DNA of 64,000 nucleotides, taken from contig NC_092007.1 of the NCBI RefSeq assembly GCF_044704955.1, forward strand, positions 11,718,001 to 11,782,000, written 5' to 3'. This document shows positions 1 to 64,000 of this stretch, piece after piece (within the stretch, counting starts at the first letter, position 1; each line of letters opens with the position of its first letter). Position numbers and translations under genes: made by a program. The notes under the pieces are model-generated. The model had not been told where the DNA came from. It did no database searches and saw only the letters and a list, made by a program, of their open reading frames with translations. This DNA is from Pristiophorus japonicus (taxonomy: Eukaryota).

Positions 1-281
1 AAGCTTGTATCTGCAAGCTTCAGATGGCAAACTTCCGATGCAGCTCCTTCGTCGAGACACAGGATAATTCGGTTGGCACCGACAGCGAGCCAGCCATTGG
101 AACAGGGAGGAAGGCAAAAGGTTAGAGCGTGAGCCCATTCCTGCACCATCTGACTCCACATTAAGGCAAGTTAAAAACTGTTTTACTTACCTTCTGTTGG
201 TGGCCTCCCTAGGTGCCTGTAAGGACCATTACAGACAGAGGCATTAGGAATTATAAGTGGAATTAATGAAATGACAGCGAC

Positions 282-1320
282 ATGAAACAAATATTTCCAA
301 CTGTCTTGAAAGAGAAGGCATACATACATTCTAGAAATAGTGGAGAACTAAGGGTCGAGTGCAGATTCCTCTATAACAGAATGGAAAGTGACAAATATAA
401 TGCGCCAGTCAAGAAAGGAGGAAAAGAGAAAACATGGAACTGTACACCAGTTAGCCTCAGATCAGTAGGAGGGGAAATGTTAATCAAATAATCTATTACT
501 GGGGAATTGGTAACAGGGCATTCACAAATCATGATATGATTAGGCAGAGTAAACATTTTTTGATGAAAGTCAACTCATGGTTAATAAAATCTAATCGAGT
601 TTGTGAGGTTGTAACTAGCAGGGTAGATAAGGGGAAAGAGTGCATGTATTGCAATTGGATTTTCAAAACGCTTTTGATAAATTGCCACACAAGAGGATAT
701 TATGCAACATTATCCGTTTTGTAATAGGGGGTAATCTACTTGCATGTATTGAGTTTTGCTTAACGGAAATAAGACTCATGATAGGAATAAAAGGCTTTTC
801 AAAAATGTTGGCAGGCTGTAATGAGTGGGATACCGCAGGGATCAGTGCATGGGCTGCAGGTATTTATAATCTACATCAATGGTTTACATTAGGGGAACGA
901 ATGTAACAAATTCAAATTTGCTGACGAGTCAAAACTAGGTGGGAAACTAAGTTGTGAGGAGATGCAATGTGACTGCAAATAGATATAGACAATTTAAGTG
1001 AGTGCGCAATGAAAGGCCAAATGGAAAATAATCTGACTTAAATGTGAACTTGTGCACTTTGGTAGGAATAAGAGAAAAACAGAACATTTTATAAATGGTA
1101 AGAGATTGCGATATATTGTTATATAGAGCAACCTGAGAGTCCTTATACACGAATCACACAAAGTTAACATGCAGGTACAGCAAGCAATTACGAAAGAAAA
1201 CAGTATGGCAGCCGTCATTACAAAACGATTGGTGAATAAAGTAAAGATTTTTTGTTGCGATTTTGTAACTTCTTGGTGGGAATATACGTGGAGTAATTTG
1301 TACAGTTTAGGTATCCTTAC
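282..1320 (+). mobile_element. Highly degenerate CR1-type LINE ORF2 (RT) fragment
   Basis: Frameshifted RT motifs: KKGGKEK, LDFQNAFDKLPHKR, FAD; many stops. Confidence 0.85.
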
Positions 1321-1323
1321 GTA

Positions 1324-4300
1324 ATAGAAACATAGAAAAATAGAAAATATTTGCAGGAGTAGGCCATTCGGTCCTTCGAGCCTGCATCACCATTCAATAT
1401 GATCATGATGATCATGCACCTTCAATACCCTATTTCTGCTTTCTCTGCATACCCCTTGATCTCTTTATCCATAAGGGTCAAATCTAATTCGCTTTTGAAT
1501 ATATCTCAACTTTCTGTGGTACAAAATTCAACAGGTTCACAATTCTCTGGGTGAAGAAGGCTCTCCTCATCACGGGCCTAAATGGCTTACCCTTATCCTT
1601 AGAATATGACCCCTGGTTCTGGACGTCCACAACATCAGGAACATTCTTCCTGCATCTAACCTGTCTAGTCCCTTCAGAATGTATGTGTTTCTATCAGATC
1701 CCCATTTATTCTCCTAAATTCCAGTAAATATAAGCCTAGTCGATCCAGTCTTTCTTTATAAGTCAATTCTGCCATCCCGGGAATCAGTCTGGTGAACATT
1801 CCATGCACTCCTTCAATAGAAAGAACGTCCTTTCTCAGATTAGGAGACCAAAACTGAATGCAATATTGAAGGTGTGGCCTCACCAATGACCTGCACAACT
1901 GCAATATGACTTCCCTGCTCCTATACTCAAATCCTCTCGCTATGAAGGCCATCATGCCATTTGCCTTCTTCACTGCCTGCTGTACCTACATGCCAACTTT
2001 CAATGACTGATGTACCATGATACCCAGGTCTCGTTGTACCTCCGCTTTCCAAATCGGTCACAATTCAGATAATATTCTGCCTTCCTCTTTTTGCCACCGA
2101 AGTGGTTAACCTCACATGTATCTACATTATACCGGATCTGCCATGCATTTGCCCACTTACCTAACCTGTCCAAGTCAGCCTGCAGCCTCTTAGCCTTCTC
2201 CTCACAGCTCATACTGCCACGCAGCTTAGTGTCATCTGCAAATTTGAAGATATTACTTTAAATTTCTTCATCTACATCATTAATGTATATTGTAAATAGC
2301 TGGGGTTGCAGCACTGAAACTTGCAGCAACCCACTAGTCACTGCCTGCCATTCAGAAAATGATCCGTTTATTCCTATTCTTTGCTTCCTGTCTGCCAACC
2401 AGTTCTCTATCCACGTCAATACATTACCCCCGATACCATGTGCTTTTATTTTGCACACTAATCTCTTATATGGGACCTTGTCAAAAGCCTTTTGAAAGTA
2501 CGAATATACCACACCCACTGGTACTCCCTTGTCCACTCTTCTAGTTACATCCTCAAAAAATTTGAGAAGATATGTCAAGCATGATTTCGCTTTCATAAAT
2601 CCATGCTGACTTGGACTGATCCTGTCACTGCTTTCCAAATGCACTGCTATTATATATTTAATAATTGATTCCAACATTTTCCCCACTACCGATGTGAGGC
2701 TAACTGGTCTATAATTCGCTGTTTTCTCTCTCCCTCCTTTTTTAAAAAGTGGGGTTACACAAGTTACCCTCCAATCCATAGGAACTGATCCAGTGTCTAT
2801 CGAATTTTGGAAAATGATCACCAATGGATCCATAATTTCGAGGGCCAGTTCCTTAAGTACTCTGGGATGCACACTATCAGGCTGAGGGGATATATTGGCC
2901 CTCAATCCCCTCAATTTCCCGAAGACAATTTCCTGACTAATAAGGATTTCCTTCAGTTCCTCCTTCTCGCTAGATCCTCAGTCCCCTATTATTTTCGGGA
3001 AGTTATTCGTGTCTTCCTTCATAAAGACAGAACCAAAGTATTTCTTCAATTGGTCTGCCATTTCCATGTTCTCCATTATGAATTCACCTCATTCTGACTG
3101 CAATGGACCTGCATTAGTCTTCACTAATCTTTTCTCTTCACGCATCTATAGAAGCTTTTGCAGTCGGTTTTTATGTTGCCTGCAAACTTACTCTCTTACT
3201 CTATTTTCCGCCACCTAATTAACCCCTTAGTCCTCGTCTGCTGGGTTCTAAATGTCTCCCAGTCCTCAGGTTTGCTGCTTTTTCTGGTCAATTTATATGC
3301 CTCTTCTTTGGATTTAACACAATTTCTCTTGTTAGCCATGGTTGAGCACCTTTCCCTTTTTAGTTTTACGCCAGACAGGGATGTACAACTGTTGTAGTTT
3401 ATCCATGTGATCGTTAAATATCTGCCATTGCCTATCTACCGTCAGCCCTTTAACATCGAAACATAGAAAATAGGTGCAGCAGTAGGCCATTCGGCCCTTC
3501 GAGCCTGCACCGTCATTCAATGAGTTCATGGCTGAACATGCAACTTCAGTACTCCATTCCTGCTTTCTCGCCATACCCCTTGATCCCCCTAGTAGTAAGG
3601 ACTATATCTAACTCCAGTCGCCAGTCTATCTTAGTCAATTCACGTCTCATACCATCAAAGTTACCTTTCTTTAAGTTCAAGATCCTAGTCCCTGAATTAA
3701 GTGTGTCACACTCCATCTGAATGAAGATTTCTACCATATTATGGTCACTCTTCCCCAAGGGGCCTCGCAGAACCAGATTGCTAATTCATCCTCTATCATT
3801 ACACAAGACCCAGTCTAGGATGGCCTGCTCTCTAGTTGGTTCCTCGACATATTGGTCTGGAAACCATCCCATATACACTCCAGGAAATCCTCCTCCACAG
3901 TACTGATACCAGTTTAGTTCGGCCATCCTATATGTAGATTAAGGTCACCCATGATAACTGCTATACCCTTATTGCACGCATCCCTAATTTCCTATTGGAT
4001 TGTATTCCCCAACCTCCTTACTACTGTTTGATGGTCTGTACACAATTCCCACTAATAATTTCTGCTTTTTTAAGTTTTGCAGCTCTACCCATATAGATTC
4101 CACATCATCCAAGCTAATGTCATTCCTTACTATTGCGTTAATCTCCTCTTTAACCAGTAATGCTACCCCACCTCCTTTTCCGTCCTGTCTATCCTTCCTG
4201 AATATTGAATACGCCTGGATGTTGAGTTCCCAGTCTTTGTTACCCTGGAGCTATGACTCCATAATCCGAATTACATCATATCCGTTAACAGCTATCTGCG

Positions 4301-5250
4301 AAGTTAATTCATCCACCATTTTACGAATGCTCCTCACATTGAGACTCAGAGTCTTTAGGCTTGTTTTTAACTCTTTTTGTCCTTTTAGAATTATGTTGTA
4401 ATGTGGCCATTTTTGATTTTGTCCTTGATTTCTCTGCCCTCAACTCTTGTTTTTCTCCTTTCTATCTTTTGCTTCGGCCCCCTTTTTACTTCCCTCTGCC
4501 TCACTGTATAGATTCCAATCCCCCTGCCATATTAGTTTAAACCCTCCCAAATAGCACTTGGAAACACTCGACCTCGGACATAGATTCTGGTCCTGCCCAG
4601 TTGCAGACCGTCCAGTTTTTATTGATCCCACCTCCCCCAGAATCGGTTCCAATGTCTCAAGAATTTGAATCCCTTGCACCATGCCTCAAGCCATGTGTTC
4701 TTCTGAACTATCCTGCTAATCTTACTCTGACTAGCATGTGGCACTTGTAGCAGTCCTGAGATTACTACCTTTGAGGTTCTACTTTTTAATGTAACTACTA
4801 GCTTCCTAAATTCAGCTTGACGGACCCTATCCCGTTTTTTCCCGATATCGTTGGTACCGATATACACCACGACAGCTGCCTGTTCACTCTACCCCTCCAG
4901 AACGCCCTGCAGCAGCTCCGAGACATCCTTGCCCCTTGCACTATGGAGGCAACATACCATCCTGGAGTCTCGTTTGTGGCCGCAGAAAGATCTATATATT
5001 CCCCTTACAAATGAATACCCTATCGCTATAGCTATCCCACTCTTTTTCCTGCCCTCCTGTGCAGCAGCGGCACCCACGGTGCCATGAGCTTGGCTGCTGC
5101 TGCATTCCACTGATGAGCCAGCTTTCCCAACAATATTCAAAACGGTATATCTGTTTTGGAGGTAGATGGCTGCAGGAGCCCCCTGCATTACTTTCCTTCC
5201 CCTGCTCTTCCTGCTGGTCACCCATTCCCTACCTGCCTGCATAACCTTTA
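1324..5250 (-). mobile_element. Near full-length decayed CR1 LINE (ORF1 esterase + ORF2 APE-RT)
   Basis: (CATAGAAA)-type tail at 1324; ORF2 pieces NYRPVSLTSVVGK, QHGF, VRPHLQYCIQFWSP, endonuclease LGKSDHN; ORF1 SGNH esterase pieces IGYSFVRG and IGTNDIG at 4619-5242. Confidence 0.95.
3454..3615 (-). mobile_element. Short CR1 3' end nested in the 1324-5250 LINE
   Basis: Second tail catcgaaacatagaaaatagg plus GIKGYGEKAG; the host LINE resumes at 3616, matching the uninterrupted sequence near 47960-48000. Confidence 0.9.
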
Positions 5251-5252
5251 CC

Positions 5253-5950
5253 TGTCTTAGTGGGAGTGCAGTGAAGTTTCACTGGACAGATTGCTTGGAT
5301 GAGGATATTTCCTCTGAGGTGAAGTTGAGTAGTCTAGGCCTATACTCTCTAGAGTTTCAAAGAATTTGAAGTGATCTCATTGAAACGAAAACATTTCTTA
5401 TGGGACAGAGATGGTAGATGCTGGGAGGATATGTCTCCTGGCTGGGGAGTCCAGAATTTCAGAATAAGGTGTCAGCCATTTAGGACTGAGGTGAGGAGGC
5501 ATTTCTTCAAATCAAAGGATTGTGAATCTTTTGTATTTTCCAATCCAAATCACTGCCAATGCTCAGTAGTTGACTATTCCCAAGACAGAAACCGATAGAT
5601 GTTTGGATATTATGGGAACGATTCGACTCATCCTGTCAGTGCCAGCCACAATGGAGCCATCCTTCCTATTCCAACTTTCCAGCTCTTGGTCCATAGCGTT
5701 GTTGGTTACTCCACATCAAGTACTAATCCAGTTACTTTTTAAAATGCGATTCGGCTTTTTGCCTCCTACACCCTTTCACGCATTGAGTTCGAGGCCCAGT
5801 CCACACTATGGGTGGAAAAGATTCTCCTCATCTATCCATCTAATCCATCTACCATTTACTTAAAATCTATGTCACATGGTTATTTGATAAATGAAATATG
5901 GCCTTCATATCTTCTCTATCCAGAACCCTCATGATTTATTATGTTCTTGT
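5253..5950. mobile_element. Two old CR1 3' fragments (5253-5620 +, about 5630-5950 -)
   Basis: LGLYSLEFQRI and FRTEVRRHFF on +; a degenerate reverse-complement 3' region follows. Confidence 0.7.
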
Positions 5951-6720
5951 ATACTTACTTGTATTCCCGCAGCATGTACACCACTGGTGCTGAAAAACTT
6001 TGCAGTATTTCTGTCCCAGCAAATGTATAACACTCGTGCGGCAAAATAAGAGTCTTCGCCTGCAGTGCAGTAGAAGGGTCTCCGTCAGTCCAACAAAAGT
6101 GGGGTCTCGAATATGAATAGAATCAGCTTTAGCAGCAGAACGGCATTTCCACGTCTTATATTACTGTAGGCATCCTAGCACTGGAGGACTATGTTCATAT
6201 CTCGTGCAAATGTAGAGTACAACTAGTACCTTAGAAGCAGTAGCAACACCAGTGTAAGTGTAGGGATACACTTGTGCCTGACGATAACCTTCACCACTAG
6301 TATAAGTGTAGGAGTGCTGGTACAACTGGAGGAGGACGGTCAGTTTTAGTGCAAATGTACGCTGCCACTAATATCAGAAGAGCACTTTCACTTCCAGTGT
6401 AACTGTACGTGTGCCACTAGTACCAGAAGAACACGGTCATCTCTGGTGTAAGTGCAGGGCTACCACTCGTACCGAAGGAGTACTTTCACACCTAGTATAA
6501 ATATAATGTGTCACGAGACCCAGAGCAGCATGTTCACCTCTAATATAAGTACAGAATTACCAGTAGTACAGGAAAAGCTTGTTCATCTCTAGCATAGTGT
6601 AGCTGTACCACTACACCCAGAGTAGCGTGTTCAGCTCTAATATAAGTATAGGTTTATCACTATTACAGGAGAATCATTGCCACCTCTATTGTAATTGTAG
6701 GGGTAACACTAATGCTGCTA
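5950..6720. repeat. Diverged 49-bp minisatellite, left part
   Basis: CCACTA-like anchor at 6365, 6414, 6463, about 6512; consensus about CCACTAGTACCAGAGGAGCACGTTCACCTCTAGTGTAAGTGTAGGGNTA. Confidence 0.85.
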
Positions 6721-6724
6721 AAGC

Positions 6725-7790
6725 GAGGAAGTAGTAAGGGGTTTAGCAGCTTTGAAAGTCGCTAAAACCCCAGGCCCGGATGAGCCATATCTATGCTGTT
6801 AAGAGATGCAAAAGAGGAAATAACAGTGGTTTGTTCTTTATTTTCCAATCCTCTCTGGCTACAGGTGTGGGGCTGGTGGACTGGATGATAGCTAATGTCG
6901 AACATTTGTTTAAAGAGGGAGAAAGCAATAGACCGAATAATTACAGGCAGTCAGCCTAACATCGGTGGTGGGAAAATTATTGGAAAAAATCTGATTGACA
7001 GATAAATGTTCATTTATAAGATATGAATTAGTCAAGGACAGTCAGCATGGATTTGTTAAGGGAAGGTCGTGCCTGACTAACTTGGAGGTCACCAGGAAGG
7101 TCAATGCCATTAATACGTTTGATACAGTTAATATGTATTTTAGCAAGGCCTTTGAAAAGGTCACACATGGCACACTGGTCAGGAAAGTAAAAACCCATGG
7201 GATCCTGGTAAAGTGGGAAGTTGGATCCAAAATTGGTTGAGAATCAAAGCGTAATGGTTGTTTGGTATTTGGCCAATTTGTGACTGAAATGCTTTTACCA
7301 GTGGTGATCTGCAGGGCTCAGTATTAGATCCATTGCTCTATGTGGTATATCAACGGTTAAACTTGAATATACGCGGTATGATTAAGACATTTTCAGATGT
7401 TACTAAAAGTCAGCTGTTTCGATGATAATGAAGAAGAACGCTGTAGACTGCAATAAGATATCAATGAACTGGTTAGGTGGGCAGAGCAGAGGCAAATGGA
7501 ATTAATCCGTAGAAGTGTGAGGTAATGCATTTGGGGTGGTTTAAACAGGAAATGGAATACACATTAAATGGTAGGACACTGCAAAGTGTAGAGGAAAAAA
7601 GGGACCATGAAGTACATGTAAACAGAGCCCTGAAATTAGCAGTTCAGGTGGATAAGGTAGATATGAAGGCGTACGGACTAAGAACTGCAAAATTGTGTAG
7701 GCTGGATAGCTCTTTGATGGCTAGCGCAGACATGTTAGACTGAAATGGTCTCCTTTCATGCTGCAAACTTGCATGATTCTATGATTCTAT
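6725..7790 (+). mobile_element. Degenerate CR1 fragment inserted in the 49-bp array
   Basis: SQHGFVKGRSCLTNL, FSKAFEKV; (ATGATTCT)n tail near 7775-7790. Confidence 0.85.
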
Positions 7791-8260
7791 ACCAGCAGAG
7801 CACTGTCAGCTCGAATATAATTATAGTTTACCACTAACATCAGAAGGGCACTTTCAGTGCCAGTGTAATTGTGTTGGTATCGCTGCTATCGGTGGAAAAC
7901 AGTCACATCGAGAGCAACTGTTGGTGTGCCAATGGTGCAGAACAAGCTGGAGCACCGCTGGTGTAAGTGCAGGAAACCACTCGATCAGGACATTCACGTC
8001 CATTACCTGAATGAGTTCAGCGTTATCACTGGTGCCAGAGGAGCAAGATTACCTCGAGTATAAGTGCAGTGTACAACTAGAACTGCAGTGGCACTTTCTC
8101 CTCTGTTGGAAATGTAGTGCTATGAATAGTACCAGAGATGTAAGATCACCACGATTTTAAGTGTGGGTCATCCACAGTTACAACAGAAGCACTCTCACCT
8201 CAAATACAAGGATAGATTTACAACAACTACCAGAGGAATGCGGTTACCTTCAATGCCCTA
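7790..8260. repeat. Diverged 49-bp minisatellite, right part
   Basis: Same unit resumes after the LINE tail (ccactaacatcagaagggcactttcagtgccagtgtaattgt). Confidence 0.75.
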
Positions 8261-8696
8261 CGACTGTGCTCACAACCAATTGTGCACGACATGGCTCACC
8301 AGCTGTTCTGGACGGGTTTGACCAATCCGACTGAGTCAAGGATAGGGGCAGGACATGCAGGGCTAGGGGAGCTGCCATCACTGCTCCTGCAGTAATAGGC
8401 TCAGCAGCTGTACTGTGAGATTGCACATACAAATTGTAATGAAGATTTTATTTGAGCACGCTTTTTAGAAAATTCCCGCTAACACTTTCAATTATTTCAT
8501 TAATCTGATGAATCAGACAAAAACAATTTATCTCAGTCTATTTGTTAAGTGACTGTAAATAATGCTAATTATGAGTTAACCTGATTGACTCTCTGGTGGA
8601 TTGACGTGTGGATAAATATATGTTCCCTTCCATTGCCTCAGACGTGTGCCTATCAGAATATTTCAGTTCCAAACGAATACATCCACTGTCACGAAA

Positions 8697-8766
8697 ATGG
8701 GCCAACTAATGATGCTACAGATAAAAGCGATTTATTTCCCGATTCTCGCAGTCATCGGTGTAACAG
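8697..8766 (+). CDS. GPR139-like GPCR, coding exon 1 (MGQLMMLQIKAIYFPILAVIGVT)
   Basis: ATG 8697 in aaaATGG context, open 70 nt, donor G|GTGAGT at 8767; phase 1 joins exon 2 to complete TM1 (GVT-A-NL). Confidence 0.9.
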
Positions 8767-8853
8767 GTGAGTCATATTAACCTGTTTGTTGTTGATCTGT
8801 ATGAACTGACTCATGTTCTTACCACATGTAGGATACGATAACGTGTTTTCTAG

Positions 8854-9204
8854 ATAGAAACATAGAAAACATAGAAAATAGGTGCAGGAGTAGGCCATTC
8901 GGCCCTTCTAGCCTGCACCGCCATTCAATGAGTTCATGGCTGAACATTCAACTTCAGTACCCCATTCCTGCTTTCTCGCCATACCCCTTGATCCCCCGAG
9001 TAGTAAGGACCTCATCTAACTCCTTTTTGAATATATTTAGTGAATTGGCCTCAACAACGTTCTGTGGTAGAGAATTCCACAGGTTCACCACTCTCTGGGT
9101 GAAGAAGTTCCTCCGCATCTCGGTCCTAAATGGCTTACCCCTTATCCTTAGACTGTGACCTCTGGTTCTGGACTTCCCCAACATTGGGAACATTCTTCCT
9201 GCAT
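8854..9204 (-). mobile_element. Young 5'-truncated CR1 in the GPCR intron
   Basis: Intact ORF2 C-terminus RTRGHSLRIRGKPFRTEMRRNFFTQRVVNLWNSLP and (CATAGAAA)n tail. Confidence 0.95.
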
Positions 9205-9575
9205 TGTAATGGCAGCATTACAGGGTCATTAGAGACTGGAACAATCTCACTGAAGCGGCCGTCCACACTTTCTGCTTTCCCCTTAAGCTGATATCATTAA
9301 TGAAGTTACAATATTCTCTGAAGCTACAGTCCAAGGATTTTGGCTGATTTCTGGATTGTCTTGATGCCCCGTGCACAGTGAGCATTGCAGCAGCTCAGTA
9401 AAGTATGTGGGTTGGTTTTGAAGGTTAGAGGTCCATTACTAATCATATTCCACACAGGTCCATGCTGACAGTAAGACCGAATGGAGTAAAATGCTCTCAC
9501 CAGATATTTCCATCTATATTTCTATATTTCAATCAGACACTCCAACATTATTTCTCTGCTCTCTTTTTCTTACAG

Positions 9576-10486
9576 CGAACTTGGTGACAATTGTTATTTT
9601 ATCCCGAAGGAATTGTGGCCTTTCCAAGTGTATCTCTGTCTACATGATCGCCATGGCATCCGTGGATCTACTGGTCATGATCGTCAATGTAATGCTGTAC
9701 AATATTTTCAGTAATCGCTTTACACTTTCATTCCTGTCCCACACTCCCGTGTGTAAGCTCATTTTATACATGACTGCTGTCAACCTTGATTTGTCTGTTT
9801 GGTTCACCGTTTCCTTCACATTTGACCGATTTGTGGTTATCTGCTGCCAGAAGTTTAAAACAAAGTATTGCACCGAGAGAACTGCGGCCATGGTTATAAC
9901 AGCTTTCACATTCCTCATCTTTTTAAAGAACATCCCTGTTTTGCTTGCATTTGAACCTCATCAAATAATTAACAAGGTACATTGGGGTTGCGTGACAAGT
10001 GTAGCATTTGTTTCCTCACCTCCAGGTGCGGCATACGTCTGGTTTCACAGCGCCTGGGGCGTTTGGTTTCCCTTTACTTTAATTGCCTTGTTAAATTGTT
10101 TGACAGGCAGACGTATTTTAGTGGCCAGTAGATCCCGCAGGGGACTCAGGGGCCACAGGAGTGAGACGCAGAGCGATTCAGAGATGGAGAACCGAAAGAA
10201 ATCCATAATTTTACTCTTTGCTATATCGGGCAGTTTTGTATTGTTGTGGCTGACTGCTGCCGTGAGTTTGGTAACTACCAGGTTGGCAAGCATTAATTAT
10301 TACCGAGGTGACCGCACAGACCCTGGATATATCGCCACTGAAACAGGACTAATGTTAAAGTTTTTGAGTTGCTTTCAAAACCCGTGTATTTATGCAGCGA
10401 CCCAGAGGAAATTCAGAGAAGAGCTGAAGACAGTGGTGAAATCTCCCTGGACATTCATTCTGAGGTTGGTTAGAAAAAGACAGTAA
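9576..10486 (+). CDS. GPR139-like class A GPCR, coding exon 2 (spliced product 326 aa)
   Basis: Pyrimidine tract + tacag acceptor ending 9575; ILSRRNCGLSKC, DLL, FTFDRF, NRKKSIILLF, NPCIY; no stops; AATAAA at 10826. Confidence 0.9.
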
Positions 10487-11179
10487 AACGATTCAATCCT
10501 AAAGAGAGCTTCCTCGTCACGAAAGCTCAATTTTACCTCTATTTCCACCGCAGAACATCCGTTTTCTGTGGTGATTGAAAAATTGGTGAGATCTTGTGTG
10601 AACATTTCAGCCATTTTGTAGGATGTGTTTGATTTATGCATTGCTTTAGTTTTTCGCACTTGTTTCGCTGAGTAAACATAATCTATTCCTGCAAATGAAG
10701 CACAGTCACGTTCAGGGATCAAGGATAACAATGATGAGTTCAGCAGTGGAGCCAGACATGTGACAAGACAGGAATCCACCATACACTGCAGATAAAGGGA
10801 TCAGGCGTCGCACTTTAAAATCATCAATAAAGTTTAATTCTCTGCTAAAATCATCAAAGGTCTTGTGATCGCCGATATTGGTAATTTTCCTGTAAGTTTG
10901 GTGTGAATAATACAGGCGCGGATCTCTCTATTGGACACCATTCCTCATTGACAAGTGGAGCAGGCTTTTGTCATGTGATCAGTGGAGAAAACAGTTGGAA
11001 CTCGGTTAATCGATGTGACCTTTCACCTCTTGTGTCCCAGATACTGACTGAAATTGTCGATTGTGCACCGACTGCTGTCTCTGACTCAGCACAAAGATGG
11101 AGCTGGCTCTTGTATTGTGCTGTCGATAAAGTTATGATGAGTAATATTATTGATATTCTGTGTTAAGGTCTCTCCTCAG

Positions 11180-11395
11180 ATACAGGAAATGAATGTTAAA
11201 ATAATGACTTCCATAATTTTTTAAACTATCAATTGATGCAAGTAATCGGATGTAAACGGATACGATATCGTTGCAATTATGGAAACATTGTTGCAGGGTG
11301 ACCAGGGTTGAGAACTGAATATCCAAGGATGTTCCATATTTAGGAAGGAGAGGCAAAAAACAATGGTGTGGCATTGTTAGCTGCGAGATATAAAT
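11180..11395 (+). mobile_element. CR1 endonuclease-domain remnant
   Basis: YDIVAIMETLLQGDQG*ELNIQG..FRKER, similar to the 48033-48662 ORF. Confidence 0.7.
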
Positions 11396-12052
11396 TGTAA
11401 GGTTGCAAATAGGGGGTCAGAATTATACTGAAGGTAGTGAACATATAATTGCCTATGTCGGTAAAACTTCCTTATATAGGCATAGCACACATACGAATTA
11501 AACTGTAGCTTAAACTTAGTAACTCTTAAACAGCCGAAGTCAGTTGTTTTGTTTAAAAGTCCCTGAGGAAGAGATAAAGAAGTCAGTACAAACCACCCTA
11601 GGCCTCGGATAGACTGGGGTAGAGAGCAAAATGGAACAAAACAATGATGAGAGATGCACAGTTGCATTTACCACTCTGAGCCCGTCTGATAAGAGTCGAC
11701 AAATCAATGTCACTTCGCTGATAACAGTAGACCTATCGATGATTTTGAGGAGGATAGCTCCTCTCCAAAACCTGTATAAATTATCCTTGAAAATTCTTGT
11801 ATTTCGGAGGTTCCACGACTGAACCTTCCCTTGCAATTGTTCGTAATAAAAGCCGATTGAACCTGCGATTTCGTGTGTTCACTTCCGTCGGTCGATATAC
11901 AACAGGAGAAGGGCGAGGTATCGATTAACTACATCAGTTAGTCCACCTTGAGGGAGCGAAGCCTCCTTTTTCCCCAACAGAAGGGTAGGTGTCGATTAAC
12001 TATATCAGTTAGTCCACCTTGAAGGAGAGAAGCCTCCTTTTTAACCCCTACA
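11396..12052 (+). mobile_element. ERV-A 5' LTR
   Basis: TGTAAGG...CCCCTACA termini; TATAAA 11775, AATAAA 11845; followed after 2 nt by a PBS. The left boundary is inferred from the end of the LINE remnant. Confidence 0.75.
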
Positions 12053-12054
12053 TT

Positions 12055-12072
12055 TGGCGTCACGAACAGGAT
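12055..12072 (+). promoter_or_regulatory. Primer-binding site complementary to tRNA-Ser(CGA) 3' end
   Basis: TGGCGTCACGAACAGGAT is the reverse complement of ATCCTGTTCGTGACG-CCA, a vertebrate tRNA-Ser(CGA) 3' end as recalled. Confidence 0.85.
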
Positions 12073-13357
12073 GCAGACCCTCTGACATGGATGATGTGAC
12101 AGCTAAATGGCAGTGAGTATGTTTTGTAACACCTGCAGCTGTAGCATTGATGGGGAAGGAGGTAATCTGTATAAAGAAATAGAAGGGGAAATCTGTTGAA
12201 CAAGTTACAGCGAATCACGGAAGGATGAAAACCAAGGGCGGGATAGCTTTATTGCCTGAAGAAGAAGGGGGAAGAGGACCCCAGCGATCGTTAGAGGAAA
12301 ATTAAGGTGTATGTCCCGAAGCGTGACACGGTAATAACACGGAGACGCCGGTATTGGTCGTGTGCAGTGCAAAGAAGAAGGAATACAACCTAAAGAGTGG
12401 GGTGGAACCCCAGGATCCTAGGAAAACTGGCCAGTGGGATACAATGCTAGCTGAGAAAAATGGAAAATTAATAAAAGAAAATTGCTGGATAAACACGTTG
12501 AATTTAAAAAGGACAACGTGTTTATATTAAAAAATTAAAATGCAACCTTGAAAGCTGCAGCTGCTAGAAAGAGAAACAGAGACCTTTAGAAAAATGGACT
12601 GGAGGAAATCATCAAAATACAAAACCTAATTTGAAGAAAGGAGATGAAATTAGCTGTGAAAAAAATATTGATTTATATATAAAAACTTACGAGGTAAACC
12701 CGACACAGAAGTATTGTGCCGAGAAAGAGACACAAAGATGTTTAACTATGGAATAGAGGAAGATCATCAAAAAAGAAAAATTATTATGTTTGGATTCAAA
12801 AGGGCAAAAAAACCGAAGTTCTGCGAACTCCGCAAAGGAAGGAAAAAACTGGGAATTAGAGAATTCTTAAAAAAGCTGGAACCGGCACAGAAGTTTAGAT
12901 TTTGTGCAGAGAGAAATAAAAAACAAGATTTGCTCAGTGAATGGGAGCGTAAAAATTAAATGCTGGATTGCATATAGCTTGTGGTAAAATTGGATTTCAG
13001 TCAACAAAATAGCTATTAAAAATGTGTGGTCTTGTTTTAAATCAGTGAAAAAATCTTTGCCAAGTATTAAAATTGGAAGTTCAGACAAATTGGAGATTAA
13101 TCTAAAATGCTGTCTTTCCCAATGAGAAGGTTTTATTATGACAACTTTACTAATGATTTCTGCTGTTTTAATGGAGTTCCAATACCTAAGCCAGTTTTGA
13201 AAGCACAAAGGCTTGGGAAAAACATTGTCATGATTATGCGAAGTCACATAATGACGCCCGGCCTTCTTACAACCCTCTAAAGGAGTTAAACCTTTCCATT
13301 GACAGCTGTTTTATACTGGACATTATTAATTTGGATTTCTTAATAAAAGAAAAGAAA

Positions 13358-14040
13358 GGTACAGCAGGCGGTTAAGAAAGCAAATGGCATGTTGGCCTTC
13401 ATAGCGAGGGGATTTGAGTACAAGGGCAGGGAGGTGTTGCTACAATTGTACAGGGCCTTGGTGAGGCCACACCTGGAGTATTGTGTACAGTTTTGGTCTC
13501 CGAACCTGAGGAAGGACATTCTTGCTATTGAGGGAGTGCAGCGAAGGTTCACCAGACTGATTCCCGGGATGGCGGGACTGACCTATCAAGAAAGACTGGA
13601 TCAACTGGGCTTGTATTCACTGGAGTTCAGAAGAATGAGAGGGGACCTCATAGAAACGTTTAAAATTCTGACGGGGTTAGACAGGTTAGATGCAGGAAGA
13701 ATGTTCCCAATGTTGGATAAGTCCAGAACCAGGGGACACAGTCTAAGGATAAGGGGGAAGCCATTTAGGACTGAGATGAGGAGGAATTTCTTCACCCAGA
13801 GAGTGGTGAACCTGTGGAATTCTCTACCACAGAAAGTTGTTGAGGCCAATTCACTAAATATATTCAAAAAGGAGTTAGATGAAGTCCTTACTACTAGGGG
13901 AATCAAGGGGTATGGTGAGAAAGCAGGAATGGGGTACTGAAGTTGCATGTTCAGCCATGAACTCATTGAATGGCGGTGCAGGCTAGAAGGGCCGAATGGC
14001 CTACTCCTGCACCTATTTTCTATGTTTCTATGTTTCTATG
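13358..14040 (+). mobile_element. Young 5'-truncated CR1
   Basis: Open 183-aa ORF2 C-terminus (13389-13940) and (TTTCTATG)3 tail. Confidence 0.97.
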
Positions 14041-14100
14041 AAAGACTCACTTGACAGACGGAGGAAATGGTGGGATTTTCAGAACAAAAATAAAAGGAAG

Positions 14101-15595
14101 AACATAAGAACATAAGAATTAGGAACAGGAGTAGGCCATCTAGCCCCTCGAGCCTGCTCCGCCATTCAACAAGATCATGGCTGATCCGGCCGTGGACTCA
14201 GCTCCACTTACCTGCCCGCTCCCCGTAACCCTTAATTCCTTTATTGGTTAAAAATCTATCTATCTGTGACAGTTCAATAGCCTCAACTGCTTCCTTGGGC
14301 AGAGAATTCCACAGATTCACAACCCCCTGGGAGAAGAAATTCCTTCTCAACTCGGTTTTAAATTGGCTTCCTCGAATCTTGAAGCTGTGCCCCCTAGTTC
14401 TGGTCTCCCTGAGCAGTGGAAACAACCTCTCGGCCTCTATCTTGTCTATCCCTTTCATCATTTTGAATGTTTCTATAAGATCACCCCTCATCCTTGTGAA
14501 CTCCAACGAGTAAAGACCCAGTCTACTCAACTTATCTTCATAAGGTAACCCCCTGTTCTCCGGAATCAGCCTAGTGAATCGTCTCTGTACCCCCTCCAAA
14601 GCCAGTATATCTTTCCTTAAGTAAGGTAACCAAACCTGCATGCAGTACTCCAGGTGCGGCCTTACCAATACCCGAGATAGTTGCAGCAGGACCTCCCTGC
14701 TTTTTTACTTCATCCCTCTCGCAATGAAGGCCAACATTCCATTCGACTTCCTGATTACCTGCTGCACCTTCAAACTAAATTTTTGGGATTCATGCACAAG
14801 GACCCCCAGGTCCCTTTGCACCTCAGCATGTTGTAATTTCTCCCCATTCAAATAATATTCCCTTTTACTGTTTTTTTTCCCAAGGTGGATGACCTCACAC
14901 TTTCCGACAATGTATTCCATCTGCAATACCTTAGCCCATTCGCTTAACCTATCCAAATCTCTTTGCAGCCTCTCTGTGTCCTCTACACAACCCGCTTTCC
15001 CACTAATATTTGTGTCATCTGCAAATTTTGTTACACTACACTCTGTCCCCTCTGCCAGGTCATCTATGTATATTGTAAACAGTTGTGGTCCCAGCACCGA
15101 TCCTTGTGGCATACCACTAACCACCGATTTCCACCCCGAAAAGGACCCATTTATCCCGACTCTCTGCTTTCTGTTCGCCAGCCAATTCTCTATCCATCCT
15201 CATGCATTTCCTCTGACTCCGCGTACTTCTATCTTCTGCAGTAACCTTTTGTGTGGCACCTTATCGAATGCCTTTAGGAAATCTAAATACACCACATCCA
15301 TCGGTACACCTCTATCCACCATGCTCATTATATCCCTAAAGAATTCCAGTAAATTAGATAAACATGATTTCCCCTTCATGAATCCATGCTGCGTCTGCTT
15401 GATTCCACTATTCCTATCTCGATGTTCCGCTATTTCTTCTTTAATGATAGTTTCAAGTATTTTCCCCACTACAGATGTTAAACTAACTGGCCTATAATTA
15501 CCTGCCTTTTGTCTGTCCCCTTTTTTAAACAGAGATGTTACATTAGCTGCTTTCCAATCTGCTGGTACCAGCCCAGAGTCCAGAGACTGCCTATG
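14101..15595 (-). mobile_element. 5'-truncated CR1 of a second subfamily
   Basis: (AACATAAG)n tail; PQGSVLGP, FADD, QHGF, VRPHLEYC motifs. Confidence 0.95.
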
Positions 15596-15687
15596 CAATA
15601 ATACTCATCTGCTACAGAGCACAGATAGATACTCAAACAAAACAAACTCAAGAGACAGAATTTAAGATAAATAAGCTGGAAGAGATC

Positions 15688-15867
15688 TTCAGCCGTGAAC
15701 TCATTGAATGGCGGTGCAGGCTAGAAGGGTCGAATGGCCTACTCCTGCATCTATTTTCTATGTTTCTATGTTTCTATGTTTCTATGAACTCATTGAATGG
15801 CGGTGCGGGCTCGAAGGGCCGATTGGCCTACTCCTGCAACTATTTTCTATGTTTCTATGTTTCTATG
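15688..15867 (+). mobile_element. Two head-to-tail CR1 3'-UTR ends
   Basis: gaactcattgaatggcggtgc...cctactcctgc + (TTTCTATG)n occurs twice. Confidence 0.9.
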
Positions 15868-17439
15868 TAAGACAGGAGCAGACGGATAGTGCAATACACA
15901 GCTGTAACACCATCACCTGTGGTAATAGAGCCAATGTACCTCATGGTCCACAACATCAAACTAACAGTCAACCAGACAGGGATAACGAGTGTGCAGTAGA
16001 GCGGCCCACAGCACATGATAATGGCTACATATCAGCGTCCACACCATTCCCACCAATGGACGTAGAGCAGCCGACATTACCACACATGAGGGACCTCTCA
16101 GCCCACAGCAGAGACAAATTCTATTGAATAAGTTACCAACACCGAAGTCAAAATAGTAGAAATACAGAATTCTGACAAAAGATTGGAGTAGAATATGAAT
16201 GTGATTCAAAAGGCAGGCGAAAGGTTAGGGGAGTACAGGGAACGATAATGGATTGAATACAAAGGCCACTCTGGGGTTGATGACCCTGACAAAAATGTGC
16301 AGCATTCTTGAAAATGTTTAAAGACGGACTGGGAGATGCACATCCAAAGATAATTACGTTAGGATTTATGATAGTAGATAATTACGAGGAAACTTTGGAA
16401 TGGGCAGAACATGGAGAGGAGTTAAAGTTAGAACAAAAGGAGAAAATAGCAAAAATAGCAGCAACACCGGTTGCAGCAGAGACGAAGGAGGAGGAGATAC
16501 ACCCCCACGCAGCTTCCCTGATATGTTTTAACTACAATAAGGGAGGCCACTTCAGTAGGAATTGTCCACAGAAAAGAAGAGGTTACGGAAATTCTCAAGG
16601 GAAATGTCACAATTGTGGTAAACTTGGACATTTGGCCAAAGATTGCTGGAGTAAGGGAGGATGCGCAGGGAGGCAAGGTCCACAACAGGCAAACAAGGGA
16701 ACATCATTAACCAGGGAAGAGCTGATGGACATGCTCAGACAGGTACCAGCATCACTGCTACCACTGCCACCACCGCCCCGACCTGAGACACCCTTTAATG
16801 AGGATATCATCAAAATGGAGCGTCCGTTTCCATAACCAACTTAGATTTTCCCTGGACCCGCAGGACTGTAAACATCCAAGGTGTGGGTGCGGGTTATCAG
16901 AAAGCAACCCTAAGTGAGATGGTGTTATTAGAAGTACAGGAATTAATGTTACCTACTCGGTTTTGATACTGTCAGAACACAGAAGGCAGCATACTGGGCA
17001 TCCATATCTTAAGTGAGATAGGGGTACTGATAGATCCCCAGCGTAACCGGATAATTTGGGGGGATAATCACGAAAACGAAATTAAGTTCGAGCACCCGGG
17101 ACACCAGCAGCAACAGTTGGCAAGAATAACCCGAGTCCAGCCTGCGTGGGAAACAAAAGCTTTCTCCCATCGAACTTCAGTCCACTCTTTTATATGTCTC
17201 TCATGTAATTACATTTTCTACAGTATTCTGAGAAGATATACAAATTCCATTAACACTTTAGACACCTCGTACATCAATATAGCACATCGAGAAGATGCAA
17301 ATAATCCACCCAACTCTTTACGCACCACAGCTAGGAAGTATATAAAAGTATATATTAAAATAGAAACAAATACATATTATGGCTCCTTAGATTTATATAA
17401 CTTATTCCCATCGCCTGATCAAAATCCTTCTGCTGTGGC

Positions 17440-17501
17440 TTATATTTGCATGCCTGACCTGGCAATATTCATTGCATCATTAGCAAACTGATACATGATA
17501 C
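17440..17501 (-). pseudogene. Orphan LIM2-like (PMP22/claudin family) terminal exon, copy 1: (G)IMYQFANDAMNIARSGMQI*
   Basis: tgcag acceptor, phase 1, 62 coding nt, same length and G-I-x-Y-x-x-A pattern as the LIM2 last exon (GIFYMCAY..., recalled); downstream sequence shared with copies 2 and 3. Confidence 0.55.
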
Positions 17502-17502
17502 C

Positions 17503-17838
17503 TGCACGAGTTAGATACAGAGTAAAGCTCTCTCTACACTGTCCCATCAAACAATCCCAGGGCAGGTACAGCACGGGGTTTGATACAGAGTTAAGCTCCC
17601 TCTATATTGTCCCAACAAACACTCCCAGGGCAGGTACAGCACGGGGTTAGATACTGAGTAAAATTCCCTCTACTCTGTCCCTATCAAACAGTCCCACAGC
17701 AGGTTCAGCACGGGGTTAGATACAGAGTAAAGCTCCCTCTACACTGTCCCTATCAAACACTACCAGCGCAGGTTCAGCACGGGGTCAGATGCAGAGTAAA
17801 GCTCCCTCTACACTGTGCCACCAAATAACCCCAGGGCA
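17503..17838. repeat. 68-bp minisatellite, about 5 units
   Basis: GCACGGGGTTAGATACAGAGTAAAGCTCCCTCTACACTGTCCCATCAAACACTCCCAGGGCAGGTACA repeated. Confidence 0.95.
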
Positions 17839-17849
17839 AGAATCTATAA

Positions 17850-18139
17850 CACACTCCCCAAAACCCTTTATTTCCTTGTCGTTTTAGAAACGGTCAACCT
17901 CTGTCTTAAACTTATTCAATATCCCGCCTTCCACAGCTCTCTGAGGCAGCGAATTCCACAGATTTACAACCCTCTGAGAGAAGAAATTTCTTCTCGTCTC
18001 AGTTTTAAATAGTCGGCCCCTTATTCTAAGACCATGCCCTCTAGATCCAGTCTCCCCCATCAGTGGAAACATCCTCTCTGCATCCACCTTGTCAAGCTCC
18101 TCATAATCTTACACGTTTCGATAAGATCACCTCTCATTC
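17850..18139 (-). mobile_element. CR1 3' fragment (paralog of 35790-36080)
   Basis: ORF 17884-18087 RGHGLRIRGRLFKTETRRNFFSQRVVNLWNSLP. Confidence 0.9.
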
Positions 18140-21100
18140 GTCAGCAAATCAGTCAGCACACAAGTGCTGCTTCAAGTACTGTGAACAAAGTGATGTTGTT
18201 TTCGAATCGTAACGTACAGGGTAGGTCATACATACCTGCAGCTACACGTCCGCAAATGTCTCAGAGTCCACCATCAAGAGTGATGAATCAAGGCCATGAA
18301 CACCTTGTTGGCGCTGTGGGGATGATCAGCGTTTCCATTCATGCCGATTCAAAGGATACGTTTACAAGTGCTGTGGAACAATGGGACACTTCCAACCAGT
18401 GTGCAGGCGAGCTGCTAAGTCTGTTAAACCTGCAAACCACCATGTTGCAGAGGAGGACAGATCCACGGATGATCACGATGAACCAGAGCCTCAGAGGCAG
18501 AGTTGCATGGGGTGAACACATTCACCATGAATTGTCCCCCGATAATGCTGAATGTTGAAAGAAATAAACTCCCACTTTAAATGAAGCTGGACATGGGTGC
18601 GAGCCAGTCCATCATGGGCAAAAGACTTTTGAAAGTTGTCGTGCAACAAGACCTCAAGGCCAGTCTTAACTCCAGTTTGCACGAGACTAAGAACTTACAC
18701 GAAAGAACTGATTCCTGTAATCGACAGTGCTACCATAAAAGTCTCTTATGATGGAGCGGTGCACAAGCTCCCACTCTGGGTGGTAGCGGGCATTGGTCCC
18801 ATGCTGCTCGGCAGGAGCTGACTGGGAAAAATACGCTGGAAGTGGAACGACGTCCGACCGCTATCGCCTGCTAGCGACACTTCCTTTGCCCAGGTCTGAA
18901 ACATATTTCCTTCGCTGTTCGAACCATGCATCGGGAATTTCCAAGGAACAAAAGTGCAGATGCACCTTATCCCGGGGGTGCGCCCAATCCGTCACAAGGC
19001 GAAAGCAGTACTGTACATGTTGAGAGAAAGGATAGAGATCGAACTAGACCAGCTGCAACGAGAGGGCATAATTTCACCGATCGAGTTCAGCGAGTGGGCC
19101 AGTCCTATTGTCCCAGTCCTCAAGGGAGATGGCACAGTCAGAATCTGTGGCGATTACAATGTAACTATCAATCGTTTCTCCCTGCGGTACCAACATCCAC
19201 TACCAAAAGCCGATGAACTCTTTGCAACGCTGGTGGGAGGAAAGACGTTCATGAAGCTGGATCTGACCTCAGCCTGCATGACGCAGGAACTGGAGGAATC
19301 ATCGAAGGTCCTCATCTGCATCAACACGCACAAAGGTCTTTTTGTTTATAACAGATACCCGTTTTGAATCCGATCAGTGGCGGCGATATTCAAGAGAAGC
19401 ATGGAAGGTTTACTGAAGTCGGTTCCAGACACCGTGGTCTTCCAGGATGACATCTTGTTCATCGGTCAGAATACAGTCGAGCATCTGCAGAACCTGGAGG
19501 AGGTTCTTATTCGACTCAACCGCGTGGGGCTCAGGTTAAAACGCTCGAAGTGCATTTTCCTGGCGCCTGAAGTGGAGTTCCTGGGAAGGAGGATTGCGGT
19601 GGATGGCCTCAGGCCCACCAACGCGAAGAGGTAGGCAATCGAGAATGCACTGAGGCCACAGAACGTGATGGAGCTGCGGTCGTTTCTGGGACTCTTGAAC
19701 TACTTTGTTAACTTCTTACCGGGTCTCAGCACCCTGCTAGCATCACTACGTGTCTTACCAGGAAAAGGGGGCGAATGGGCTTGGGGCAAAAGCCAAGAAA
19801 ATGCCTTTGTAAAAGCGAGAAAATTGTTATGCTCAAACAAATTGCTTGTGTTGTATGATCCATGTAAGCGTTTGGTATTAGCATGTGATATGTCGTCATA
19901 TGGCGTCCGGTGTGTATTGCAACAAGCTAATGATTTTGGGAAACTGCAACCGGTTACTTATGCATCCAGGTGTCTGTCTAAGGCCAAGAGAACCAAAAGC
20001 ATGATTGAAAAAGAAGTGTTAGCGTGGGTTTATAGGGTAAATAAAATGCATCAATATCTGTTTGGGCTAAAATTCATATTGGAAACTGACCATAAGCCAC
20101 TCATATCCTTGTTTTCCGAGAGTAAAGGGATAAATACCAACGCATCGGCCCGCATCCAAAAATGGGCGCTCACGTTGTCCGCATACAACTAAGCCTTCCG
20201 CTACAGGCCAAGCACAGAAAACTACGCTTATGCTCTCAGTAGGCTGCCATTGCCCACGACGGAAGTGGAAATGGCACAGTCCGCAGTTCTAGCCATGGTT
20301 ATGGAAGCATTTGAGAGTGAGCAATCACCCATCACTGCCCGGCAGATCAAAACCTGGACAAACCAGGACACCTTATTATCTCCAGTCAAAAGCTGTGTGC
20401 TTCACGGGAGCTGGTCCAGGGTCCCAGTGGAAATGCAGGAAGAGTTAAATCCGTTCCAGCAGCGCAAAGATGAAATGTCTGTACAGGCAGACTGCCTTCT
20501 GTGGGGCAATCGAGTAGTGGTCCCCAAGAAGGGCAGAGACACTTTCCTCAATAGCCTTCACAATACCCACCCAGGCATTGTAATGATGAATGCGAAAGCC
20601 AGATCCCACGTGTGGAGTCCCAGCATCGATGCGGACTTGGAGTCCTGCGTTCACAGGTGTAATACATGCTCGCAGTTGAGCAATGTACCCATGAGGCACC
20701 GCTAAGTTAATGGTCTAGGCCCTCCAAACCGTGGCTTCGGGTCCAAGTCAACTATGCAGGCCTATTCTTGGGTAAAATGTTCCTTGTGGTTGTAGATGCG
20801 TACTCCAAGTGGAATAAATGTGAGATAATTGTATTAAATTATGGACAAGGTCCCAAGTGGCTTCCTGGCACTGTCGTGGCCAAAGAGGAGAGCAGGGTGT
20901 TTCGGGTCAAACTTACAAATGGATTAATTCACCGGAAACACTTGGACCAAATCAAAATCAGATTCATGGACTACCCTGAGCAAGCCACATTGGACCCTAC
21001 CTTTTTGGATCCCCCAACACACACACGAGTGGCAACCGACACTATGGTTGACCACAACGCAGAACCAATCATTCACAGCAGCCCTGCAGGGCCCAACATA

Positions 21101-21473
21101 CCAGGCAGCTCAGCAAGGCCAGCTGCACAGCAGCCCAGCGAGGGAACAACAAATGACTCAACAACACCAGCTTTCACACCGAGACGATCAACCAGGACAA
21201 GAAGGGTCCCAGATCGACTCAGATTGTAAATAGTTACACTATTGACTTTGGGGAGGAATGTTATTATATAGGTGGACTTGTATTTACTCTGTACAGCCAC
21301 CAGAGGGCTCATTCCCTGGAGTCCCAAGAGATCCCATAATCCCTTGGGAGCACAGGTATTTAAGAAGGCTTCACAGGTTGGAGAGGCACTCTGGAGACTT
21401 GCAATAAAATACTACGGTCAGACTTTACTTTGAGCTCACCGTGTTCAATCTGACACTTTCTCCATACACAATA
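18140..21473 (+). mobile_element. 5'-truncated Ty3/Gypsy retrotransposon with 3' LTR (21259-21473)
   Basis: RT WASPIVPV, CGDY, FQDD; RNase H ACD, TDHKPL; integrase H..HPG..C..C with core deleted; PPT ggggaggaa; LTR TGTT...CAATA. Confidence 0.95.
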
Positions 21474-21474
21474 G

Positions 21475-22110
21475 ATACCCACCCTCCTACATGCCTGAGA
21501 CACATGGACAATATACAGTCGGCACCTCAAAGCACTGGAGAAGTACCACCAACGCTGCCTCCACAAAATCCTGCAAAGTCCCTGGGAGGATAGGTGCACC
21601 AACTTCCGCGTTCTCTCTCAGGCCAACATCCTCAGTATCAATGTGCTGACCACACTCGATCAACTCCACTGGGCGGGCCACATCATCTGCATGCTCGATG
21701 CTAGACTCCGAAACAGGCACTCTACTCCGAGCTACGTCACGGCAAGCGAGCCCCAGGAGGGCAGAGGAAACTCTTCTAGGACACCCTCAAAACCTCCTTG
21801 AATATATGTAACATCACCAACGGCTTTTGGGTATCCCTGACCCAAATCCACTCAAAGTGGAGGAGGAGCATCCGAGAAGGTGCTGAATGCCTCGAGTCTC
21901 TTTCACGGGAGCACCGGATGCCAAGCGCAAACAGCGGAATGAGCGCATGACAAGCCAAGGACTCCAGCAACCGATCCCTCCAACCACTGTCTGCCCCAGA
22001 CACCGCCTATGACAGAGACTGTGGGTCCCGCATTGGGCTCATCAGTCACCTGAGAACTCGTATTTGTGGAAGCAAGTCATCCTCTACCCCGAGGGACTGC
22101 CTGAGAAGAT
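21475..22110 (+). mobile_element. RTE-clade LINE 3' fragment
   Basis: ETWTIYSRHLKALEKYHQRCLHKIL..W.D and GGQRK motifs. Confidence 0.85.
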
Positions 22111-22139
22111 GAGCTGTATGTAGTACGTCTAGTCCTCGT

Positions 22140-22780
22140 AGTGTTCACCTTTATTGCAAAGGGGATAGAGTATAAAGGCAGACAAGTCCCGCGACAACTC
22201 TGCAGGATATTGGTGAGGCCACACCTGGAGTACAGCGTCCAGATTTGACATTTTTATTTAAGGAGGGATATACTTGCATTGGAGGCAGTTCAGTGAAGGT
22301 TCATGAGGTTAATTCCTGAAATGATGGGGTTGTATTATGAAGAAGCTTTCAGCAGGTTGGGTATATATTGGAGCTTAGAAAAATGAGAGGTGATTTTATT
22401 GAAATGTATAAGATTCCGAGGAGACTTGACAGTGTACATGCAGAGAGGATTATTCCCCTTGTGGGGGAATCGAGAAGTAGGGGGCATATTTTCTGAATAA
22501 AGGGGCGCCCATTTAAAACGGAGATGGGTAAGAATTTCTTCTCTGAGAGACTTGTGAATCTGTAGAATTCTCTTCCTCAGAGAGCTTTGGAGGGTGGGTC
22601 AGTGAATATATTTATGGTGGAGATAGACAGATTCTTGAATGATAGGGGAGTCACAGAGTATGGGGAGCAGGCAGGTTCGAGGAGTTGAGGCCAAGATCAG
22701 ATCAGCTATGATCTTATTGATGGCGGAGCCGGCTCGAGTGGTCAAATGGTGGACACCTGATCCGAAGATGTTCTCATGTG
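22140..22780 (+). mobile_element. Degenerate CR1 3' fragment
   Basis: VRPHLEY and RG..FKTEM..NFF remnants plus 3' UTR. Confidence 0.85.
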
Positions 22781-22823
22781 TGTTGTAATTCTGTGCCTGT
22801 GTGTGTGTTAGTTTGCATCTCTG

Positions 22824-23268
22824 TGTAAGACTTACGTTAATTAAGACAGGTTTTAGCCTGTAAAGTTTATGTCTTTTCCCTGCACTTTACAGAGCTGGAA
22901 ATTAACCCCCTGATTCTCTTGGTAACTGACCAGGTTACCAATCGCTGGATTGTAGTGCTGCCTTCATGTGTCACAGGCATTTTATCTGTTTTTTTCAGAA
23001 TGACTGCCCACCGTGTACATAATTCTCCAGATTTAATTCACAGCGAAAGTTTTTCACAATGAATGTAAGTTTCATTCTCGTATCTCCTTGTTGCAGCTCG
23101 ATTACTGTTCCCAGGCAATGTCCTTTTGCAGCTGCGAGCTTTTAAAACCCTGGAGAAAGCCTTTTGAATTCGCAATGCCTTCTGCGTCTTTGGTTTTTGC
23201 CATCTTTGAGCAGTTTGCAAGCACAATTATTAGCAGAAAATGAGACAAAAGAATGCTGTGGTCTTACA
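22824..23268 (-). mobile_element. ERV-B 3' LTR (internally deleted)
   Basis: Perfect 8-bp inverted termini TGTAAGAC...GTCTTACA; alignable by eye with 39360-40083 and 53987-54699. Confidence 0.85.
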
Positions 23269-23317
23269 GATCCAACCAGAGGTAAATGGACTCGAACTTT
23301 TCGAGTCCCAGTAACTT

Positions 23318-24400
23318 TTAGTTCAGTTCAGTATCCTCTCCTTTCGTCTGTGTTTCCTGAATCAGCGTGATACACTCCTGCTGCTGGCATCTCCTGTTAA
23401 CACGGCAGGATATTATCAGACAATGCAACACATTCCCTGGCTGTGCAGCGACCAACACACGTGAGACAATCCGTAATTCACGGAAGATTTTCACTGTTCA
23501 ATACAATGTCCAGCCAGGATGCATCATCAGCAAACTTAAACATTTCTTTCCAAACTTCACGGTTTTTCTAGGCCATAATAGTGGCTTTGGAACTGTTTAA
23601 CACATTTCATTAACTTTGCCAAGTGTTCCGGTGGAGCTGGGATGCCAAAGTCAAATCGCACCATGTACTGGTGAAATTGCTTCTTTAATGCATCTTCCAC
23701 AGCAATATCTAATTGCCTCTGCTGATAAATGCAGAACGAAACCCTTGCCCCAAGTCTTACAGTTTGGGCTGGGGTAAAGCACATGTTCCCATCCCGCTGG
23801 GACAATTCAGGTCGGCACTATACTGGTATTGCCATTGTATGGTGGTGACACAATACTCGCCCTTCCCTCTATATGCAGATCGTACGGGGAAAATGCTGTC
23901 CCGCAATTACCTTCACGGTATAGGTCCATACTATCACATCCCACTTAGACCCGCACGCTTGGGCTGCATGTTCTGCCACATCGAAGGGACAAGTGAACAT
24001 GTCCCCGAACTTCAGCACATCTAGATAGGCCTGGGGCTACCCATGTTGTCACATCCAACCGCGTCACATACTGCGGGGCTTCATAATATCTGACGAAATG
24101 GTCTCCCTGATGTATTCCTACGTTCTGTACTCAGAACAAAAGATTTGTGGTTATTTTCTCAGGCATAATTGTGTAATAACATAAAGTTGCGCTGTTCTGG
24201 TAGACGGCATTCGTGCCTCACCGGGTATACCAGTACCAACCGCATGACTTGGCACAGAGTCTGAGCTAGTTGGTAAATGCGCAGCGCCCTCAGATGTCGA
24301 TCAATTGCCCACGATGGGGGCTTTCCCTCAGCAATATTCCGCAGGTTCTTGAAGGCTCGTTCCACTAACCAAGATGCGCATCTTACATGTATATTCAACG
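23318..24400 (-). pseudogene. ERV-B env remnant, F-glycoprotein-like, several frameshifts
   Basis: Stitched frames: NIAEGKPPSWAI..VQNVGIHQGDHFVRYYEAPQYV..WVAPGLSRC..FTCP..ACG..AYRGKGEYCVTT..NCP..NMCFTP, then a helical stretch, hydrophobic segment, short tail and stop about 50 nt before the LTR. Confidence 0.7.
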
Positions 24401-24404
24401 TCAG

Positions 24405-25140
24405 CAGGCTGCAGTTAATGGGGTGATGCAGGGATCAGTGCTGGGGCCTCAGCTATTTACAATCTATATTGATGATCTAGATGATGGGACCGAGTGTAAT
24501 GTATCCAAGTTTGTTGAATATACAAAACGTGGTGGGACAGTAAGCTGTGAAGAGAAGGCAAAACGTCGGGAACTAGATGTAGATAGACTGAGTGAGTGGG
24601 CAGTAAGGTGGCAGATGGAGTATAATGTGGCGAAATCTGAGGTTATTAACTTTGGTAGAAAAAATAGAAAAAGAGAATATTTTTTAAATGGTGAGAAACA
24701 TTTAAATGTTGGTGATCAGACAGATTTGAGTGTTCTTGTGTAAGATACACAGACAGCTAGCATGTGGGTACAGCAAGCAAGTCGGAAGGCAATAGGCATA
24801 TTGTCCTTTATTGCAAGTGGGTTGGGGTATAAGAGTAGGGAAGTCTTGGTAGAATTGTACAGGACCTTGGTGAGACCACACCTGATGTACTGTGCAAAGT
24901 TTTGGTCTCCTTATCTAAGGAAGGATATACTTGACTTGGAGGCGGTACAACGTATGTTCTCTCGACCGATTCCTGGGGTGAGAGTGCTGTCTTATGTTAA
25001 GAGATTGTGTAGAACGCTCTAGAGTATTCTGTATGCTCTAGAGTTTAGAAAACTGAGAGATGATCTCATTGAAACATACGGAATGCTTACAGGACATGAC
25101 AGGGTGGTTGCAGGGAGGATATTTCCCCGAGCTGGAGAGG
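24405..25140 (+). mobile_element. CR1 RT fragment inside ERV-B
   Basis: QGSVLGPQLFTIYIDDLD, VRPHLMYCAKFWSP. Confidence 0.9.
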
Positions 25141-25941
25141 TTTTTTTAACAGACACCATACCAACTAACTTCAAGGCTGAAGCTTATCTTTTGCAGAACA
25201 AATGGTCTTCTGTGCATTTCATAACAACAATAACTTGTATCTATTTGCGAGAATTATATTCAAAATAGCTCTGCACCTGCATTTATAACCTATGATCTAA
25301 TTCAATTGTGGGTGCACGCTTTCATTACCATTATTGAACAAAGGCAGTCGTACAAGCTAGACGATATTGAACCCTGTAATGGATTATGAACTGGAGGTGC
25401 CAAATCAGTTCATAACCAAAAACATGACTCAAGTACCTCTCTAAAATAATACACATACATAATTCAAGTAAAAAACTTTTCAACATAAGCAATTATCTAA
25501 CATCCACGATAAGATTACAAAGGGTTAAATGGATTTCAGCTCTAAATCCATAAAGGTGGGTGGAGCTAAGACAAACATACAGACAGTCTCTTTTCCAAAG
25601 ACTGGCTTTCGAGCAAACAACAAATTCATCATCTCCCTAAATATTCACGTTCGGTAACTCTCGCGACAAATGCACATTTTCCTTGCAAACTGGAATTTCA
25701 ACATTCTTTCAAGCTTCTTTCAGTCAATGATATCCGATGTTTCTTTATTCTTTTCTTGGCGCAAACACTGACAACGTCAAGTGTCAGTTTCAACTTCACC
25801 GATCCTTTAAAACATTATGAATTCGCAAAGACTTTTGGGGCACTAATAATTTGGTCAACACATGTTTTCAGCCATCTTGGAGCAATTTGCAAGCACAGTT
25901 ATGAACTGAAAATGAGCCCTCATAAATGCTGTAGTCTTGCC
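25140..25941 (-). mobile_element. ERV-B 5' remnant: partial LTR (25818-25941) fused to internal sequence
   Basis: 25818-25941 matches LTR 54578-54699; 25585-25815 matches 51310-51550. Confidence 0.7.
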
Positions 25942-26100
25942 GACGCTGCACTTTAACAGTACTGAAGCTTTGGCTGATATATCCCAGTACTTTTTTAAGG
26001 CTATGACGGTTTTTGTCTCGGCCACATTTCGGGCAGTGAGTTTCATACCCCAACCACCCTCTGCATGAAGAAACGACTCCTCAAATTCCCTCCAAACCTC

Positions 26101-27154
26101 CTACAACTGAGTTTGCATTGTTTCCCCCTGATTGTCAACCCGTTGAAACGACTTCTTGAGTAAGTCCCTGAAGTCCTGCCACTTGAAGAGGTAGAGAAAG
26201 GGGTTGATGCAGCTGTTGATGCAGGCCAGGCCGCGGCTGAATGGGACGCCCACCATCAGCGCCATGAGCCAGTCTTCGTCATGTGGGTGGAGCAGCAGGG
26301 CGAGGATAGAGCAGATGTTGTAGGGCGCCCAGCACAGGAGGAAGGGCAGGATGATGGTGGCCATGAACCTGAAGGGCTTGCTGCCGCTGGACACCAAGTG
26401 GTCCCGCCTCGGCCGCAGCCCGATGATGGTGCAGCTGGCGGTGATCACCAGGAATGGGAGGAGGAACCCGATGAGGAAGCTGGTGAGAGTCAGTGCTCGG
26501 TACCGGGCATCATGCATGCTCTTCGCCTGCTCCGGCACCGCCCGGTCATCATCCTCTCCATGGCCCGTCGTGTTCAGTGCCACCCCCTTGCCCTCCAGCG
26601 CATACTCGGTAAAGCACCACATGTGGTCACCCCGGGACACCAATTGTCGGAAGACGAACGATGGCGCACTCCCGAATGCAGCTGCCAGCCACATCTCCAG
26701 GCTGAGCAGGGTGGCCAGCCGCGGGCTGCGGTGGTTCTGGGACCAGACGGGCAGCACCACCGAAAAGCAGCGGTCCACGCTGATGGCGGCCAGCATAAAG
26801 ACGTTGGCGTGCAGACAGAGCACCACCGCCCCATAGCTGAGCTTGCAGATCAGCCAGCCGAAGGGCCAGTGGAAGTCAAGGGCGATGTCGGTGATGTAAA
26901 GAGGGAGCAGCAGAGAGACGGTGAAGTCAGCCACGGCAAGGCTCTACAAACAGATAGTGTAGGCCGTTCTCTTCAGCTTGAAGCCAGTGGCCCAGATGAC
27001 CAGCCCGTTGCCCACATGCCCAGGACGCAGGTGTGATGTAGATCACAACAGTGCAGGCGCGCATCGCTCGCTCCGTGCTGCAGTAGACTTCTGTTGCCAG
27101 GACATCGTGTGGAACCTCGCTGGAGTTGGTCGGCTGAAAATCATCGGGCTCCAT
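26101..27154 (-). pseudogene. Chemoattractant receptor-like GPCR pseudogene (C3aR/CMKLR1/FPR group)
   Basis: WPFG..CK, DRC, CWAPY, NSCINPFLY; versus the 57568 paralog it has two 1-nt deletions in TM1 and an in-frame TAG near 26944. Confidence 0.9.
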
Positions 27155-27179
27155 TTCACATGTCGCACCTGAAGACACG

Positions 27180-27680
27180 GAGCGAGAGAGAGAGAGACAG
27201 ATAGCGGAAGAGAGAGAGAGAGGGAGCAAGAAAGAGAGAGCGAGACAGATTGAGAGTGAAAGAAAGACAGAGAGCGTGAAGAGAAAGAGACAGAGAGAGA
27301 GAGTAAGAGATGGAGCGAGAGAGAGTGAATGAGTGAGAAAGAGATAGAGAGAGAGTAAGAGAGAGAGAGAGCGTGAATGAGAGAGAAAGAAAGGGAGAGA
27401 GAGAAAAAGGGAGGGTTTTAGAAGGAGCAAGAGAAAGAGAGGAAGCGTGAGAGAGGGAGAGAAATGGAACGAGAGAGACAGAGAGAGAGAGAGAGGCAAA
27501 GAAAGAGAGAGAGAGCGAGAGAGGGAGCGAGAGAGAGGCACAGAGAGAGAAAGAAAACAACTTAGAGAGAGAGAGGGAGCAAGAGAGAGGGAGTGAGAGA
27601 GAGACACCCAGAGACAGAGAGAGAGAGAGACAGAGAGAGATAGAGACAGAGAGACAGAGAGAGAGAGAGAGAGGGAAGAG
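27180..27680. repeat. (GA)-rich low-complexity tract
   Basis: Imperfect GA repeats directly upstream of the GPCR acceptor on the - strand. Confidence 0.95.
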
Positions 27681-27714
27681 TCCATTAGTGTTGACCCCAG
27701 TACAGAAATCACAG

Positions 27715-28070
27715 AGATTGACACTCAATTTCCACCTCCGTAACTTTGCCCGTCACCGCCTCTGCCTCAGCCCGTCCGTCTCTGAAACCCTAGTCAGTAC
27801 GCTTGTTATATCCAGACATGTCTATTCTATGCCGCTCCTGACTGGCCTCCCGAATTGTCAGCTCATTCAAAACACCCATCTTTTAACTCACACCGAAGCC
27901 CATTCAGCCATCAAGCCCCGCCCCACACCCCGCCCGATTGCTCGCTGACCTACATTGGCTCTCGTTCAGATAACGCCTCGATTTTAAAATTTTCATCTTT
28001 ATTTTCAAATTTCTCCGTGGTCTCCTCGCCCCCTCCCTTGCTTTATCTATAAACTCCTTCAGACCACAGT
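27715..28070 (+). mobile_element. L2 LINE 3' fragment
   Basis: FHLRNFAR..ETLVSTLVISR..LIQN..LHWL..LDFKI. Confidence 0.8.
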
Positions 28071-28340
28071 GCGGCCACTCCCTCAGCACTGGCCCTCAGA
28101 GAGTACGGCGCTTCCTCAGCAATGTCCCTCCCACAGTGTGGATCTGTCTCAGTACTGACCCTCCAACAGGGCGGTGGTCCCTCAGTACTGCCCCTCCGAC
28201 AGTTTAAGCACTCCTGCAGTACTGCCCCTCCGACAGTGCACTGCACCCTCAGTACTGCCCCGCCGACAGTCCAGCTCTCCCTCAGTATTGCCCATCCTAC
28301 AGAGCAGCAATCCTTCAGTAATGCCCCTCCAACAGTGTAG
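28070..28340. repeat. 33-bp minisatellite
   Basis: CAGTACTGCCCCTCCGACAGTGCGGCACTCCCT-type units. Confidence 0.9.
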
Positions 28341-29226
28341 GACTTTTCCTATTGTTTTCAAACACCAAGACACTGGAATTTTCCAATACAATGGACTTTT
28401 TTTAAGCGATTGAAACAACTATAAAATCCTATTTCATCACTACTGAGTACAGGTTCAGAAGTATCAAATTCTCGAGCTTGCCGATTCGAAATTTAACTTT
28501 GCAATATATATGCCCTAAGTTATACTGTTATATACCAGTAAAACAATTCATTCCTTCACAATATCTATGTCTCTAAGCTAACTGGTAACGCACAATCTTT
28601 CTGGCAATAACTGTGCCCAAACTGGCCTACGTATAATCCGGTGGGTGATCCGTCCGACTGGATTACAACTTCCGAGATTTCGGCTGGCCGGCCTCTATCA
28701 ACTACCGACGGTTTACATTTCAATGCTGCAGAAAGTGAGCAAACCTTTGTCCTGCTTCATTTACACTCCACATCCTACTGGCACCTCACGGTATCCTGCT
28801 GTCCAGTCATGTTTGGCTAGAGATAACATATCCCTTTTGTTGATTGGCCATTCTGATGCACGTCAACGCCCCTTCTTGCTGTTTGAATTCAAACTAATGG
28901 ACCCATCCCCAGAGGTTTGATGCATCCTATTTACAGACGGCTTTTTTTTCATCACCCATTGAACTTCAGTCCACTCTTCAGTGTCTCTAATGTACCTACA
29001 TTTTGCACGTTATTCTGAGAAGATGTACAAATTCCAGCGAACAAGTTAGACACCACGTACATAAATATAGCACTTCGAGAAAACGTACATAATCCACACA
29101 ACTCTTTATGCACCACAGTTAGAAAGTATATAGAACACATAATAAAATATGTACAAATACATATTATGGCTCCTTACCATTACGTACTCTACTTCCATCA
29201 CCTGATCAAAGCCCTTCTGCTGTGGC

Positions 29227-29288
29227 TTAAATTTGCATGCCTGACCTGGAAATATCCATTCCATCATTAGCAAACTGATATATGCTAC
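29227..29288 (-). pseudogene. Orphan LIM2-like terminal exon, copy 2: (G)SIYQFANDGMDISRSGMQI*
   Basis: Same acceptor, phase and stop as copy 1; 28950-29226 matches 17165-17439. Confidence 0.55.
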
Positions 29289-29289
29289 C

Positions 29290-29487
29290 TGCACGGGTTC
29301 GAGGCAGAGTCAAGCTCCCGCTGCACTGTCCCCATCAAACACTCCCAGGGCTGGTACAACATGGGTTTAGATACAGAGTAAAGCTCCCTCTACACTGTCC
29401 AATCAAACACTCCCAGGCAGGTACAGCACGGGGTTAGATGCAGGTAAAGCTCCTTCGACACTGTCCCACAAAAAAAACCCAGGGCAG
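29290..29487. repeat. 68-bp minisatellite, about 3 units
   Basis: Same unit as 17503-17838. Confidence 0.9.
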
Positions 29488-29488
29488 A

Positions 29489-32400
29489 TGTTGTGTATCT
29501 GTAAAGCATGCACTCCCATGTTCCGCCACCAGGGAGCTCATCCCCTGAAGTCCCAAGGGATCCTAGCATCTCTTGGGAGCACTGTATATAAGCTGGTCGC
29601 TAAGACCTGTTCCTCACTCTGGAGTGTCTTATTACAGACTAAGTTCACTGTTACTATAACCTCCCTGTGTGCAGCCTCATCTGTGTTAGGAACACAATAA
29701 TTGCTGACGAGAATACGAAATGCAAAGATGAAGCAAACTGTGGGCATCCTGGAGAAGTTCTCAGAGGGTGAGGACTGGGAAGCCTATGTCAAATGGCTTG
29801 ACCAGTACTTTGTAGCCAATGAGCTAGATGGAGAAGGAAGCTCTGCAAAAAGTAGAGCGGTCCTCCTCATAGTCTGCGGGGCACCAACCTACAGCCTCAT
29901 GAAGAATCTTCTGGCTCTGGTGAAACCCACAGATAAGTCGTATGAAGAGCTGTGTACACTGGTTCAGGAGCATCTTAAACCGAGTGAGAGCGTGCTGATG
30001 GCAAGGTATCGGTTCTACACGTGCCAGTGATCTGAAGGTGAGGAAGTGGTGAGCTATGTCACCTAGCTAAGGCAACTTGCAGGACAATGTGAGTTTGATG
30101 GCTACCTGGAGCTAATGCTGAGAATTTTTGTACTGGGCATTGGCCACGAGACCATACTACGAAAACTTTTGAATGTAGAGACAGCGACCCTCAGGAAGGG
30201 CATTGCGATATCACAGGCGTTTATGTCCACCAGTGATAACACGAAACAATACTCTCAGCACACAAGTGCTCGCAATGTTCATAAATTAACTGGAATTGTG
30301 TTTGCGAGCAGAACTGTACAGTGCAGAATCCATGAGTCTACAACTGCCAGTCGGCCTCAGGTGACCCAGATGACTCAGAGTCCCCAACAAAGGATGAATG
30401 CACCTTGTTAGCGTTGTGAAGGCTTCCATTCAGCCTGTTCATGACGCTTCAAAGGGTATGTTTGCAAGAGCTGTGGAACAATGGGGCAACTCCAACGAGC
30501 TTGCAAATGAGCTGCAAGCTCTGCAAAACCGGCTAACCACCACGTGGCAGAGGAATATCAGTCCATGGTGGATCAAAGCAATTTTGATCCTCAGAGAGAG
30601 GAGACAGATGCTGAAGTACACGGGTTGCACACATTTTCGACGAAATGTCCACCTATAATGCTGAATGTAAAATTGAATCAGGGGAAGTCATAACGGGGAA
30701 AAAAGAAATGGCAGACCAATTGAACAAGTACTTTGGTTCGGTATTCACTAAGGAGGACACAAACAACCTTCCGGATATAAAAGGGGTCAGAGGGTCTAGT
30801 AAGGAGGAGGAACTGAGGGAAATCCTTATTAGTCGGGAAATTGTGTTGGGGAAATTTATGGCATTGAAGGCCGATAAATCTCCAGGGCCTGATGGACTGC
30901 ATCCCAGAGTACTTAAGGAGACGGCGTTGGAAAAAGCGGATGCATTGACAGTCATTTTCCAACATTCCATTGATTCTGGATAAGTTCCTATGGAGTGGAG
31001 GGTAGCCAATGTGACCCCACTTTTAAAAAAAGGAGGGAGAGAGAAAACAGGGAATTATAGACCGGTCAGCCTGACATCAGTAGTGGATAAAATGATGAAA
31101 TCAATTATTAAGGATGTCATTGCACCGCATTTGGAAAGAGGTGACATGATGGGTCCAAGTCAGCATGGATTTGTGAAAGGGAAATCATGCTTGACAAATC
31201 TTTTGGAATTTTCTAAGGATGCTTGCAGTAGAGTGGACAAGGGAGAACCAGTTGATGTGGTATATTTGGACTTCCAGAAGGCTTTCGACAAGGTCCCACA
31301 CAAGAGATGAATGTGCAAAGTTAAAGCACATGGGATTGGGGGTGGTGTGCTGACATGGATTGAGAACTGGTTGTCAGATAGGAAGCAAAGAGTAGGAGTA
31401 AATGGGTACTTTTCATAATGGCAGGCAGTGACTAGTCGGGTACCGGAAGGTTCTGTGCTGGGGCCTCAGCTGTTTACACTGTACATTAATGATTTAGACG
31501 AATGGATTAAATGTAGTATCTCCAAATTTGCGGATGACACTAAGTTGGGTGGCAGTGTGAGCTGCGAGCAGGATGCTATGAGGCTGCAGATTGATTTGGA
31601 TAGGTTCGGTGAGTGGGCAAATGCATGGCAGATGAAGTACAATGTGGATAAAGGTGAGGTCATCCACTGTGGTGGTAAAAACAGAGAGACAGACTATTAT
31701 CTGAATGGTGACAGATTAGGAAAAGGAGAGGTGCAACGAGACCTGGGTGTCATGGTACATCAGTCATTGAAGATTGTCATGCAGGTACAGCAGGTGGTTA
31801 AGAAATCAAATGGCATGTTGGCCTTCATAGCTAGGGGATTTGAGTATAGGGGCAGGGAGGTTTTCCTACAGTTGTACAGGCCCTTGGTGAGGCCACATCT
31901 GGAGTATTGTGTACAGTTTTGGTCTCCTAACTTGAGGAAGGACATTCTTGCTATTGAGGGAGAGCAGCCAAGGTTCACCAGACTATTCCGGGGATGGCGG
32001 GACTGACCTACCAATTGGGCTTGTATTCACGAGAGTTCAGAAGAATGAGAACCATAGAAACGTTTAAAATTCTGACGGGTTTAGACAGGTTGGATGCAGG
32101 AAGAATGTTCCGAATGTTGGGGAAGTTCAGAACCAGGGGTCACAGTCTAAGGATTGGGGGTAAGCCATTTAGGACCGAGATGGGGAGAAACCTTTTCACC
32201 CAGAGAGTGGTGAACCTGTGGAATTCTCTACCACAGAAAGTAGTTGAGGCCAATTCACTAAATATTTTCAAAAGAGAGTTAGATGAGGTCCTTACTACTG
32301 GGGGGAATCAAGGGGTATGGCGAGAAAGCAGGAAGGGGGTATTCAATTTGCATGTACAGCCATGAACTCATTGAATGGCGGTGCAGGCTAGAAGGTCCGA

Positions 32401-35400
32401 ATGGCCTACTCCTGCACCTATTTTCTATGTTTCTATGTTTCTACCCGTAGCCATGGAACTGGACACTGGCGCTAGCCAATCCATCATGCGTAAAAAGATG
32501 TTTGAGAGACTGTGCTGAAACAAGCCATTCACACCAGCCCTGAGACCCATCCACACGAAATTGAGAACGTACACCAAAGAGCTTATCACTGTCCTGGGCA
32601 GCGCCATGGTCAAGGTCACCCACAAGGGCACGATGCATGAACTTCCACTCTGGATTATCCCTGGAAATGGCCCTACACTGCTTGGAAGGAGCTGGCTGGG
32701 CAAAATCCGCTGGAACTGGGATGACATCTGAGCGCTAGCACATGTCGATGAGGCCTCATGTACCCAGGTTCTTAACCAATTTTCTTCCATTTTTGAGCCA
32801 GGCATTGGAAACTTTTCTGGGGCGAAGGTGTGGATCCACTTGGTCCCAGAGGCATGCCCCATTCACCACAAGGCGCGAGCGGTACCTCACATGATGAGGA
32901 AGAGAGTGGAAATTTAGCTGGACAGGCTGCAACGCGAGGGCTTCATCTCCCCAGTGGAATTCAGTGAGTGGGCCAGCCCGATTGTTCCAGTGCTCAAAAG
33001 TGATGGCATGGTCAGGATTTGTGGCGATTATATAGTAACTATTAATCGTTTCTTGCTACAGGACCAATAACCGCTATCTAACGCAGACATCCCATTTGCG
33101 ACACTGGCAAGAGGCAAGACGTTCACCAAGCTCGACCTGACTTCAGCCTACATGACGCAGGATCTGGAGGAGTCTTCGAAGAGCCTCACCTGCATCAACA
33201 CGCACAAGGGACTGTTCATCTACAACAGATGCCCGTTTGGAATTCGGTTGGCTGCAGCAATATTCCAGAGAAACATGGAGAGCCTACTCAAGTCATACCA
33301 CGCATGATGGTTTTTCAGGTCGACATATTGGTCACGGGTCGGGACAGCGCCGATCACCTACAAAACCTGGAGGAGGTCCTCCGGCGACTGGATCGTGCAG
33401 GGCTGCGGCTGAAGAGGTCGAAATGCGTCTTCATGGCAACAGAAGTGGAGTTTTTGGGGAGAAAGATTGCGGCGGACGGCATTCGGCCCACAGGCGCCAA
33501 GGCAGAGGCTATCAGGAATGCGCCCAAGCCACAGGAAATCACGGAGCTGCGTTTGTTCCTGGAACTCCTCAACTATTTTGCTAACTTCCTACCGGGGAAA
33601 AGCATCCTCTTCGTTTCCTCACATGTGTTATTGCGCAAATTTGAGAACTGGATATGGTGAAAAAAACAAGTAATTGCTTTTGAGAAAGCCAGAAACATTT
33701 TATGCTCCTACAAGCTGCTTGTATTGTATAACCCGTGTAAAAGACTTGTGGTAGCATGTGACACGTCATCGTACGGAATCTGGTGGGTATTTCAACAAGC
33801 TAACATTGTGGGGAAGTTGCCACCTGACGCCTATGCTTCTGGGAGCTTTTCTAAGGCTGAGAGGGCCGACAGCATGATTGAGAAATAGGCTTTAGCATGT
33901 GTGTTCTGTGTAAAGTAAATGCATCAGTACCTGTTTGACCTCCAATTTGAGCTGGAAACCGATCACAAGCCCCTCACGTCCCTGTTCGCTGAAAACAAGG
34001 GGATAAATACTAATGCCTCAGCCCGCATACAAAGGTGGGCACTCGCGCTATCAGCGTATAACTATACCATCCGCCACAGGCCAAGCACCGAGAACTGTGC
34101 GGATGCTCTCAGTCGGCTACCATTGCCCACCATGGGGGTGGAAATGACGCAGCCTGCAAACTGATGAATCACCTGTCGCGGCCCGCCAGATTAGGACTTG
34201 GACCAGCCAAGATCTTCTGCTGTCCCTATTAAAAAACTGTTTGCTGCATGGGAGCTCGGTCAGCATCCCCGCTGAAATGCAAGAGCCAATCAAGCTGTTC
34301 TAGCGGCGAAAGAATGAGCTGTCCATTCAGGGAGACTGCCTGTTATGGGGTAACCGCGTCGTGCTACCAAAAACGGGCAGGGAGACCTTCATCTCGGATC
34401 TCCACAGCACACACCCGGGTATAGTAATGATGAAAGCGATAGCCAGATCCCACCTGTGGTGGCCCGGTATCGACTCTGACTTAGAGTCCTGTGTACAGCA
34501 ATGCAGCATATGTGCTAAGTTGAACAATGCGCCCTGAGAGGCACCACTAAGTTTGGCCCTCCTGACCATGATCGAGGATTCATGTCGACTATGCGGGCCC
34601 GTTACTCGGTAAAATGTTCCTGGTGGGTGGTGGATGCTTTTTCAAAATGGATTGAATGTGAAATAATGTCGGGAAGCACCACCGCCGCCACCATTGAAAG
34701 CCCGCGGGCTATGTTTGCCACCCACGGCCTGCCTGACATACTGGTCAATGACAACGGGCCACGTTTCACCAGTGCCGAATTTAAAGCATTCATCACCTGC
34801 AATGTGATCAAACATGTCACCACGGCCCCGTTTAAACCAGCCTTCAATGGGCAGGCAGAACGGGCAGTACAAGCCATCAAACAGAGCCTTAAACAAGTCA
34901 CAGAAGACACACTCCAAACACGCCTGTCTCGAGTACTGCTCAGCTACCGCACAAGACCCCACTCGCTCACAGGGGTGCCCCTGGACGAGCTACTCATGGA
35001 AAGGACACTTAAAACCAGACTCTCGCTGGTTCACCCCAACCTGCATGATCAGATAGAGAGCAGGCGGCAGCAACAACATGTAAACGATGGTCGCGTTACT
35101 GTGTCACGGGAAATTGATCTGAATGACCCTGTGCATGTGCTAAACTATGGACATGGTTCCAAGTGGACCCCAGGCACGGTGATAGCTAAAGAAGGGAATA
35201 GGGTATTTGTAGTCAAACTCGACAATGGACAAATTTGCAGAAAGCACTTGGACCAAACGAGGCTGCGGTTCACAGAATGCCCTGAACAGCACACAGCAGG
35301 CACCAGCTTTTTCGAGCCCATAACAGACACCCAAAGGATCAACGACACCACCCCGGACCAGGGAATCGAACCTATCACGCCCAACAGCCCAGCCCGCCAG

Positions 35401-35778
35401 GCTCTCCCAGCAGCCCCGCAGGGCCAACAACACGCCAGCCCAACGAGGGCACAGCCAACACACCAGAACAGACATTTGTACCGAGGCGGTCCACGAGGGA
35501 AAGAAAGGCTCCCGACCGCCTCACCTTGTAAACAGTTTTCACTTTGACTTTGGGGGTGCAGTGATGTTGTGTATCTGTAAAGCATGCACTCCCATGTTCC
35601 GCCAGCAGGGAGCACATCCCCTGAAGTCCCAAGGGATCCCAGCATCCCTTGGGAGCACTGTATATAGGGAGCCGGTCCCTAAGGCCTGTTCCTCACTCTG
35701 GATTGTCTTATTAAAGACTGAGGTCACTGTTACTTTAACCTCCCTGTGAGCAGCCTCATCTGTGTTCGGAATACAATA
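29489..35778 (+). mobile_element. Full-length decayed Ty3/Gypsy retrotransposon (LTRs 29489-29699 and 35565-35778)
   Basis: Direct-repeat LTRs; degenerate TGGCGACGAG-like PBS at 29701; gag EDWEAY..; protease LDTGA; RT WASPIVPV; RNase H TDHKPL; integrase VDAFSKW..DNGP..NGQAER. Confidence 0.97.
30675..32443 (+). mobile_element. 5'-truncated CR1 inserted in the Gypsy protease
   Basis: SPGPDGLHPRVLKE to (TTTCTATG)n; the Gypsy frame MLNVKLN | PVAMELDTGA is split by it. Confidence 0.97.
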
Positions 35779-35789
35779 GCGGGAATTGA

Positions 35790-36400
35790 TATCCCGCTCC
35801 CCATAACCTTTTATTTCCTTATCGTTTAAGGAACTGTCTATCTCTGTCTTAAATATATTCAATGCCACAGCTTGCACATCTCTCTGAGGCAGCGAATTCC
35901 ACAGATTTAGAAGCCTCTGAGAGAAGAAATTTTTCCTCGTCTGTTTAAAATGGTCGACCCCTTATTCTAAGGTCATGCCCCCGAGTTCTCGTCTCCCCCA
36001 TCAGTGGAAACATCCTCTCTGTCTTCACCATGTCAAGCCGCCTCATAATCTTATCCGTTTCGATAAGATCACCTCTCATTTTTCTGAATTCCAATGAGTA
36101 GAGGCCCAACCTACTCAAACTTTCCTCATAAGTTAACCTCACCTCCCCCCAACCCTCCCGACCACCTCCTCCCTGCCCCCGCCCATCTCCCGAATCAACC
36201 TCGTGGAACATCTCTGAACTACCTCCATAGCAAGTATATCCGTTCGTAAACATGGAAACCAAATCTGCACGCAGTACTCCAGGACTTACCAATACCAATA
36301 AATGTAGCAAGATATGCCTGCTTTTATACTCCATCCCGTTTGTAATAAAAGCCAATATTTCATTGGCCTTCCTAATCACTTACTGTACCTGCAAACTAAA
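35790..36400 (-). mobile_element. CR1 3' fragment
   Basis: ORF 35945-36379 LGLYSLEFRKMRGDLIE..RTRGH. Confidence 0.9.
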
Positions 36401-36489
36401 CACCAGCATGGACTGATTGAACCGAATGGCCTGTTTCTGTGTCGTATATCCTATGTGGATGTAGATGTGTGTAGTTGAAGTGTGATCTC

Positions 36490-37165
36490 AAGCCAGGTAC
36501 CAAACTCATGGTCTACAGGGCTGTAGTGATACCTGCCCTCCTATATGCTTGAGACACATGGACTATGTACAGTCGACACCTCAAATTACTGGCGAAGTAC
36601 CACCAACGCTGCTTCCACAATATGCTGCAAATCCCCTGGGAGGATAGGCGCACCGACAACAGCGTTCTCTCTCAGGACAATCTCCCCAGTATTGAGGCGC
36701 TGACCACACTCGATCAGTTCCACTGGGTGGGCCACATTCTCCGCTAGACTCCTAAAACAGGCACTCTACTCCGAGCTACGTCACGGCAAGCGAGCCCCAG
36801 GAGGGCAGAGGAAATGCTTCAACGACACCCTCAAAGCCTCCTTGAATAAATGTAATATCACCACCGACACTTGGGTATCCCTGGCCCAAGTCCGCTCAAA
36901 GTTGAGGAGGAGCATCTGGAAAGACACCGAACACCTCGAGTCTCTTCCCCGGGAGCACGCGGAAGCCAAACGCAAACAGCAGAAGGAGTGCACGACAAAT
37001 CAAGGACACCACCCAACCGTCCCTCCAACCACTGTCTGCTCCAGACACCGCCTGTGACAGAGACTGTGGGCCCGGCATTGGGCTCGTCAGTCACCTGCGA
37101 ACTTGTGTTCATGTGGCAACAAGTCACCCTCGAATCTGACGCATTGCCTAAGATGAAGAAGAGAT
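36490..37165 (+). mobile_element. RTE-clade LINE 3' fragment (paralog of 21475-22110)
   Basis: MYSRHLKLLAKYHQRC..IPWEDRRT; same downstream flank as the 21475 copy. Confidence 0.88.
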
Positions 37166-37189
37166 GTATGTAATACATCTAGTCATTGT

Positions 37190-39310
37190 AGTGTTCGCCT
37201 TTATTGTAAAGGAGATAGAGTACAAAAGCCTAGAAGTCCTGCTACAACTGTACAGGGTATTGGTGAGGCCACACCTGGAATAATGCGTACAGATTTAGTA
37301 TTCTTATTTAAGGAAGGATATACTTGCACTGGAGGCAGTTCAGTGAAGATTCATGACGTTGATTCCTCAAATAAAGTGATTGTCTTACGAAGAAAATTTG
37401 AGGAGGTTTGGCATGTATTGGTGTTTTGAAGAATAAAAGTTGATCATATTGAAACGTATAAGATTGTGAGGGGGCTTGACAGGGTAGATGCAGAGAGGAT
37501 GTTTCCCCTTGTGGGTGAATCTAGAACAAGGGGGCATAGTTTCAGAATAAGGGGTCGCCCATTTAAAACGGAGATGAAGAAGAATTTCATTTCTCAGAGG
37601 TTTGTGAATCTATATAATTTTCCATCTGGATCAGTTCCGATGGACCGGAGTATAGCTATGTAACCCCACTTTTTAAGAAAGGAGGGAGAGAGAAATCGAG
37701 TAATTATAGACAGATTAGCCAGACATCAGTAGTGGGGAAAATGTTGGAATCAAATCTTAAAGATGAAATAGCAGCGCTTTTGGAAAGCAGTGATGGGATC
37801 AGATAAAGTCAGCATGGATTTATGAAAGGGAAATCATGCTTGGCAAATCTTCTGGAATTTTTTGAGGAGGTAACTACTAGAGTGGACAAGGGAGAACCAG
37901 TGGATGTGGTGTATTTGGACTTTCAAAAGGCTTTTGATAAGGTTCCACACAATAGATTGCTGTGCAAAATTAAAGCGCATGGTATTAGTGGTAATGTACT
38001 GACGTGGACAGAGAACTGGTTGGCAGACAGGAAGCAGAGAGTCGGGATAAACGGGTGCTTTTCAGAATGGCAGGCAGTGACTAGCGGGGTGCCACAGGGC
38101 TCATTGCTGGGAACCAAGCTATTTACAATATACATTAATGATTTAGATGAAGGAATTGAGTGTAATATCTCCAAGTTTGGAGGTGGCACTAAGCTGGGTG
38201 GCGGTGTGAGCTGTGAGGAGGACGGTAAACGGCTGCAGGTTGACTTGGACAGGTTATATAAGTGGGCAAACGCATGGCAGGTGCAGTATAATGTGGAGGA
38301 ATGTGAGGTTATCCATTTTGGTGGCAAAAACACGAAGGCAGACTATTATCTGAATAGAGACCGATTAGTAAAAGGGGAGGTGCAACGAGACCTGGGTGTC
38401 ATGGTACATCAGTCATTGATGGTTGGCAGGTGGTGAAGAAGGCAAATGGCATGTTGGCCTTCATAGCTACGGGATTTGAGTATACGAGCAGGGAGGTCTT
38501 ACTGCAGTTGTACAGGGCCTTGGTGAGGCCATACCTTGAATATTGTATACAGTTTTGATCTCCTAATCTGAGGAAGGATGTTCGTGCTTTTGAGCGAATG
38601 CAGCGAAGGTTCACTAGACTGATTCCAGGGATGGCAGGACTGACATATGAAGAGAGATTGGATCGACTGGGCCTGTATTCACTGGAGATTAGAAGGATGA
38701 GAGGGAATCTCATAGAAACATATAAAATTCTGACGGGACTGGACAGGTTAGATGCAGGAAGACTGTTTCCGATGTTGGGGACGTCCAGAGCAGGAGACAT
38801 GGTCTAAGGATAAGAGGTAAGCCATTTCGGACTGAGATGAGGAGAAACCTCTTCACTCAGAGAGTTGTAAACCTGTGGAATTCTCTGCCGCAGAGAGTTG
38901 TTTATGCCAAGTCACTGGATATATTCAAGAGGGAGTTAGATGTGGCCCTTATGGCTAAAGGGATCATGGGGTATGGAGAGAAAGCAGGAAAGGGGTACTG
39001 AGGTGAACGACCAGCCATGATATTATTGAATGGTGATGCAGGCTCGAAGGGCCGAATGGCCTAATCCTGCACCTATTTTCTATGTTTCGATCTATGTTAA
39101 TATATTACCCCAGAGGGCTGTCGAGGCTGGGTCAGTGAATATATTTATGGTGGAGATAAACAGATTCTTGAATGATAGGGGAGTCAAGGGTTATGGGGAG
39201 TGAGCAGGGAAGTGGAGATGAGGCCAAAATCAGATCAGCCATGATCTTATTGAATGGCGGAGCAGGCTCGAGGGGCCAAATGGCCGACACCTGTTCCTAT
39301 TAGGTTCTTA
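37190..39310 (+). mobile_element. Old CR1 3' fragment with a younger CR1 (about 37625-39095) nested in it
   Basis: Host matches 22140-22780 on both sides; insert carries RT ORF 37822-38436 and its own tail. Confidence 0.88.
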
Positions 39311-39359
39311 TATGTGCTGTGTTTCGGTGCCTCTGTCTGTGTTAGTATGTGTGTTTCTG

Positions 39360-40083
39360 TGTAAGACTTACATTAATTAAGACAGGTTTTAGCCTGTAAA
39401 GTTTAGGTCTTTACTCTACACTTTACAGAGTTTGACTTATGAGACAAAAACAACACAGACTCTGGGTGTATGGCACCCACCCCGATACTGGGGTTATCTT
39501 TACTTAGAATAATCAAGAGATACAAGCAATCATGCATACATAGCACCAAATACACCATAATTTCTTATTATTAAGCCGCAGTGACCAATCCCATTAAATT
39601 ATTTCTTAACAGCTAAACATTGCCGTTTACCTAAGTGACTGCTAAGCAAAGGCATTCATGTCTGAGAGCTAACTCCAGCCGTGGTTAGCGATTGAAAGTT
39701 AACCCCCTGATCCTCTTGGTAACTGACCATGTCACCAATCGCTTGATTGCAGTCTTGCCCTCACATTTTGCAGCCATTATGTACTGTTTTTTTTCTGGAT
39801 ATCTGCCCACCGTGCACATAATTGTCCAGGTTAAAATATAGGGCAAGTCTTTTGCGATGAATATGTTTTTCATTCTCTTATTTCCTTGTTGCAACTCTTT
39901 CACCATTTCCGGACAATGTCTTTTTGCAGCTGGGGCATGTTAAAATTCTGGAGAAAGTCTTTTGAATTCACAAAGACTTTTGGGTCACTTCAACTGGTCA
40001 ACCTAGGTTTTCTGCCATCTTGGAGCAGTTTGCAAGCACAGTTATTAGCAGAAAATGGGACAAGACAAAGCCATCATTTTACA
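39360..40083 (-). mobile_element. ERV-B 3' LTR, second copy
   Basis: TGTAAGAC...TTTTACA; colinear with 53987-54699. Confidence 0.85.
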
Positions 40084-40132
40084 GAGGCAACCTGAAGTGA
40101 CTGGACTTCAACTGTTCGATTCCCTGTCACTT

Positions 40133-40520
40133 TTAGTTCACGTCATAATCATCTCCTTTCATCAGTGATGCCTGTATCAGCCTGAGCCACTCATGTTGCT
40201 GGCATCTCCTGTTAACACGGCAGATTATTATGAGACAATACAAGACAATCCCTGGCTGTCCAGCGACCAACACGTGCGAGAAAATCCGTATCCAAAGAGG
40301 AATTTCGATGTTCGTTACACCGTCCCACCAGGACGAAGCATCAGCAATCATAGACATTACTTTACGGAGTGGATTTGGGACTGTTTAACACGTTTCATTA
40401 ACGCTGTCAATTGTACTGCTGGAGCTGGGATGTCAGAGCTGAATCGAGCCATGTACTGGTGCAATTGCTGCTTTAAATCATCTTGTACAGCGATATCTAC
40501 TTGTCTGTGCGGATAAATGC
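40133..40520 (-). pseudogene. ERV-B env 3' end (membrane-proximal region, TM, tail)
   Basis: DASSWWDGVTNIEIPLWIRIFSHVLVAGQPGIVLYCLIIICRVNRRC..*; homologous to 23318-23735. Confidence 0.7.
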
Positions 40521-40564
40521 AGGAAGTACATAAAAGTACATGTTAAAACATATACAAATACATT

Positions 40565-40689
40565 TTATAGTTCCTTACCGTACCATAACCGAACTCCCAT
40601 TGCCTGATCAAAGTCCTCTGCTGTGGCTTCCATTTGCATGCCTGACCTGTAAATATCCATTCCGTCATTAGCAAACTGATACATGCTAC
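40565..40689 (-). pseudogene. Orphan LIM2-like terminal exon, copy 3 (stop lost, extended by 21 codons)
   Basis: (G)SMYQFANDGMDIYRSGMQMEATAEDFDQAMGVRLWYGKEL*. Confidence 0.5.
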
Positions 40690-40691
40690 CT

Positions 40692-41105
40692 GCACGGGTT
40701 AGATACAGAGTAAAACTCCCAATACAATGTCCCATCTAACACTCCCAGGGCAGGTGCAGCACGGGGTTAGATACAGAGTAAAGCTCCCTCTACACGGTCC
40801 CATCACACACTCCCAGGGTAGGTACAGCACGGGGTTAGATACAGAGTAAAGCTCCCTCTACACTGTCCCATCAAACACTCCCAGTGTAGGTACAGCACGG
40901 TGTTAGATACTGAGTAAAGTTCCCTCAACACTGTCCCATGTAACACTCCCAGGGCAGGTACAGCACGGTGGAAGATACAGAGTAAATTTCCCTCTATGCT
41001 GACCCATCAAACACTCCCAGGACCGGTGCAGCACGGGGTAAGATACAGAGTAAAGCTCCCTCTACACTGTCCCATCAAACACTCACAGGGCAAGTACAGC
41101 ACTGG
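40692..41105. repeat. 68-bp minisatellite, about 6 units
   Basis: Anchor GCACGG at 40759 and 40827 (period 68). Confidence 0.95.
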
Positions 41106-41469
41106 CAGATGGTGAAATGAATGAGTTATTTTGTTATATTTTGGTCTGTTCGCTGTCTACTCTCGTTTTCCTTTGCTCCTCTACTCACTATCTCACTCAC
41201 CCTCTCTCAAATACATTGCCAGTCCCTTTCACTCTCTCTCTTTGTTTCTCTCTCTCTGTCTCTCTGCCTCCCTCTCTCTGAGACATTCTCTCCGTCTCTC
41301 CCTTTCTCTGTGTCTCTCTATCTTTCTCACTCTCTCTCTCTTACTCCCTCTTTCTCTTTTTCTATCTCTAGCTCTAACTATCTACCTTTCTCTCTATCTC
41401 TCTCTCTATCTCTCTCTGTATCTCTCTCTCTATTTCTCTCTGTCTGTATCTCTCTCTCTGCCTCTTTCT

Positions 41470-42132
41470 NNNNNNNNNNNNNNNNNNNNNNNNNNNNNNN
41501 NNNNNNNNNNNNNNNNNNNNNNNNNNNNNNNNNNNNNNNNNNNNNNNNNNNNNNNNNNNNNNNNNNNNNNNNNNNNNNNNNNNNNNNNNNNNNNNNNNNN
41601 NCTCTCTTGCAGGTTACTGGAACGCTATCAGAGCCTTTATGATCCTGTCAGCGATGTCCTGTTTCTCGGGGCTGATCGCGGGAGTGCTCGCTTTCGCTCA
41701 CTCCTACTTCTTCGAGAAGTTTAACCACACCTTCGCTGCAGGAATCCTCTTCTTCATCTCCAGTGAGTATCATTACTGGCGGGTCATCACTGGCTGCGGT
41801 GTGAGAGAGGGAGAGAGAAAGGGAGAGAGAGAGAGAGAGAGAAACAGACAGACAGAGAGAGTGAGACAGAGAGCGAGACAGAGAGAAAGAGATAGACAAG
41901 GCGAGAGAGAGGGAGAGAGAGAGAGGGAGACAGGGAGAGAGCGAGAGACAGAGAGACAGACACAGGAACAGACAGAGACAGAGAGAGCGAGCGAGACAAN
42001 NNNNNNNNNNNNNNNNNNNNNNNNNNNNNNNNNNNNNNNNNNNNNNNNNNNNNNNNNNNNNNNNNNNNNNNNNNNNNNNNNNNNNNNNNNNNNNNNNNNN
42101 NNNNNNNNNNNNNNNNNNNNNNNNNNNNNNNN
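41470..42132. other. Two assembly gaps (41470-41601, 42000-42132) within CT/GA tracts
   Basis: Runs of N flanked by dinucleotide-rich sequence. Confidence 1.
41613..41762 (+). CDS. LIM2: Lens intrinsic membrane protein 2 (MP19/MP20), internal exon (150 nt)
   Basis: ttgcag|..|gtgagt; YWNAIRAFMILSAMSCFSGLIAGVLAFAH..FAAGILFFIS matches LIM2 YWNATRAFMILSA..FSAGIMFF. Confidence 0.93.
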
Positions 42133-42400
42133 ACAGAGACAGACAGAGAGAGGGAGAGACAGAGACACAGAGAGGTATAGACGCAGAGAGAGAGAGAGAC
42201 AGCGAGAGAGAGACATAGAGAGAGAGGGACAGCCCAGAGCAGCAGTGATTGATTGTATGGGTCGGTGGGGCGGTGTGTGTGAGCAAGTTGCACGGACTGG
42301 CACTGCGGTAACTTGTGGCGAATGGGGGGCCTGTGGGAGAAGGGATGCTGCGGGAAGTGTACGGGTTGTAACGCTCTGCTTTTCTCTCCATCCCGCCCAG

Positions 42401-42535
42401 CGTTCCTGGTGCTGTTGGCCATGGCTGTGTACACCGGGGTCACTGTCAACTTCCTGGGCAAGCGCTTTGGCGACTGGCGCTTCTCCTGGTCCTACATCCT
42501 GGGCTGGGTGGCCATGCTGCTCACCTTCTTCGCAG
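42401..42535 (+). CDS. LIM2: LIM2 internal exon (135 nt)
   Basis: cccag|..|gtaag, phase-compatible; LAMAVYTGVTVNFLGKRFGDWRFSWSYILGWVAMLLTFFAG. Confidence 0.95.
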
Positions 42536-42624
42536 GTAAGGCGCGGGGCTCTGCCAGCACGGTGGGGAAGATCCCTCAGATCACTGCCCCATCAAATGTG
42601 AGCTTTTCCACTTTGGTCGGAAGG

Positions 42625-42905
42625 ATTAAGAACATAAGCGCACAAGAAAAAAGAGCAGTAATAGGCCATGCTGCTCCTCGAGCCTGCTCCAACATTTAAT
42701 ACGATCATGGCTGATCCGGTCATGGACTCAGATCCACTTCTCTGCCCGCTCCCCATAATCTCTTAATTCCTTATCGGTCAATAAACTGTCTATCTCTGCC
42801 TTAAATCTAATCAATGTCCCAGCTTCCACAATTCTCTGGGGAAGCGAATTCCACAGATTTATTACCCTCTTAGAGTAGAAATTCCTCTTCATCTCAGTTG
42901 TAAAT
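42625..42905 (-). mobile_element. CR1 3' fragment
   Basis: FTTEMKRNFYSKRVINLWNSLPQ and aagaacataag tail. Confidence 0.85.
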
Positions 42906-42909
42906 GGGG

Positions 42910-44000
42910 GGCACTGAGCACTGATCTGGTCTCCATATACCTGGGTTAGACCACACATGGAGCGTTCTGCACAGTCTGGTCTTTCTATATCTTGGTGAGA
43001 CAACACTGGCAGCACTGTGCACGGTTCTGGTCTCCATATACGTGGGTTAGACCACACTTGCAGCACTGTGCACAGTTCTGGTCTCCATGTACCTGGATTA
43101 GACCAGACTAGGAGCACTGTGCACAGTTCTGGTCTCCATATACCTGGGTTAGCCCTCACTTGGAGCACTGTGCACAGTACTGGTCTCCATATACCTGGAT
43201 TAGACCACACTTGGAGCACCGTGCACAGTTCTGGTCTCCAAATACCTGGGTTAGACCACATGTGGAGCACTGTGCACAGTTCTGGTCTCCATATACCTGG
43301 GTTAGACCACACTTGGAGCACCGTGCACAGTTCTGGTCTCCATATACTTGGGTTAGACCACACCTGGAGCACTGCGCACAGTTCTGGTCTCCACATACCT
43401 GGGTTAGACCACACTTAGAGAACCGTGCACAGTTCTGGTCTCCATATACCTTGGTTAATTTACATTTGGAGCACTGTGCACAGTTCTGGTCTCCACATAC
43501 CTGGGTTAGACCAGACTTGGAGCACCGTGCACAGTTCTGGTCTCCATATACCTGGGTTAGACCGCACTTGGAGCACTGTGCACAGTTCTGGTCTCCATAT
43601 ACCTGGGTGAGACCACACTTGGAGCATCGTGCACAGTTCTGGTCTCCATATACTTGGGTTAGACCACACCTGGAGCACCGTGCACAGTTCTGGTCTCCAT
43701 ATACCTGGATTAGACCACACTTGCAGCACTGTGCACAGTTCTGGTCTCCACATACCTGGGTTAGACCACACTTAGAGCACCGTGCACAGTTCTGGTCTCC
43801 ATATACCTTGGTTAATTTACATTTGGAGCACTGTGCACAGTTCTGGTCTCCGTATACCTGAGTTAAACCACACTTGGAGCACTGTGCACAGTTCTGGTCT
43901 CCATATACCTTGGTTAGACCGAACTTGGAGCACTGTGCACAGTTGTGGTCTCCATATACCTGGGTTAGACCACACTTGGAGCACCGTGCACATTTACGAT
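42910..44000 (+). repeat. 51-bp minisatellite derived from CR1 ORF2, about 21 units
   Basis: GTTAGACCACACTTGGAGCACTGTGCACAGTTCTGGTCTCCATATACCTGG = VRPHLEHCAQFWSPYTW; continues into a CR1 3' end at 44000-44500. Confidence 0.95.
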
Positions 44001-44559
44001 ATCCATATTACAAAAAGGAGAAAGTGCAAAAGAGGATTTACGAGGATGATACCTGAACTGAGAGGTTATAACTTTCAGGAAATGCAGCACAGGCTGGTGT
44101 TCGGTAAAAAGTGAAGGCTGTGGGCTGAGCTGATAGACATCTTATGAAAGAGATTATGAAAGGGTTAGATAGGGTAGGCGTAGAGAAGATGTTTCCACTT
44201 GTGGGGGAGACCAGAACTAGAGCCATCAATATACGACAGTCACTAATAAATCCAATGGGGAATTCAGGAGAAACTTCTTTACCCAGAGAGGGGTGAGAAT
44301 GTAGAACTCGCTCCCACAGGGTAGGGTCGATTCGAATAGCAGAGATACATTTAAGGGGAAGCTGGATAAACACATGAGGGAGAAAGGAATAGAAGGATAT
44401 GGTGATGGGGGAAATGGAGAGGGGAGGGAGGGGGCTGGTGTGGAGCATAAACCCCGGCACGGAGCGGTGGGGCCCAATGGCCTGCTTCTGTGCTGTAAAT
44501 AATTTGTAGATCGACCTTTATCCCGAACTGGCCGAATGATCAGCAATGACATAAACCTC

Positions 44560-45240
44560 CTCTTTTCTGAGTGGAAACAACAGGTCTTGCAATGCTTCTG
44601 TACTTTGTAGAATTAAGACACTTGTGGCGAGAGAGGAGGATGTCACAACGCACAGCCAGCTCCGACAAATAGCAACGTGGTAAATGAGAAGATCATTTTT
44701 ATTGTTGATGCAGTTTGAGGGATAAATATTGGAGAACTCACTTCTGCTCTTCTTCAAAATAATAGCCATGGGATCTTTTACATTCCACCTGAGAGGGCAG
44801 AAAAGGCCACATGTTTAATGTCTCATCTGAAAGACAGCACTTCGACGAGTGCAACGCTCCCTCAGTCCCGCCGCTCTGACAGTGTGGTGCTCGCTCTGCA
44901 CTCGCCCTCCAACACAGCAGTCCTCCTTAGTACTGCGCCTCCGACAGTGTGGCACTCCCTCAGTACTGCCCCTCTGACAGTGCGGCACTCCCTCATAACT
45001 GCCCTCTGACACTGCAGTGCTCCTTCAGCACAACCCCTCCGACAGTGCAGAGCTCCTTCATGACTGCCCTTCCGATAGAGTAGCGCGCTCTCAGTACTGC
45101 CCCTCCTGAAGTGTGGTGATCTCTCAACACTGCCCTTTAGTTTTACCCTAGATTGTTGTGCACAAGTCACTGCAGTGGGAATCAAACCCACGACCTTCTG
45201 ACTCGAAGGCGGGAGTGCTGCCCACCGAGCCAAGGTTGAC
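44560..45240 (-). mobile_element. tRNA-derived Deu-domain SINE (SacSINE1-like) with internal 33-bp expansion
   Basis: Box A TGGCTCGGTGG (45222-45232), box B GGTTTGATTCC (45178-45188); core CTCTCAGGTGGAATGTAAAAGATCCCATGGC..GAAGAAGAGCAG..AATATTTATCCCTCAA as recalled for DeuSINEs. Confidence 0.8.
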
Positions 45241-45830
45241 AGGGGACAAGTAGCAGAATGGATCGCAAGCTGGCTGCAAAACAGGAAACAGAGAGTAGAG
45301 GTTAAGGGTAAGTTATTCAGACAGGCGGAAGGTGGAAAGTGTTGTTCCACAAGGATCGGTGCTGGGACCACTGCTGTTCACCATTTACACAAAGGATTTG
45401 GACTCGGGAATTGGAAGTACAATGTAACAATTTGTGGACAAAACCAAATTGGGGTTTGCAGATAACACAAGGGAAGAAGGAGACAACATACAAGAAGAGA
45501 TTGATCAATTTGCTGAATGGGCGGGTAATTGGCAAATGAAGGTCAATAGCGATAAGTATGAGATCAGGAGGCCACATACTGTTTGGATTATAAGAGTCTA
45601 AATGGGATAGAGGGACTGAGGGGCCTGGGAGGTACAGATTCACAAATCACTAAAAGTAGCGACACAGTTTAATAGGACCACAAAAAGCAAACCAACAGTC
45701 GTGTTCAATTCTTGAGGGATAGAATTCAAAAGCAGACAGTTTATGTTAAGTTTGCAGCCAACCTCGTTAGACCACACTTGGAGCACTGTGCACAGTTCTG
45801 GTCTCCAAATACCTTGGTTAGACCACATTT
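45241..45830 (+). mobile_element. Old CR1 fragment ending in 51-bp units
   Basis: WL.NRKQRV, PQGSVLGP remnants; the interrupted unit resumes at 49966. Confidence 0.8.
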
Positions 45831-48800
45831 AGAAACATAGAAACGTAGAAAATAGGTGCAGGAGTAGGCCATTCGACCCTTTGAGCCTGCACCGCCATTC
45901 AATGAGTTCATGGCTGAACATGCAACTTCAGTACCCCATTCCTGCTTTCTCACCATACCCCTTGATCCCTCTAGTAGTAAGGACTACATCGAACTCCTTT
46001 TTGAATATATTTAGTGAATTGGCCTCAACAACTTTTGTGGTAGAGAATTCCACAGGTTCACCACTCTCTGGGTGAAGATGTTTCTCCTCATCTCGGTCCT
46101 AAATGGCTTACCCCTTATCCTTAGACTGTGACCCCTGGTTCTGGACTTCCCCAACATTGGGAATATTCTTCCTGCATCTAACCTGTATAAACCCGTCAGA
46201 ATTTTAAACGTTTCTATGAGATCCCCTCTCATTCTTCTGAACTCCAGTGAACACAAGCCCAGTTGATCCAGTTTTTCTTGATAGGTCAGTCCCGCCATCC
46301 CGGGAATCAGTCTGGTGAACATTCGCTGCTCTCCCTCAATAGCAAGAATGTCCTTCCTCAAGTTAGGAGACCAAAACTGTACACAATACTCCAGGTGTGG
46401 CCTCACCAAGGCCCTGTACAACTCTAGTAACATCTCCCTGACCCTGTACTCAAATCCCCTCGCTATGAAGGCCAACATGCCATTTGCTTTCTTAACCGCC
46501 TGCTGTACCTGCATGCCAACCTTCAATGACTGATGTACCATGACATCCAGGTCTCGTTGCATCTCCCCTTTTCCTAATCTGTCACCATTCAGATAATAGT
46601 CTGTCTCTCTGTTTTTACCAACGAAGTGGATAACCTCACATTTATCCACATTATACTTCATCTGCCATGCATATACCCACTCATCTAACCTATCCAAGTC
46701 ACTCTGCAGCCTCATAGCATCCTCCTCGCAGCTCGCACTGCCACCCAACTTAGCGTCATCCGCAAATTTGGAGATACTACATTTAATCCCCTCGTCCAAA
46801 TCATTAATATACAATGTAAACAGCTGGGGCCCCAGCACAGAAACTTGCGGTACCCCACTAGTCGCTGCCTGCCATTCTGAAAAGTACCCATTTACTCCTA
46901 CTCTTTGCTTCCTGTCTGACAACCAGTTCTCAATCCATGTCAGCACACTACCCCCAATCCCATGTGCTTTAACTTAGCACATTAATCTCTTGTGTGGGAC
47001 CTTGTCGAAAGCCTTCTGAAAGTCCAAATATACCACATCAACTGTTCTCCCTTGTCCACTCCACTGGAAACATCCTCAAAAAATTCCAGAAGATTTGTCA
47101 AGCATGATTTCTCTTTCACAAAACCATGCTGACTTGGACCTCTTTCCAAATGCACTGCTATGACATCCTTAATAATTGATTCCATCATTTTACCCACGAC
47201 CGATGTCAGGCTGACCGGTCTATAATTCCCTGTTTTCTCTCTCCCTCCTTTTTTAAAAAGTGGGGTTACATTGGCTACCCTCCACTCGATAGGAACTGAT
47301 CTAGAGTAAATGGAATGTTGGAAAATGACTGTCAATGCATTCGCTATTTCCAAGGCCACCTCTTAAGTATTCTGGGATGCAGTCCATCAGGCCCTGGGGA
47401 TTTATCGGCCTTCAATCCCATCGATTTCCCCAACACAATTTCCCGACTAATAAGGATTTCCTTCAGTTCTTCCTTCTTACTAGACCCTCTGACCCCTTTT
47501 ATATCCGGAAGGTTGTTTGTGTCCTCCTTAGTGAATACCGAACCAAAGTACTTGTTCAATTGGTCTGCCATTTCTTTGTTCCCCGTTATGACTTCCCCTG
47601 ATTCTGACTGCAGGGGACCTACGTTTGTCTTTACTCACCTTTTTCTCTTTACATTTCTCAAGAAATGTTTGCAATCCGTCTTAATGTTCCCTGCATGCTT
47701 CCTCTCATACACTATTTTCCCTGCGCTAATCAAACCCTTTGTCCTCCTCTGCTGAGTTCTAAATTTCTCCCAGTCCCCAAGTTCACTGCTATTTCTGGCC
47801 AATTTGTATGCCACTTCCTTGGCTTTAATACTATCCCTGATTTCCCTTGATAGCCACGGTTGAGCTCCCTTCCATTTTTTATTTTTATGCCAGACAGGGA
47901 TGTACAATTGTTGTAGTTCATCCATGCGGTCCCGAAATGCCTGCCATTGCTCATCAACAATCAACCCCTTAAGTATCATTCGCCAATCTATCCTAGCCAA
48001 TTCACGCTTCATACCTTCAAAGTTACCCTTCTTTAAGTTCTGGACCATGGTCTCTGTATTAACTGTTTCATTCTCCATCTTAATGCAGAATTCCACCATA
48101 TTATGGTCACTCTTCCCCAAGGGGCCTCGTACAACGAGATTGCTAATGAATCATCTCTCATTACACAACACCCAGTCTTAGATGGTCTCCCCCCAGTTGG
48201 TTCCTCGACATATTGGTCTAGAAAACCATCCCTTATGCACTCCAGGAAATCCTCCTCCACCGTATTGCTTCCAGTTTGGTTTGCCCAATCTATGTGCATA
48301 TTAAAGTCACCCATTATAACTGCTGCACCTTTATTGCATGCACCCCTAATTCCCTGTTTGATGCCCTCCACAACATTACTACTACTGTTTGGAGGTCTGT
48401 ACACAACTCCCACTAACGTTTTTTGCCCTTTGGTGTTCTGCAGCTCTACCCATATAGATTCTACATCATCCAAGCTAATGTCCTTCCTAACTATTGCATT
48501 AATCTCCTCTTTAACCAGCAATCCTACCCCACCTCCTTTTCCTTTTATTCTCTCCTTCCTGAATGTTGAATACCCATGGATGTTGAGTTCCCAGCCCTGA
48601 TCATCCTGGAGCCATGTCTCTTCAATCCCAATCACATCATATCTGTTAACATCTATTTGCACAGTTAATTCATCGATCTTATTACGGATATTCCTTGCAT
48701 TAAGACAAATCCTTCAGGCTTGTTTTTTTTAACACCCTTTGTCCTGTTAGAATTATGATGTAGTGTGCCCTTTTTGTTTCTTGCCTTTGTTTACTCGGCC

Positions 48801-49965
48801 TTCCCTATTGCTTTTTACCTTTCTACCATCTGTTTCTGACTCCATATTACTTCGCCCTATCTCGCTGCATAGGTTCCCATCCCCCTGCCATATTAGTTTA
48901 AACACTCCCGAACTGCATGAGCAAATGTTACCCCTAGGACATCAGTTCCAGTCCTGCCCAAGTGCAGACCGTCCCTTTTGTACAGGTCCCACTTCCCCCA
49001 GAACTGGTTCCAATGTCACAGGAATTTGAATCCCTCCCTCTTGCACCACTGCTCAAGCCACGTATTTGTTATAACTATCCTGCTCCCTCTACTCTGATTA
49101 GCACGTGGCACTGGTAGCAATCCAGAGATTACTACCTTTGAGGTCCTACTTTTTAATTTAACTCGTAGCTCCCTAAATTCAGCTTGTCGGACCTCTTCCC
49201 GCTTCTTAGCTATATTATTGGTACCTACATGTACCATGACAACTGGCTGTTCACCCTCCCTCTCCAGAATGATCTGCAGCCGCTCCGAGACATACTTGAC
49301 CCTTGCACCAGGGAGGCAACATAACATCCTGGAGTCTCGGTTGCAGCCGCAGAAACTCCTATCTATTCCCCTTACAATAGAGTCCCCTATCACTATAGGT
49401 CTCCAACTCTTTTTTACACCCTTCTTTGCAGCAGAGCCAGCCATGGTGCCATGAACTTGGCTGCTGCTGCCCTCCCCTGATGAGTCATCCTCCTCAACAG
49501 TACCGAAAGCAGTGTACCGGTTTTGCAGGGGGATGACCGCAGGGGACCCCTGCACTACCTTCATTGCACTGCTCTTCCTGCTGGTCTTCCATTCCCGAGC
49601 AGGCTGTGGACCCTTCACCTGCGGTAAGACCAACTCACTACACATGCTATTCACGTCATTCTCAGCATTGTGGATGCTCCAGAGTAAGTCCACCCTCAGC
49701 TCCAACTCCGCAACGCAGTCTGTCAGGAGCTGGAGGCGGATACACTTCCCGCACACATAGTCGTCAGGGACACCAGAAGTGTCCCTGAGTTCCCACATGG
49801 TACAGGAGGAGCATATCACGTGACCGAGCTCTCCTGTCATGATTTAACCCCTAGATAAACTTAATTTGGCAACAACAATGCTGAAGTTTACTCACTGTTA
49901 TAGACGATAAAAAAGAAATACTATTTTCCAATCACCAGCCAATCACTTACCCCTTTGGCTGTGAC
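45830..49965 (-). mobile_element. Near full-length CR1 LINE with ORF1 and frameshifted ORF2
   Basis: ORF1 49016-49840: CSSC..CGKC zinc finger, leucine zipper, GDSIVRG..HVGTNN esterase; ORF2 APE (ETW, GDFN, SDH) and RT (FADD); tail at 45831. Confidence 0.97.
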
Positions 49966-50029
49966 TTGGAGCATTGTACACAGTTCTGGTCTCTATATTG
50001 TAAAAATGGTCTGAAATGCTGCAGTGTCG

Positions 50030-50700
50030 CTTCAGTACTGCCCCTCCGACAGCGCAATACGGCGCTCCCTCAGTACTGCCCCTCCGACAGTGCGGCGCGC
50101 CCTCAGTACTGTCCCTCCGACAATGCGGCACTCTCTCAGTACTGCCCCTCCCACAGTACGGTGTTCCCTCAGTACTGCCCCTCCTAGAGTACGGCACTCC
50201 CTCAGTACTGTCCCTCCGACAGTGCGGCACTCGCTCAGTACTGCCCCTCCAACAGTGTGGCACTCCCTCAGTACTGCCCCTACGACAGTGCGGCACTCCC
50301 TCAGTACTGTCCCTCCAACAGTGCGGCACTCCCTCAGTACTGCCTCTCCGACAGTGCGGCGCTCCCTCAATACTGCCCCTCCAGCAGTGCGGAACTCCCT
50401 CTGTACTGCCCCTCCGACAGTGCCGCGCTCCCTCAGTACTTCCGTTCCAACCATGCGCCACTCCCTTAGTACTGACGCTCGGACAGTGCAGCGCTCCCTC
50501 AGTACTGCCCCTCCGATGTTATGAGGCTCCGTCAGTACTGCCCCTCCGACAGTTCGCCACTCCTGCAGTAGTGACCCTCGGACAGTGCGAAGCTCCCTCA
50601 GTAATTCCATTCCGACAGTGGAGCGTTCCCTCAGTACTGCCCCTCCGACAGTGCAGTACTCTCTCAGCACTGCCCCTGCAACAGTGCAGCGCTCCCTCAG
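50030..50700. repeat. 33-bp minisatellite, about 20 units
   Basis: Anchor CAGTACT at 50071 and 50104 (period 33). Confidence 0.97.
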
Positions 50701-50715
50701 AGTTTGGGATGTCCT

Positions 50716-51300
50716 GAGGTGGTTAAAGGCACTAACCAATTCCACAACCAACGGATCGGATTAAAGCTCTGCAGTCCTGCCACATCCAGTCGTGAATGGT
50801 GGTGGAGCATTAACCAACTAACAGGAGGAGGAGGCTCCATGAATGTTCCCAGCCTCAAAGATGGCGGAGCCCGGCACATGAATGCAAAAGACAAGCTTGA
50901 AGCATTTACAAGCACCGTCAGCTAGAAGTGACGAGTGGGTGATGCACATCGACCTCCGCCTGAGGTCCCCACCATCACAAAAGTCTATCTTCATCCAACT
51001 CGCTTCACTCCACGTGATGTCAAGAAGCGTCTGAGCGCACTCGACAGAGCAAAGGGTCTGGGCCCCGACAACATCCCGGCTGTCTTGCTGAAGACTTGTG
51101 TTCCAGACCTAGCCACGCTGCTCGCCACGCCATTCTAGCACAGCTCCAACACTGGAATCTACCCGACAATGTGGAAAACTGCCCAGGCAGGTCCTGTCCA
51201 CAAACAGCAGGACAAATCCAATCGGGCCAAATATCGCCCCATCAGTCTACTGCCCATCATCAGCAAAGTGATGGAAGCTGTCACCAACAGTGCACTTACT
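50716..51300 (+). mobile_element. Non-LTR retrotransposon RT-leader fragment of a different family
   Basis: SSREWWW, KGLGPDNIPAVLLKTC, YRPISLLPIISKVME. Confidence 0.8.
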
Positions 51301-51702
51301 CACTAATAAACGACTCTTTTTTTAACGACAGGCTTTCGAGCAAAGGAAAAATTCTTCAACTCCCCAACCATTCACTGCCAGTAAGTTTCACTACAAACGC
51401 ACATTATCCACACTCACAGGAATTCCAGAATTCTTTCAAGCGTCTTTCACTCAGTGAAATCCTGTGGTGTTTTTTTATACATTTCTTGACGCAATACTGA
51501 CAGCTCTCAGTGTTGGTTTCAACTTCTCCTTTACTCTCGGTCCCTTTAAAACCTGCTTCGAAATAACCCTATTGTTCCCACTAATTAATTTCTCCTCCGA
51601 GCTCTGTCTGTTCTGAACTGTATCTCTGTGCTGTTTCCTTTAACGCCTAAATTCCCCACGGACCGTGCGTTCTTACACCCTCTTTCCATTTCCTTCTGAA
51701 AC

Positions 51703-52793
51703 TTTACATAGAAATATAGAGACATACAAAATAGGTGCAGGAGTAGGCCATTCGGCCCTTCGAGCCTGCACCACCATTCAATATGATCATGGCTGATCAT
51801 GCAACTTCAGTACCCTTTCCTGCTTTCTCTCCATACCTCTTGATCCCTTTAGCCATAAGGACCATATCTAACTCCCCCTTGAATATATCCAATAAATTGG
51901 CCTCAACAACTCTCTGCGACAGGGAATTCCACAGGTTAACAACTCTCTGAATGAAGAGGTTTCTCCTCATCTCAGTCCTAAATGGCTTACACCCTTATCC
52001 TTAGACTATGGCCCCTGGTTCTGGACTTCCCCAACATCAGGGACATTCTTGCTGCATCCAACCTGTCCAGTCCCGTCAGAATTTTATATGTTTCTATGAG
52101 ATCCCCTCTCATCCTCCAAAACTCCAGTGAATATAAGCCTAGGCGATCCAGTCTCTCCTCATATGTCAGTTACGCCATCCCGGGAATCAGTCTGGTGAGC
52201 CTTCGCTGCACTCCCTCAATATCAAGAACGTCCTTCCTCAGAGTAGGAGACCAAAACTGAACATAACACTCAAGGTGTGGCCTCACCAAGGCCCTGTACA
52301 ATTGCAGTAAGACCTCCCTGCTCCGATACTCAAATCCTCTCACTATGAATGCCAACAGACCATTTGCCTTCTTCAGCGCCTGCTGTACCTGCATGACAAC
52401 ATTCAACGACTGATGTACCGTGACACCCAGGTCTCATTGCACCTCCCCGTTTCCTACTCTGCCATCATTCAGATAATATTCTGCCTTCTTGTCTTTGCCA
52501 CCAAAGTGGATAACCACACATTTATCTGCATTATGCTGCATCTGCCACTCGTTTGCACACTCACCTAACCTGTCCAATTCACCCTGCAGCCTTTTAGCGT
52601 CCTCCTCACAGCTCACACCGCCAGCCAGCTTCGTGTCATCTGCAAACTTGGAGATATTACAGTCAACCCCTTCATCCAAATCATTAATGTATATTGTATA
52701 TAGCTGGGGTCCCAGCACTGAGCCCTGCTTCACCCGACTAGTCACTGCCTGCCATTCTGAAAAGGACCCGTTAATCCCGACTCTCTGCTTCCT
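51703..52793 (-). mobile_element. 5'-truncated CR1 with 13-bp target-site duplication
   Basis: TTCCTTCTGAAAC at 51690-51702 and 52789-52801; FADD, VRPHLEC motifs. Confidence 0.95.
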
Positions 52794-52882
52794 TCTGAAA
52801 CATTTCCTCCAGCTTTTTCTTACTTTCCTTCAACTCCACTCACTGCTCCTTCCTTCTCTCTTTCTGTCTGTCCCTCTAACAT

Positions 52883-53691
52883 CAGGGGTGTCAAACATAC
52901 GACCCGTGGGCCAGACTGCGCCCCCCCAACCCCTTCCTCCGGCCAGTCACATGCTGTACACTGTGCCGGCTGCTTGATTATTTCTCGGTCCCACTGCTCC
53001 CATTAATGACACTTCACTTTCTGTGTCAATTACTGCTTGACACAAAGTGCTCAGCGACTAGAGAGTGTCTCCTGGGGACTGGGGAACCGACTCGGATTCG
53101 GCTCAACCCAAAAATGCACAAAGTTACTTTCACTGCTGCTGTCCAGGTTAACAGAAGGGACGGAAGCAGCAGTGGTTTTAAACCATTACTGACAAACCAG
53201 GTTATAAGGCAAAGGATCAATCCAGTCTGCTTCTCGGCGGGGCTAACTCGCAGCCAGCTTCACTCTCTGTCTGTCGCTGTGTCCCTCACTCTATCCCTCT
53301 GCGTGAATAAATTTAAGACAGAAATAGACAGTTACTGAACAGTAAAGGGATAAGGGGGCGGGCAGAGAAGTGGAGCTGAGTCCATGATCAGATTAGCCAT
53401 GATCGTATTGAATGGCGGAGCAGGCTCGAGGGGCCGTGTCGCCTACTCCTGTTCAGATTTCTTAGGTTCTCATGTATTTTCTTATTCATGGAATAACCTT
53501 TTAAATCTGGTGATGGCCCATCAAGTAAGTGAGGCTGCAGTTAAAGCTCGCTGTGTGGTTTATACAGCCGATGTTCAGTAAATGAATCCCGTAGTATTAT
53601 GCTTTTCACTTTCATAGGCCCACCTGTGCGGCCTGTGGGGGGTGCATTTGAATCCAAACCGGCCCACAACCCCATTGAGTTTGACACCCGG
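52883..53691. mobile_element. hAT/Charlie-like non-autonomous DNA transposon (contains a small CR1 tail near 53305-53475)
   Basis: Terminal inverted repeats CAGGGGTGTCAAAC / GTTTGACACCC; no 8-bp TSD visible. Confidence 0.75.
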
Positions 53692-53986
53692 AAGTCGGTT
53701 TATCACTGCTTCTTCCTCGCTAGTACTTCTTGCCATATCTGGTTCCATCTCCCTCTGTAAATTAATCTTTGTACCAGCGTTGATCTTAACTCACAACTGA
53801 CTCAGTCCGACACAGGGGACCTTGTCTCGTATCCAACCCCCAAAACCGTATCAGCGCCGTCGACAAACACCCGTGCACACCCCTCTCTATGGGGCAACAT
53901 TTCAGTCACACGCCTTGTAATTGGCTCATCCAGACTTCTTGACACTGTTTGTCTATTACAAGTCCCTGTCATTCAGGCACCAAATC

Positions 53987-54699
53987 TGTCAGACTTATCT
54001 TCACACAACAGGTTTTAGTCTGTAAGGTTTATGTTTGTTTTCTCTACACTTTGCAGGGTTCGGACTTGTAAGTCAAAAACAAAACAGACACAGGGTGTTT
54101 CTTTTCACACACCTATCCAGGGGTTATTTTTACTTAGAATAATCTAAATAAATACAAGCAATCACGATAGTATTAAATGCACAATCATTTTTAATTTTTA
54201 ACCCGCTCTCACCAATCACATTGAACTATTAACAGTTAAACATTGCCTATTTCCTAATTGATTACAAAGCAAAGACTCTCACATGAGTTAACTCCAGCCT
54301 TAGTCAGTGATTGGAAATTAACCACCATGATTGACTTCGTAACTGACCAGGTCACCACTCACATTGACCGCAGCGCTGACCTCATGTATTACAGCCATCC
54401 TTTAATAGTTTTCTAGAGGTATTCCCACCGTGTATGTAATTGTCTAGGTCTAAAACAAAGGGATAGTCTTTCACCATGAATAGGTCTTTCATTCTCTTCT
54501 CTTCACAGTTCCCAGACATTGCCTGTGAGAACTGTCTCTTTGCAGCTGTGAGATGTTAAAACAGATGAGAAAGACTTTTGAATTTGCAAAGCCTTTTGGG
54601 TCACAAAAAATCAGTCAACGCATGTTTTCAGCCACCTTGGAGCAGTTTGCAAGCAAAGTTATTAGCATAAAATGAGCCCAAAAATGCTGTAGTCTTACA
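53987..54699 (-). mobile_element. ERV-B 5' LTR (713 bp)
   Basis: TGTAAGAC...GTCTGACA on -, followed by a PBS. Confidence 0.85.
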
Positions 54700-54853
54700 G
54701 ATGCTGCAGGTTAGCTGCATTAAATCTCTGTCTGATATATTCCAGTACTTTTTAAATGCAATGAGGGTTTCTGCCTCTGCCGGCCTTTCAGGCAGTGAGT
54801 TTCAAACCCCAACCAGCCTCCGGGCGAAGAAACGTCACCTCAAATCCCCACAA

Positions 54854-56578
54854 CATAGGCCGAGTAATTACAGGCCTGTCAGCCTAACCACAGTTGTAAG
54901 AAAATAATAGGAAAAAATCCAGAAACATGGGATAAATCTGCATTTGGAAAGGCAAGGATTAATTAGGGAGGGTCAGCATGGATTTGTTGAGGGATGTTTG
55001 ACGAACCTGAATGAATTTTTTGAAGAGATAACCAAGAGGGTCAATAAAGGTTGTGCGTATGAAGTAGTATTTTTGGACTTTAGCAAGGCATTTGATAAGA
55101 TCCCACCTGTAGACTGGTCATTAAGGTCAAAGCCCATGGGATACAGGGCAAAGTGGCACGTTGGATCTAAAATTGGCTTGGAGGTAGGATGCAAAGGGTA
55201 ATGATTGATGGATGTTTTTGTGACTGGAAGGATGTTGCCAGTGTGGTTCCGCATGGCTCAGTACTGGATCCCTTGCTTTCGATGGTGTATATCAATGAAT
55301 TAGATTTGAATATAGAGAGTATGATTAGAAGTTTGCAGGCAATGAAATGGCTGTGTCGGTGATAATGAAGAGGAAAGTCATGGGCTGCAGGAGGATATCA
55401 ATCCACTGGTCAGGTGGGCAGAGCAGTGGCAAATGGAATTTAATTCAGAAAAGTGTGAGATGATGCATTTTGGGAGGGCTAATAAGGAACGTGTATACAC
55501 ATTAAGTGGTAGGCCACTTTATAGTGTAGATGAACAAAGGGATGTTGTGGTACTTGTCCACAGATCCCTGAAAGTTGCAGGCCAGGTGGATAAGGTGGTT
55601 GAGAAGGTATACGGAAAGTTTGCCTTTACTGGCCGAGGTGTAGAATATAAGAGCAGGGAGGTTATGCTTAAATTGCATAATACCTTGGTTCGGCCACAGC
55701 TGGAGTACTGCCTGCAGTTCTGGTCGCCGTATTGTAGGAAGGACGTGATTGCACTAGAGAGGGTGCAGAGGAGATTTACTAGGATGCTGCCTGGAATGGA
55801 GAATCTTAGTTATGAGGACAGATTGGATAGGCTGGGTTTGTTCCAATTGGAACAGAGGAGGTTGAGAGGAGACCTCATTGAGGTGTACAAAATATTGAGG
55901 GGCCTGGAGATAGTGGATAGTAAGGGTCTATTTCCATTGGTGGAGGGGGCTCGTACGAGGGGGCATAGTTTTAAGGTGGTTGGTGGAAGAATTAGAGGGG
56001 ATTTGAGGAGGGGCTTCTTTATGCAGAGGGTTGTGGGGATCTGGAACTCGCTGCCTGGAAGAGTGGTGGATGCAGAAACCCTCACCACTTTTAAGAGATG
56101 GTTGAATGGTCACTTGAAGTGCAGTAATCTGCAGGGTTACGGACCTAGAGCTGGTAATTGGGATTAGACTGGATGACCTTATGTTGGACGGAGCAGATAT
56201 AACGGTAAGTACTGCAGGGAATAGAATACGGCCAGGGTGATCTCCTCGACTAGTGTCGATCGCCTGGATGGGTCAGAGAGGAACTTTCCCAGATTTTTCC
56301 TCCCTAAATTGGCCTGGGTTTTTATCAGGTTTTTGCCTCTCCCAGGAGATCACATGGCTCCGGTTGGGGTGGAGTGTAGAATGTTTCAGTTTAAGGGGTG
56401 TCGCAGTTGTGTGGGGCAGGCTGGTTGGGCTGGGTGCTCTTTGCCTTTCCGTCATTGTTCATGGGTTTATATGTAACCTTCAGGGCTGCTGACCAGGGAA
56501 CATGCGACTCTTTGTCGGCCGGCGCGGACACGATGGGACGAAATGGCCTCCTTCTGCGCTGATCATTTCTATGTTTCT
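54854..56578 (+). mobile_element. CR1 of a third subfamily with long (about 410 bp) 3' UTR
   Basis: ORF 55433-56167; flanks rejoin to match the empty site at 26080-26105. Confidence 0.92.
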
Positions 56579-56621
56579 AAACCTCCTACCAATTAGTTTA
56601 CAATATGCAGTAATGAGTTGC

Positions 56622-57585
56622 ACGAAGGAATTGAATATAATATCTCCAACTTTGCAGATGACACTAAGCTGGGTGGCAGTGTGAGCTGTGAGGAGGATGC
56701 TCGGAGGCTGCAGGGTGACTTGGACAGGTTAGGTGAGTGGGCAAATATATGGCAGATGCAGTATAATGTGGATAAATGTGAGGTTATCCACTTTGTTGGC
56801 AAAACCACAAAGGCAGAATATTATCTGAATGGTGACAGATTAGTAAAATGAGGTGCAACGAGACCAGGGTGTCATGGTACATCAGTCATTGATGGTAGGT
56901 AAGCAGATACAGTAGGCGGTAAAGAAAGCAAATGGCATGCTGGCCATAATAGCGAGAGGATTTGAGTATAGGAGCAGGTAGGTCTCACTGCAGTTGTACA
57001 GGGCCTTGCTAAGACCACACCTTGAATATTGCGTGCAGTTTTAGTCTCCTAATCTGAAAACGACACTCCTGCTATTGAGGGAGTGCAGCAAAGATTCATC
57101 AGACTGATTCCCGGGATGACAGGACTGACATATGAGGAGAGACTGGATCGACTAGGCTTATATTCACTGGAATTTAGAAAAATGAGAGGGCATCTCATAG
57201 AAATATTTAAAATTTTGATGGGACTGGACAGGTTAGACGCAGGATGAATGTTCCCGATGTTGGGGAAGTCCAGAACCAGGGGTCACAGTCGAAGGATAAG
57301 GGGTAAGCCATTTAGGACCGAGATGAGGAGAAACTTCTTCACTCACAGAATTGTGAACCTGTGGAATTCTCTACCACAGAAAGTTGTTGAGGCCAGTTCA
57401 GTCGATATATTTAAGAGGGAGTTAGTTGCGGCCCTTACAGCTAAGGGGATCAAGGGGTATAGAGAGAAAGCAGGAATGGGGTACTGAAGTTGGATGATCA
57501 TCCTTGATCATATTGAATGGTGGTGCAGGCTCGAAGGGCCGAATGGCCGATTTCCTGCTCCTATTTTCTATGTTTCTATGTTTGT
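56622..57585 (+). mobile_element. 5'-truncated CR1 abutting the GPCR 3' end
   Basis: FADD, RTRGHS..; (TTTCTATG)n tail at 57564-57585. Confidence 0.95.
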
Positions 57586-58572
57586 ATGTATTGATTCCCT
57601 CTGGTTCTTGTCCCGTTGAAGCGACTTCTTGAGCATGTCCCTGAAGTCCTGCCACATGAAGATGTAGAGGACGGGGTTGATGCAGCTGTTGACACAGGCC
57701 AGGCTGCAGCTGAACGGGCCTCCTATGACCAGCAGCGACCGTCGCAACTCGCTCTGCGGGTGGAGCAGCAGCGCGAGGACAGAAACGACGTGGTAGGGCG
57801 CCCAGCACAGGAGGAAGGCCAGGATGATGGCGGCCATGATCCTGAAGGGTTTGCCGCTGCTGGGCGCCAAGCGGTGATGCCTCAGCTGCAGTCGGATTAT
57901 GGCGTAGCTGGTGGCGATGACCAGGAACGGAAGAAGGAACGCGCTGAGGAAGCGCACCAGTGTCAGCGCTCTGTACCGTGGGTATCTTGGGCTCCCCGAC
58001 CACTTGCCGTCCAGCAGGTAGTCGTCGGAGCACACCATCCGGTTGTCCTGGGGCACCAATCGTTGGAAGGCGAACGATGGCGCACTAAAGAAGGTGGCCG
58101 CCACCCACACCCCCAGGCTGAGCAGGGTGGCCAGCCGTGGGCCGCGGTGGTTCCGGGACCAGACGGGCAGCACCACCGAGATGCAGCGGTCCAGGCTGAT
58201 GGTGGCCAGCATAAATATGCTAGCGTACAGACACAGCACCAACGCCCCATAGCTGAGCTTGCAGAGCAGCCAGCCAAAGGGCCAGTGGTTGTCCAGGGCG
58301 ATGTTCGCGGTGAAGAGAGGGAGCAGCAGAGAGAAGATGAAGTCGGCCACGGCGAGGCTCAGCAACCAGACGGTGTAGGCCGTTCTCTTCAGCTTGAAGC
58401 CGGTGGCCCAGATGACCAGCCCGTTGCCCAATACGCCCAGGATGCAGGTGACGATGTAGATCGCCACAACACAGGCGCGTATCCCTCGCCGCAAACTGGA
58501 GTTGTCTACGGTCGCCGGGACATCGGTCGGAACATCGCTGGAGTTGACCGACTGAAGATGCTCGGGATCCAT
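57568..58572 (-). CDS. Chemoattractant receptor-like GPCR (C3aR/CMKLR1/FPR group), 334 aa, open
   Basis: Acceptor tcttcag at 58587, ATG 58572; GNGLV, LAVAD, WPFG..CK, SLDRC, CWAPY, NSCINPVLY; two N-terminal NSS sequons. Confidence 0.88.
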   Translation of the reverse strand: MDPEHLQSVNSSDVPTDVPATVDNSSLRRGIRACVVAIYIVTCILGVLGNGLVIWATGFKLKRTAYTVWLLSLAVADFIFSLLLPLFTANIALDNHWPFGWLLCKLSYGALVLCLYASIFMLATISLDRCISVVLPVWSRNHRGPRLATLLSLGVWVAATFFSAPSFAFQRLVPQDNRMVCSDDYLLDGKWSGSPRYPRYRALTLVRFLSAFLLPFLVIATSYAIIRLQLRHHRLAPSSGKPFRIMAAIILAFLLCWAPYHVVSVLALLLHPQSELRRSLLVIGGPFSCSLACVNSCINPVLYIFMWQDFRDMLKKSLQRDKNQRESIHTNIET

Positions 58573-58594
58573 TTCAGATGTCGCACCTGAAGAG

Positions 58595-58828
58595 AAGGAC
58601 ACAGAGAGAGAGAGAGAGAGAGGGAGGGAGCGGGAGGGTGAGAGAGTGAGAAAGAGGGAGCAAGAGAGAGAGAGCGAGAGAGAGAGAGAGAGAGAGAGGG
58701 AGTGAGAGCGGGAGAGAGAGAGGGAGCAAGAGAGAGAGAGAGAGAAAGCAACAGCGAGAGAGAGATAGAGAGAGTATGCAAGTTAGAGAGAGAGGGAGGA
58801 AGCGGGAGATAGAGTGAGAAAGAGTGAG

Positions 58829-58866
<38 letters not shown>

Positions 58867-59245
58867 TGAGAGCGGGAGAGAGAGAGGGAGCAAGAGAGAG
58901 AGAGAAAGCAAGAGCGAGAGAGAGATAGAGAGTGAGAGCACGTTAGAGAGAGAGGGAGGGAGCAGGAGAGAGACAGAGAGAAAGAGGGAGCACGAGAGAG
59001 AGCGCGTGAGAACGGGAGCGAGAGAGAGCGAGTGGGAGTGAGAGTGGGAGAGAAAGAGCAAGAGAGAATGAGAGAGAGAAAGCAAGAGTGAGAGAGAGAG
59101 AGAGCAAGAGAGAGAGCGAGTGGGAGAGCGGGAGAGACAGATAGAGAGATGGAGCAAGAGAGAGAGGGAGATTGGGAGAGAGAGAGAGAGAGAGTGAGAG
59201 AGAGAGAGAGACAGGGAGTAAGAGGGAGAGAGAGAAAGAGAAGGA
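58595..59245. repeat. (GA)-rich low-complexity tract
   Basis: Paralog of 27180-27680. Confidence 0.95.
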
Positions 59246-59294
59246 AGCATCCATCAGAGTTAACACCAGTACTGCAATCTCGGAGATTGGCATA

Positions 59295-61690
59295 ATTTTC
59301 CACCTCCGGAACATCATCCGTCTCCTCCCCTGTCTCAGTCCAATTTTTGTTGAAACCCTCGCCCGTGCCTTTGTCATCTCCAGACATATGTATTGCAACG
59401 AACCCCTGGCCAACGTCCCTGATCTTATGCCCATCCAAAGCTCCCATCTTTTAACTCACACCAAGTTCCGTTCACCCACGCCCCTCTTCCCGCCCCCCCC
59501 ACCACCACCCCCTGCCATTTTGCTTGCTGACCTACATCGGCTCTCGCTCCAGCAGTGCCTCGATTTTCAAATTCTCATCTTTCTTTTCAAAGTCCTCCGT
59601 GGCCTCCTCGTCCCCTCCCTCGCTATATCTGTAAATTCCTCCAGACCCTACAATCCTCCGAGATCTCTGCGCCCCTCCAATTTTGGCTGGTTGCGCATCC
59701 CCCCCCCCCCCTACAATATGTGTGCCTTTGCGTCGGCTCACAGGTTTGTAGAGCAGTTGCATTGGGAGTGTCTTAGTCAGTCACGTCATGTTCACAAGAC
59801 TCAATAAAGCCCCATCCAGTGGGGTTTGTGGTGTCCACAATAAGGCACATGGTTGTGAGCCTGCTGGATGAAATTTTAACGTGTAATGTGAACTTTTAAT
59901 AAATCAACTAGTTCTTAAAAGCAACTGAGTTCCTAGGAATTCCTAAGCAAACAACCCATGAGCCCATGGACAGTGTTGAACTAACAAATAGAGCTTGTGG
60001 AAAGCCATTTTTAATCATTGAAAAGCAATTCAAGTTGATTGAGTGAAAACAGCTGTTCAGTTAAGAAGGCAATATAAATGTGACAACGGGTTATTTAAGT
60101 AATTTGGGAGCCTTTGACAGGTAATGGAATTGGCAAAATCTTAAAGTTAAAGATTACAAATCTTTTTTTAGAACTAATGACATCAGTGAAGTCTCAGCAG
60201 GTGTGGCTGAATCGCAAATATGCAATCAATCAGTTCGGTCGAAGAAGAAAGCTATTCTTCCAGTCATGATTGGTGCAGAGACTTATGCTATCTTAGTGAA
60301 CACTTTATTGCCAAAGGAAAATTATCTCTACACTGCGATTTTGGATAATGCTGTATGAAATAAATTTATATCTGGACTAATGGATGAACGCATCCAATCA
60401 AAATTGTTAGTTATGGATGATCTCTCTTTGGAGAATGCTTTCAAGATAGCCACCTCTATGGCAGAGAAAAATATTAAGGGATTTCACCCATTACCAGCAG
60501 TAGTAGCAGTTCACAGTCACCGAGTTGGACACACATAGGAGAGGGTGAACCGTCGTCTCAGGGAGGGTTCTGAAACCAAGGCAACTCGATGTCATAGGTG
60601 TAATGGCAAGCATACAACACTGTGGGTTCAAGTGGGCAAGATGCTCGTGGTGCCAAATATGGTAACACTTTGTAGCAGCAGGTAAATACAACGATAATCA
60701 AAGCCTTCACTGAGTGGAAACCAATCAGAACAGTGTAGATTTTGCAGCATATGCAGTGAAGGGCAAGGCAGTACATTCCTCATGTCGGGATTTCAGAACC
60801 ATTGTAATGATTAATAATCGTTGGATTAATATGACAAAAGACACAGCGGCTGATTTCAGGGGAATTTCTCTACCATCCGGTGGAGCGGGGGTTGGGGGGG
60901 GGGGTGGAGTTGGGCTTCAGTTGGGAAGACTATGAGGAAACGCGAGCTAACTAGACATAATATTGTTAACTGGGCCGATCAAGATCTTAGGAAAAATGCT
61001 AACATGTGGATGGATGTAAGGTTTCCAGGGACATTCAAGAGGACACAGGAAGATAGAAGTCAGGAATCCCAGACTATATACCCAAAAAGCAGAAATTGTA
61101 CTGGACGATCTCCGGCATCAAACAAGAATATGGAAAATGGGCCTAGCCGGCCTACAGCAAATAAATGGCAGTCGGAGCAGGAGGAAGTTAAAAGCTTATA
61201 GCAACATATTCAGGCTCAGAAGTCGAATTCGTAAAATTGTAATCATGATAAGTAATCTTTTGAAATATTCTGCATATATCTTGCTTCTAAAAAGGGGAAG
61301 CAGTGAGTATGCTCACATGTTTGTCGGGCTGTTGAGTTGGGAGTGGCTTATGCAGTCACGTGATGTTCACAAAACTCAATAAAACCGCAGCCCGTTGGGT
61401 TCGGGGGATCCACGATGGGGCAGGTGGTTGTGAGCCCGGTGGATGAGACAGGCTGTAAACCATGGCCGTGCCTTCAGCTGCCTTAGCCCAAAGCTCTGAA
61501 ATTCTCTCCCTAAACCTCTCCACCTCTCTCTCCTCCTTTAAGACGCTCTTTAAAAACCGACCTCTTTGACCCAGCTTTTGGTCACCTGTCCCTAATATCT
61601 ACTTATGTGACTCTGGGTTAAATTGTGTCTGATAACGCTCCTGCGAAGAGCTTTGAGAAGTTGCACTACATTAAAGGTGCAAGAAAATAA
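59295..61690 (+). mobile_element. L2 3' fragment (59295-59710 and 61456-61690) split by an LTR element
   Basis: FHLRNIIRLLPCLS..ETLARAFVISR..LDFQIL; resumes with gccttcagctgcc..tcctttaagacgctc. Confidence 0.75.
59717..61455 (+). mobile_element. Old internally deleted Gypsy element
   Basis: Shared LTR core cagtcacgt(c/g)atgttcacaa.actcaataaa at about 59778 and 61354; gag remnants LGAFD, KFISGLMDERIQSKLL; PPT aaaaaggggaag at 61289. Confidence 0.7.
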
Positions 61691-61809
61691 AACAGTTAAT
61701 ATTAAGATGCATTGAAGGAAGCTGCATCTGTTCTGCCATCACCCGCGAATGTGTTCACGTGACCTCGCGGGCCATATGAATATCTCCACCCACTAATGGC
61801 AAATACAGC

Positions 61810-62000
61810 TCTCCCTCACTACTGCCCTTCCAACAGTGTGGTGCTCCCTCAGTACTGCCCCTCCGACAGTGCAGCACGCACTCAGTACTGCCCCGCCGAC
61901 AGTGCGGCACTCCCTCAATATGTACCAACAGACAGTGAGGCACTCCCTCAGTACTGACCCACCGACAATGCAGCACTCACTCAGTAGTGCCCCTCCGACA
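61810..62000. repeat. 33-bp minisatellite
   Basis: Same unit as 50030-50700. Confidence 0.9.
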
Positions 62001-62339
62001 TTGATAACTCTCTCATTCCAGGAATCAACCTGGTACCCTATCGATCCCCATGGCAATCCTTAAAGTCGATGATGATCTGTAGAATTGCCTGTGTCTGCTG
62101 GGCTCCTGTTGCAAGTACAAGACGAAGAGTGACCGAGGGACTCTGCTTGTCTGACCTGCTGGTTCGAATTCGGAGAGTTCTGCCTTCAGATATTCCCTTC
62201 CTCTCCTATACAGACCAACCCATTTCCTTTCTCTGATGACAACCGATCACATGATTCGTGAGGAGATGGTGTCAGATCTTGTCTCGGCACAGTACAAACA
62301 GCAACTTGGTAGATATTTACCGATCAGATTGGAGGCTGC

Positions 62340-64000
62340 AATTTAGCAGCATTGAATCTTTGTCCGATACAACTGGTGTGATGTTTATGGATAAATATTG
62401 GCCGCAGAACATGGGAGAGAACTCCCCTGTTCTCCATCCAATAATGGCCGTGGGATCTTTTACATCCACACAAGAGAACAGAATGGGCGTTGGTATAAAG
62501 TCTCATGTGAAGGACGGTCCCTTCATTTTCGGAAGGATGGAATTCAAAAGCAAAGAAGTTATGTTAAATTTGCAGCCAACCTTCGTTGGACACACTTGGC
62601 GCAGTGTGCGCTGTTCTGGGTCCATATACCTGGATTAGACCACACTTGGAGCAATGTGCACAGTTCTGGTCACCATATACCTGGGTTGGATCACATTTGG
62701 AGCACTGTGCACAGTTCTGATCTCCATATACATGGGTTACAGCAGACATGGAGTACCGTGCACGAGTTTTGGTCTCCATAAATCGTGGTTAGACCACACT
62801 TGAAGCACTGTGCACAGTTCTGGTCTCCATCTACCTGGGTTAGACCACCCTTGAGCACTGTGCACAGCTCTGGTCACCATATACCTTGGTATGTCCACAT
62901 TTGGAGCACTGTTCACAGTTCTGGTCTCCATATACCGTGATTAGACCACACTTGGAGCACTGTGCACAGTTCCAGTCTCCATATTGCAAACAGGAGAAGG
63001 TGAAAAAAAGATTTACAAGGACGATACCAGAACTGGGATGTTATAACTATCACTAATGGCTGGTATTCTTTGCTCTAGAAACGAAAAGCTGAGGGGTGAC
63101 CTGATGGAGGTGTTTACGATTATGAAAGGGTTCGATCGGGTAGACGTAGAGAAGATGTTTCCACTTGTGGCGGAGACCAGAACTAGGGGCCATCAATATA
63201 CGACAGTCACTAATAAATCCAATGGGGAATTCAGGAGAAACTTCTTCACCCAGAGAGGTGTGAGAATGTGGCAATCACTCCCACAGGGGGAGGGGTTGAG
63301 TCGAATAGCAGAGATACATTTAAGGGGACGCTGGAAAAACACATGAGGGAGAAAGAAATAGAAGGATATGGTGATGGGGTGAGATGGAGAGGGGAGGGAG
63401 GAGGCTGGTGTGGAGCATAAGCCCCGGCACGGAGCGGTGGGGCCCAATGGCCTGTTTCTGAGCTGCAAATACTTTGTAGTTGGACTTTAATTTGCAACTG
63501 ACCCAATGACTGCCAATAATGTAAACATCCTCTTTTCTGACTGGAATCAACAGGTTTTGCAATGCTTCTGTACTTTGAGGAATTAAGACACTTGTTGCGA
63601 GAGAGGAGGATGCCACAATGCACAGCCAGCTCCTACAAACAGCAACGTGGGGAAATGAGCAGCTCATTTTTTTTTTGTTGATGTTTGAGGGATAATATAT
63701 TGGAGAACTCCCCTCTGTTCTTGTTCAAAATAATGGCCGTGGGATCTTTACATTCCACCTGTGAGGGCGGATGGGGCCCAGCATTAATGTCTCATTTGAA
63801 AGATTCTACCTTCGAAATGGCGACGCTGTCTCACTAAAGACCCTCCGACATTGCGATGGTCACTCAGTACCTCCCTCATAATTATGACCATAAAAATGCA
63901 AACCAAGAACTGGAGATCATTTCGGGAAGTATGGAATTCGAAAGCAAATAAGTTCTGTTAGATTTTCTGCCAACGTCGGTGAGACCGAACTCGGAGCGCT
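62340..64000. repeat. Composite DeuSINE(-)/CR1(+) tandem with 51-bp array (62590-62980)
   Basis: SINE core 62340-62520, CR1 + VNTR 62525-63470, SINE 63480-63880, CR1 restarts at 63918. Confidence 0.8.

Follow-up and report, generated by a model that had tools for sequence, protein, structure and literature searches.

A decayed endogenous retrovirus in the sawshark genome belongs to a large basal family with a likely F-type envelope

The 64,000-nt stretch of Pristiophorus japonicus (sawshark) DNA analysed here, called the window throughout, most probably holds a provirus, decayed and deleted, that belongs to a very large endogenous retrovirus (ERV) family, whose reverse transcriptase (RT) lies inside Retroviridae and outside the lokiretroviruses (Loki), and whose envelope (Env) is likely of the paramyxovirus F type. 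The layout and motifs of the element, the RT clade, and how the window copy decayed and was duplicated can be read directly. A first-pass annotation, made from the letters of the window, had seen an ERV in a cartilaginous fish, which stands, and had tentatively assigned it to a lokiretrovirus lineage, which does not: relatives that carry the same env have the order LTR-primer-binding site-gag-pro-pol-env-LTR and an RT inside Retroviridae, and the AU test rejects a clade with Loki.

The window copy is read on the - strand (Table 1). Its Cys-rich env peptides follow one another across frameshifts in the order first described, distributed over three alternating frames (24390-23318). The env stop (23320-23318), placed earlier about 50 nt ahead of an LTR with perfect ends, is separated by 49 nt from the LTR start at 23268; the LTR has 8-nt inverted ends and reads, from 23268 to 22824, TGTAAGAC...GTCTTACA. 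Sister LTRs are ~700 nt long and align to 22824-23268 as two blocks with ~250 extra nt in between. At the other end of the element, the upstream flank of the 5' LTR stump (25815-25941) matches that of the complete 5' LTR at 54699 (80% over 277 nt), which belongs to a second copy described below. The apparently non-coding segment at 25141-25796 is also present in loci L086, L089, L085, L078, L093 and L028, lying between gag and the RNase H/integrase remnants of family members in which neither protease nor RT is seen, and is absent from the RT-bearing loci L081, L082, L083 and L088. The inserted LINE fragment (24404-25126), which we take to be CR1-type, is ~67% identical to many dispersed repeats of the window. 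The surviving env (23318-24390) is without the furin site, the fusion peptide and the first heptad repeat. A WWD/TM segment, also claimed earlier, exists in the copy at 40.4 kb, while the main copy reads WLD.

Table 1. Features of the two copies of the element in the window
Feature	Position	Strand	Description
5' LTR stump	25815..25941	-	~127 nt left; 79% identity to 3' LTR start over 76 nt
Internal segment, apparently non-coding	25141..25796	-	72% over 584 nt to L090
LINE fragment inserted in element	24404..25126	+	RT-like ORF pieces on + strand
env 3' half	23318..24390	-	Cys-rich ectodomain, helical stretch, TM and tail, spread over three alternating frames interrupted by stops
3' LTR	22824..23268	-	445 nt; 8-nt inverted ends; internal deletion of ~250 nt
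5' LTR, second copy	54008..54699	-	followed by decayed primer-binding-site-like sequence
Internal segment piece, second copy	51318..51529	-	75% over 213 nt to 25591-25800
env 3' end, second copy	40133..40520	-	76% nt identity to 23734-23318; profile positions 444-567
3' LTR, second copy	39360..40083	-	downstream flank same as that of first copy

An env profile combines 65 natural fragments of env taken from other loci and excludes the 3 window rows. Run against the six frames of the window, it aligns with 24386-23363 through five segments (i-E 1e-28 to 5e-5), which span profile positions 223-567 of 568, and with 40518-40178 through two (positions 444-567); there is no further match in those frames. 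Since a profile lacking the window rows still matches 24386-23363, the window env is not a chance resemblance. The absence of surviving pol, noted earlier, is borne out by tblastn with the family RT, which finds in the window no pol of the ERV family and only two unrelated RTs at 26-28% identity. The window copy is a dead, deleted provirus that has no gag, no pol and no 5' half of env, and from which no intact protein is made. Decayed gypsy-like pol fragments, unrelated to the ERV family, are present elsewhere in the window at 18933-21229 (+), from 29701 onward and at 33298-34074, and minisatellites with periods of 51 nt and 33 nt lie at 42873-44090 and 49955-50782, respectively.

Fuller copies in the sawshark genome contain, in order, an LTR, a primer site, gag with a CCHC knuckle (CX2CX4HX4C in 11 of 16 loci), protease (PR), RT, tether, RNase H (RH), integrase (IN), env and a second LTR. 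Loci L061-L064 and L068 are collinear proviruses of the order gag-PR-RT-tether-RNase H-IN-env, two of which have LTR pairs at 91% and 94% identity; L081, L082, L083 and L088 are collinear gag-PR-RT-RH-IN-env, and in the first three of these PR, RT and IN lie upstream of env. The primer site follows the LTR in L083, where it is presumably of the Lys type (tRNA), and decayed forms are found in L090, L091 and L100. Nucleotide identity of the window env is 74% with L024, 73% with L082 (over 715 nt) and 71% with L083, and blastn finds no match to it in L061 or L062; the window copy belongs to an older subfamily. L028 shares the window LTR and groups by integrase with L082 and L083 (100/99). The natural frame of L024 supplies the N-terminal half of env that is missing from the window, a basic site followed by heptads. 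L024 also contains, upstream of its F-like env copy, a separate ERV (5370-10000, -) with pol and a gamma-type-looking env, whose integrase falls beside the gamma/epsilon group.

Some family members have no RT. In L089, L090, L085, L093 and L028 a shared AT-rich segment, which is the internal segment of the window copy, replaces protease and RT, while gag, integrase remnants and env are kept. The sequences suggest a derivative of this kind that was copied in trans, and the window copy would likely descend from such an RT-less derivative, mobilised in the same way.

The ERV family is very abundant. Protein searches of the genome returned 10,339, 15,324 and 11,111 first-look candidates, figures that are not copy numbers, and many of the family matches among the 150 scored in each search have long open frames. 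A Pol of Loki type from eel, used as query, finds only matches at 35-36% identity (52 candidates scored after a stricter first look); 25 of the 52 fall within a frame of 1,423 codons, and 22 of the 25 have no stop in either match. For 3 of the 52, env matches follow ~4 kb downstream. Given these long frames without stops, and pol at this distance ahead of env, young copies seem to be present in the family. For env, dN/dS is 0.26-0.65 in all 21 unsaturated pairs (23 tried), as computed on hand-chosen stop-free frames and with the caveat that CpG decay can inflate dS. Values below 1 are consistent with a working envelope during the spread of the family, and so spread by reinfection is likely.

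The window copy, which has no pol, is placed through relatives at 70-74% nucleotide identity that carry the same env. The RT alignment leaves out matches shorter than 180 residues, 16 near-duplicates within clusters and 70 of the 78 rows that a motif flagged as gypsy-like; the RT tree contains 46 of 102 rows, picked by hand, and the tree of RT plus tether 49 rows. Loki is represented by six proteins assigned by the published-consensus motif and by host (the named hosts being eel and medaka) and the foamy viruses by one row, feline foamy virus; the rows include neither SnRV nor CmiERV sequences. All three RT trees have the order gypsy, then Loki, then the remaining retroviruses, and the branch that parts Loki and gypsy from all retroviruses has support of 100/100 and 100/99, with an SH-aLRT of 98 under a mixture model. 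The shark RTs form a single clade (100/100) inside Retroviridae, outside gamma/epsilon and outside one group of the RT tree to which we give, as our own assumption, the label ERV-L-like. The closest named RTs, at 42-51% identity, belong to unclassified Pol proteins from Xenopus tropicalis, from Aquarana/Lithobates ("NYNRIN-like") and from Latimeria; these frog and coelacanth proteins, although nearest, do not resolve as one clade with the shark RTs in careful trees. The lineage is most probably a basal, class III-like shark ERV inside Retroviridae and outside the lokiretroviruses. An RT tree of full proviruses had been proposed earlier as a check on the Loki assignment; they do not group with Loki, and they do not group with gypsy or gamma/epsilon elements either. 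A placement in Ty3/gypsy (Metaviridae) is ruled out by the RT trees. Class I (gamma/epsilon) is likewise excluded: the clade of walleye epidermal hyperplasia virus 1 (100/97, 100/99) leaves out the shark RTs, and ISD and CX6CC occur in 0 of 123 Env rows.

Within Retroviridae the lineage falls in a polytomy among basal retroviruses, and the AU test keeps a union of the shark RTs with feline foamy virus (p=0.16). It is thus conceivable, if unlikely, that the element is a true foamy virus or a foamy-like ERV (FLERV) of the CFEFV or CmiFLERV type, with an Env sharing the F core. The shark elements resemble foamy viruses and fish foamy-like ERVs in their basal position in Retroviridae, in an Env that likely has an F core, and in a primer site that we take to be of the Lys type. 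Foamy Env ranks first in the structure search with the second Env model (E=0.014). The Env of foamy viruses has the F fold (PMC11468914), and in another report shark and frog FLERVs cluster together, with only pol found for the shark FLERVs (PMC5512871). Against a foamy assignment, the shark Gag has the CCHC knuckle, which foamy and fish foamy-like Gag are reported not to have (PMC5210030). Foamy virus genomes also differ in having accessory genes after env, for which there is no room here, the env stop lying ~50 nt from the LTR both in the window and in L090. No foamy Pfam domains are present in the proviruses, the integrase is of a different kind and distant from that of feline foamy virus, and the shark Env, unlike that of foamy viruses, has a short signal peptide and one furin site seen.

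A closer Pol resemblance is to CmiERV lineage I of the elephant shark. By eye, on the published scaffold-2 sequence, the two share the RT motifs THKHDCG, PACAP, LDISNGFWSIPL and LPQGFHNSP, a CCHC Gag, a similar integrase and a cartilaginous host. However, the env of CmiERV lineage I in that sequence reads as gamma-type, with ISD and CX6CC, whereas the shark ERV env described here is without both and F-like. In Han 2015, CmiERV scaffold 2 is placed with snakehead retrovirus (clade Huo, class III; PMC4422223), and cartilaginous-fish ERV RTs belong mostly to clade III according to a later report (10.1101/2023.10.17.562709).

A chondrichthyan lokiretrovirus, the original assignment, is now very improbable. 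Several features do point in this direction. Shark and Loki elements have the same gag-pol-env layout, with a tether and second RNase H; the latter, present in the shark proviruses, are common to all retroviruses. The shark Env resembles Loki Env in being F-like and in having a signal peptide, an RxxR-cleaved site, a coiled coil and a TM. Raw scores also come near Loki-type proteins: RT identity is higher to Loki (32-38%) than to feline foamy virus (29-32%), and the integrase, similar in type by score, reaches 174 and 164 bits with Loki vs 94 with foamy virus, the bootstrap of the integrase tree being unsettled. However, the shark RT has LPQGFHNSP and not the PFGYxNSPAEF of the published Loki consensus, its clade is different, and the AU test (LG+G4) rejects a union of shark and Loki, with p=0.0018, 0.029 when two sister rows are included and 4e-6 with the tether. 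The best match of eel Loki-type Pol in the genome is 36% (52 candidates scored, stricter first look), and a search there for the exact Loki motif pattern gives 0 matches, though decayed copies could escape it. In addition, the spacer between protease and RT is much shorter in the shark elements, and the shark Env, at ~700 aa, has an extra N-terminal domain, Loki Env being shorter in the one consensus compared (PMC7947760). The profile check with PF00523 that had been suggested earlier gives no match to the shark Env, whereas Loki Env does match PF00523. The earlier statement that lokiretroviruses are not reported from Chondrichthyes agrees with 0 of 3 genomes.

In fuller copies, Env is a precursor of ~700 residues that begins with a signal peptide and an N-terminal domain, followed by a furin site (RxxR in 29 of the 33 rows that cover it), a hydrophobic start and long heptad helices; after the heptads come a Cys-rich beta region, a second helix, a TM and a tail. 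As first noted, neither motif of gamma-type envelopes is visible, CX6CC and ISD being found in none of the 123 Env rows. The only named env homologues are those of Pristiophorus japonicus, Rhinoraja longicauda and Scyliorhinus torazame, and because these are a sawshark, a skate and a catshark, the host can be taken to be a cartilaginous fish, as the first-pass annotation had it. Two predicted sawshark proteins (P0002 and P0004) join env pieces to Niban-1-like and cadherin-related genes, probably as annotation artefacts.

The F-type fold of Env is likely, as judged from models and learned features. By ESM features, Baculo_F/gypsy Env clusters are on top (0.94-0.95), and PF00523 clusters follow at 0.93 and 0.92; the PF00523-type cluster is 47% PF00523, and F-type clusters share 190-213 of 256 features with the shark Env. 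For the model of one sawshark member in the ESM Atlas (pTM 0.42), the five nearest structures are all F-family, with TM by query of 0.39-0.57, rows that all fall under the bar for family naming; the next five have TM by query of 0.29 or less. The best superposition covers 268 residues at TM 0.57 to F0. AlphaFold models of Env are poor (pLDDT 45 and 55, pTM 0.26-0.27) and have long helices past the furin site, a beta region and a last helix. With these two models, pneumovirus F or foamy Env fills 10 of 10 and 8 of 10 of the top Foldseek positions in PDB, at weak best values of E 1e-3 and 1.4e-2 and TM ~0.1, foamy Env being the top match for the second model. In BFVD a torovirus spike is the best match, and a fish paramyxovirus F is also at the top. 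The top-ranked ESM group, F-type errantivirus Env and baculovirus F, differs in its setting: errantivirus F-type Env sits on invertebrate Ty3/gypsy elements (10.1101/2023.10.26.564294), and the shark RT is not gypsy.

The ERV could be as described and its Env still not homologous to F, the signals arising from generic coiled coils. The HMM scans are blank (in hmmscan neither the 68 alignment members nor the long frames match PF00523, and Pfam gives no match to PF12259 or foamy Env either), a sequence search of PDB with Env has no match, the models are poor, and VIA-align matches only a long helix, in unrelated helical proteins and with no superposition on F. This explanation is nevertheless most improbable: the 190-213 of 256 ESM features held in common with F-type clusters and the Atlas superposition argue against it, and two separately built models each rank F-class proteins first. 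The earlier description of the Env as F-glycoprotein-like is thus likely to hold on ESM features, Atlas TM and Foldseek ranks, while its PF00523 side comes up blank. In the N-terminal domain of Env there are weak Ig_3 matches under the cut-off, in L061 at 6583-7300 (+; E 0.087) and in L066 at 1849-3276 (-; E 0.013). The last 200 residues of a Xenopus tropicalis protein (P0007) contain an apparent signal peptide together with an Ig-like stretch, which may be where the env of that element starts; this C-terminal stretch has no significant blastp match to the head of the shark Env.

By analogy with F proteins, the shark Env would be cut by furin and then trimerise; the new N terminus would enter the target membrane, and Env would fold back so that the membranes fuse.

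F-type envelopes have been described in foamy viruses and in Loki, which is sister to the retroviruses; here one would occur in a separate basal lineage of Retroviridae. The literature searched, mostly non-subscription full texts, describes no F-type env on a shark ERV that is neither Loki nor foamy. We give about even odds to the broader reading that the shark family is a third retroviral lineage with an F-type Env besides Loki and foamy viruses, basal and class III-like, dominant in the shark genome and with young open-pol copies, that envelopes were swapped, and that the F type is likely ancestral. A swap within one basal lineage is proposed because gamma-type env is what the nearest relative by Pol among described elements has. 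On the origin of Env in retroviruses, Wang and Han 2020 leave four scenarios open (PMC7947760); a separate basal lineage with an F-type Env would favour an ancestral F type and later replacement by the gamma type, and the question becomes testable with Env and Pol trees. If this is true, F-like envelopes were commoner among early retroviruses than reported, and the clade III ERVs, which are reported to be dominant in cartilaginous-fish genomes, would gain an envelope. The window locus itself is no more than a dead passenger.

The insertion in the window has been duplicated. A stretch at 40520-40133, earlier taken as the missing piece of the window env, is instead the 3' end of env in a paralogue of this insertion, a second copy that occupies 54699-39360 (-) and is homologous to the first in both flanks (downstream, 22575-22894 vs 39108-39430 at 85%). 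The 5' LTR of the second copy is 74% identical over 687 nt to its LTR at 40057-39382, and the insertion is therefore old; no target-site duplication is readable at the insertion in the window. A DNA search of the 5.9-Gb genome with the window element yielded 523 candidates, and the 40 that were scored contain 42 matches, among which 20 copies are 92-100% identical, 15 on the window contig and 5 on a second contig. A 7tm_1 GPCR gene adjoins the window copy, another adjoins the second copy, and GPCR-like frames are visible in 4 array loci (10-kb stretches). The array copies are passengers of segmental duplication, multiplied ~20-fold in a tandem GPCR array. The window copy has lost the greater part of its 5' half and received the LINE, and segmental duplication then multiplied it passively along with the neighbouring GPCR gene. 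That the tandem copies are instead a host-co-opted env fragment retained with the GPCR array, which the 92-100% identity of the 20 copies on the two contigs (again from 40 of 523 candidates scored) might suggest, is hardly credible: in all 21 array copies examined env is split over three frames and truncated (profile start at least 220, no 5' half), broken frames that refute a protein role, and the LINE piece and the flanks are duplicated together with the env fragment. The 7tm_1 GPCR genes of the window are intronless and lie at 26101-27143 (-), where the gene is frameshifted near its start, and at ~57584-58400, in a tandem array of ~20 units; they resemble what we take to be chemoattractant receptors of the CMKLR1/FPR kind.
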